Assembly: GCF_030144855.1 (NCBI RefSeq)
Contig: NC_082709.1
Location: forward strand, 111,786,001 to 111,850,000
DNA length: 64,000 bases
DNA from: Hypanus sabinus
Lineage: Eukaryota
Direction: 5' to 3'
The position numbers and the translations under genes were made by a program. This document shows, in pieces, positions 1 to 64,000 of this stretch. The notes below the pieces were generated by a model. It had not been told where the DNA came from and did no database searches. It saw only the letters and a program-made list of their open reading frames with translations. Positions within the stretch are counted from its first letter, which is position 1. Each line of letters begins with the position of its first letter.

Positions 1-1054
1 CATTCTTAAGTCCAGTCTCCAGATAAAGTCAGGCATTTGCAATTTGGGTAGGCTCAGCATTCGATTATTAGCACTTTTGATTTCATTGTTCTAATTTAGA
101 TGCATTTCATTTTAAATTTTACCAATTTTAAAAACTTTTATAGGATGACTGACTTTCTGTTTGTGGTTTTCAGATGTTCATATTAAAGCTTTTTGACAGT
201 TGGTTCAACTTCGGGTATGGCTTCACCAAGTGAATGCATTTCAGTGAGGGTTCCAACCATACCTGCTCAGAACAGATTCAGTAAACACAAACAGCAAGGC
301 AATTGAAATTGCTTAGGCCATTATGGATCCGTATATTAACAACTGAGATAGCATTTACATGAAATTAAAGGAACAGGACAAGGTTAAAGAGAAAGTAAAT
401 GAGAAAGATACTGAAAAAGGAGAAGAAGTAAATGTCCTCCCAAAGTTAGAACACCTGACTTATAGACACCATGTTACCATGTTCATACATGCAACCAGCA
501 GAATGGATCTGTGGATTTACCTGCTATTACAGAAATCTACTGCCAGGCAGAAGATAAGGCATTTCAACAGGCTTTCTCTCCCCCACCCTCATACAAAGAG
601 CCATGACAAACGGGGGCTGGGTTGAACCAAGCAAAGCTGGGAGCACCGAGCAGGTTCACTCGCTCGCTCACTCACAGAGTCAGCAAGGTCAGCTGGCAGT
701 CCCTCTTCCTGCACCTGATCGCTCTCCCGTCACAGCTGCTTCTGCGAGCCTCTCCCACACATTGACGTGAACAGGCTCTGTGGAGTGGAAGCCTGTTGTA
801 ATACAAGGACTGTCTGTAATAATCAAAAATTACTGTGTTTATAGCTTTCAAAAATCTGGAACAAAAAGCTGATGAGACTGAATAATGGAACCACAAATGT
901 ATCCAGGCATTAGTCCTGCAGGTTAAGTTAGATTTTGGCTATCTCCCACAAAATTGTTTAAGAGGTCTGATGCCTGACAAGTGACTGAGAAATTCTGAAA
1001 TGAGTCAAGGCAGGAGCACAGGTGGAGAGCCAGTTACCTTAATATCCTACACTA

Positions 1055-1228
<174 letters not shown>

Positions 1229-2724
1229 TTAACATGATCCTCCGTGATACGATACAGTACCTGGAAGAGGGGGAGAAATTAATTCTGATCAGCGATGCTT
1301 AAAACATTGAGAAAAAAATTTACAATCAGAATAAACCTGACCCTGCAGAACCCAGTTAATCAAAGAAAATTTTAAGACTGCAGCATAACAAAAGTATTAT
1401 TATTTCAATAGAAATAGCTTTCAAATGCTGCAAAAGTTCTTGTGAAATACTTTTTATTATTAAATTAAACGATGCTACAAAAATCCAAGTTTTTACTGCT
1501 CTAAATTATAAAAATGTGTGGTCGAGCTGAGATAGCATTTAACAAGACTACAAAAACAAATGTAGAAAGTAGAGCATTTGAAATATCCTAGGGCACTCCA
1601 GTAGGGTAAACACAAGTTGGTTCCAGCAGAAAGACATGTTAAATTATTTATAATAAAAATCAGTAGCACTTCTGCATGTACCAAAGATTATTGTGTAATC
1701 AGTGCTGTTGACAGGTTTAGTCTCAAAACCTCTGAGAATGGAGCCAAGTACAGATAAGCTACAACATGTTTGCGAAATTTAATGTTCTCCTGTTAAAATA
1801 ATTTTCATTTAAAGCTTTAGGTCTTTTCCTCAGAGCAGTTGCAGAGCCTTGAGGACATTGATTCAGTGTGAGAAGTGTAAACACAGTAAAATTCTTCCAA
1901 AATACTGTAAATACATCACAAACTATATTACTGAAAATTCCACACGGGGGAGATGCAATACACAATGGTGAAGTGAGGCAAACAAACTGGAGAGTCAAAA
2001 CAAATGGCAACATAAACTTTACCAGTATTAAATTCTAAATGCTCAAATAACAGATAAAATCATTATATTTGAACAAGAATATAGTGGGAAATGTTGGAAC
2101 AAAGGATGATATAGCAACACACAAAATGCTGGAGGAACTCAGAAGGTAAGGCAGCACCTATGGAAAGGAATAAAGAGTTGACTTTTCGGACCGATATTTC
2201 ATCAAGACTGGAAAAAAAAGTGGGAAGAAACCAGAATAAGGTTGGGGGGGGGGGGGGAAGAAGAGGAAAGAGGACAAACTGGCGGGTAATAGGTAAAGCC
2301 AGGAAGGGGGAAGTGGGTGGGTGGGGTATAGCATATGAATGTCTCTTCCACCACAGTTTGCAATGATTACCTACAGCAAGCAACCCTCACTAACCATGCC
2401 ATCTTAAAATGAGATCTTCATAGGTCTTGGAATCAGCAGTCAGATTCAGTATTTCAGGCCTGGCATACTGAGTGCAATGACCTAACTCTACCTCTGTGCG
2501 TCTTGGCACTAGGACCTTTATAGTGGACATGTCACCAACACAAAAGCAACGAGTACACAGCAACTGCAGATGCACCATTTCAGACTGATTTAACTTTCCC
2601 CACTCTCAGTCAACAACATTGCAGGAAGACATAGCCCACCACTACCATCATCTCAAGGGCTAATCAGGGATGAGCAAAAAACACCAGCCTCAGCAATGAA
2701 ACCCACATCCCAAAAGTGTGGTAA

Positions 2725-3685
2725 CACACACACAAAATACTGGTGGAACACAGCAGGCCAGGCAGCATTTACAGGGAGAAGTGCTGCCGACGTTTCAGGC
2801 CGAGACCCTTCGTCAGGACTAACTGAAAGATACTACGAGATTTTGAAAGTAGGAGGGGGAGGGGGAAATCTGAAATGATTGAAGACTGGAGGAGGAGGGA
2901 TGAAGCTGAGAGCCGGACAGGTGATTGGTAAAAGGGATACTGAGCTAGAGAAGGGAAAGGATCATGGGACAGGAGGCCGAGGGAGAAAGGAGCACCAGAG
3001 GGAGGTGATCAGGCACAGTGATGGGCAGAGAGAGAGAAAAAAAAACTAAATATATCAGGGATGGGGTAAGAAGGGGAGGGGCATTAACAGAAGTTAGAGA
3101 AGTCAATGTTCATGCCATCAGGTTAGAGGCTACCCAGCCGGTATATAAAGTTTTGTTCCTCCAACCCGAGTGTGGCTTCATCTTGACAGTAGAGGAGGCC
3201 ATGGATAGGCATATCGGAATGGGAATGGGACATGGAATTAAAACGTGTGGCCACTGGGAGATCCTGCTTTCTCTGGCAGACAGAGTGTAGGTGTTCAGCG
3301 AAACGGTCTCCCAGTCTGTGTCGGGTCTCGCCAATATATAAAAGGCCACACCGGGAGCACTGGATGCAGTATACCACACCAGTCGACTCACAGGTGAAGT
3401 GTCGCCTCACCTGGAAGGACTGTCTGGGGCCCTGAATGGTGGTGAGGGAGGAAGTGTAAGGGCAGGTGTAGCACTTGTTCCACTGACAAGGTTAAGTGCC
3501 AGGAGGGAGATCGGTGGGAAGGGATGGGAGGATGAGTGGACAAGGGAGTCGTGTAGGGAGCGATCCCTGTGGAAAGCAGAAGGTGGGGGGAGGGAAAGGT
3601 GCTTGGTAGTGGGATCCCGTTGGAGGTGGCGGAAGTTACAGAGAATTATACGTTGGATCCGGAGGCTGGTGGGGTGGTAGGTAAT
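2725..3685 (-). mobile_element. Penelope-like retroelement fragment (GIY-YIG endonuclease and 3' end)
   Basis: ORF 3123-3410 FTCESTGVVYCIQCSRCGLLYIGETRHRLGDRFAEH is a GIY-YIG motif; the family recurs across the window. Confidence 0.85.
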
Positions 3686-4829
3686 AGGTGGTAGATGGTA
3701 GCCCAAAAATGTGGGTTGAGTGCGGCTGGATTACACACTGGGCTGGAGCTGGCTCCTCCCATTGTTGCTGCCCTCTGGTGCTCACTCAGTGGAAGAACAA
3801 GCTAGACCAGGACAACTCAGGGATCTGGGGTATACATATATTCTTTTCTGTTTGTGACTTTTCATAACCCTATCTGCAATTTGTGCTCTGTGCAGTGAGC
3901 TGTCGGTAACACGTTTTGCACCTTGGTCCCAGAACACTGTTTTGTTTGGCTGTATTCATGCATGGTTGAATGATAATTAAACTCAAACTTGAAAAATGAG
4001 TAGAAGACATCTTGCATCTCCTCATTTACATGAATGGCCATCATTATTTCACAAAGGAAACTCATTAGGTTGCATCCAAACACACAACACCTTTGTAAAT
4101 GAGGGCATGCAAGATACCCTCAAAAAGAGTTATCTTTCAGATATACAAGCTTCCAAACAAGGATTTGGACCTAGTAATGATAAAGGAATGGCAATTTATT
4201 TCCAAGTGAGGAAGACTTACATCTTTAAGCTCTGCAGGTGGTGGGCTTGAGAGCTGTTGTTGCATTCACCCAGGAAAGAACAGAATAGAGGCAAAAGCCA
4301 TATTGTAGTAGCTCTAGTAACACAAATTCACCACTACAGAAATCATACATGATTACCATAAAATCAGATATGTGAAACAAAAATTCACTCACAAAATTTA
4401 TATATTGTAAACAAAAAATATATTTTACCCCTCAATTCTCACTTCTTGACACACACACAATGAGACTTCATGTCATGGAAAACCATAATATGGACTATTA
4501 TCTATAAAAGCAAGCTCCCTGTAACATGGGAATTATTTGCATTCCTGGCTTGCGCCTTGAAGAAAATAAAGAGGCATTCTTGAATCATTCATGCAGCTCA
4601 CCCAACCTCTGACCTACTCTTTAAGAGTTTCCATGCTGTGTAGCTGGCTCAAATGAGCCTCTGGACAACAGTGGCCACATCAACCCCATCCCACTCCCTG
4701 TCAGTGATTATGGGTGTCTCACAGTGGTGTCACAAAACATCAAAAATAGGTTGTCTAAATCTGTCTTGTAGCACATTGCCTGGAAAGTCCATGGTGCAAA
4801 AGTTACTTGCTATTTCCATCCCTATGGAC

Positions 4830-5530
4830 TCAACACTTGGATACAAATTTGGTTTGGTGGAGTGGAGGGTTATTTTTCGGATTGGAGGCCCAGTCCCATA
4901 ACCAGAGGTGGATTACAGGAATTGCAGTGCACTGCTGGGGTGAGTCATCTGTTTTTTTTTGTCAAATATATTAATGGTTCATATGAAATGGTAGCTGATA
5001 TCATTGGCAAGTCTGTGGATGGCATCAAAATTAGTGGTGCAATGGATGGTGAAGGCTAGTCAAGGTTACAAAGAATCTAGGTCAACTGGGAAAGCAAGCA
5101 AAGAAATGGCGGATGGAATTTAAACTAAACAAATGTAAAGTGTTGCATTTGGGTTAGTTAAACTAGGGCAGGAATTACATAGTAAATATCAAGACCCTGG
5201 GGAGTGCTGCAGAACAGAAACCTAGTGGTACAAGTACAAACTAGTGATGCAGGTAAACCAGGTGATGAGGGAATAGGTGTTGGCACGTTTGGCTGCAGAA
5301 GATGGAACACTGAGTACAAACACTTGCACAAGACATCAGATGGATGCTCTACTGTTGGAAGGCTGCAATTAAACTGGAAAGGATATAAGGATGGTTTGGG
5401 ATTGGAGAACTCAAGGAGAGAGTGGATAGCTGGGACTGTTTTCCCTGGAACAACAGAAGCTGAGGGTGGTCTTAAAGTCTAAAACTAGAGGGCATAGAGT
5501 TAGGATGAGGGTGTAAAGATTTAGAGGGCC
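4830..5530 (+). mobile_element. Decayed CR1-like LINE fragment
   Basis: Degenerate RT-like peptides (SDWRP, YING..., KCKVLHL) and a CR1-type 3' region. Confidence 0.6.
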
Positions 5531-5789
5531 CGGGGTATGTTATCTGGGAATGGATTCTAATGTCGGTTTCTTTACCAGACCAAATACTTACAGTATGCAA
5601 CAATATCACGAAGCACTCTCCATTCGATTGATCAATAAGTGCGATATTCTAGATCTGAAAGACTGTCACAGCCGATTTCAATAAAAAATAGAACAGTGTA
5701 AACCAGTATTCAGATACAACCTACCGCAGTAAAACTAACAAGAGTATAACTGTGAAGTTAATTTAACACGAAAGAGCTATCTGGATCAT

Positions 5790-6300
5790 CGGGGAAGGTG
5801 CGACCCGACTCGGGAGATGGGCTCAGTCCCTGCTTCCTTCAATGGTTCCTATTGTGACGTTCTCCACAAAACAAGGGCTGGAGTTGAAAGGTCATCGCAA
5901 AACAATTACTCCTGCAAACGGTCGACATTACCATCCTTTCTAACTTTATGCTTTGCTGCGCTTCCTGGACAAAGAGGCCGCACCGCTCCTGGTACTGTAC
6001 CTCCTCTCTCGAGCAGCAGTCCTCCAGGGGGGAGCTGGTTCGCCGACTCCGGCTCACGTCGATCGATCCATCGCTCGGCCCTCACCGCCGCCTGTTTCCG
6101 GGTAGAGGAGTCCCGTGGGCCGTTGCTAGGGAGTCGGGGGATCTACCCGGATCCGTGCGATTCGCCCCCGTTGTGTCAGAAGCATTGGCCAGTTGCTTTA
6201 CTCACCTCTTTCCTTACCATGGAAGCACCAAAGACTGCAAATGGAGGAACTCAGGGAGTCGAGAAGTGTGTGTGAGAGAGAGACTGATGGCCTAGGTCAG
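5790..6300 (-). promoter_or_regulatory. CpG-rich region; probable RCBTB1 promoter and non-coding first exon
   Basis: High CpG density ~5 kb upstream of the RCBTB1 ATG exon. Minus-strand GTGAG donor candidates at 6085 and 6205. ETS-like TTCCGG and RFX-like GTTGCTAGGG motifs. Confidence 0.55.
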
Positions 6301-6349
6301 AACCCTGTGTACGACTTACGGCCCAGGCAACTAGAGAAGACAAGATTAT

Positions 6350-7385
6350 AACAGGTGTACTGCTCAGAGATTTGTTTATATGCTAATGACATTCTCGTAA
6401 CGCTTACCAGTCCCAGTGCAGGCTTGCCTAAATTATTATCCCTGCTGAAAGAATTCGGCTCCTACTCTGGCTATAAATTAAATTTACATCAAACCCAAAC
6501 TTTAAATTTCAATTACGAATCACATGAAAACATTTTCAGAATGAGTAAATTCAAACGGAAAGGTAATATTAATTACCTAGGAGTGTAAATACCTGAAGAC
6601 TTGTCTACTATCTACGAACATAATTATATTCCCATAAGGCAGACTTAAATAGATGGTCATTGCTGCCAATGAATATGTATAATCGAATAGAAGCCATAAA
6701 GATGAATGTATTACCTAGATTGTTCTTTCTTTTTCAATCATTGCCTGTTGAAGTACCTTTTAAGCAATTTAATGAATGGAAAAGAATGGTTTCAACATTT
6801 ACTTGGGGAAAACAGAAACCAAGAATTAGATTTCAGACATTACAGCTGCCCAAGGATAAAGGTGGAGTTGCTGTGCCTTGCTTTGAAGACTGCACAGTCT
6901 GGTCTGTTGGTGTGACCCTAATTGTGAGGCAAAGTGGAAGGATTTAGAACAAAGTCTAATAAATATCCCTCTCCAATCTTTACTAGGGGATAAAACACTC
7001 CCAGAGAAGTATTTAAATAAACTCAGTGGACAACAGTCCCTCTAAACATCTGGTATAAAGAATTTAAAGACCCAAAATTTTAAAGAAATGTAAGAATACG
7101 TTGGGTGGCACATGACACCGAATTCCTTCCAGTACAATTGGATGATAGATCTACAAATCGGACAAGTAAGGGAATCACCTCATATGGTACAATATCCCCT
7201 ATTAAGGGTTTGGAGTCCTTTCAACAACTCACAAAAACGTATCACTTACAGAAACAGGACTTCCTTAGATATCTTCAACTAAGACAATATTTCAACAATA
7301 ATATTAAAAATATTGGAGAGAAAGGGTTAAGTCTGATTAATATATTCATTTATGTGTATAAAGGTAATATTAAAAAGAAACTCTA
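6350..7385 (+). mobile_element. L1/Tx1-clade LINE ORF2 fragment
   Basis: ICLYANDIL (YADD-like), EFGSYSGYKLNL, NYLGV, RIEAIKMNVLPRLFFLFQSLP. Confidence 0.85.
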
Positions 7386-7859
7386 TGGAAAAGAGTACAG
7401 TCGACGCTTCGGGCCGAGACCCTACATCAGGACGGGAAAACAAGATGAGCTGGGAAGTTGATTAGTGAAAGAAATGCAGGGCTGGAGAAGGGGGAATCTG
7501 ATCGGAGGGGACAGGAGGCCTCTTGAAGAAAGAAAAGGGGGAGGTGTAGCATTTGTTCCGCTTGGAGAGAGATCAGTGGGGAGGGACGAATGGATAAGGG
7601 AACCGCAAGAGGATGATGCCTGCGGAAAGTAGAAAGTGGGGGCAGATAAAAAATGACGACCTGGTACCGACTACCCTATCCCTACTCGTAATACGTAATT
7701 TCACACACCTCCATCGGGTCATTCCAACCTTTCAGATCTGTACCCATGACTACAGACGTCCAATCCTGGCAACATCCTGGTTCATCACCTTTGCACTCTC
7801 CCCAACATGACCGCATTCACGTGTCTCCGTTTCCGCACACATTCCCGTTTAGTAGGTTC

Positions 7860-8620
7860 GTAAACACGGGAAAATCTGCAGATGCGGGAGGTCCAAGGCA
7901 GAAGGCACGGAAATGCTGGAGGAACTCAGCGCGCCGGGCGGCTTGAACAAACAGCCGAGACCCTTCAGCACCGAGAAAGAGGAGTCACAAGAAGAAGTGT
8001 GGGGAGGGGGATACAGGATGGATGAAACGGGGAGAGGTTAAGTGGGAAACTGATAGGTGAAAGAGTTCCAGGGCTGGAGAAGAATCTGATAGGAGAGGGT
8101 GGAAGGCCATGGAAGAAAGAGAAGGGGGAAGGAGCATCAGAAGAGGTGGTGGGCAGCTAAGGAGATGAGGCGAGAGAGGGAAACAGAAATGGGGAATGGT
8201 GGGGGGGGGGGGGGAAATGACTGGATCTAACCAGACTATGAGGAGTTTTTCCTCCAACCTGAATGTGGCCTCATCACGTCAGTAGGGGAGGCCATGGACT
8301 GACATATGGGAATGGGAAGTGAATCAAAATGGATGGCCACTGGGGGAGATCTCTTTTTCTGGTGCTCGGCCAAACACCAGTCTATGTCAGGTCTCACCGA
8401 TATACAGGAGGCCGCACCGGACACAGTAGATGTCCCCAACAGACTCACAGGTGAAGTGCCGCCTCATCTTTAGCAACTGTTTGGGGCCCTGAATGGTGGT
8501 AAGGGAGGAGGTGTAGCACTTGTTTCCTTTGCAAGGTTAAATACCACAGGAGAGATCAGTAGGGAGTGACGAGCAGACAAGGGATTCATGTAGAGAGTGA
8601 TCCCTGCGGAAAGTGGGGAG
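7860..8620 (-). mobile_element. Penelope-like element fragment
   Basis: Collinear similarity to 2725-3685. Confidence 0.75.
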
Positions 8621-10691
8621 GGAGTTAAATCAACAGATGAGAACTAAATCAAGCTGGTAAAGGTAACCACGGAGACTCCTAGATTGTTGTATGCTGGACA
8701 CTTAAGAACTTCAAGTACTGCAGGTCTACACCCATCAATGGGTTACTGGTTGGTGGAGGAGCTGGACTTGGTGCTGTCTGCTATAGAAAGGTGTGGGAGT
8801 TGGTGCGCGAAGGTGGCGTGCAGTCTTAACAGCAAGTGATCGTCTTGGGTCTCTTTTACTTGTGATCACATGATCCTGTTGGACACCGGTGATGTGGGGT
8901 GTTCCACGTCTGGTCCACAGGTCCAACGGCAAGGAAGGGCCTTGGTTGTAGTGTGGGCTCACCTGTTAGCAGTCACTGAGGAGGGAGGCGTTGGAGTCAG
9001 TGTGGCATGGTGTCCATGCTGCCCGCCTGTATTCACTTAAAAGACAAGCTGGATTGCGGTCATCAGCAGACTGCCGCGGGCTTGCTCTGGACTGGGACAC
9101 TTGGGGTGTACTATTGTTGGTGCGACTGTATGACTAATGCTATGTGCCTTGGTACTGTGTTTTGCACCTTTGTCCCTGAGGAACACTTACATTTAGCTGT
9201 ATTTATGGGTGCCCATGAATGTTTGAATAACTATTAAACTTGAACTGTAAGAATATACTTTGTCCTTTTGTTACATATGACTCCAGACCCACAAAAATGG
9301 TTGAACTTTAATTCTTCCTCAGTTCGTGTACAAACAGAGATGGGCTGCACAGTAAGTGCCAGGATAGCCCAGGCTTGTGACCAAATTTAAGAGAAAACTT
9401 TGAATGTAGATTCTTGCATTCAAACAAGCCAAGTCAAACTGAAAACAGCTGAACACTATTTATGTGCTAAATTTTAAAAGTACCTGTATTATTACATGCA
9501 GTAAATCTGAGATAATACTTCTAAGCTTCACCGAACAAATCTGCAACGATAATATAAAAAGACAATTCTTACACTATAGTTGCTGTTACATGCCAATGGG
9601 TTGGGCTCCCCTGGATGCCTATACATCACATTAATCAGCAAAACATTTAAATGGATGGGGAAAACATTAAGCTGTGATAAATCTTCATACCAGTACACAG
9701 GTGGGGCAATTCCAATAGTAATTCAGAAACTCATGGATTTAAACATTCTAGGAGATGGAATGAAGACCCAAGAAGTTGAATAGTAATAGTATATATCTGA
9801 AACTTGGTAACATCAACAGGTGACATACAGTTTAGTGTAAGTGAGAAGGTTATGGTACCCTCTAAATTGGATCAGCAAGAAAGCTTTAAATATGTAATGA
9901 AAAGTTTTATACTTTAAACTTCATCAGAGATCAAAGAACAGCATGAATGTTCAAATATCTTTAAAGAATTGACAATATTAAGCAGAATTGTTTAATTTTT
10001 TAAACAAACCAAATAAAGCTTCTTTCTAAAATCTAAAAAAAAAGATGTTTTAGGACAAACACCTGTTATTTTTGACATTAAAAAAGGGAAACTACATAGT
10101 CAACCCTGCAGTTAACTAATGTTGAAGCAGAAATATTGTTACAATATAGTAGAGATTAAAATAAAATAGAAAGTAAAAATACAACAGTGTGGAAAGATTA
10201 AGAGAACTCCAATACTTGCTACTTGGCAGAATGGTCTTCATCACTACTTGAACTGATGGTCACTGCCCATCAAATCTGAAGCCATTGTTGCCTACAGCAC
10301 ATCCTGACAGCTCGATTAAACAATTAGAGTGCAACTAATGCCAATTAGCTGCTACATTTCACAAGAAACCATTCTTCAGAAGTACTTTGTTGGCTGTAAA
10401 CAGCTTTGAGATATTCATGGGCAGCAGGAGGCCCATATGAATTCAAGTCCATTCTCAGCAATTGACAACAACTTCATGATTTCTCAGGACACAGTTCATG
10501 CTTATATAATTAAAAAGAGGAAATATTGCTTATGAATGGTGAAATAGAACTGCATTGAACGTAACTGATTTTATGATAAGTGTAAATCAAATGTAAAATG
10601 AATCCATTATTTTGATGGAAATCTGTGAACTTTTCTTCCAACATAAACTTCTAGAGGGTTTATTTTCTCCTGGCCGTATTGGCAGAACTAT

Positions 10692-11051
<360 letters not shown>

Positions 11052-13214
11052 TCAAGAAGAGAAGTGGTACAGGGCAAGGAAAAGAAAGGAAGGTGAAGTT
11101 TGAGTTATCACAGACTTTCCTGCTGCTTTCTTCCCTGGCTGGGAATTTGCATCATATCTGTTCATCTTCCAGTCATGGTGAAAAAGTAATCAGCCTTAAA
11201 TGTTGTCTCTGATTCTCCTCTCTCTCTATACCCCCACCCCCAACACCTTGCAGTGAGTGCTTCAGGCATTTCAACTTGAAGACTTCGGTAATCTTACGTT
11301 TCCAGAAAGCACCAGTTTTAGTTTATCCTAGTTGGCAACTGGCACCAACTAGACATGTTCCAAAAATAGCTAAAATATTATCTATCAATCTGAAACTTAA
11401 TGAGACAAATGCTGGAGTATGATATGTGCCCACCTTTCTAACTTTTCATTGCATTTAAAAAAAATCTGATTATACTTAAGGATAATTGAAGTTGTACATA
11501 TCATCTGGAAATGATGTGCTTTTATTATGTAACAGAGAGTCAGCTCCAGTGTCAGAACTTCTAATGATGCAGTGGTTGGATCTGACTAAGGACACACCTT
11601 GCAGCTGCTTTTCCATACTCTGTCCTAGACTGTAGACCCAGGCAGTGGAACCCATCCCTGGGATTATACCTGCTTCACCCTCTTAGTGGGTAGATGACAC
11701 ATTCACTGTTTGTGAAACATGACAAGGAGTTACTGGAAAGGAAACTATTATAATCAATGCTTAACCAGAGGCAAAAGGTCTGCACACTTTTTTACTATTT
11801 CAATAATAATCTTTTAATTATTGGAAGACCTGATATCTGCTCCTATGTTCTGATGTGAGCCATTCACAAACAGAGTGATTACGTTCATGTAGTTTCCAGT
11901 AAGGGCAGAGGAATGTTGTTTTATCTTACTATGGAGGATGAAAGGAACGATGCATAGTTGGGAATGTGGTCTCACTGGTTTAGCAGGTAAAAATACTTCT
12001 CAATGAATATTGAGAAAGGTTGGTCCAGGCCCCAGAGTGTATTGAAGTGATTGAACCCAATGTTTGGATGATGATTTAAACGCCGGGCCAAGTCAGAAAG
12101 TTGGGTACAGGCCAAACTGAGGTGCGGGGTCCAGGTGCCAGAGTGTATCAAAGTGACTGAACCTGAGGTGGGGGATTATTCCAGTTAAGATGGTGCCTGT
12201 GTACAATGCTCCTTTGGTCAACATCTTCTGGATAGATCATGAAATCATATACTTTTAAGTCTTCTACATTTGCTTTTTTTTTTGTCTTGGATGTGATTCT
12301 GGAACTATTGGAGCCTGTGACTTGCTGTTTGGAGATTGAAGATTCCAGGAGGCAGAGACAGCATGTGAGAACATCATGGTGGGCAGGTCATAAGACAGGG
12401 TGAAAGCCAAAGTTGGACTCCATTTCACTGATTAAAGCGACAAGGGAGATTGAATCAGAGGCGAAGGCAGAAGTTTGGAGACTGTTTAGGTGTTTCAGGA
12501 CATTGCAGTGTCTGAGGGGATCTGGGAGGTAGAGGCAGCATGCACAAACCTCATGGTGGGCAGGGTGATGTTTGACTCCATTTCACCGATTAAAGGTTAC
12601 ATTGTTTACCCACTGAAGCAACGAGGGAGATTGAAACATCAAGGCAAATGTGCAAGGTGAGCACTGGCTGCCTGCCCCTGCGCCTGGAGAATGTTGCCCA
12701 GGTTTTTTGCGTTTTGGATGTGGACTTGGACTGCAGACTTTCTTTGGTCTTACAGTTTTTTTTTGTGTTGTGTTTTGGCCTGATCTTTCTCTTTTTTTTG
12801 TGTGGGAGGAGGGATTTGGGGATTGATGTGCCTGTTCCATTTTTTTACAGAGGGTTTTGGATGTTGATGACTGTGCTTCCTCTTCTTTCTTAGTTTCATG
12901 GTTACCCAGAGAAGACAAATTTCAGAGTTTTATACTTAGATAATAAATGAACCTTTGAACCTTCAGTTTGCTGCTCTGAACTAAGGGTCTATGGCCAGGA
13001 CTGACTTTGTGAACTTCAGTTCAGAACACTATTTGTTCATAAGATTTGTTTTTTTTACTCCTGCACATTGGGAGGTTGAGCTTTTTAAAAAATGCTTTTT
13101 CCTTTGTGTTTCTTTGTTTCATGGCTGCTTGTTAGGAGGTGAACCCCAATGTATACATACTTCGATAATAAATGTACCTTGAATGTTATTATTGAACTAT
13201 AAATATTCTGGTCA

Positions 13215-14430
13215 CTGAATTATACGAAAGATATCAACAAAATAGAGAGAGTAAGGGGAAGATTTACTAGAATGTTAGCTGGGTTTCAGCACCTAAGTTA
13301 CAGGGAAAGGCTGAACAAGTTAGGTCTTTATTATTTAGAGTGTAGAAGGTTGAGGGGAGACTTGATAGAGGTATTTAAAATAATGAGGGGGATAGATTGA
13401 GTTGACATGGATAGGCTTTTTCCATTGAGAGTAGGGAAGATTCAAACAAGAGGACATGAGATGAGAGTTAGGGCTACCATTTCTTCAATTTGGAATATTG
13501 ATTTACAACCTCATTTTATCACTGCAATTTTTGGTATACCAAATGAAGATGATAGTCGATTCTCCCCTTCAATTAGACGAATGATTGCCTTTGTAACATT
13601 AATGGCCAGGAGATCTATATTACAAAATTGAAAAGTAAATCCTCCTACCACATTTCAGTGGTTCTCTCAAACTATTTCTTGTTTAAGTTTAGAAAAAATT
13701 AGAAGTACTATTTTTGATTCATCAATTAAATTTGAAGAAACTTGGGGACCGTTCATTCGACACTTTCATATGAATTAATTTGACTTATTCCACACCTTTA
13801 CTCTTATTATTCTTGTTCTGGTATGGAGTTCCGGAGTTTTTGACACTATCATGTACATATAAACTATTATTACTGCCCATGTTAGTTTAGGTTTATTTTT
13901 TTTATTATTTCCTTAAATATACATTTTTTCTTATATTTTATATATTTTTTTCTTTTGATGATTATTCTTAATCTTTTCATGTATAATCAATATAGATTAG
14001 ATTGATTATTGTATGATCCTTTTTCACTGATAGTTTAATAAGATATTGTTATCTTGTTACTAATTTAATTTCAAATCTATTGTATTCATAACCTATTTAA
14101 TATAATATTATGTTATGGTTTTTTTTAAAAACTAATAAAAAGATTGAAAAAGAGATGAGAGTTAGGGGGAAAAAGTTTAAGGGTAACACGAGGGGGGAAT
14201 TTCTTTACTCAGAGAGTAGCAGCTGTGTGGAATGAGCTTCCAGTAGAAGTGGTAGAGGCAGGTTCGGTATTGTCATTTAAAGTAAAATTGGATAGGTATA
14301 TGGACAAAAAAGAAATGAAGAGTTATGGGCTGAGTGCGGGCCAGTGGGACTAGGTGAGAGTAAGCGTTCAGCACGGACTAGAAGGGCTGAGATGGCCTGT
14401 TCCCGTGCTGTAATTGTTAAATTGTTATAT
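13215..14430 (+). mobile_element. CR1-like LINE 3' end interrupted by an L1-like insertion
   Basis: CR1-type 3' coding and UTR sequence lies on both sides of 13474-14151. Confidence 0.7.
13474..14151 (+). mobile_element. 5'-truncated L1/Tx1-like LINE with a 16-bp TSD
   Basis: GAGATGAGAGTTAGGG is duplicated at 13458-13473 and 14152-14167; ORF2 C-terminal-like IAFVTLMARRSIL; AATAAA and an A-rich tail. Confidence 0.8.
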
Positions 14431-14988
14431 AAATACCCGGACAGCCTTTGGCTGGATCCGTACTGCTATCCATTAAGTGTCCATTAAGTATCCTTTGGTG
14501 CTTTCATTCAACATTGTTTTTCACCTCCCACTGAGGTATATTTGCTAACGCATGGGTGTGGACTTCCCTGTTTTCAGCCTTTTACGAGACCAAAGAGCAG
14601 TAAATGTACAAAATACAAGAGGAGCCAGTACCCTCAGCACCACAGCCCTAAGGAGAGTCATATGGCACACAAGCATGCCCATTGGCCAGCTCATCAACGT
14701 GCTGCCGAGCGAGCTGGTCCCATTTGTCTGCATTTGGCCCACAGCTCTCTAAACCTCCCCCATCCATGTACACATCTCGGTGGCTTTTAAACAGGTTGCT
14801 GCTGTCACAAAGATAAAGGAACAGAACCAAAGGCAATCTGTGAGAGACAGAACTCAACATCTTAAAAATGGATTTGTCAATAATAGACACTTTTCTAACA
14901 AGAAAAAGCAAATTAATGTGAATTTTGGTGAGTTATTCAACAAAGATGTTACAACTTTGACATTTTGTATAATATGGCAATCTTCTTA

Positions 14989-16109
<1,121 letters not shown>

Positions 16110-17096
16110 GTACAGGTGGGAAAGGCTGGAGGCAGCATTCAGATTAGCCTGTGAGTGTAAACCGGTGATGCATTGTTGTGCGCACTGCTTTGCTGGTAGC
16201 TCTACTTTTCCATTGCATTGTAGAAGCAGTTCAGAAGATGCTCATAGGGGAGTTGCATTAGGTCTGTGCTTGATACGGTGTCGCAGAATGGAAACCATCA
16301 CAGCAGATTAGATGCAGAAAAGAGGACGACTCTGGAAGTTCAAAAGGGGCTCGCAGGGAAGAGCAGGTGGTATTGCAAAAGGTGATAGTCAAGTCTGTAT
16401 AAGGAGTTAGAGTAAGAGCTGGGATGCAAGTCAGGATGAAACTAAGGCAGAGGTATGGGAAAACAAGAGAGTGCAGACACGGGAAATCTGGAACCCGCAC
16501 ACCAAGAGCTGAAGAACCCAGCATGTCAGGCAGTATCCATGGAGGGAACTGGAGAGAACGATATTTAGTCCAGATGAAGGGTCTTGACTCAAAACAGTGA
16601 CCGTCCATTTTCCACTACAGATACTACCTGACCCACTGAGTTCCTCCAGTCCTCTGAGTGTTACATGGAGATAGAAAGCTGATCCACAAGCATCACCAGC
16701 ATCTGGAGATGAAGAGTTCTGTGAACACACACACACACACAGATCAAATTGGTTGAATTTCCAGTGATATACTGATATAGGTAGTGAATTGATTGTAATG
16801 TATCAGTAAAAGCTTGATTATACCACTTTATTATCTTTCCAGACAAAATATGTGTAACTGTTCATAAAAACAGAGCATCCCACATGGGGATGTCTGATAC
16901 ATTGTTGTATTGAGCAATAACATTTGGTGAGTTACAGGTTTGCAATAAAAGGTCTTCTGTTGGAGGCTCTGCACTGTCACCTCTCCTTGTAAAATACAAA
17001 AGAGCCTACAGATTCCATTATGGTGGTGAGGTCACCTTTATTTCTGACCAGTGATTTCCAAAGTTTTCTCTCGGATTCAAAGTTTTGAGAACTTAC

Positions 17097-17166
17097 ACAG
17101 AAAAGCAAGAAAGTGACTGGATTGATCCACAGTCCCCACCAAGGACATGTAAACAAATGGCCCTTC
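17097..17166 (-). CDS. EBPL: EBPL exon 2 (EGPFVYMSLVGTVDQSSHFLAFL)
   Basis: TTGCAG acceptor and GTAAGT donor; 70 nt; EGPFVY motif; phases join exons 1 and 3. Confidence 0.93.
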
Positions 17167-19375
17167 CTGCAAGGCAATACAAAAGCAAGGTCAATTGTTT
17201 GCCATGTGATTTTGAGATATTTCAATAATTTTACGTCACTCCGTTCTTCGCAAAAAGTCAATTGACAAGAGCCTTCAGACAGCATCTTCTACTAGTTCCC
17301 GGGGAATTAATGATCTGATGACTGCATCGATCGCCCAAGAGGATCGCAACTTATTTGTGATTTGGAGGCTTGCCTGCCTCAATGACCCAGAGAATTATGT
17401 CGGCTGGAGTCAGGGTTTATGATTTGGCTCTTTGTAGAGAGGTTCTGGGGTTCAGCTCAGGGCTAACAAACCCGACTGGCAAAACAAAATTGTTTCAGAA
17501 ACAGCAATGAAAAATCCTTCTATATCTGAGTGTGAGGATATTCCTGAGTTTCCACCAGGGACTTGCATGACCGACAGTAGTGAAAACAGAGTGAAATGAT
17601 GATGGTATTTTCCACTCCACACGGAAGGATATGGTCATTGTGTAAGCAGAGAGATTAGTTGGACTGTTGATTGATCTGGCACCACATCACGGGGCAAAGG
17701 GCCTGTACCTGTGATGTACTGCTCTATATATCAACTGTAATTAACACGTGCACTTTGGATAGCCCTCTTTAAATTATCTTAAGAATATCATTTCATATTT
17801 GTCATTAAAGGGTCACATTTTAGTGATCTTGTCAATTTCAGTCTATACAGGTAATTCCTTTTCAGTAAGTATGTGACTGGCTTTGCTTACTAACGTCCAA
17901 GTATGGCATTAGGGTTAGTGTACTGGCATGGACTGAAAACTGGTTGACAGACAGAAGACAAACAACAACAAACAGGGATAAGCAAGTGTTCTTATACAAG
18001 CAGGAACCCAGACACTCAGAGTATACACCAATGGACAAGGGAGTAATGGATGTATACATGTCCAACTTTTGAATTTAATACTATTACGGAGAGCTCTTTT
18101 GTACCTAGTGAGTGTCTGCAAGTTTGGTCTTTGGAATCAGGAGCTAGCCTGTTACAAATTTCCTGAGGAAATTAGAATGCTTGGGATTTAAAGTTATGAG
18201 GAGAATGTAAAAAGTCTTCACAAGTTAGATGAGAGGGCAGTCACCATACTCAAAGATCCCATTTATCCCGGACATCCTCTCTTCCTCCCTCTCCCGTTGG
18301 GCAGAAGATACAAAAGCACATATTACCAGGCTCAAGGACAGCTTCTATCCCGCGGTCATAGACTACTGAATGGTCACCTGATCTCACAATCTATCTTGTT
18401 ATAATCTGCCCGCACTTTCTCTTCAAGTTCCTTCTGCACTGTTAGTATTTGTCCTTGTACTACCTCAACGCACAGCCTGTAGGAGGGCACGGAAAACAAA
18501 GTTTTTGCACTGTACCTCGGTGCATAGGACAAATATAATCAATTGACCAATTTAGCCTTTTCTCTGAGGGCGAGCTGATTCCGGGATGGCCCCACAACGG
18601 TAACTTGGGCGCAGCAGGGTGGCCAGTGGCACAGTGTGATAGCAAGCCCTGCCACCCTGAGTGTGGCCCGGTTTTGGAACAGTCTGTGTCCAGCCCAGTC
18701 TTTATCCTTGGCACAAGAGGAGTGGGAATTAAAATGGTTGGCCACCGGGAATTGCCGCTTGTGGCGGATGGAGCAGAGGTCCTCAATGAAGCGACCCCCC
18801 CCCCCCCATTTTAAATCTATGAATTCTGGTCACATCTTTGCTGCCTTTTAACAGTACATGCATATCAAATTACTTCATTTGTTCCGAATTCGACTCAGGA
18901 TCGAAAAAAAATGCGGAGGGTTGTAGACCTAGACCTCCATCATGGCTCACCCCTTCAAGAAGGACGCCTTCAAAACGAAGCTGCAAAAGAAGGTGCCCAT
19001 CATTAAGGGCCCTCAGTACCCAGGGCATACCCTATCAGGAAGGAGGACAAGAACCTGAGGAAACACACTCAACATTATAGGAACAACTTCGTCCCCTCCA
19101 TCCGAACAGTCGGTGAATGCGTGAACAATGCTCACTATTCTACTCTTTTTGCAATACTTATTTATGATATATTTCTTATTGTAATTTTCCGTACTGCCGC
19201 TGCAAAACCGCACATTTCACGACACATTCCCAAGGCTACAAAACTACCTTCGTAACCGCGGGACTTTGTAATATGCCAGCTGCATAGGTGAAAAAAAATC
19301 AGTTTCTCCAGATTGTTTTCAACCCATCTTTCGCCGAGCAACCTGACAGGGAAGCTTAGCCATCTGACAACTCAC

Positions 19376-19555
19376 CAAGGTGAAGTGCACGATGCAGTCA
19401 TAGAAGAGCCAGGCCAGGAGCGCTCGGTCCAGCGGAGCACGCCGCCGGCCGAAGGACAGCGACAGACCGTAAGCCAGGGGCACCTGAGCGAAACACAGCA
19501 GCAGCGACCACACAGCCCCCCGGCTCAGCAGCAGCTCCCCCTCGCCCTCGCCCAT
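19376..19555 (-). CDS. EBPL: EBPL exon 1 (MGEGEGELL...WLFYDCIVHFTL)
   Basis: ATG at 19555, GTGAGT donor, WL.YD..VHF.L motif. The four exons total 630 nt = 209 aa + stop. Confidence 0.93.
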
Positions 19556-20014
19556 TCCTGCGCCTCACCACAAGACGCGGAACAGCTCGGACCTCGCAGC
19601 AAACGTTTGCATTCAGTCACCGTCTTTTCCTCCTCACAGGTTCTGTTCCTTCCTCCCGGGGAATCGGAAGTGAGCGTTGTTTATCGCGGCTATCAGCACA
19701 TCTTCTGAGGTTTTATAGCGGTTGCTTGAAGAGGTTCTCCCTGCCCTGTGCTCAATGCTCAGCCAATTACACAGTGCGGTTGCTCTCCGCCCTCTTCCCC
19801 GCGACACACGCCGCCATGTGGCGAGACACGCAATTGCAGCTGCCAGTGGTCTGGCCGCTCTCCCTTGGCCCCGGGACCCCGGCGCCTGCTGCCCTCTGCT
19901 GGCAGCCGCCGTTATCGCAGGGGCGAGTTGTCGCCGCCTGCTGGCAGCCGCCGGTAGCTCCGCTTGTGGAACATTCTCTCATTTCCTGGGTGGCGGGAGG
20001 AGCAGAGCAGCGCG
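19556..20014. promoter_or_regulatory. Bidirectional CpG-island promoter shared by EBPL (-) and KPNA3 (+)
   Basis: 459 bp between the divergent ATGs; ETS CGGAAGTG (~19666), CCAAT (~19763), YY1-like GCCGCCATGT (~19810), CTCF-like motifs at 19888-19905 and 19930-19947. Confidence 0.8.
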
Positions 20015-20083
20015 ATGGCCGACAGTAGCGCCGCCGAGAACCACCGCATCAAAAGCTTCAAGAACAAGGGCCGCGATGTCGAG
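20015..20083 (+). CDS. KPNA3: KPNA3 exon 1 (MADSSAAENHRIKSFKNKGRDVE)
   Basis: IBB-domain start ENHRIKSFKNKGRDVE typical of KPNA3; GTGAG donor; 69 nt. Confidence 0.95.
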
Positions 20084-20559
20084 GTGAGCAGTCCCGGGCC
20101 GGGATGAAACCGGGACCCGCGGCCCGCGGAGTTGGGTGGGCCGGCGAGGCCTGAGGCCTGCGGCCTGCAGTGGGCTGGGCGCTGCCGCTGGCCGCAGCGA
20201 TCCAGGGAATGTTGTCGGCGGCGCCGGGCAAGCCGAAGCACATGAGCCCGACAGCTCCCGGGATGACCGCTTTCAGTGCGGCTATCCGCAGCCGGAGACG
20301 CACCCGGCTGTAGGCCCCGTCCCTGCCCGGGACGAACGACGCTCCTGGAGCGGGGACTACGGCCGCTCCAGGTCCCGGGCGAGGTGAGGGTGCGAGTCAC
20401 AAACACCAGACACCCCGTGGCCGCTGCACACCCCATCGTCACTCCACGCACACCCCACCCCTCCACGTTCAGCCCTCCCTACTCACTCACCACCTCCTCA
20501 TCTACTTCCACTCCCTCACCATACCCCAGCACCCACCCGGCTCCCCCAACACTCACCAC

Positions 20560-21000
20560 GACACCCACCCTACACCCCGCTCCGCCTCTCTCCCCCGACA
20601 CCCACCCCGCTCCCCCTCACCCCGACACCCACCTTACCCCCCTCAACCCGGCACCCACCCCGTTTCCCCCCCTCAACCCGGCACCCACCCGTTTCCCCCC
20701 CTCAACCCGGCACCCACCCGTTTTCCCCCCTCAACCCGGCACACACCCTGTTTTCCCCCCCTCAACCCGGCACACACCCCGTTTTCCCCCCTCAACCCGG
20801 CACCCACCCCGTTTCCCCCTCTCCCCTGGGCACCCCCTCTCCCTGTCCCCGACACCCACTTCCACCTCTCCGTCCTGTCACCCACTTCCACCTCTCCCCC
20901 TCCCCTGACACCCACCTCCACCTCCCCCTGCCCCCGACACCCACTCCCCCCCAACACCCACCTCCCCCTCTTCCCCGACACCCAGTTCGCACCGCTCCAC
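20560..21000. repeat. C-rich minisatellite (about six 29-31-bp copies of CCCCCTCAACCCGGCACCCACCCGTTT at ~20637-20820, with degenerate flanks)
   Basis: Directly visible tandem periodicity. Confidence 0.85.
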
Positions 21001-22854
21001 CTCTGCCCCCAGTTCACCATGCCACTCTTGCAGAGGCTCCCATTGCCCTACCCTCCCCCTTCCCCAATCCCTTGCTCCCCTCCCTGAACCCCTCAACCTC
21101 CCCTTTGCTCCTTCGTCAGCCGCTTCCTATCTCCATCCTGCATTTCCACCCAAAGTGGCCATCATCCCAGAAACTCCCATTCTTCCCCCTCCTGCGCCGT
21201 GCATCACAGCCAGCAATCACTAAAGGCCCCAATCCTTGGACCCCTGCCACTGTCTGCCCCTCAGTCCCTGCTGTTCCTCCTCCGTCCCCATCCCTGCCCA
21301 TCACCCCATGAACCCCCATCTTTCTCTACCCCTTCACCCATCATACTGATGTCTCGTTTCCCCGTTACTAATTCCCCCATCCCATTCGAACCCTGCACCG
21401 CTCCCCATCACAGACCCACTAATTGCAGGTATCCTTAGCTGCTGATCATGCCTCCTACCTGTATCTTCATCCCCCATAACACATTCCCTTTCTCTCCTCC
21501 TCATCTCCTCTCTTCCGGACACCATTCCCCTGTCCTCCCTCTCCCACCCCCACAGTTGCTTTGTGCACCTGTTCTCTTGCCCTTTCCCCTTCTACGGGTC
21601 CGCAAACACACTCTACCATTGCTCTTCTGTGCAGCTATATGTCTGACCTCAGCGTAAGAAGCGGGTGAGAAATAAACTGAGGGATGCTGCGGAAAAATAG
21701 GATCATTTCTGCTGCATTATGTGGTTTCTTGCAATCCGTAGTCCCCTGTCCAGGAGACAGTATTCTATACCATGTTTGGATTGTAAAATATTTTCTGTAT
21801 GTGCTAGTAATGGAATTGAAATTTGTTGCTCAAAGCTTTTGTTGTGTTAGCTTAATGTTGAATTAAGTGTAGAGTGCAGTTTCCACCTGTGACACGATAA
21901 GATATTAGGGAGCGTGGAAACTCTTCACACAAAATAACGAGGTCAGGTTGCCTGATTAAGCTGACCTCACCAGCTCAACAATGAACTATTTTCTCATTTT
22001 GTTAGTACTCTATATGAACTGAATGTTTATTCTGAATACAATTACAGTACACACAGTACTGACTGACTGTTAGGCCACTGGCGATTAGGGCAGAAGTGAA
22101 GGTCCTCCATCACTTTGACCAGTCAAGGTTGTTAACCCTGAGCTGAAATTGGTGGACCAGTGGTCTATTCTTAGTCTGGCCTCTACCCTTTGACCTATTT
22201 GGTATGGGTGACCCTACCTAGAGCTGAAGCACAAGGCCCTGACTGCAGCCAACATAGCTCTCTGGGTCATTGAGTTACACAAGCCTCCAAACCACAACAA
22301 GGTTGTGGTCCTCTTAGAGGAATTACAGTTCATACTTTATTCTTAATTCTGTAAGAGGTCAGATTTATCATGGCTATCATTGTAGTATATGCCTCAATAA
22401 ACTTGTGATTCAGCCTCCTCATTCCACTACTCCCCCTCGTAACTCTCTCCACCTTATCTCCCCACTTATCCCTAAAGACGCAAGCAAAAGAAACTTAATT
22501 AAAAAGTTGCTCACTATGTGCTTCTGGCCTGGCTCCAGCATGCGGACTGCTTTCTGGTCTATGTTTTCCTAACCAGACAAGAGCGTGTTTGCTTTGCAGA
22601 GTTCAGGAGACAAATCTTGCTTGGTAGAGCAATCCCACCTACATGACGGGGATAAAGACAAGTATAGAGCAGAAAATGATTCCCACTGGAGGGTGGGTTC
22701 CGAGCAGGAGGGTACAAGCTCACAAGTGGTTGAGAGAATTTACAGGAAGCATTTAACACAGAATAAAGTGGAAGTTTGAAACTCATCATTCCAAAAAATA
22801 CTTGTTAACTTGGAAGTTTTATAATTGTTTTTTATTAAAGGTTGTGGAATGGTT

Positions 22855-23175
22855 GGCGCAGTGGCACAGCCAGTAAAGCTGCTACTTCTTGGCTCTATTG
22901 ACCCTAATTCAGTCTTTACTCTCAATGTGAAGTTTGTGTATTGTCCTATTGAGCACATGGGTTCCCGCCCCGCCCCCTGTGTCTGGTTTCCTTCAATATC
23001 CTGAAGATGTGCGTTTGGTTGGTTAATTAATTAGCCATTAAATTGGCTCCTAGTGTGTAGGTAAGTGGATCTGGGAAAGGTGAGGGGAATGTAGGAAGAA
23101 TTAAAATGGGATTACTGTAGGATTAGTGCCAATGATCAGCATGTTCTCGATGGGTAGAAAGGCCTCTGTCCATGT
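22855..23175 (+). mobile_element. tRNA-derived HE1/V-SINE-like SINE (related copies at ~28200-28410 and ~34615-34905)
   Basis: tRNA-like head and a conserved central box (...TGGGTT..C...GGTTTCCTCCC...) shared by three copies. Confidence 0.55.
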
Positions 23176-23361
23176 AGGTTAATATTAGTCTAAATGGTAG
23201 AACTGTGTACGTGTATTTCAACATGGGCAATATTTAACAGCCTGATATTAAATTGACTTGTTAGAAGTACCACTGAACATTCACTACTTTATAGCATGTT
23301 AACACCACAGAAATTTGTTGAGAAAGTTGATTAATTCTGGGTGATTGTTATTCTGTTACAG

Positions 23362-23406
23362 ACGATGAGAAGGCACCGAAATGAAGTTACCGTGGAACTA
23401 AGAAAG
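23362..23406 (+). CDS. KPNA3: KPNA3 exon 2 (TMRRHRNEVTVELRK)
   Basis: Matches the recalled KPNA3 IBB peptide; AG/GT boundaries; 45 nt. Confidence 0.95.
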
Positions 23407-24199
23407 GTAATAGCATTTTAATGGAGCTTTGTAATTTGTTCTTTTAATATGTAACCAGCTGACACAAATTACTTGTTGGGTGATGTACTTCTAATGATGC
23501 GGATTGTGGAGCCTCTAGTCTGTCCTGTTGCCACGTTGATTTGACAACGTATTTTGCCACATGTCAGCTCTCCAAGAACTTTGACAGAGCTAATCAGTTA
23601 ATTCCAGTCCATGGATTTTACTTACCTTTGTTACATTATTATCGTATATACAACTATATTTTGGAAGTTCGTACGTCCATAAGTTATCGACTTGTTGCAT
23701 TGATAATTTAACTTTTTAAAGTTGGTTTTCCTCTTGGCTGCCTGGTGATGGAAAGTTTTGCAAATATTCTAGAAATGTTTTAACTCCAATGTCACTAGTA
23801 AGAGGGAACTAGTGAACCCCTTACGTAAGATGTCTCCATTGTAAGTGTTGCACTGGTGCATGGAAATGTTTGGATCTGAAAAGCATCATGGAGATAACTA
23901 AATTAGATATTGACCTAACTGGCCAGCATACATTTTAATATCTAAGGCAGTAACGTCATTGCTTCGAGGTAAGATTTCAGATTGGTAAGATTCCATTGTT
24001 TTGAGGTTGGCGGTTTTGTGAACAGTCATCACCAGTAGCTAAGATTTTCGAGGATCCCTACGGTGCTGAATTATCGGAGTTTTACCATATTCATTTTTAG
24101 CATTTAAGCTTTGCTGGTTTGGTAATTGCAGGTAATGATGGCGGGTCACCTACTTGAACTGCTGTAGATACACTCACATTACTGTTTGGCATGGACCTT

Positions 24200-25275
24200 C
24201 AGGATTTAATCAGCATGGTTTCAAGAGAAAATTTTGCCTGACAAATCTGTTGGAATTCTTTGAAGAAGTAACAAGCAGGCTAGACAAAGAGTTGGTTGAT
24301 GTTGTGTACTTGGATTTTCAGAAGGCCTTTGACAAGGTACCACACATGAAGCTGCTTAACATGTTAAAAGCAGATGTCCCTCCACCTATCTTTGCGAACT
24401 TTGCAACGAACTCAAATAGGCAGGAGGCAAAGAGGTTGCCAATGACTAGTGGTCTTGTGTTTGGACTGCTTTTTACGCTAAATGTCAGTAATTTGGATAA
24501 TGGAATTGATGGCTTTGTTGCAAAGTTTGCGGGTGAGACTGATATATAGGTGGAGGGACAGGTAGTTTTGAGAAAGTGAAGCTACAGATGGACTTAAACA
24601 GATTAGGGGAATGGGAAAAGTGGCAGGTGGAATACAGTGTCAGGAAATATATGGTCATGCACTTTGGTAGAAGAAATAAAAATGTAGAGTTTTCTGAATG
24701 GAGAGAAAATTCAAAAATCTGAGATGCAAAGGGACTTGGGAGTCCTTGTGCAGGATTCCTTAAATGCAAGATGTAACGTTGAGGTTTTTTGTAGCACTGG
24801 TGAGGACTCACTTGGAATATTGCAAACAGTTTTGGGCCCTACTTCGGAAGGATGTGCTGAAACTAGAGAGGGTTCAAAGGAGGTTCACGGAAATGAAGAA
24901 CATTTGACGGCTCTGGGCCTGAATTCAGTAGAATGCTGAAGAATGAGGGTGAAATCTCATTGAAACCACTCGAATGGTGAAAGGCCTCAATAAAGTGGAA
25001 GTGAAGAGGATGTTTCCTATCGTGGGAGCGTGTAGGATCAGAGGACACAGCCTCAGAATAGAGCAACGTCCTTTTAGTGGTGAATCTGTGGAATTTTTTG
25101 CCACAGGCAGTTGTGGAGGTCAAGACTTTGTGTATATTTAAGTTAGAGGTTGATAAATCTGTGATTGGTCAGGGCACGAAGGGATACAGGGAGAAGGCAG
25201 AAGACTGGGGCTGATGAAATGGCAGAAGACTTAATTAGCCAAATAACCTTATTCTGTCCCTGTGTCTTTTGGTCT
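24200..25275 (+). mobile_element. CR1-like LINE fragment
   Basis: QHGF...CLTNLLEFFEEVT...VDVVYLDFQKAFDKVPH RT motif. Confidence 0.85.
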
Positions 25276-25933
25276 TGCATCCAATGGTGATGAAAGATGG
25301 GTGATGTACTGTATTTTGAAATCAACATAGCATGTCCCGTGTGTCAGTGGTGGAGGGAATGAATGTTTAAGGTAGCTTATGGGGTGCCAGTCAGCTTCTT
25401 TGTCCAGGGTGATATTGAGCTTCTTGTGAGTTATTGGCATTGCATACCTCCAGGCAAGTGGAAAGTATTCTGTCGTACTCCTGGTTTGTGTCCTGTGGAA
25501 GCCTTGGGTAGAAATTCATTTGCTTCTGATCTGCTCTTGTAGGCATAAGGTATTTATATGGCTGTCCCAGTCGAATTTGTGGTCACACCCCTGCCCGAAT
25601 AACAATAGTGATGGTGGTGGGGTGGACTTTAGTAATGGTGATGCCATTAAATGTCAAGTGTAGGTGATTAGACTTTTTTCTTGTTGAAGATGATCAATGC
25701 CTTACCCTTTTGAGGTGTGAATGTTACTTACCCAGCCCGACTGTTTTGCTGTGTGCAGGCACCAGCAGATTCATTAGCTGAGGAATGATGTTGGATTTGA
25801 ACTGAACAGTCATCAGTGATGAACTAGTGATCTTATGCTAGAGGCTGCTGAATACGTTTAGAAAATAGTCTACACTTTTATTTCTTCTACCAAAATGCAT
25901 GCTTCAATGAGTTTCTGTAGTGATGCTCCAGGG

Positions 25934-26013
25934 CAGGGGTTCCAAACATTTCTTATTTCATGGGCCCCAACCATTAGCCAAGGGGACCGTTGACCCCAGG
26001 TTGCGAACCCCTA
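25934..26013. mobile_element. Small hAT-type MITE
   Basis: CAGGGGTT...AACCCCT termini; degenerate 8-bp TSD resembling NTCTAGAN. Confidence 0.5.
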
Positions 26014-27769
26014 TTCTAGAGAGATGATAGACTCCAACCACAGCCATCTTCCTTTGTGTGATCTATGACTCCTGCCATTTGAGTGTTTTCCTTTCAATAC
26101 TCATTAATATCTGTTTTACCAGGCACCTTGGTGCCACACTTGGTCAACTGCTGCCTTGATCTCAAGGACAAGTCATCCACATCTCTAGAATTCAACTCTT
26201 GGGTCCAAAACTGATGTGATCTGAGCTGAGTGGAGTCTTTGAGAAGGTCCAGAGGAGGTTCATGAGAATGATTATGGGAATGAAAGGGTTAATGCATGTG
26301 TGTTTGATAGCTCTGGGCCTGTACTTGCTGGAGTTTAGATATTGAAAAGCCGAGAGAGAGAGAGGATGTGGGGAGGATGTTTCTTATAGTGAGTGGGTCG
26401 AGGACCAGAAGGCACAGCCTCAGAATAGAGGGACATCCATTTAGAACAGAGATGAGAAGGAATTTCTGTTGCCAGAGGGTGGTGGATCTGTGGATTTCAT
26501 TGCTATGGATGGCTGTAGAAGCCAAGTTATTGAGTATATTTAAAGCTGAGGTCGATTGGTTCTTTGATTAGTCAAGGTGTCAAAGGTTACGGGGTGAAGG
26601 CAGGAAGATGGGATAAATCAGCCATGATGGAATGGTAGAGCAATTCTGCTCCTATGCCTTATGGTGCCTTATGGTGAAATCCAAGTTATACTTTAGTGAT
26701 AGGTTATTGGTGAATAAGTGTCTCTTGGTAGTCCTGTCAACTGAGACTTCCATCATGTTGCTGACGGTTGAGAATAGGCTGCTTATTTAGCAATAACACC
26801 TGTAAATGTCGATGGTGTATGTGATTTTTTGTTGGTAGCAAGCCAACAAGTGGTGTAATAAGTCCTTTAACAGATCTAGTAGCTTATTTGTCTGCATGAA
26901 GCTTTAACAGATTATATGTGAGTTTTTTCCCCATCTTTCTACTCCTGATTGGATACCTGCGTCATTTTGAGTTGACTTTTGGAGTCTCAGCATGTGAATT
27001 TGGTTTAATGCAGTGTTTTTAGCCTTCAAACCTTCATCCATAGTTGCATTACTTCTAGATTTGACTATTCCAATGTTGTTCTGATTTGTCTTTATCTTTT
27101 AAATCATGATAAACTTCAGATGCCTCAGCATTCTGCTGTCTGTCTTCCAACTCACACACTTCACCTTTGTCTCACGGATTTATACTGAATTATGTTAAAC
27201 CATGGCTTAATTTCAACCATTTGTTTCTAGATGCTTTCATATCTTTGTGTCTTTCTGACTGGTTAATGTAAAAATATTTTCCATGTACAGTTGTCTTATA
27301 AAAAATACATGGTTATTAAATAAGATATGCTATTTGTCATGCACAATTTGCATTAATTAGCCTGCAGATTATAGTCACACACATTTAAACTCAAATTCTG
27401 ATATGTGAGTACATTGTTGATACGGTTTTCTGGAGATGCCAATGTGACAGTGTAGTAATCGCCCTTTCATTGCGCATCTGCATCTAAAACGGATTTACAC
27501 TCAACTGAAGAGCAAGTTCGACAGGGTGAGGACTGACATGTTTCCCAAAAATGATGTTGGCTCAGTACTTGGATACGATAAAATGAAGTTTAAGTGACTA
27601 TTTTAATAACCTATTGGATGAGGATGTACTGGCCTGTAGTTGGCCAGTGGTTACAGTTTTGGAGTCCAGATCACAGTATTTCTGTTAGAATCAGATTAGA
27701 GATGAGGATGCTTGACTCTTGGCTGTTTCTGGGCCAGTTTTATGATGCTATTTTGCAGATTTTTTAATT

Positions 27770-28135
27770 ATCAAAATATACTTTATTCACAAAATTATTT
27801 ACAATAAACTGTTTAATAACTAAATTATTTACAGACATTACTATTACCTTCTATACATTTAAAAAAAACTTCATCCACTCTCGTGACACTCTGCTGGTTC
27901 ATATTGTACAATACAACCATAGTTGAGGGGTATACTCCCTGCCACCCAATCCATCCCACTCCTGCAGGAGAAGAAACCTAAACTGTGGTCCTTCTGCACC
28001 GGGCCCTTGTACCAAGTTCCAATGCATCCCTTACTTAGCATGTACTCCTGCAGCCGAGAATGTGCCAGTCGGTAGCATTCCCCCATTGACATTTGATGAG
28101 CTGGTAGTACTATTTTGCAGATAAACTTAACTTCT
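27770..28135 (-). mobile_element. Tx1-like LINE 3' end
   Basis: ECYRLAHSRLQEYML C-terminal motif followed by AATAAA and an A-rich tail on the minus strand. Confidence 0.55.
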
Positions 28136-29073
28136 GGCTCAATAAAAAGATTTATACTCTTTCTCCAATGATGGGATGGCACTAGACTTTACAGAACCAA
28201 TGACCTGGGTTCAATTCCTGCCACTGCCTGTGAGAAATTTGTATGTTCTCCCCGTGTGCATGTGTGTTTTCTCTAGGTGCTCTGGTTTCCTCCCCTAGTC
28301 CAAACATTTACTAGTTGGTAGGTTAATTAGTCACTGTATTGTCCTGAGATTAGGCTAGGATTGCTGGATAGCATGGGTCGAAGTGCCTAAAGGGCTTATT
28401 CAATAAATAAGCTAATCAGAAGCATTGTTCCACCCACTGTTGTGCAGTAGCAAAGGAAGTGATTAGTTTGTTAGAACCCTAGGGCCTTTGGTAAAGCGCT
28501 GAATAGACAGATGAAAGAATTAAAGATTGGAAATGTTTATCTATGAGGCTCATTGACATGAAGAACTTTGAATGACAAGTGTCTGGTAGCGGAGTTTTTG
28601 AGGAGATTTAAACAGTTAATTTACTAAGTTTATTGATCAAGGTTTCTTTTTTATTGTGTATTAACTGGAAGCTTGTCCCCTGAAACCTTTTTGACTTGCT
28701 CTCTCTGCAGAATTTACCATAACCACAACCTGTGCAGAGGGTTCTGAAGTGACAGCAAGAAAGTACCTGCTGAATGGTAGCAACTAGATCTGAGTGCTTT
28801 TGGCAATTGAAGTGTGGCTCCTGGTATCTGTTTACAAGACTGTTAAATTTAGCTGACAGTAATTATCATGTCTTCAGCTTCTGCATCCTGCAAGGTGCTC
28901 AGTAGGGGATGGGGGTTGAACAGCATTCACACAGCACATCCTGTCTCCTCAAATTGCATCTGTGGCAGACTTACAGACTGATCTGCAGACTGATTCATGA
29001 TATTTGTGCGAGAATGCTATGGTTAACAGTCTAAGTAAGTGTTTTGGTGACCCAAGGTGCTGGGTAGAGATTA

Positions 29074-30847
29074 AGATAGCATGCAAAAGTTTGGACACCC
29101 CTGGTCAATATTTCTGTAACTGGATAGCTAAGTGAGTAAAAGCTGACCTGATTTCCAAAAGGCATAAAGTTAAAGATGACTCATTTCTTTAATGTTTTAA
29201 GCAAGATTACTTTTTTATTTCCATCTTTTACAGTTTCAAAATAACAAAAAAGGAAAGTGGCCTGAAGCAAAAGTTTGGGCACCCTGCATGGTCAGTACTT
29301 AGTAACATCTCCTTTGGCAAGTATCACAGCTTGTAAATGCTTTTTGTAGCCAGCTAAGAGTCTTTCAACTCTTGTTTGGGGGATTTTCACCCATTCTTCC
29401 TTGCAAAAGGCTTCTAGTTCTGTGAAATTCTTGGGCTGTCTTGCACTGCTCTTTTGAGGTCTATCGAAAGATTTTCGATGATGTTTAGGTCGGGGGACTG
29501 TGAGGGCCATGGCAAAACCTTCAGCTTGCGCTTCTTGAGGTAGTCAATTGTGGATTTTGAGGTGTGTTTAGGATCCTTATCCTGTTGTAGAAGTCATCCT
29601 CTGTTCATCTTCAACTTTTTTTTTTTACAGACGACGTGACGTTTGCTTCCACAATTTGCTGGAATTGAATTCGTTCTTCCCTCTACCAGTGAAATGTTCC
29701 CCATGCCATTGACTGCAACACAAGCCCAAAGCATAATTGATCCACCCCCGTGCCAAAAAGTTCTATTTTAACTTCTTCAGTTCGCAGGACTTGTTTCCAA
29801 GATGCATCAGGCTTGTTTAGATGCTCCTTTGCAAACTTCTGACGCTGAATTTTGGCCACAGTGAGCAAAGGTATGTTTGGAGAAACAAGGGTGCTGAACT
29901 TCATGAAAAGAACACCTCTCCAACTGTTAGGCATAGGGGTGGATCGATCATGTTTTGGGCTTGTGTTGCAGCCAGTGGCACAGAGAACATTCCTCTGGTA
30001 GAGGGAAGAATGAATTCAATTAAGTACCAGCAAATTCTGGAAGCAAACATCGCATCGTCTGTAAAAAAAAAAGTTGAAGATGAAAAAAGGATGGCTTCTA
30101 CAACAGGATAAGGATCCTAAACACACCTCAAAATCCACAGTGGACTACCTCAAGAGGCACAAACTGAAGGTTTTGCCATGGCCCTCACGTCTAAACATCA
30201 TCGAAAACCTGTGGATAGACCTTAAAAGAGCAGTGCATGCAAGACGGCCCAAGAATCTCACAGAACTAGAAGCCTTTTACAAGGAAGAATGGGTGAAAAT
30301 CCCCCAAACAAGGATTGATAGACTCTTAGCTGGCTCCATAAAGTGTTTACAAGCTGTGATACTTGCCAAAGGGGATGTTACTAAAGGCTGATTTATACTT
30401 GTGCAGCACATTTATGCTGTAGTTGTTGCGTACCCTATGCTGTACCCTACACAGTCTGTGTCTCTCACAAAGAAACTCAGTGGCATAGAAACCCCACTGC
30501 CAACTAACATTCTGGCGCACACCAACACATGCTCGCTATGGTGTAGAGCAACACAGAAGTGAAAACCAGGGCTACAGCGTAGGCTGCGGTGTACCCCATA
30601 TGCACAGTATAAATAAGTCTTAAGTACTGACCATGCAGGGTGCCCAAACTTTTGCTTCGGGCCCTTTTCCTTTTTTGTTATTTTGAAACTGTAAAAGATG
30701 GAAACAAAAAAAGTAATCTTTCTTAAAACATTAAAGAAATGTGTCACCTTTAACTTTATGCCTTTTGGAAATCAGGTCATCTTTTACTTAGCAATTCACA
30801 GTAACAGAAATTTTGACCAGGGGTGCCCAAACTTTTGCATGCCACTG
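29074..30847. mobile_element. Palindromic Tc1/mariner derivative (two transposase 3' halves in inverted orientation)
   Basis: Long TIRs. The same C-terminal peptide (ELEAF.KEEWVKIPQTR...VILAKGDVTK) occurs on - at 29292-29510 and on + at 30074-30391. Confidence 0.85.
30385..30620. mobile_element. PIF/Harbinger-type MITE inserted in the Tc1 derivative
   Basis: TIRs AGGCTGATTTATACT.TGTGCA; TAA TSD at 30382-30384 and 30621-30623. Confidence 0.7.
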
Positions 30848-31141
30848 TACAGCTGGAGACAAAGAAACATCTGTTAGTTACTGCATTATATACTCTAATC
30901 AAGGCTTCTCCACCTTGGGTTGCGCAAGGTAGTGCAGTTGGTTTGGTACTTTACAAGGCCAGTGATTTCTGTTGCGGTCTGTGAATTCTTGAAGCATGGC
31001 AACATTTGCAGGCTGCCTCCAGCACATCCTCAAGCTGTGTTGGTTATTGACACAAGCAACACATGTCATTGTATGTGTTGATGTACATGTGACAAATAAA
31101 ACTTTCTTATCACAAACGTGAGAAAATCTGGAAATGCTGGA

Positions 31142-31857
31142 TGTCTAGGTCGGTCTGATGGGGTTCAACCAAATAGGAAAGTTGGGATGTGCCAGTGAAT
31201 GGAACCTCGATTTGAGAGAATGTTGTGTAAATACAGCCCATAAACAATTATTAGTTGGCAAGAAATAGCACCGCATGAAATTATAAAGGAAGTATATTTG
31301 TCAATTTCAGCTTACAGTTAATAGGGAAAAGAAAAGGACTGTTAACAGTTAAACCAGTCCAATGTGCACATAAGTGTTGGTGCTTATACTAGAATAAGCG
31401 GGGTGTATCCCTTACTCACATGCTGGGCCCACAGTCTGAGTGAAAGCACCCACTACATTCCAAACTTCCCTCGGAGTCCATCTCGATCTAACTGACTCTC
31501 TCTCAGGAGTATTGGCCCTTCCTCCTTGGAGCCATTCATCTGCAAAAAACACTTCTTGCAACAGGGACTCCTTCCAGTGGCATTCTGTGGAATCTGCCCT
31601 TCTGTTCTGCTCCGCAACTCCCACCAAAAGACCCCAAACTAAACAACTGTCCTTCAGAGAACCCTTCCCCACAGCTCTCTAGACTTCTTTCCCATCCCAC
31701 GATCCTGATTGGCTGACACACATTCCTAAATTGGACAACATGTCTCCTTAGCTGAAGTCAAAGCCTACTTCCCAGCATGGCATACTGCCTTCACAGAAAA
31801 CTACTGATATAAACCATCTCACAGCTTAGCAGTGGAAATCTTAACCAGGGCATTACA
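31142..31857 (-). mobile_element. Probable LTR (solo, or the 3' LTR of the older ERV)
   Basis: Begins TGTAATG on the minus strand and has a candidate CA end; abuts the truncated env of the older ERV. No TSD or partner LTR found; left boundary uncertain (31142 or 31226). Confidence 0.45.
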
Positions 31858-31899
31858 CAGTAAATTTTGTTAAAGCCTATCAGGACAAATATTATGACT

Positions 31900-34800
31900 C
31901 GTAATGTTGAGTAATCCCAGTTTCCTAGACTTAATTGAATCTAGTCAAAGAAATCCCATCCATCGGATTGACCTATTTTACCTACTGCTTGATAAATGTG
32001 ATCAGCCAAATCAGTTACTTTTAATCTGTCTGTATATTCCGTGCAACATCATAAAATGGGAATTAAATCAATGCAAAATGAGCTACTTTTCAAATTTCTC
32101 GTTTAGTTTCAGACTCGGGAAGTAAAGTCTGTGTGGAAGAGAGGTGTATGCCTCATTTTCACACGTAAAGTACATATTGTTCCATGAATTTAGACCACTT
32201 CTTAATACTTAACAGGAACCTTGTTGAACTGCAATATTTTTCTTCTGTATATTGTCAACAAAAATTTCAGTCATTATCCCCTTTAGTTAAAATATAAAGT
32301 GTAACTGCATGAGCTATGCCCAACCGTAACTCAAACAAAAGGTAGTTTTTATAGTGAACACATGAAAAGATCCAATAACTTTATCATGAACCTTAGATGT
32401 AGTATAGAGATATCCTAGGAAAAACATGAGTAGGGTCAGATATGATGTGATTCCTTATATCATGCTGATTATATTTACATAAATGATCTAGTTCAAGATG
32501 ACAATGCGGGGGCCATGATCATTGCATATTTATGTCTCCCTTGAGAATAATGAATTATAGGCATAATGGATTGTGATAATGAATTTCGCTTACAGAAGTT
32601 CATTCTGTATCTGCAGGAATGTCTAGCATTGAACATTTTAGAGTGTATATGAAATGTTCAAAGCCTCTGTTAGTCTCGATAGACCATGGATTTGCACCTT
32701 GAAAAGTTTCCAGGGCACTAGCCTGGGCAAGGTTTTTTTTAATGGAAGGCCGGCAGTTTCCCAAGCTGCAAATCTCCCCTCTCCACGCCACCAATGTTGT
32801 CCAAGGGAAGGACATTAGAGAGTATATATTGACATACCCAATTACTAGAGGCATTAATGGCATCAGTAAATTCATGTGATACTCACAACTATGTATTACA
32901 AATCATCTCAATTGGCACATTGTGAGTAGGAAAAATTGGCAAAAATATAACAGTAGCAAATAATAGAATAAACTTCATAATTTCCAGTAACTGTCGACTG
33001 TAGTCTTCTGGCTGATTAGTGATTTGCTCACTGAAGCCCAGTAGCATAGAGCTTACTAGCACATTAACCATGGCACTTCTTGTCCTCGTCAAATTCCACT
33101 TTAGCTCACTTCCAGTGACTGGCATGTATCCATTTATTTTACCTTCTAATTGAGCTTCTAGTGGCTGGTTATGAGATTTTTAATCAGGAATCACTCACCA
33201 GAAATCAAGATGTGTCCACCTTCTGTTGGATCACCCCAAGTCACAGAAGCCTATTGAGAAGCAGACTGGACAGCTTGGGTTAATTTGGGTTGATGCGTAT
33301 ATCAGCCTCTCTGAGATTGAGGGCTCCCAGCAGTAACATATTTCCCTGTTACTATCCTGAATGGCCAGTTTAATTTTCTTGTTTGGGGTTGCTCTGAAAC
33401 AACTTAAGAACCATAGGAAGAGCTGTAGGCCATGGTGCCTTCTTCATGATACTTAGTTGTTGTTTTATGATTTCATTCATTCGACCTGTTCTAATGATTG
33501 GGAGTTGTGGACAATGAAAAGACCATTCAATTTTCAGCAGGCAGCATAATTCCTGACAAACACTCCCAGTGAAAATTGTTCTTTGGTCAGAGTCAGTGTG
33601 ATACGGCAATCCCTGTCTTGGAATGTAGTCAATGATCAGACTTTTTGCTGTAAGTGTGACGGTAGTATTCCTTGCTGGAATAGCTACCACCTGTCTTGAA
33701 AACTTGTCCACTATCATCAGTACATCCACGTATCCTTGACATTTGGCAAAGTAAAAGTAAAAATGGATCAGATGGGACATGAGCACTTAATTGTGGTAGC
33801 TTTTCTGTTGCTCCAGGATTTGTTTTCAGGCATGTCATGCATCCTTCAAAAGTTTGTCAAGCTTGTACCTTGAACTTTGGATTCCATCATCATTATTTCC
33901 ACTCTAGTGTGTCCTAGGGAGTGCCAGGTAAGAGAGCAATATAGTTAGAGCTACTAGTCTATGACTAGTGCCATATCTCCATGCTCCATCATTGTTTAAT
34001 TTCCCACCATTCTCCATACAGAACAACTTTTCCCAGTTAGAACAATGAGCTTGCAACTCTTGAGCATCTTGTCCAGCTTCATTTCCATAATTTCAGTTAT
34101 TGCATTCACTGTCCTCTGTACTTACATTAATTCTTTGACTTTTTAAAAAACTTTTATTTCCTTCACTTTTTTCTGTTCTGCTCTGTTTACATGTTCATCC
34201 GTGAATACATTTCCACAGCTTTCTGTTGTATCATTTTGGAGCAGCTTTTACATTTTAATAAAACAACTTCAAATGGCAATTGTATGGCATCCATTAGTTC
34301 TTGCACCAGTTGACAATTCTTGTTTGGAGTTTATATAGCTGTGAGAAAACCTCCTTGTCTCCAAAGTTTCCAAAATAATGAACTACTCCAAAAGCATCTC
34401 GAGAATCAGTGTAGCTGATCTTCCTTCTGCCACCTTAAAGGCTTCAATTAGAGCTTTCATTCTGCCTGTTGTGTAGAGGTATCAGGAGCCATTTTTCCTG
34501 ATGCCAGCACTTCTGTGTTGGAAAGAACAGTCCATCCAGCCATTCGGATTCTTCCCTCAATTGTTGAGGAGTCATCAGTGTACAGAAGCAGATCTTTGAC
34601 AGGATAATAACTCTGGACACCACGGTAGCACAGCAGTCAGCGTGATGCTATAACATTTCAGGGCATTGGCATGTAGAGTTCAATTTCAATGTCATCTGTA
34701 GGAAGCTTGTGCGTCCTCCCCGTGGAATGTACAGGTTTTGCCCGGGTGCTCCAGATTCCTCCCACAGTCCAAAGATGTACCAAGTAGATTGATTGGTCAC

Positions 34801-37800
34801 TGTAAATTGTTGCATGGTTCGACTGGCATTAAATCAGGGTGGGGGGTGCAGCTCAAAGGACCAGAGAGTTAATTCCATGCTATGTTGCTAGCTAAATAAA
34901 TAAATAACCAACTTGACGCTGTCAGTCACACACACAAAAGAAAATCTGCAGATGCTGGAAATCCAGAGCAACACACACAATGCTGGAGTAACTCAGCAGG
35001 CCAGGCAGCATCTATGGAAAAAAACTAAACAGTTGTTGTTTCAGGACGAGACCCTTCATCAGGGAAAGGAGGCAGACTAAGGAGGATGTGATAATGGAGG
35101 AATCAGTACAAAGTGCACGTGTTAGTTGACACCAGGAGAGGGGGAGGGATTAAGTAAAGAGCTAGGAAGTTGATTGGTAAAAGAGATAAATGGCTGGAGA
35201 AGGGGGAATCTGATAGGAGCTGACAGAAGACTATGGAAGAAAGGGAAGGGGGAGGAGCACCAAAGGGAGGTAATAACAGCTGAGGAGAGAAGGTGAGAGA
35301 GTGAAATGGGATTGGAGAATGGTGGGGTGGGGGGAGCAATTACCAGAAGTTTGAGAAATCAGTGCTCATGCCATCGGGTTGTAGGCTACCCAGACAGTAT
35401 ACAAGGTATTGCTCCTTCTTACTGAGTGTGGCTCATCATGGCAGTAGAGGAGACCAAGGACTGACATGTTGGAATAGGAATGGGAAGTAGAATTGTAGGA
35501 TGGCCACCAGGAAATCCTGCTTTTTGTGGCGGATGGAGCTAAAGGTGCTTGACAAGTGGTCTCGTGATTTACATTGGGTCTCACTGATTTACAGGTGTAT
35601 ATCCTGTATTGGATACAGTAGATCAGTGGTCCCCAACAGACTTGCAGGTGAAGTGTAGCTTCACCTGCAAGAACTGTTTGGGGCCTAAATCATAGTGAGG
35701 AAGGTGATGTAGGGGCAGGTGTGGCACTTGTTCTGCTTGCAAGGATAGGAGATCAGTGGGTGGGACGAGTGGGCAAGAGAATTGTGTTATGAGTGATCCT
35801 TATGGAAAGTGTGGGGATTGGGTGACAATGTGCTTGGTGATGGCTTCCCATTGGAGGTGGCAGAGGTTATGGAGAATTATGTGCTGGGTGTGAAGGCTTA
35901 TGGGTTTCGTAGGTTGTCGGTCTCCATGTTCTTGAGTTAAGAATGCCATCATGTTATTTGATGTTGACATATAGGGTAAATGTATCAGGGATTCCTAATG
36001 CAGGTGCAGAACACAATATCACCTTTAAGGTTTGTAAAGCTTTCAGTTTTTCATTAGGAATCATAGGGTCGTTTAGGCGCTTACTCAGTGTGTATTGTTG
36101 AGTAGTTGGACAATTTCAGCATATGAATTGATCCATGCTCTGTTGTAGTTATGCAAACCCAGAAATGATCAGAGTTGCTGGACTGTTGTAGGTGGCTTTG
36201 CCGATTTAATGGCTTTTGTACGATCCTCAGTGGTTTCCTCATTACCTTGAGAAATTTTCTGTCTCAAGTCAATTACTTGTTGCAATTGTGCCTTGTCTAG
36301 ATTTGCTTGGAGGATTGATAATTGAGCAAATAAAGCACATCATGTTCATGCTGGTTGTGCAGCATTGGATGAAATCAGGACATCATCCACTACATATTGT
36401 ATAATAGTCAAATTAATGGCTAGCAAGTCCCTGAGGTGTTGCCACAAGATCATGTGATGGACAGTGGGACTATTGTGGAGCCTCGTCCACTGGTATTGGT
36501 GACCATCATCTTGAAAGCCAATCAGTTGGCATTCAGATGCCAGTGGCACAGAGCAGGATCCATTGGCCATATCAATAAATGTAAACCAATTGTGTGATGG
36601 TTTCAGATCACTGAAAATAGTTGATGAATCAGCCACTAGAGAGGTTAGTTTGTCCACACATTGTCTATCAACCTGGTGATCCACGGCAGTCTCCTTTCAT
36701 AGGTTCCATCTTCAGTCCTGTGTGCGTTCACTCCCTTCTCTATTGGAGTCAGCCTTGCATGACTGCCAACCTATTGTTTCATCACTGTCATCCTCTCCTG
36801 AGTTCACCAGAGAACGCTGTAAAGTCCATGTTCTATCCATCCTGTACTTCCTCGGAGTGACGCTGTCTCAGAGGACTGACCAGCAAAGGGGGTGTTTCCC
36901 AAGAAGTGTCAATGGCAGGACTAGAGGTCCTTGCTGTGCTTTCTCATACTGTTTCAGTTTGCTTCTTCACTCTGTTCAATGACCTTCAATTCAATTTCAC
37001 TTGTTTTCCTCTTGTTCATTATGCAGCTGGCATTTAGGGCAGTAAGGAAGGTCCTCCATCTCTTTCCCCGTCATGTCAGCAGCCTCCTCTTGATTTTCAC
37101 CACTGGCAGTCTTGCAAGTTCCGAGTGGAGAGCCAGGAACAGCGTTGCACCCGGATGTAGTAAGAGTTTTGTTTGACTAGTCAGGGTTGTTGGTGCTGAA
37201 CTGAACCACTGAATCTGGAGGACCAGTGGACCACTCTTTTGTCTGGCCTCTACGCTTTGACCTGTTTGGCAAAGGTGACTCTAGCAGGAGCCAAAGCTCA
37301 TTCACACATTCGACCAAGTTGTCCACGTGCTTGTATCTTTAACTCACACCTTCCAGTCTGTTCCTATATCCCTCAGGCATTCTCTGGATCTTATCACATG
37401 CCTTTTTAATAAATTTAATGTTGGTTGTATTTTTCTGGATTTTTTTCATTAATCTTATCAAACTGAGGTTTTATTCAGGTAAGCACTCAAACCCTCAGTC
37501 AACATGTAACTGTAGATTCTGTAATAGGTTTCACCACTTAAGCCAATGTCTTAATTCAATCTCATGTAACATTTAATTTGTATATACTTTGTATCACTAG
37601 TACTGTGATCTGAAGTATTATTGGCTTGAAATATTGCAACTAAAGTTTTGTAGGATTGCTTCAAAATCTTTATAGGACTGCAGTCTAAATCTTATTAGGT
37701 TGCAACCAAAATTTTAGTTTTGCAGTTAATATTTTAGAAATAAAAGCAAAATGAAATTTTGTAGACTTACAATAGATATTTTATATTTGAGCACAATATT

Positions 37801-38155
37801 AATCTTAATGCTTTTTTGTTAACAGATCTATATTTTTCCCAGAAGAGCATAGTAGTTTCCGCACTCTTAAACCTCTACTAGATGGCATATTAAGGAAAAC
37901 TAAGCAGTTTTCTCAGACAAATTGGAATTTATGGAGGAAGCTCTTGCCCCCTTTTAAGTTTACTTTGGGATTCTTTGAGTCCTAAGATCTTTGCAACCAT
38001 CCTTGCTGACTATGCCAAATTGTTGGATTCTACAAGTTTTTGATCTGAAATTCTTCTGGAAGTCAAGAATGAGACATAAAACTGGTTGCTTCAAGAGAGT
38101 CGCGACAAGAGGTGATGATGAGGAAGGAGAACATAGAGAAGAAAAAAAAGATGAC
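31900..38155 (-). mobile_element. Old, heavily decayed endogenous retrovirus (ERV-B): pol (RT, RNase H, IN) and gamma-type env remnants, interrupted by SINE, Penelope and RTE insertions
   Basis: RT: FIDMANG...HNSPT...IIQYV-DDVLI (36346-36684). RNase H: LYTD and YTDS-like motifs (~34300-34600). IN: CLKTNPG, IVDKFSR, DSDQ, WSFHCP (33370-33838). env: signal peptide MKFILLFATVIF (ATG 32978), WVC, TVGHSSC, YFTCENEAYTSLP. The upstream (gag-side) boundary is uncertain. Confidence 0.75.
34925..35905 (-). mobile_element. Penelope-like element inserted in ERV-B pol
   Basis: Collinear with the other GIY-YIG copies; splits the RT-tether region from RNase H. Confidence 0.75.
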
Positions 38156-38160
38156 TCCTA

Positions 38161-38640
38161 TGTTGTGATGGAAAATAACTGGTTCTTTGAGTCTCAACAG
38201 TAGAGGTCTGGACACACACAGTTTTAATAATAAGGAATTTATTTACAAGGGGAAGTCGGCTCAACACAAGCAACTACAATACACAGAAAGCGGTGTGGGG
38301 ACAGGGTACGGTTACACAAACAAAGAACAAGGGAAAAGCACTACGACAGCTATCCCCCTTGACCTTGGATAGCTGCGGCTCCCTTAACAGGACAAACGAT
38401 AGACCTTCCCAAGCATAAATCAATGCACTTACCTCCAATGTGATGGTCTGTAAGAGAGGGCTAGCCAAGGGCAAGTCTCAACTTTTAAAGCATGGGGCTG
38501 GGCGAGTTAATCCAATTAGGGTGACCAATAATTTAGGTGTGCATTGATTGGTTGGGAGGGACCAAATGTTGATTGGCATGTGGTGTGTCCTCCGACCAAC
38601 CAGCAGTGCATCTGTCACATGGCCGGTATCCCTGGATACA
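38161..38640 (-). repeat. ERV-A 3' LTR
   Basis: About 93-94% identical to 44741-45223 by manual count (~30 substitutions and one indel); preceded on the minus strand by the PPT AGGGGTGGAG (38650-38641). Confidence 0.95.
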
Positions 38641-38752
38641 CTCCACCCCTCGGAAGACGCACCACGTAGCCAACACACATAAGATGGTGGAACAAAATCA
38701 CATATACCAGAAATAACCAATTTTGAGCAGCTAAGTAAATGCAGAGACACAC

Positions 38753-39856
38753 TTAAATCAGCTGGCATGCGCAACATAGTATAGAAGTGGCTATGAGTGC
38801 GATGGACCAGTGAATGACAGTTGCCCACCACCCCCCTAGGGACCCAGAAGGCCACCTTTTTTTTTGGAGCTGGTCCCTTGATTTTTGAATTTTAGCCACC
38901 GAGTCCCGAATGTGAGCGGCCAAGTGAGTGATGTTGCTGGACTCATCAGGGATAAAGGTACAGCATTCCTTACTGCACACGTTCCACCATCAGCAGCGAG
39001 TAGGTAGTCCAGTGCCATTCGCTTCTGCAGGGCGACCATCCTGACAGCTGTCAGTTCTGCCGCCGTTCGGGTGAGGGCATCTTCCGTGTGTTGCAGTGCC
39101 ACTGCCGTCTCGTTGGCCAGAGTCTCGAGCACACTGGTCATCTGGATCACCTCCCGGGACAGGCTATCATCCAGAACCTCTGCCTCTGTAATGGCCCTCT
39201 TGTCCCGGTGGCTGCTGTACGATGCTCCCCAAGGTCGTTCAGGGGGTGGATGAAGGGCACCACATATGCTGGAAAGCAGCAGCCGTACCAGCTCATGGGG
39301 AGCCACGGGTAGGCGCGGTGGCCGCAGATCCAGTGGGTCCTGTTTAGAGTCCAGGGAGCTCCCAGCTTAGCGGCATCGTCGGCAGTTGTCACTGGGGCAT
39401 CTGGGTACCAGTTTCGCTGACAGTTGCTGTGACCAACGGAAAAGTTAGAAGTGTGCGCATTGCGGAGTCTGCACCAGCATTCGTTGGGTATACTCAGTGG
39501 CTGTGGAATAACTCTGAGGGTGGGGACTCGGGTGGAGGTCAAATTGTAGGGAGGGAAATACCAGTTCCTGAAGCACCCACCCCATCGGGGGGTCAAGGGA
39601 CGAGATGTTGTGTAGTGGGAGGCGAGTTGTGGGGGACTGCCAGCAGGGCCCCCCAAACAGATATACCAAAACCAGCAGGGGCAAACAGTCTGTGTAAACT
39701 GTTCATCTCATTGTCATCCAGCGGGGTCGGCGTGTGCTGGGGCCCACAAGCAGATGTGTTGCTGGCAAACTTGTAAGCAATCCCAAGGAAGGTGTTGGCA
39801 GCTGTCACGGAGCCGAACATCGCAGTGACCAGGAGGGATGACTGGAGTCGCACCAT
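38753..39856 (-). pseudogene. env: ERV-A env, gamma-type (frameshifts and small deletions)
   Basis: Signal peptide MVRLQSSLLVTAMFGSVTA; WICGHRAYPWLP; furin site RDKR; ISD LQKRMALDYLLAADGGTC; broken CX6CC (CAV..KECC); hydrophobic TM. Splice acceptor CTCTACAG lies 4 nt upstream of the ATG. Confidence 0.88.
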
Positions 39857-39896
39857 TGTCCTGTAGAGGGGGGCGGGGGTAGGTGTAGGAGGATAC

Positions 39897-42800
39897 TCAT
39901 TCCCGTCTGGTTAAATGCCAGGTATGTCTACAGGACAAATCAGATTTGCCCAGAATGGCAACCCAGTGGGTGTCCCCTGGACTACGCACGACAATTTCTC
40001 CCTTTCTGGGGAGGCTCTGCAGCTGTCGGATCCATACTCTGCCCGAGTCCTCGGCCTCGGGGGGTTCGGTGGATTTCCAGTCGGGAGATGGGGACTGTGC
40101 CGGGTGGCGGGTCAGTGGGGATCCCCCCTTGGCAAGTGGGCCGTGTGCTTAACTGGTCGACGGCCTGCTGAAGGACACTTAGCCACCCCTGCAGCATGCG
40201 AGAGGGTGTCAGAGTGCGGATTTTGTCCTTGAGCAGGCCGTTCATTCTTTCAATTAAGCCCGATGCCTGGGGGTGGTGGGGTATATGGAACTGCCACGAG
40301 ATCCCCGCCTCAGCCGCCCAGGTCTGGGCTTTGGTCCCAGCAAAGTGTGAGCCCTGATTGGATTGTACCTCCTATGGGACCCCATAGAGAGAGGAGAGGT
40401 GCTGTAATCCTCTAATGGTGCCGTTCTGGTCGGCCCTCTCACAGGGCACTGCCACCAGGACACCCGAGTATGTGTCCACCTTTGTGAGGACATACTGCTG
40501 CTTATTCTGTCGCGGGAGCGGTCCAATATAGTCCATTTGCCATACCTGACCCGCTCCCGTGCCGCGATGAATGTGGCTCGGTGGCCCTATCGGCCAGTCC
40601 CGTGGCTTGACTTGCTGGCAGATGGGGCAGTTAGCTACAGATGTTTTACATTGATCGAGTGTCAAGGCGACACTGAATTGTTCAGCCCAGCACCGCGTGC
40701 CATCAGCCCCTAAGTGACCACCTTTGCGGTGTGCCCACGCAGCTAGTGCACTGGGGTCTGTGTCGGGTGGAAGTGGTGGCAGATGATATTTGGGCAGCCT
40801 GGTCCACAGCAGTGTTAAACGTTGCCTCTTCATTATCTTTCCGGGTATGGGCATCCATATGGTGGACAGAAATTTTTCTGTGGGTAGCGTGGTCCCAAAT
40901 GAAACGCTAGTGGTGCTGTCCCCAGAGGGGGCGTCCGTGTATTTCCCACCCCATGTCTTGCCACTGGGTCATCCACACCGCAATGCCGTTAGCTACTGCC
41001 CAGGAGTCAGTATAGATGTGGACTGGTCCAGTAGTGTTTTGGAGGGTGAGGGCTACTGCTGCCAGCTCGGCAAGTTGACTGGAACCCCCCTCCCCCTCGG
41101 TGGTTAAAATTCTACCCGTGGTAGGATGAAGTGCTGCCGCTTTCCAAAATTGTTTACCCCCTTTCCAGCAGCTGGAGCCGTCTGTGAACCGGGCGCGCAG
41201 TTTGCTGCTGGGGTCGAGGGAATCGAAGGGTTGACCCCAACATGCTGGGGAAGGTTGTCCCTCAGGGATATCCGGGGCGGGGTCCTGGGACTGGGGGAAA
41301 GCCATGACTTGTTCATGGAGGCGGCTGACCCCTTCAGGACTGGGCTCAGCCCGGTCCACAATGTACCACTTCCACTTGACAATGGAGGACCTCTGGGCAC
41401 GGCCCTCCTTGTAGGTAGAATCGGGGGACTTGACCCATCGCATTATGGGGAGATGGGGGCGAAGGACGACAGGGTCGGTGCCTGTTTGGTGTTCTGTGGC
41501 GAGGAGCGCCAGGTAGCAGGCTAGCAGCTGGCCCTCGCAGGGGCTGTAGCGCACTGCTGCTTCAGGTAAGGACTTAGTCCAGAAATCGAGGGGGACTCTA
41601 CTCCCTGGGGTCTTCTGCTAGAGGCTCCACTCAGCGACCGTCTCGCTCGCTGAGACCTGTAACTCAAAAGGCAGACCCGCCTGGTGGGAAGAAAGTGGCA
41701 TGGCTTGTTCCACCGCTAGTTTCGCCGTATCAAAGGCAGCTTGTTCCGCTGGCTCCCAGAGAAATGTGGATTTTTTCCTGGAGATCCTATAGAGCGGCCG
41801 GAGAAGCATGGTCAAGTGGGGTATATGCTGCCGCCAATAGCCCAGGAGCCCCATGAATCTCTGTGTGTCAGTTTTATTTGAGGGGACAGCAAAATTTAAA
41901 ATTTTATTTTTGGCGGCATCGGGCATACTTCTGTGCCCGGAGTTCCATTGTACTCCAAGGAAAATGACACCCTGGCTGGGGCCCTGTATTTTTTCCATAT
42001 TAATGGCCCAGCCCTGTCCCCTGAGGGATTCGATTAGCATGTGAAGGGCCTTTGACACAATGGTCTCAGAAGGGCCTTGGAGAAGGATATCGTCTATATA
42101 ATGGGCAATCGAAATGGGAATTAGACGTTGTGTAAATCGTGGGAGACAAGGCCATGGCAGATTGTGGGGCTATGAATATAGCCTTGGGGCAGCTGATTAA
42201 ATGTGTATTGTCTGCTATCCCAAGTAAAGACAAACTGGTCTTGGCTATCTGAGTGCAGGGGAATCGACAAAAATGCATTCGCTAAATTGACAACAGCGTA
42301 CCAGGGTTTATGGGTACGGCCTGTGATGTCTTCAATAAGGGTGACAATGTCAGGTACAGCGGCAGCGAGGGGTGGGGGGTGCAGCCTTGTTCAATTGCCT
42401 ATAATCAACGGTCATCTGCCAGGAGGCATTCCTCTTACGGACGGGCCAAATGGGGCTATTGAAAGGCGAAGCAGCAGTTCTAATAATTCCCTCCCGTAAC
42501 AGGGCTTGAATGGAGTCTGCGATTTCTTGGCCCCCCCCCTCCCCCCGGCACTCTGTACTGACTGTTACAGATGATCTTGGAGGGAGGGGGAATAACAATT
42601 GGCACCCACTTAGCCACCCCAATGACAGTAGTGGCTCGCGCGATGCCAAAGGTGAACTTGCCCCTGTTTGTTTTAAGTGATTGTCCCTTTAAAACATTGA
42701 TCCCGAGGATACATTCCGGGGAGGAGGCAATAAGGACTTGTACACATCTGGGGGAATGATTGCCTATGGCTAGGCGAAGTGGGACCTCCCTGACGGGTAA

Positions 42801-43072
42801 GAGGGAGCCCCTCCAATCCCTCTATCTGCATGTCCGTACCCCTCCATAAGGCAGGATTGCCTGGGATAATCGTGTGCTGGGCGCCTGTGTCGACAAGTGC
42901 CATCCACCTCTGTGTTTCCCTTTCCTCACTGTACTGTGACGGGTATATGTGGCCTCAGGTCCACCTCTGTGTTTCCCTTTCCTCACTGTACTGTGACGGG
43001 TATATGTGGCCTCAGGTCCCCCGGGCGGGAAAGGGCGAGAGAGCAAATGTGCCGGGGGTCCTGGCCTTCATC
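39897..43072 (-). pseudogene. pol: ERV-A pro-pol (frameshifted)
   Basis: Protease ALVDTGAQ. RT SPFNSPIWPV, LPQGYIHSP, HYIDDIL. RNase H FTDGS, AELAA, YTDSW. IN H-H-C-C, WQMDYIGPLP, IERMNGLLK. No dUTPase seen. Confidence 0.9.
42903..43016. repeat. Perfect 57-bp tandem duplication in the ERV-A protease N-terminus
   Basis: 42903-42959 is identical to 42960-43016. Confidence 0.95.
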
Positions 43073-44684
43073 CTATGGGGGGGGGGGGGGAAGAGGGCTG
43101 CCACGCCGTGGGTGAGGCACTTTGCTGGTGGAGGTGGGACATTTCCTGCCTGACGAGCTTCGAGGGCCTTTGAGACAGTTTCGGGCAGGGAAGGCGTGGA
43201 GGGTGGCTCGGTGTGGGTGGTCATTTTGTAAGTAGTCTTCCACCTGCAATACTCCTTCCACAGGGCATATAGGTTGGGGGTGGGGATGGCATCTATCTGG
43301 TTACGATCCACCCCTGCACGCAGCAGGTCCGTGTACAGCTGCCTGCGCATATATCTGAGAGGGATAGTGTCTAGGGCCCTTGTCTTCGTCTTGCGGACCT
43401 GCGTAGGTGCCCCCCTCTGCATATACTCTAATCCCTCCAGGAGGGTGATGGCATCCCATACGGTCCTACCACTGGCTGGTGCCATGAGGGGCAGGATTAC
43501 TGACTTCAGATCGGGGCGTGCAATAGTGACCAAGTATCCCGCGAGGGCACCGGTCACTCGTGCGTTTTCAAGGAAGTTACGGTCGCAGGCACCTTGATAG
43601 ATGCCGTTGACCAGTGCCCATTCCCTGATAACCCGGGTCCCCTCACTGACCGTACCCCATTGCGGGCACCCGTGTAGATCCCACTCCAGAAGTGTGGGAT
43701 AGCGAGCTCGTACCGCGGTCACTACCCAATCCCACAGGGTTGTGCCGTCGCGGATTTCTGCTTGTGGCACCCGCGGCACATTGTTTAATCTCTGCTGGTC
43801 AGAGAGGCTTCCCAGGGCGCTTGCCTCCTGATGGGAGAGGCTGAGGTTGGGCCCCCTTTCGTCCCACAACCAGAGCAGCCAGGCCGCGAGGTGCTCGCCT
43901 GGTCGTTGGCGGTACCGATCCGCCAACTCGGTCAGCTCCTTGGGGGAGAAGTCCCGGGTCTCCGTGGTCTCAGAGAGACTAGGGGAAGATCCGGCTGTCT
44001 CCCCCCGTTCCCTTCCTCCCTGCGGTGAACCTGGGACCGCGTGGTGACGGGTCAGGCATGTTGGAGCTCAGGTGAGAAGGGGGAAGGGTGGTTGTGGGAC
44101 CTTGGTTCCTCGGGCACCCCCTCGTCATCACTATCCAGCTGGATGTCCCCATCCCCCAGCCATGCGTCCAGCTTGTCACCACACTGGACTGAGGCTCGAA
44201 TCTTTAATGGGTCCGGCTGCCAGCCAGACCGACGGGCTGCCCTGGCCTGCTGAAGTTTTATGAGGCGACAGGCAAGTTCAGTTCCCCTAACTTCAAGGTC
44301 ATCGGCTCGGGCCTGGGCAGCCTGTGCTGCTTCCTTCAGTGTGCAACAACGCTGACTGAGATCTTCAATTTCCCTGTCCTTCTGACCACACAAGTGCTGC
44401 AGGTGATCAGTAATTCTAACCTGGCATCTCAGCAGGGACACAAACAACCAGAAGGCACCCCTTTGACTCCCCTTGGCTTTGGGGAACCCTGATTCCTTCA
44501 GGAGGGAGACCACATGATGGCCCAGCTTCTCTCCACAGGGCTCTAACTGCTCAGACCAGTCCACTGGTTTTCCGTGGTCTGCCAGCATGCTGGCCAGACT
44601 CTTGAATCCCTCCCTTTCATCAGCCCATTCGGGGATCTTATCCTGGGTGCCCGCACTGGCTTTCTTCCCCTTATTCCAGAACAT
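43073..44684 (-). pseudogene. gag: ERV-A gag (one stop and frameshifts)
   Basis: Coiled-coil region then KIRASV...WLGDGDI; ETRDFSPKELTELADRYRQRPGEHLAAWLLWLWD; LLRAGVDRNQID. All resemble ERV-L/Fv1-type Gag. No CCHC knuckle. Confidence 0.85.
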
Positions 44685-44720
44685 TATCCCCTGTGCTTGT
44701 GTCCAGCCAAAACCTATGAG

Positions 44721-44738
44721 ACCGTGCTCGCAGCGCCA
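44721..44738 (-). other. Primer-binding site, tRNA-Ser-like (TGGCGCTGCGAGCACGGT)
   Basis: Starts 2 nt after the 5' LTR; resembles the complement of recalled vertebrate tRNA-Ser 3' ends (TGGCGC[A/T]G[C/T]GAGCAGG). Confidence 0.75.
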
Positions 44739-44740
44739 AA

Positions 44741-45223
44741 TGTTGTGATGGAAAATAACTGGTTCCTTGAGTCTCAACAGTAGAGGCCTGGACACACACA
44801 GTTTTAATAACAAGGTATTTATTTAGAAGGGGAAGTCGGGTCAACGCAAGCAACTACAATACACAGGAAGCGGTGTGGGGACAGGGTACGGTTACACAAA
44901 CAAAGAACAAGGGAAAAGCACTACAACAGCTATCCCCCTTGGCCTTGGATAGCTGCGGCTCCCTTGCCAGGGCAAACAATAGACCTTCCCAAGCATAAAT
45001 TAATGCACTTACCTCCAATGTGATGGTCTGTAAGAGAGACCGAGCCAGGGACAAGTCTCACCTTTTAAAGCATGGGGCTGGGCGAGATAATCCAATTAAG
45101 GTGACCACTGATTTAGGTGTGCATTGATTAGTTGGGAGGGACCAAATGTTGATTGGCATGTGGTGTGTCCTCCGACAGCCAGGTGGCAGTGCATCTGTCA
45201 CGTGGCCGATATCTCTGGATACA
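44741..45223 (-). repeat. ERV-A 5' LTR
   Basis: Minus strand shows CCAAT boxes, TATA-like TTTAAAAG (~45062-45070), a GAG|GTAAGT donor at 45012, and AATAAA/ATTAAA. Confidence 0.95.
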
Positions 45224-45700
45224 CCCTAACACGCTCTGCTCTTCTTGTACCATAGAAAACACATTCCATTGACATTTGTAGGTAAGCATTAACCAATCAG
45301 ATAGCCCCTATTCAAATGAGATACCAAAGAAGCTTGCAAAATAAGACAAAGAACTGTCACCACTAGGAGATGCACTGAACAATTGCTGTATACATTGGTA
45401 ATTATATGAAAATACAAGCAGGATTGAAAAAGTTAAAACTACAAAGAAAGTAACAATAATGCAGTCTAATCCAACAGAGTGGATTTATGTAACAACACTC
45501 ACAGAGAAATTAAGCAACTTAAACCTTTATTGATTACAGTCACTGTTTTAACTTATGGAAACATTGCAATCTGCTTATGAGCAGTGAGGTCTTGAACAAC
45601 AATGAATAAAGAATCTGATTATCTGTTTCTGATTGAGGATAAATGTTGCCAGGTCATAGAAGTCCATCTTTTTTTTTGTCATCCAGTGCATGGACTGTAT

Positions 45701-46564
45701 TGTTACGAACCCCGTAACTGGGTCACTTACCAGCAAAGATAGAGAGGTCTGTTGAAGTCTGATGATACTATTTTTAACAGTATTTATTAGTAAAAATACA
45801 CAAAAATACTATCAATGTAAATATACAGATAATATACGTCATCAATACTAAATCTAAAAGTGTGGGTATAATACTAATCAATAAGAAATACGCTCTATTG
45901 TTGTCTAGGGGATAATGTAATGTCCGATGGAAATATAAAGTTCACTCAGTTCATGCAGGCTGCAGCCTTTGGGGACCGCTGGGTTTGCAATGGTTGGAGA
46001 GAGAGAGAGAGAGAGTTTTGGGAGAAAAACTTGCCAACTCCTTTTATGATTTCGATCTTTCGGAGTCTCGTTAGTGTGGCCGTTCACTTGTGGCCTCTTC
46101 TTTAGCTAAGCCGTTCTTCCGTGGTGAGCCCGCCAATCCCAGGCAAGAGAAGGACGCACACGAGCCCCCACCGTCTGTCGCTATTAAACGCTGTCACGGG
46201 ATTTCTAGCGTTTCTTCTGGTGCGTCTAAAGGGGTTGTTCTCCAGACCCTCTTTTATCCTTACTCACGGGGTTTCAGATGTCAATCAGGTTGGGATGATG
46301 CAATCCCTCAACCAGCCCACTCTGGTCGTCCCCTGAGGGGCTTCAATGAATAGTACAGTATTCAATACACAATTCCGTTTCCAAGAGACAATAGCCGTTA
46401 TCAATGGTTTTGTTTCGCTGAGGCCAGGACACATTCTAAACCTTGTGGATTCTCTCTCATTTCCTGGGTCCCAGACCCGAATTAATAGCAATCTTGCGAT
46501 TCTCAAAAAGGAGGGGGCGACTTTGTACCCTTCAGCCCCTCAGAGTTGCGGCACATTCGTAACA
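45701..46564. mobile_element. Solo LTR (Gypsy- or ERV-type), 864 bp
   Basis: Perfect 9-bp inverted termini TGTTACGAA...TTCGTAACA; 4-bp TSD GTAT/GTGT (1 mismatch); no internal coding sequence. Confidence 0.75.
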
Positions 46565-48189
46565 GTGTAATTTCACTTGGATATCCATGTAATAGCTAAT
46601 TCAACAGATCATAACACTTCCTTGGAAGAGTCAATGTATAAACTCCAAGTTTAACTTTTAGAGGTTAACTTTGTCTTTTGGTGTGACGTTATAGATCTTC
46701 AATCTTAAATTCTTGATTGCTTGAAAAATTAGATTCAAAGGAGCTTTTCTCAGATCATTGATGTCTGTTAATTCTTGGCAAATTTTGGATATTGTTAAGC
46801 TTTCAAAACTCATGGTAGAAATAATAAAATAATTGAAGGTTTGAAATTGTAGGTCCATCCCACCAATGTAAAGTGTTGTTGACATATTATAGGGAAGATG
46901 TATTTCTTTTGCTTAGTTTGAGAGAAGAGGGATTAACTTGAATTATAAGTTAATGCCTGAAAGGGGAGAGAGGAGGAAATTAAAGATGATTGATTTCATC
47001 CATGGTTAATAGCATTGCTCAGCTATCTGCCACCAAGAAGATCAAGGAGATCAGCCACATGAAAACTCCACCATCTGTAAGGACCCTTGAGATGCTGACT
47101 TGAATGTACTTTGAATTCTTTTCAGTGCTGTTGCACCAGCATCCTAGAACGCACTACCTGAGAGCATCGCGGAAGTGCTTTTAACATGGTGGCTCCAGTA
47201 GTTCACATCAACATCTCCTGTAGTATGGTTAGGGAAGGGCTCTTACTGGCCCTTAGTAACTTCCACACCTCAAATATGAAATAAAGAAACAATGATCTCT
47301 GAGCCCAAAGGCTTGTGATGTTTACTGGTACAAGGAAATTCCCATGTACTTTTTACAGTCCCGTTTTTCCAACACAGCTAAGAGGACATGGAAGAATCTC
47401 CCATATTTCTATCCTACAAGAATGAATGAACTGGCTTCTACAAACAGTATTTTATAATCTGTCAATTGCTTTAGAGACAATGCAGAAATTTTTTTCAAGT
47501 TATTGATACATAGGAAACTTGATTGCTAATTTTGTACTGGACATATCCCCTCAAAAAGTAGTGTGACAGTAAAATCTGGTTTTCTCTCTATGCCTTTTCT
47601 CAGCCTTCAACATCAGACTATCAAACAATAAAAAAAATCCATCAACAAGATCATTTTGGGTTTGACTTAATGTGTCATCCAAAAATTTAACAACTTTGAC
47701 AGCACACAACACTCCTTCAGTTTTGCACTTGAATGCCAATTTTTATTTTGAACTTGGGTTTCAGAAGTGGCATTTGAACTTCCAATATTTAATTCTGATC
47801 GGTGTCCTTCTGCAGAACACCAGGAAGTTACATGGCCCTGGACGCTGCTATTTAATATTCTGATCTAGGCCTTGGCTCCACTTTACTGCCTGTCATTTAT
47901 ATACTTGGATTCACAAAATAACTGTCTCAATCTTGAATTTGAATCAGTCTTTTATTGATGTAGCCACACAGCTCTGAGGTAGAGAATTGCCTCTGCGTAA
48001 AGAAATTCCTCTTTGTTGTCTCTTGCTTTAAGTGGGATCCCTTTATGCTGAAACTTTGCCTTCTTCGGGAGAGGAAATAATCCTCTTTGCATTTCCCTTT
48101 CAAGCCCCCTTAAACTTTGTGTGTTTCATGAAGATCATAGATAGTGTGTTTTAATCACATTATAAGAATGACTGGGAAATATTCTTATC

Positions 48190-49040
48190 AGGTAGTGTTG
48201 AGGAAGCAGGGAGTACTTCGACAGATTAGGAGAATGGGCAAAGGAGTGCCAGATGAAATACAGTGTAGGGAAGTGTGGGATCTTGCAATTTTTTAGAAAG
48301 AATAAAGGTGTAGATTACTTTCTAAACAGGGAAAACATTCAAAAGTCCAAGGTGCAGAGGGACTTGGGAGTCTTCATGTAGGATTCCCTAAAGGTTAACT
48401 TGCAGGTTGAGTCATTGGTAAGGAGGCAAATGCAATGTTAGCATCCATTTAAGAGAACTAGAATACAAAAGCAAGCATGTAATGTTAAGGCTTTGTGAGG
48501 CATTGGTCAATCCGCATTTGGAGTACTGTGAGCAGTTTTGGACTGCTTATCTATGAATAGATATGTTGGCATTGAAGAGAGTCCAGAGGAGGTTCACAAG
48601 AATTACCTTGGAAGTGCAAGGGTTAATGTTTGCTGGTTCTGGACCTGTACTCGCTGGAGGTTAGAAGAATGGGCAGGGGGAGATCTCTTTGCAAAGTATC
48701 GAATATTGAAAGGCCTGGATAGAGTGGATGTGGTGAGGATGTTTCCTATAGTGGGGTAGTATAGGACCAGAGGGCACAATGTCAGAATAGAGTGACGTCC
48801 CTTTGGAACAGAGATGAAGAATTTCTTTAGCCAGAAAGTGGTGAATTTGTAGGATTCATTACCACTACAGCTATGGAGGTCACATCATTGGGAATATTTG
48901 AAGTGGAGGTTGATAGGTTCTTGAATAGTAAGGATGTCAAAGATCATGGGGAGAAGGCAGGGGAATGGGGTAAAGAGGGAAAATAAGTCAACCATGGTAG
49001 AATAGCAGAACAGACTTGAAGGCCCAAATGGCTAATTCTG
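48190..49040 (+). mobile_element. CR1-like LINE 3' fragment
   Basis: Collinear with 24550-25275 and 26225-26670. Confidence 0.75.
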
Positions 49041-49174
49041 CTCCTATGTCATATGTTCTATGAATGTTGCTTTTTGATACTCAGCTTTAGCCAAGATCTG
49101 CTGTGCCTTTTCTCAGTCAATGCCAGCACTCATCACAGACTGCTGATTTGTGCAGAAATGCAAGGGTGCAAGTA

Positions 49175-50953
49175 CAGTGGATTCTGGTTAATTGGGACCA
49201 TCACATTTTGGCCCATTTAAGTGGTTGTCGCAATTAGCTGAAGTTTCATGGAAATAGTTTAAAAAGTTTTTAAGAAAGTCAAACTGAGTAACAAATTATC
49301 ATTTAAATGAAATATAGAACAAGTTAGAACATTGCCACCAATCCTACAGTACTATAAATCCCTGTCTTAGCTGCCATGCTTGACTGTAAATGAACAAAAT
49401 CAGCGTAGACACCTAGTACAGATAATGGACTGACTGCATGCAATGCTGTCAACAATTGCACCTTCCAAATCTTCATTTTCATTGAAATAATCAAAATGAT
49501 TGTTGATACCTTTAAGCTTGAATGTTTGAAATTGCAGTGAGCAAAACAGTTCTGAATTATTTTACTGCTTATTACTTGCTAACTATGGGTGACAAAAATT
49601 ACTGCTTATTGAACACAAATGCATGCAATTGATGTTACTTAAAAACTGTTTGCACTAATCAGTGTAGCATAGTGGTCGCCAACCCGTCAACTGGTCGATC
49701 TTAGAGACTTTTAAAAACATTGGTGCCTGATGTTTTTTACATACACTGTGTCATCCACCGCCAGCATTAGGTTGCAAAAAAATTGGGACAATGTTTGCGC
49801 AACACCCTTGCTTTTGGAATAATGTCTGTAAACTTCAAGTCAAATACACTTCAAGGTGGTCTTTTTCAACAAGTGTGTGAGGAAAAGTAAGATTTTGAAT
49901 GGCCACTAATGCATACAGAGGTTCAGTGGTTATCAGAAAGCAATTATCTTCATCACTTTGTTACGCTTTTGGATAACGGTCTTGATGTTGTGAAAAGAAG
50001 CGGTCTTTGATTATCCTTAACCAAGTTGCAATCAGTTATTCAAAAGCTTGCTGGTTGGAAGAATGTTAAATAGTACCTGTAAAAAATATTCACTCCCCCG
50101 GGGGCCCATTAGAGGTTTTCTTTTTTATTTGTTTTTCAGCATTGAACCATAGTGGATTTAATTTGGCTTTTTTGACACTGATCAACAGAAAAGACTCTTT
50201 TGAGTCAAAGTGAAAACAAATTTCTACAAATTAGTCTAAATTTATTACAATTATTAAACATAAAATAATTGATTGCATGATAACCGCTTTCAAGTCAGTA
50301 TTTAGTGGATGCACCTTTGGCAGCATCTTTTATCTTCATGGTGTAGCTTTTGCCAGGATACTGACTCACCAGCAGTTGGACGTCCCGGATCCAGGTGTAT
50401 TTTTACTACAACCAATTGAAACACCTTGACTGCACACAGGTGATCTCCATATGACTTCTAAAACCAGTTGGCTGCACCAGTGATGATTTGGTGTATCATA
50501 TTAAGGAAGGGGGGTTAATTCCTTTTGCAATCAATTAGTTTATGTTTTATATTTGTAATTAATTCAGCTCACTTTGTAGAGATCTGTTTTCACTTTGATA
50601 TAAGTCTTTTTCTGTTCATTTTCAAAAAAATGCCAAGTTAAATCAACTGTGATTCAATGTTGTAAAACAATAAAACATGAAAACTTCCAAGTGGGTGAAT
50701 ACTTTTTATAGGTACTGTATATACTATAAGTAAAGTATCCTATTCAGAGCTTTGAAATAGTTTTATTTTTTGCATACACCTGTAACATTTAATATGACAA
50801 TAATATTTATAACCTGTTAAAATGTGAATATTGACTGTATGTTAGAATAATCAGTACAGTTGACTATAAAGACTTTAGCAACTAACGGTGGGGGCTGCAG
50901 AGGTAAATAAAAGGCACAAGTGGGCCGTGAGCAAAATGGTTTGAGAGCCACTG
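49175..50953. mobile_element. Nested DNA transposons: Tigger-like (49175-49669), hAT remnant (49670-50953), and a Tc1 deletion derivative (~50072-50717) inside the hAT
   Basis: Tigger terminus CAGTGGATTCTGGTTAATTGG shared with 59214; hAT transposase motifs HCVIHRQH and HTEVQWLS; Tc1-type long TIRs flanked by TA. Confidence 0.65.
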
Positions 50954-52279
50954 TCATAGAGAATAGAGAATGTTAGTGACATTGAAAGGGCATATTATCT
51001 TTCTCTAATTGTTGTGATGTTGTAATATATACAAATCATGCTTGATTTCTGGAGGAAAAAAAATTACTGAAGTGCACAATCAGTTTCTATCCTAGCACGT
51101 TTAAGACAAAGTAGTAGCACCAATTTTATTAGATAATAAAATTGAGCTTATAAGCCTACAATATCTTGCCTTAAATGTGAATGTACATGTATGTAATATA
51201 TATAAATGGGGAGGTTTCTCCTATTTTTGAGTTTACAAGATTCATTACATTGAGGAAGAAAAAGTCTTTGTTTAGGTGTGCAAGCAGGGGCTGGGGAAAA
51301 GTATCTTACAGTTATTGATTATAGTCTTTGCTGTAAGAGGTATTGTTAGTTTGTTTTTTGTGGTGATAGTGGGACAGCTTTCACAGTTACTTATGGCATT
51401 GTCCATAGAACAGTACAGCTCAAGAACAGGCCTTTTAACCCACAATGTTACGCAGATCCAATTAAATTAATAATTAGATGGCCAGCTAAACTAATCCCTT
51501 CTGCATGCTCAGTGTCCATATCCCTCCACTTCCCTTACATTCATGTGCTTATACAAACGTCTCTTAAAAGTTCCTAATGTTAACACCCCAGGCACCCACT
51601 ACTCTCTGTGTATAAATAAATCTTATCTCTTACATCTCCTTTGAACTTGCCCCCTCTCTCCCTAAATTCAAGCCCTCTGATATGAGATATTTCAACCCTA
51701 GGAAAAAGTTGCTGACTTTCCATTCTATGTCTATCATTATCTTTATAAACCACTATCAGATCTCAGCTGTTCCAGAGAAAACAAACCAAGTTTGGGCTAA
51801 TCCAGGCAGCATCCTGGTAAATCTCTTCTCCCTCTCCAAAACTGGACATCCTCTCTGTAATGGGGTGAATGCAATACTCCAGGTGCACCTAACTAAAATT
51901 TTATAAAGCTGCAGCATGCTGACTTTTGAACTCCATGCCTCGACTAATAAAGGTTAAGCGTACCCTGTCTTAGCCACTCTATCAACCTGTGTAGCCACTT
52001 TCAAGGAGCTATGAACTTGACCTCAAGATCCCTCTGCTCATCAACACTGTTAAGGGTCTTGCTCTTAACAATGTACTGTCTCTTTACAATTGGCCTATCA
52101 AGGTGCAACACTTTAGCCGGTTTAAGCTCAAACTGCCACTTGCCTGCCCATATCTGCAACTGTTCTATATCTTGTGTTCTTTTCCAGTCTTCTATGCCAT
52201 CCACAACACAACCAATCATCATATCATCTGCAGACTTACTAATCTACCCACCTACTTTTTCATCCAGGTCATTTATATA

Positions 52280-53868
52280 CAGTTGTGGTAGAGTTTGTGA
52301 ACCCTTTAGAATTTTCAGTATTTCTGCATAAATATGACCTAAAAGGTGACCAGATCTTCACACAACTCCCAAACCTAGATAAAGGGAACACAATTAAATA
52401 ACACAAAAACCATTATACTTGTTCATTTATTTATTGAGAAAAATTATCCAGTATCACATGTACTTGTTGGAAAAAGTATGTGAACTTTTGCTTTCAGTAA
52501 CTAGTGTGACCCCTTTGTACAGACCTAACTTCAGCCAAACATTCCTGGTAACTGTTAATCAGTCCTGCATGTTGGCTTGGAGGAATTTTAGGCCATTCCA
52601 CCTTAAGAAACAGCTTCAACTCTGGGATGTTGGTGGGCTTCCTTGCATGAACTGCTTGCTTCAGGTCCTTTCACAACATTTCTGTAGGATTAAGGGCAGG
52701 ATTTGACTCAGTCATTCCAAAGAGTGAAATTTCTTCTGCTTTAACTATTCTGCCTTGTGTGTTTAGGGTTGTTGTCTTGCTGCATGACCCACTTTCTCTT
52801 GAGCTTCAGTTCATGGATGGTTGCCCTGACATTTTCCTGTAGAACTTGCTGATACAAATCTGAGTTCATAGTTCCATCAATGATGGCAAGACATCCTGGT
52901 CCTGAGGCAGCAAAACAGGCCCAAACCATGACAGTGCCATCACCATATTTCACAGATGGGAAGCAGTTCTTATGCTAGAATGCAGTGTTTGCTTTTTGCC
53001 AAATATCATACTTCTCATTTAAATCAAAAAGTTCTATTTTGGACTCATCCGTCCATAGAAAATTCTTCCAGTCGCCTTCTTGCTTATCCACGGGGTCTTT
53101 ACCAAACTTTAGATGGACAGCAATGTTCTTCACGAAGAGTGACTTTTTCCTGGCAGTCCTGCCATATACCCCATTGTCGTTCAGTGTTTGCCTGACGGTT
53201 GACTTATAAAAAGTGACATTAACCAATGCAAGAGAGGTCTGTAGCTCCTTGGATTTTACCCTAGGGTTCTTTGTGACTTCCTGGAATATTACATGCCTTG
53301 TTTTTGGAGTGATTTTTGTTGGTCAACCACTTTTGAGGAGAGTAACAATGGTGTTGAATTTCCTCAAGTTGTACATCATCTGCCTGCCTCTGAATTGGTG
53401 GAGCCCAAATTCTTTAGAAATGGTTTGTATCCTTTTCCAACCTGGGGAGCATCAACATTTTTTTTCCTGAGGTCCTTGGAAATCTCCTTTGATTGAGGCA
53501 TGGACCACTTCTAAAAACCTGCGTGGTGAAGTCAGACTTTGATAGTGAAGACCCAGGTTTGTGATCTTTAAATGGGCTTCCCACTCTCACATCAGATTGT
53601 CATCCCATTGATTGAAACACCTGACTCTAGTTTCCCCTTTAAACGAACTGATAATCCAAGAGGTGCGCATATTTTTTCCAACAAATACATGTAATATTGG
53701 ATCATTTTTCTCAAATATAAGAACAAGTGTAGTGTTTTTGTGTTATTTATTTATTTGTGTTCTGTTTATCTATTTTTAGGACTTGCATGAAGATCTGATC
53801 ACATTTCACGTCATTTATTCAGAAATAGAGAAGATTCAAAAGGGTTCACATACTTTCTGGCATCATGG
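52280..53868 (-). mobile_element. Full-length decayed Tc1 transposon inserted in a minus-strand CR1 (~51400-54305)
   Basis: ~1.6 kb with TA-flanked TIRs; MPQSKEISKDLRKK start at 53501; LWTDESKIELF, VMVWACF and QQDNNPKH motifs. Confidence 0.85.
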
Positions 53869-54604
53869 TATATCATAAACAGCGGAAGTCCCAGTACAAA
53901 CCCCTGTGGAACACCATAATCTCAGACCTCCAAGTAGAATAAGTCCCTCTGTCTTCTGTAGGCAAGCCAGGTTTGAATCAAAGTGGCCAATCCACCATGG
54001 ATCCCATGCCACCAGATCTCTTCTGCTGGATGCATCCCCATGAGGGACCTTGTCAAATAATTTATTAAATCCATGTAAACAACATCCTCAGCTCTATGTT
54101 CACTAATCACTCTCATCACCGCTTCAAATAACTCAATCAAGTTAGTAATTTACGGCTTTCCCTGAACAAAGTCATGCTGGCTCTCTCTAATTAGGCCATG
54201 GTGTTCCAAATTATCATAAATCCTATTCCTAAGAATTCTCTCCAGTAACGTCCATGCCACTCACATGAGACTCACTGATCTATAGTTTTCAGAATTATTT
54301 CTGGTACACCATGGATTCCCAGAGCTTTTTTGTTGTGTTTGTTTTTCCTGGTGGACCACATGACTTTAGAATCAGGATAACTAGGATGTTATAAATTCCC
54401 ACACTCAACCTAAGAGGAATGAACTAGATAATCCAGTGAGGAGGAGACCCATTCTATTTCTGTTTTTTTTTCCCTCCTACTAAATTGGGAACATCATAGT
54501 TAGGTGGTATGTTGTGACAAAAATGGAACAATTTGATGTTGTATTGAAAGTTGGCTATTGGCAATGTGTAAAGTTCTGATGTGTAAGCACTTAAAAAGTA
54601 TTGT

Positions 54605-55985
54605 TATAAAGAAGAGAAATTCTGCAGATGCTGGAAATCCAAGCAACACACACAAAATCCTGGAAGAACTCAACAGGCCAGCCAGCATCAATGGGAAAAG
54701 AGTACATTTGAGGTTTCAGGTCAATACCCTTCAGTAGGACTGGTGAAAAAATGATGAGTAGATTTAAAAGGTATGGGGAAGGGAGGGAGAAACACAAGGT
54801 GATAGGTGAAACCAGGAGGGGAAAAGGGAAGTAAAGAGCTGATATACAGGGTGGAGAAGGGGAATCTAATAGGAGAGGACAGAAGATCATGGAAGAAAGA
54901 AAAGGGAGCACTGAAGGGGGGGGTGATGGGCAGGTAAGGAGCTAAGGTGAGAGGGAAAAGGGGTTGGGAATGGTGGTGGTGAGGGGGGCGGGGGTTGGCA
55001 TTACTAGAAGTTTGAGAAATCAATGTTCATACGATCAGGTTGGAGGCTATGCAGACAGAGTATTAGGTGTTGTTCCTCCAACCTGAGTATGGCCTCATCA
55101 CGACAGTAGAGGAGGCCGTGGATTGGCATATGTGAATGGGAAGTGGAATTGAAATGGGTGGCCACTGGAAGATAGTGCTTCTTGTGGACGGAGCGTAGGT
55201 GCTCGGCGAAGTGGTCTCCTAATCTATGTTGGGTCTTGCAGATATGCAAGAGGCCACACCAGGAACACTGGATGTAATATATAAACCCCACAGACTCACA
55301 GGTGAAGTATTCCCTGACATGGGAGGACTGTTGGGAGCCCTGAATGGTAGTGAAGGAGGAGGTGTGGGAGCAGGTGTAGCACTTGTTCAGCTTGCAAGGA
55401 TAATTGCCAGGAGGGAGTTCAGTGGGGAGGGACAAATGACAAGGGAGTTGCGCAGAGAGTGATGCCTGCAGTAAGTAGAAAGTTGGGAGGGGGAGAGAGA
55501 AGATACGCTTGGTGTTTGGATCTATTTGGAGTTGGTGGAAGTTACGGAGAATTGTGCACTGGACGCAGAGGCTGTGGGGTGGTGGGTGAGGACAGCAACA
55601 ACCCTATCTCTGGTAGAATGGTGGGCAGATGTGCATAAAATGGAAGCGATGCAGTTGAGGGCAGTGTTTTTGGTGGAGGAAGGGAAGCCTCCTTCTTTGA
55701 AGGAGGAGGACATCTCCTTTGTTCTGGAATGAAAAGCCTCAGCCTGAGAGCAGATGTGGTGGAGACAAATGAATTGAGAGACGGAGATGACGTTTTTACA
55801 AGTGACAGTGGGAAAAGATATAGTCCAAGTAACTGTTAGAGTCCCTGGATTTATAATATTTATCAGTAGATAAGCTGTCTCCAGCGATAGAGACAGGGAG
55901 ATTGAGAAAGAGGAGGGAGGTGTCGGAAATGGACCAGGTAAATTTGGAGGCAAAGTTGATGAAGTCAATCAGGAAGCAGCACCAA
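54605..55985 (-). mobile_element. Penelope-like element (RT C-terminus and GIY-YIG)
   Basis: ORFs 55004-55435 and 55522-55968. Confidence 0.85.
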
Positions 55986-57207
55986 TTTAAAAAAGTTATG
56001 AAGTGAGGGTTCAGATTTCCAAATGCTTTCAGTTAGCAGAACAATACCACAATGAACTATCAACTTCTGACTACAAGTTATTGACCTGAAATGTTATTAA
56101 CCATATTCTCTCTCCATATATCCTGCCTGACTGACTTGCTAAGTTTCTAGCTTTCTCTCTTGTTATTTCCAGTCATATTGGTGAAGGATTTAAGAGTATG
56201 TAGAATTTTCTTTATATAATAAGGTAGTATATCTGTACACCCATTTGAGAATGCATCACCTAAAAGCAAAGTGTTAACTGCTCACATTTTGATCAGCTAT
56301 TTATCTGAGTATACTTATTTGCAAATATGTGCTGTCTGTATTACACTACTTGATAATGCCATCACTCAACATGCCTGCCAATGATCCATGCCACAATCTA
56401 TACCTTCAGTAATCTTTGTCTTTACCCTCTTCCCATTTATAGTCACTTCATGTCTCATAAATGGAGCCATGGCAATCTGACTGGCATTCTTTTATAGTCT
56501 GTTTTGCAGGGCAGTCAAGATGTGATTTTAATTTTTAAAGCTTACCTTCATCTTAAGCGGTTTAATTAGAACTGTCTGAGTGATATTCCAATATTAGAAT
56601 AATTAATCCTTGTGCAGGAAATATTGTGAGCACTGGAATGTGACAACATGCAGCCCTGCATTCAGAGGCCATGTATGTAGACCTTGCAGCATGCATTACC
56701 ATGTAATTACTAATGGGATTTCTCTGCATACGGTTCTTCCCTCACTGACAACTATAATCCAGCTGAGACATTCATCTGGACTCTCAGCAGCAATCTTTCA
56801 TTTGTTTTCTATTTCCATTGCCTACTGGACTGTTCGTATAAAACCTCTCAACTTATTCTTTTACATCTGACTTTCTTTTTTTGGTAGCATTCTGATAGAC
56901 TCACACAAAGTAGGATTGTGCTGTTCCAGTGAGAATGTGCTAAAACATGAGTGCTGGTCTGTCACGATTTGCAGTAAACAAATATAAATTCAGTGTCACG
57001 AAACTTGTTCTTTGGTAGTTTTTTAAAATTTGGACTAAACTGATGTTTAACTATTTGGGTATGATGTGAAACCATGATTATTGAAACAAGAATGCTAACA
57101 TAGATCATTCTATTCTGCTGTGTAAATGGTTCTAAACTAGTTTGATTACTTTCCTGCTAACTTGAGAGTAGCTGTTTAGTTGATTGGTCAATGGTCAGAG
57201 CCTGCTG

Positions 57208-57356
57208 CATTACTAGGGCTAGCTTGATTAAAAACCATCCCAGTTCCTGCAATATATGTAGAATTCATATCAATTTTACCTCAGGGAAAATTTATATGAA
57301 TTCTACATATGATGTAGGAACTGGGAAGGTTTTTAATTGAGTTAGCCCTAATAATG
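57208..57356. repeat. 149-bp near-perfect palindrome/hairpin (MITE-like)
   Basis: Two ~74-bp arms are reverse-complementary with ~10 mismatches and almost no loop. Confidence 0.9.
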
Positions 57357-57804
57357 TAATCAAATTGCTTTCTGGTTAAATTTTTTTTGTGGTTCAGTGA
57401 CTAGTACTACAAGGTAACATGAGTATTTAGTTCAAGGAAATTTGTTTGGGCAACTAAGTAGGAAGTACAGTGCAGATCAATTGTATTCTTGCTTTAGTCT
57501 GAAACGATTGCTTGATTGGCTGTGCACAAAGTGGAATATAACTTGCTGAATGCTGGAGATAATCTTGCAGGACCTTTAGAGTCACTAAATAAAATTCTGG
57601 GATTGTGTTTGAGCTAGTCATTCATTTGAGAATCAGTTGCCATGTCATTATGAATTGAGCTAGTAGGATTGAATAAGTTACTTAAAATCAAAATTAGGTG
57701 TATTATCACTGACATATGGCATGAAATGTGTTGTTTTGCAGTAGTAGTACAGTGTGATAAAAATACTATAGCTTATGATAAGAAATAATAAAATAAACAA
57801 TTAA

Positions 57805-58308
57805 CACAATATTCTGCAGATGCTAGAAAACACACAAAGTGCTGGAGGGAAATAAACAGTCAATATTTCAGAGCAAGTTCCTTAATCGGAGCTGGAAGGG
57901 AAAGGGGAAGAAGCCAGAAGAAGATGATGCAGGAAGCGGGAATAAGTATAATAGATGGTTTGTGGGAATGAAGCAATAAGCTACGAGTTGATAGGTGAAA
58001 GAGGTAAAGGGCTGAAGAAGAAGGAATATGATAGGAGAGGACAGTGGATCATGGAAGGAGGAGGGCATCTGATGGACAGGTAAAGAGAAGGGTTGAGAAG
58101 GGAATGGAAAGAGAGAAGGGATGAGGAGAAATTACTGAAAGTAAGAGAAATAGATGTTCCTGATTTCAAGTTGGAGGCTACATAGGTGGAATGTGAGGCG
58201 GTGCTCCTCCAGTCTGAGTGTGGTCTCATCATGGCATTAGAGAAAGCCATGGACAGATATGGGATGGGAATGGGAATTCAAATTGAAATGAGTGCACATG
58301 TGGAAATC
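57805..58308 (-). mobile_element. Penelope-like 3' fragment ending ~23 nt upstream of KPNA3 exon 3
   Basis: Collinear with the other Penelope copies up to GGAAATC. Confidence 0.7.
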
Positions 58309-58331
58309 AATTACCTTTTTGTTGTTTACAG

Positions 58332-58421
58332 AACAAAAGAGATGAACATCTACTCAAAAAAAGAAATGTACCGCAGGAAGAAAGTTTAGAAGACTCTGAT
58401 TTGGATGGAGATTTTAAAGCA
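58332..58421 (+). CDS. KPNA3: KPNA3 exon 3 ([30 protein letters not shown])
   Basis: KPNA3 peptide; AG/GTAAGT boundaries; 90 nt. Confidence 0.95.
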
Positions 58422-59213
58422 GTAAGTGGTGGTTTTGATTTTAAGTATTTAAGGTCTGTATAAATGTTATTTTTATAACTATTTTCTAAGATTTTATATA
58501 AATTAAGGTATGTTTATGGTTGGAATAGACCTGCAATTAAATATTATACAGTAAACTTTTTAAAAGTTCTTGGAAACTTTAAAATAGCAGTTTATTTGGT
58601 AGCAAGATTCCAGTTGATTAAAGCATCTGCACTTGATTAGGGTGATACATAGTGCAGGGTAATCTTCCTCAGTATAATTCAACAAGTATTTCAAAGTGAT
58701 GTATTAACAAAATATATTATTTTTCTGATTATTGTGGGAGGTAAAACACCAGCTTAGTATGTGATTCAAGCTGAATTGTAAGTTTAAGAACTAAAAATCT
58801 TGTCTTATACAAATAATTTTTATTCTGAGTTGTATGTAATGTCTATGATTGTATTTAATGCTTCCTTGTTAAATAACTGCAGGGGCAATCTTTTATAGTT
58901 AAATCACCGTGTAATTTTGACATTTACTGAAGTGGGAGATTTGAACCTATGAAATCATATCAATCACGAAGAATTGTACTGCTCTTGGATTTGATCTTTA
59001 CAAAATCTTATGTCATCCTCTTATTGTGAAAGTATAACAGTTAAGGATGACCAGGCGTGAATTTAAAGTAAACAATTCACTTATTAACTTTGCATGTGAC
59101 TAGTTTAATTCACAAATGTGGTCTGCTGGCTCTAAATCTAACCCTTGTCCTAAAAAAAATCAAAATATTTTTAAAGCATCCTTTATTTGAGGTGGTTTCA
59201 ACTTTAGCATATA

Positions 59214-61352
59214 CAGTGGATTCCGGATAATTGGGACACATCGCCAGTACATTCTGGCCCAATTAAGCAGCTGCCCCAATTAGCCAGTTTCATGGAAACA
59301 GTTAAAAGTGTATACAAAAAAAAGACAAGCTGCTGTTTAAGTGAGTAAAAAATAATGTGTACTTGCAAGAAAAGTGTACATGAACCCTTTGTGAAATCTC
59401 TGCAATTACTTGGTTTTCTGCATTATTTGCTCATAAAATGTGGTCTGATTTTCATCTAAGTCACAATAATAGACAAACACAATCTCCCTAAGCTAATAAC
59501 AGACAAACAATTGTACTTTTCTTGGCTTCTTTTGAACGTTGTTTAATCATTCACGGTCCAGGTTGGAAAAAGTACATGAATGTTTGTATGTAATAACTGG
59601 TAAAATCCCCTTTAGCAGCAATAACCCCCACCAAACATTTCCTGTAGCTGCTGATCAGACTTGCACAATGGTGAGGAGGAATTTTAGACCATTCCTCCAC
59701 ACAAAACTGTTTCTGTTCATCAATATTTCTGGGATACCTTGCATGAACAGCCCTCTTCAGATCATACCACATAATTTCATTTAGTTTAAGGTCTGGACTG
59801 TGACTTGGCCATTCCAAAACACACATTTTCTTCTTCTTAAGCCATTGTCTTGATTTACTTTAACGTTTTGGATCATTGTCTTGCTGCAGCATCCAACTTC
59901 TATTGAGCTTCAGGTGACGGACCACTACTCTGACACTCCCCTGTAAGGTGTCCTGATACAATTTTGAATTAATTGTTCACTCAACGATTGCGAGCTGTCC
60001 AGGCCCTGAGGCAGCAAAGCAGCTGCAAACCATGGTGCTCCTTCCACAATCCTTCATGGTTGGAATGAAGTTTTGGTGTTGATGTGCAGCGCCCTTTTCC
60101 CTCCAAACATAATGGTGTGTATTTCTGCCAAAAAGTTAAACTTTTGTCTCATCTGTCCACAGAACATTGTCCCAGAAGCATTGCGGAATATTTAGGTGGT
60201 CTTTTACAAAATTGAGATGGGCACAGATTTTTTTGGAGAGCAGTGGTTTTCTCCATGATCCCTTTCCATGAATACCATTCTTGTTCAGTGTTTTTCTTAT
60301 AGTGGACACATTGACAGATGAACTGAAACAGTTTCGTAGGGAGGAATGGTCTAAAATTCTTCCTCGTTGCTGTGCGAGTCTGATCAGCAGGTATAGGAAA
60401 TGTTTGGTGGAGGTTATTGCTGCTCAAGGAGTTTCTACCACTTATTAGATACAAGGGTTCACATGCGTTTTTCCAGCCTGGATTGTGAATGATTCAACAA
60501 TGTGTTCAATAAAGACACAAAAGGTGCAATTGTTTGTGTGTTATTAGTTTCAGCAGATAGTGTTTGTCTATTATTGTGACTTGGATAAAGAACAGACCAC
60601 ATTTAATGAGTAACTAATGCAGAAAACCAGGAAATTGCAAAGGGCTCAGAAACTTTTTCTTGCAACTATATTTAAATGAAATGCACAACAAATTAGAACA
60701 CTAACAATACTACTACAATACTATAAAATCGCATTTCCTAATAGTTATCAACAGAGGAATTTATCCATGTACACTGCCATGTTCTTTTGATTGACTGTAA
60801 ATGATCAAAATCAGTGTAGGTACCTAGTGCAGATAATGGATTGCTTTCATGCAGTGCTTTCGATGATTGCATCCTCCAAATCTTCATTTTCATTGTAATA
60901 TTGAATATCATGTTGATTCCTTCAAATTCTTCATAGTTTCTAACTTGTTGAAGTAGTGAAATTGTTTTATTTTCGCTCCCAGCTCTTTCTGGCATGTCCA
61001 TGCTTGAAACTGCAGTGAGCAAAACAGTTCTGAATTGTCTTGCTGCTTGTTTCTCATTGACTATCAGTGACTAAAATCACTGCTTTATGAACATAAACAC
61101 ACACAACTGATGCTATTTTAAAAACTGTTCATTTTAAATACGGTGTAGTATTTTCCAGCCACACGAGTGCACGCAAATGATGCTAGTTAGAAACTTCAGC
61201 AGCAGTCTTCTGTCCCAGTTAAGTGGCATAGTGTCCCATATAAATAAAGGAAATCCGGGCTATTTTCTCGATTAGATTTTGTTTTTTAAGCGTTGTCCCA
61301 AATAAGCAGCTGCTCTAATTAACCAATGGCCCAATTAACCAAAATTCACTAT
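59214..61352. mobile_element. Tigger-like element containing a Tc1 derivative (~59361-60669) that has a duplicated inverted right end
   Basis: TIRs CAGTGGATTCCGG..AATTGG / CCAATTAACCAAAATTCACT. Tc1 motif LEWPSHSPDL on -; the C-terminal peptide (FC.EEWSKI.P) is on both strands. Confidence 0.75.
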
Positions 61353-63062
61353 ATTTTACAATTTAAGGAAAGAGCAACATTTTGACCAAATTTATTTTAT
61401 TTGATTTTGTGACTTAGGATTTGTATTTTAAAGATGTTTGATAAATTGAAACAGATGAATTCAGCTGCAGATGATAACTGATTTTCTTTGGGGAATAAAC
61501 TAAGACAAAAAGGAAAATTTTGCTTAATTAACTGCTTTGTTTGCCTTAATTTCAGGTAACATGGTTATTTATTACATTTCTTTTTCATTCTGCATTTATT
61601 AACGGTTCAGCCTAAGAAGTGAGGAAACATTTAACACTGTTTATGCATTGCAATAAATTTGATCATGTCTCCTAGAGCAGACATACCCAACTGTAGTGAG
61701 AAAGGTACTGTAGGGAAGTATTCTGACAATGCAATAAATAAGTAGATGAAATCCATAAATTGCTCAGATTTGCCATTAGCACATAGCAGGGTTTCTCAGT
61801 GGAGCAATTAGCTCTGCATGTAGACATGATATTTCCAGAGCTGCATGACAGATGTAATTTCTAGCGCAGTGAAATTTAACTTGATCTGTGCTAATGGCAA
61901 TGACCTTATTCCAAAATATAAACTTTGTAACTCAACAATACCTTCTCTCACTTGTCTTGCCATTCTGCCACACGAAGGTGCAGTATGGGTGTTTATTTTG
62001 TCTCCCAAACATTGCTACTCAAACAGTAATTTCTTTTCCATGATTAACTACTCGACTGGGCTGGTGGAATTCATAAACAAGAGATTCTGCAAGTACTGGA
62101 AATCTTGGGAAACACACAAAAATGCTGGAGGAACTTAGTAGCATCACTACTGTAAATAATTCGTGCAAATGATATGGTTTGTGTTCTGATTAATCATTTG
62201 ATATCTAATCAGCAATTTAAATCAGTGTTAGAGTTAATATTGATATGCTAAAATTGCTAAACTCGCCCTCATATGGGGCATTTACTGAAGAAAATTGACA
62301 GTTTTTCCTCAATCTTAATAAAGACAGTTTTGAGATAAGTGCTGGTAGAATGTTCAGTAGACTTGAATAACTTAGAGCTTTTACTTTGTGCAGCGTTTCC
62401 AGGTGTTCACACAAATCAATTCATCTTTAGTTGGCTTTGAACAGTTACAGGTATAACGTGAAAAATGATAATAATGAAATCAGCTTACAAAAGAAAGTGT
62501 ATATTACAGCATCAGCATTAAGTTCATGTTATATGTCTACTGCTTTCAAACCATTTCACTACTTCACATATAGGATTTTTTAAATCAAAAGATATGTTTG
62601 ATTATTAAATTGGTCAGTAAGATTCTTATGTCCTGAAAGGTCGTAAACAATCCTATATTTGTCTTTCCAGATGTTACATGACTTATTAAGTATTTAAAAA
62701 AAATTCTGTTCTTATAAGATTTCCAACATATTCAATTTTTTGCTGTTATTCTGGTGTGTTTTTTCATGCAGGATTGACTGAAATAATTTGACTTGTTGGA
62801 TTGCTGGAGAATGATGAGGATTGTTTAATAATGTTACAAGTAGTTGGTATTTCAAGAATTATGAAACACTTTCTGCACAGTACATCAGCAGCTGGTAAAT
62901 TTGCAAGGGGAAATACTTTAAGGAATACGTATTTGGGAACATCTGACATAGCTACAATATCATAAAATGTATGTGTAAATGCTGAATTCTGACATCTGAT
63001 GCACAGGTTTAAAGCACTCTAAATAAAGTGCCATCTAATCTTGGTTTTAATTTTCTTTCTAG

Positions 63063-63092
63063 CAAAATATAACATTAGATGCCATCCTTCAG
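63063..63092 (+). CDS. KPNA3: KPNA3 exon 4 (QNITLDAILQ); the gene continues beyond the window
   Basis: 30-nt micro-exon matching QNVTLEAILQ; strong polypyrimidine-AG acceptor and GTAAGC donor. Confidence 0.92.
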
Positions 63093-64000
63093 GTAAGCAA
63101 ACTTAATTGATGTTTTTGATGAATTGTAATATAAGGAATTCTGTCATTTTACAAGGAAATTCCAACTTATTATTTCAGATTCAGAAGACTTGTATATGTT
63201 CTTATGCTAATATTGCACCATTTTTGCTTATTCTTTTAAAAGTGTAGATACAGGGTTTTCATTCCTTTAATTATTGGGTTTTTTAAAACTTTCCTTTCTT
63301 GTATTGCACATTTGCTACTCCTGCCCTAGGTTCATAAATTCAATTTATTGTCTAAGTATGCATGCAGAATACAACTCTGATATTCGTCTTCTCCAGATAG
63401 CCGTGAAATACAGAAAAAACATAGAAGTTGTTGAAATTTGAGTTGAAAGAAAAGGCATCAGCCACCCCCCACACAAAAAAGAAACAAAACTTGCAAACCC
63501 TCACTCCTCTCCCTCACACAAAAGAAGCTAACAGATTGCCCATGTGGAAAATGGCAGCTGGAACATCAGAAACCCTATACCCCCAACCCCCTCCCTCGCA
63601 GAAATGAACAGTGACAATAGCATCAAGCCCCCAATCCCCCTCTCTCACAAAACCTGACAGATCGTCCACACAGAAAAATGCCAACGAGAACATCAGACCC
63701 CAAATCCCCACATCCTCCCTCACACAAATCTATAGTGATTTCAACATGATATTCAGCCCAGTGGTCATATAATGAACAGTATAATATAGAGCATTACAAC
63801 TTTGTGAAACACAGTAACCCAGAAACGTTTTAAGGTTTCCTGTTGCTTTTTACCAAATTAAAGCTGAATCATTAGCAAAAGAAATGGTTGTTAATTTTTG
63901 ATCAGGTTGGGAGTTAACTTCTACTCTTTAAACTGCAGAATGCAACAAATGAAAATCCAGTTATTCAGCTGAGTGCTGTGCAAGCTGCAAGGTGAGTTGG

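Follow-up and report, generated by a model that had tools for sequence, protein, structure and literature searches.

A defective, envelope-bearing class III provirus of the ERV-L/ERV-S lineage in the genome of the ray Hypanus sabinus

The window, a stretch of 64,000 nucleotides of the Hypanus sabinus genome (contig NC_082709.1), holds a 7,063-bp provirus on the minus strand, at 38161..45223, with all of its parts present. We consider it highly probable (close to 90%) that this is a defective member of a multi-copy class III ERV-L/ERV-S family with the ERV-S plan, which likely reached the germ line of an ancestral ray through repeated infections that depended on env, all in one wave, followed by neutral decay. 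The anatomy, the family of copies, the reverse transcriptase (RT) placement, a selection signal and the antisense position in an importin-alpha intron are direct observations. A first-pass annotation had called the element structurally complete, which holds for the presence of every part but not for their condition: gag, pro-pol and env are broken by frame changes, pol contains stops and pro carries a duplication. The features are as follows.

near 20016-20084, plus strand: importin-alpha first exon (motif scan)
23362..58421, plus strand: host importin-alpha gene (KPNA3/4-type), exons 23362-23406 and 58332-58421, provirus antisense in an intron (motif scan)
38156..38160, no strand: left copy of the target-site duplication (TSD), 5 bp
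38161..38640, minus strand: 3' LTR, 480 bp, TGT...ACA ends
38641..38651, minus strand: polypurine tract (PPT)
38700..39900, minus strand: gamma-type env with SU, furin site, ISD and membrane segment (Pfam TLV_coat, E 0.0028)
39900..40758, minus strand: integrase, HHCC, WQMDY near 40542, stop near 40374
40787..42640, minus strand: RT, tether and RNase H, YIDD at 42089-42100, several frame changes, stops at ~41620 and ~40909
42640..43072, minus strand: protease, DTG near 42890, broken (Pfam RVP, E 0.0013)
42903..43016, minus strand: 57-bp unit duplicated in tandem within the N-terminal part of the protease (window copy)
43073..43075, minus strand: TAG at the gag-pro junction, putative read-through stop
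43073..44684, minus strand: ERV-L/Fv1-type gag lacking a zinc knuckle, its first ATG being at 44684 (tblastn to ray Gag)
44721..44738, minus strand: primer binding site (PBS) for tRNA-Ser(CGA/TGA), starting 2 nt past the 5' LTR
44741..45223, minus strand: 5' LTR, 483 bp, TGT start, ACA end, AATAAA at ~44818-44823
45224..45228, no strand: right copy of the TSD, 5 bp, one mismatch to the left copy (4/5)

The two LTRs of the window copy differ at 30 of 479 aligned bases (p 0.063, K2P 0.066). A 5-nt TSD was tested in ten family copies with both ends, and matched at 5/5 positions in seven and 4/5 in three; tests of 4 and 6 nt in the same ten copies gave a full match at one poly-C site only. The PBS pairs with tRNA-Ser(CGA) and tRNA-Ser(TGA) genes of the host genome at 17/18, 17/18 and 16/18 positions, in a search in which a strict tRNA pattern returned no matches and a looser one 58, only those at L054-L056 being used. 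As a further tRNA-Ser source, L053 was rejected on being typed tRNA-Arg, as was L051, where no tRNA gene was found. HERV-S is named for its Ser PBS; that of ERV-L is Leu. The LTRs, the Ser-like PBS, the PPT (exactly as given) and the 5-bp TSD reported at first pass are all confirmed. TGT...ACA ends and a 5-bp TSD are features of class III ERV-L/S elements, and the virus would have been primed by tRNA-Ser and integrated with a 5-bp stagger.

The window gag is broken by frame changes around 44060 and close to its 3' end. It matches ray proteins named 'Friend virus susceptibility protein 1-like' by NCBI (E 1e-24 to 1e-32), and a Pfam search of its pieces found no family. A CX2CX4HX4C zinc knuckle was found neither in the window element nor inside any of 21 proviruses; the motif was seen at one of the 21 loci (L050), upstream of the provirus. 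The gag-pro junction codon, for which context was found in 14 of the 21 copies, is TAG in 11, TAA in 1 and CAG in 2. The junction stop is in frame with gag in 7/12 copies and with pro in 2/4, and Gag-Pol might have been made by read-through of the TAG, the gamma/ERV-L mode, for which gag, stop and pro would share one frame. YIDD is still readable in 12 of the 21 copies, with no other YXDD in any. The integrase C-terminal domain directly adjoins the core with no dUTPase between them: only ~30 bases lie between the integrase segments flanking the expected dUTPase position, and residues 942-1082 of a dUTPase-bearing relative find no match. Pfam matches in the window element are RVP, RVT_1, RNase_H, rve, Integrase_H2C2 and TLV_coat, of which, given how short the pieces are, RNase_H alone reaches its curated cut-off. 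These results agree with the earlier description of a YIDD RT, a WQMDYIGPLP integrase, a Gag of ERV-L/Fv1 character lacking a zinc knuckle, and no dUTPase.

The window env has an RDKR furin site near 39200, an ISD at ~39000-39030 and an N-glycosylation site in heptad 1, with frame changes near 39180 and near 38975. Across 21 copies, the SU CXXC motif (CWIC) was found in 13, the furin site in 13, the ISD in 13 and the CX6CC of TM in 10; CWIC and CX6CC are unreadable in the window copy. The earlier identification of a gamma-type env with an ISD is upheld by the TLV_coat match and the family-wide motifs. The env message was probably spliced, and its product furin-cleaved, with SU and TM disulfide-linked. 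The window env was also considered as a co-opted syncytin-like gene and rejected, for this copy, on its two frame changes and lack of an open frame.

The host genome contains at least 62 internal copies, given by 62 exact matches to the PPT-LTR junction, and 356 exact LTR-end matches; reversed-pattern controls for both gave none. Solo LTRs would have arisen by LTR-LTR recombination. At least 49 pol matches of 79-100% identity were found (40 of 195 candidates scored). LTR-LTR K2P is 0.038-0.077 in 12 of 20 copies, those with two long LTRs. Every gene of the window copy is broken. The first-pass view of a moderately old insertion with ~6-7% LTR divergence is right as to the divergence, whereas the age itself is rate-dependent: with the rate that PMC4422223 assumes, K2P 0.066 corresponds to ~150 My, and with a purely illustrative 1e-9 per year to ~33 My. 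Among the papers listed in literature searches, none was seen to describe this ray ERV family.

The RT tree comprises 47 rows, 20 of 67 starting rows having been removed as redundant. P0018, P0031, L076 and L079-L083 are absent, having no RT extract; there is therefore no gypsy outgroup, and the root was placed on two delta-like rows for drawing only. The IMG/VR reference rows carry the identities that we presume for them. The family is supported at 100/100 and joins the Pol of the stingray Hemitrygon at 99/93. Together they lie inside a 98/95 clade with mouse P0006 (a cluster whose members are annotated from Mus), galliform P0029, Xenopus P0024 and lungfish P0017, and a mixture model on 29 rows recovers the same groups at 99/94 and 98/93. 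The family is thus, as first proposed, a class III ERV of the ERV-L/S clade; it groups with the mouse MuERV-L cluster, apart from class I, class II and SnRV. Pols from killifish, bichir and lungfish and many from amphibians belong to the same lineage, so the earlier statement that it is best described from amniotes understates its breadth.

The gamma-type env, the best PDB matches of RT-RNase H, which are MLV-type enzymes (E 5e-24), and the described elephant shark ERVs, which are SnRV-like or epsilon, might suggest a virus of class I (epsilon/gamma) or of snakehead type instead. However, the RT tree, examined for the epsilon/gamma grouping that the first-pass annotation had named as evidence against its own assignment, came out against class I: that placement is rejected with a delta-lnL of 449 and a p-AU of 5e-66, and class I is thereby refuted. 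The 5-bp TSD, YIDD and lack of a zinc knuckle point the same way, and a 10,688-nt contig, which we take to be SnRV, falls outside a 99/97 clade (100/99 in the mixture model) holding the ray family. Such an origin is hardly credible. A jump into rays by an ERV-L/S virus of tetrapods or bony fish is quite unlikely. In its favour, the ray clade is nested among tetrapod, lungfish and killifish rows and is not basal, retroviruses of cartilaginous fish do not take a basal position according to PMC6001957, and the best non-ray Gag match is P0207 (35%). Against this, the nearest Pol is that of the stingray (55%), all six env matches, out of 788 candidates, come from elasmobranchs (stingray, sawfish, skate, catshark and sawshark) and related Gag is found in Narcine and whale shark; any jump would be ancient, older than the ray family. 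Cross-class transmission, raised at first pass, is accordingly not indicated, and the cartilaginous-fish host then proposed fits closest Pol, Gag and env relatives from rays and other elasmobranchs.

How the copies spread can be judged from the substitutions between them. Non-CpG pN/pS is 0.53 (0.41-0.66) for RT-RNase H and 0.56 (0.40-0.79) for gag capsid. For env it is 0.61 (0.46-0.89), against 1.00 (0.77-1.31) in the LTR control, with the env interval overlapping that of the control, pairs being non-independent and the alignment filter able to lower pN. The local duplicates L039 and L042 were excluded. Purifying selection on env between copies supports spread by reinfection, and with it the earlier suggestion that the element was once infectious. 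The pol tree of 30 loci is star-like (median tip 0.025), pN/pS is not different from neutral for integrase (0.81, 0.57-1.27) or TM alone (0.81, 0.58-1.22), and local duplication accounts for some loci (L035/L039, L041/L042 and the C75 array), all of which would suit a family copied chiefly by retrotransposition within the cell or in trans, as in env-less ERV-L, with env a decaying passenger. We regard this as unlikely, given the env value with CpG columns removed, the fact that most full-length copies still carry the greater part of env, and 5-bp TSDs that are distinct between copies. The preferred reading is that the ancestral ray germ line was entered by repeated env-dependent infection, likely in a single wave, with neutral decay thereafter; the window copy would have no present protein function.

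In S2 Fig of Xu et al. 2018 (PMC6001957), the leaf list places the whale shark element Rh_ty_ERV3 next to No_fu_ERV1, HERVL, Murine_ERVL and HERVS. This element shares with the ray family a chondrichthyan host and, by eye in S2 Data, the Gag type. It is a partial consensus given in a supplement, whereas the ray family is distinct and has full LTR-to-LTR anatomy. XtERV-S of Xenopus tropicalis (Yedavalli et al. 2021, PMC8278194) likewise joins a class III gag-pol to a class I TM and has a Ser PBS, TGT/ACA ends, a 5-bp TSD, YIDD and no zinc knuckle, and its env shares CWIC, CX6CC, the ISD and the heptad glycosylation site. It differs in being intact, recent and 8.0 kb long, with 705-bp LTRs and a dUTPase-like segment after IN; the ray family is old, broken and 7.1 kb long, with 480-bp LTRs and no room for a dUTPase. 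P0024, which agrees with the Pol of XtERV-S in length and in the spacing of its motifs, lies in the sister clade to the ray family, apart from it and grouped with lungfish and galliform rows; RT sisterhood with P0024 itself was not found.

MuERV-L/ERV-L resembles the ray family in RT clade, Fv1-type Gag, YIDD and 5-bp TSD, but has a dUTPase after IN and no env (PMC8278194), neither of which holds for the ray family. ERV-S, in the discussion of the same paper, has env and lacks dUTPase, and ERV-S/HERV-S shares both with the ray family, along with the Ser PBS. The ERV-S-like plan noted at first pass is supported on these points; the link itself is suggested by structure, in an RT set without HERV-S or foamy-virus rows, and because no dUTPase domain shows in galliform P0029 either, the common plan may be an ancestral or a convergent one. 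Proudley et al. 2026 (10.64898/2026.05.06.723177) list 295 chondrichthyan syncytin-like Env candidates from 16 species; rays, skates and sharks all yield a gamma-type TM that carries the ISD and CX6CC. Their screen requires a 400-aa open frame, which the window env lacks, and there Pol was examined for catshark loci only and is epsilon, whereas here such an env is joined to an ERV-L/S pol.

The element is a well-preserved new ray family but not a new kind, because relatives are already reported from shark and frogs. The first-pass suggestion of a host-range extension fails because of Rh_ty_ERV3, the env-bearing plan of XtERV-S and the fact that most chondrichthyan ERVs belong to clade III; the known range of ERV-L/S is not widened, and there is no sign of present function. 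What is now given is the full anatomy of an ERV-L/S-clade provirus from a cartilaginous fish, with an envelope lineage of sharks and rays joined to a class III pol; this has a bearing on the timing of env and dUTPase gain or loss. A bolder and rather doubtful extension is a lineage of ERV-S type found throughout elasmobranchs, with env and without dUTPase and sister to the MuERV-L/galliform ERV-L/XtERV-S clade, which might have kept its own env and been reinfecting since before the shark-ray split; env-less, dUTPase-bearing ERV-L would be derived, and a 59-bp protease segment would be a recurrent minisatellite birthplace at unrelated loci.

At the host locus, importin alpha-3 in the PDB (E 2.4e-9) and Pfam IBB are matched by the exon at 58332, and a PDB search with just the first exon found nothing significant. 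The intron insertion may be common to several species and could then serve as a dating marker. Joints skipping ~7.2 kb in three runs, starting at 38082-38091 with sides of 21-31 letters, were rejected as empty-site alleles because the left flank is an old repeat with paralogues matching only to ~38096.

The 57/59-bp pro unit has expanded into minisatellites in several other family copies, with unit counts on which two counts disagree for L043 and L046. A single clade of multi-unit copies was rejected: six changes are needed for six rows, with no clustering, although the starred branches force only two. Minisatellites derived from transposable elements are a known phenomenon.

The element at 38161–45223 of the window is a real provirus, complete in outline and well preserved, and its coding capacity is dead.

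38161–45223, minus strand: provirus, with both LTRs, TSD, PBS and Pfam pieces
38161–38640, minus strand: LTR, starting with TGT and ending with ACA
44741–45223, minus strand: LTR, starting with TGT and ending with ACA
42903–43016, minus strand: duplicated 57-bp unit, doubled within the pro gene

Aligned over 479 bases, the two LTRs show 30 mismatches (K2P 0.066), in agreement with the 6–7% of the first-pass annotation, and are bounded by a 5-bp TSD with a single mismatch. The PBS matches tRNA-Ser(CGA) and tRNA-Ser(TGA) genes of the same genome at 17/18, 17/18 and 16/18 positions. Pfam pieces of protease, RT, RNase H, integrase and TLV_coat follow in the expected order. The description 'structurally complete' thus holds for the outline but not for the genes: frame changes occur in every one, the 57-bp duplication breaks pro as well, and pol carries additional stops (near 41620, 40909 and 40374). 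As originally claimed, dUTPase is cleanly absent from the element, and no zinc knuckle was found inside any of the 21 proviruses scanned. Among ten family copies with both ends, the 5-nt TSD test gave 5/5 matches in seven and 4/5 in three; other TSD lengths fitted at one poly-C site only. Gag-Pol could plausibly be made by read-through of the TAG at 43073–43075; across copies, this position is in frame with gag in 7 of 12 and with pro in 2 of 4.

RT sequences were placed with an X at each break in a tree of 47 rows, with neither HERV-S nor foamy rows. The family is recovered with 100/100 support and joins the Pol of the stingray Hemitrygon akajei (99/93), its best Pol relative (55% identity over 84% of the query). 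Both fall in a clade (98/95) with galliform, Xenopus, newt and lungfish rows and with P0006, a mouse cluster (members annotated from Mus) that carries dUTPase and that we take to be MuERV-L. The next clade (97/95) contains amphibian, lungfish and killifish rows. A mixture-model tree of 29 rows agrees. This placement bears out the proposed class III ERV-L/S lineage; the contrary outcome, grouping with class I, is ruled out by a topology test (p-AU 5e-66).

The family shares with ERV-S the presence of env and the absence of dUTPase, a likeness of plan, as the RT trees hold no HERV-S rows, and differs from ERV-L proper in two defining features. The plan of XtERV-S (PMC8278194) is close to that seen here, and in other frogs ERV-L-like elements are reported to carry an env of gamma or alpha type (10.1101/2024.07.05.601823). 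The suggested extension of host range does not stand, since class III ERVs are already known in cartilaginous fish: PMC11089739 reports 2,843 clade III RT loci in six such genomes, and PMC6001957 places clade Huo in every major vertebrate lineage. In the S2 Fig leaf list of the latter, which gives the order of labels rather than the topology, whale-shark and killifish ERVs directly adjoin HERVL, Murine_ERVL and HERVS; judged by eye, the Gag of the whale-shark ERV is of the same type as here. Gamma-type Envs have been surveyed across 36 chondrichthyans (10.64898/2026.05.06.723177). In the literature searched, which did not extend to Dfam or Repbase, we found no published description of this ray family.

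The env has a gamma-type feature set across copies (n = 21), and its detectable relatives, six among 788 candidates, are elasmobranch without exception. Env gene models from sawfish, skate, catshark and sawshark (P0342, P0344, P0345 and P0346; 381–421 aa) are 39–47% identical to it, and in another stingray there are gene models that match the env of the window at 63–95% and continue into the same LTR. Together with the Hemitrygon Pol, these stingray homologues point to a ray as the likely host. The family Gag matches ray proteins named Fv1-like by NCBI. A Hemitrygon gene model named zinc-binding protein A33-like (P0216) contains a Gag fragment 64–69% identical to the family; therefore, a closer relative than the protein row P0001 exists in Hemitrygon.

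A genome search with pol gave 49 matches at 79–100% identity (40 of 195 candidates scored). Exact patterns counted at least 356 LTR ends and at least 62 PPT–LTR junctions, with none for reversed-pattern controls, an excess of ends that suggests many solo LTRs. Local duplicates excepted, the 30 loci form a star-like pol tree. At each locus the longest sense stretch without a stop (236–719 codons) falls short of a whole Pol. K2P between LTRs is 0.038–0.077 in copies with two long LTRs (12 of 20 fetched). How old the 'moderately old' window insertion is varies with the rate chosen: ~150 My at the 2.2e-10 per year that PMC4422223 assumes, and ~33 My at an illustrative 1e-9. A direct shark rate of 7e-10 per generation is reported in PMC10587355. 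A segmental tandem array with this ERV lies at G000:C75:46.23–46.58 Mb, where at least ten partial proviruses, nearly identical to one another, are spaced ~22–50 kb apart. Two inverted neighbouring copies (L041 and L042, G000:C30:110.40–110.43 Mb) have 5′ flanks in common; in L042 another PBS after the 3′ LTR suggests a tandem or rearranged provirus.

The most likely origin of the family is a simple retrovirus that was infectious, used tRNA-Ser as its primer and integrated into the germ line many times in one wave. Selection on env between copies is an expected mark of reinfection. Computed without CpG-prone columns, the pN/pS of copy pairs (not independent of one another) is 0.61 (0.46–0.89) for env, 0.53 for RT-RH and 0.56 for capsid, versus 1.00 (0.77–1.31) for control LTR pseudo-codons; integrase and TM alone (both 0.81) do not differ from neutral. 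The env value lends moderate support to spread by reinfection.

Most copies have one pro-region unit. Arrays of at least 60 units of 57 and 59 bp (L037:1–3486), of 29 units (L048:6059–7772) and of roughly 13–17 units (L040 and L049) occur in other copies. On the pol tree the multi-unit copies show no clustering (six changes for six rows, of which starred branches force only two), so the unit has likely expanded repeatedly and independently after insertion.

The window provirus lies antisense within the second intron of an importin-alpha gene (KPNA3/4-type), of which the first three exons were located.

20016–20084, plus strand: exon 1
23362–23406, plus strand: exon 2, flanking the provirus
58332–58421, plus strand: exon 3, flanking the provirus (matches importin alpha-3, E 2.4e-9)

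Nine organisms each contain 23–28% of the sampled env words. In two of these, a contig spans a flank and 25 LTR letters at the insertion site, below the 31 letters of our bridging rule, which is only a hint that the insertion may be shared. The left flank (37850–38096) is an old dispersed repeat with 68–85% identity to at least 39 other places. The importin-alpha gene has a CpG island at ~19.4–20.4 kb, and a C-rich 30-bp minisatellite of ~8 copies (20594–20823) directly follows its first exon. Beyond the provirus lie a MITE-like element (50205–50598), whose inverted arms of 73 nt are 85% complementary and separated by 248 nt, and the decayed remains of a Tc1/mariner DNA transposon (52292–53854), which shows nested inverted repeats and a transposase HTH match (E 5.5e-9).
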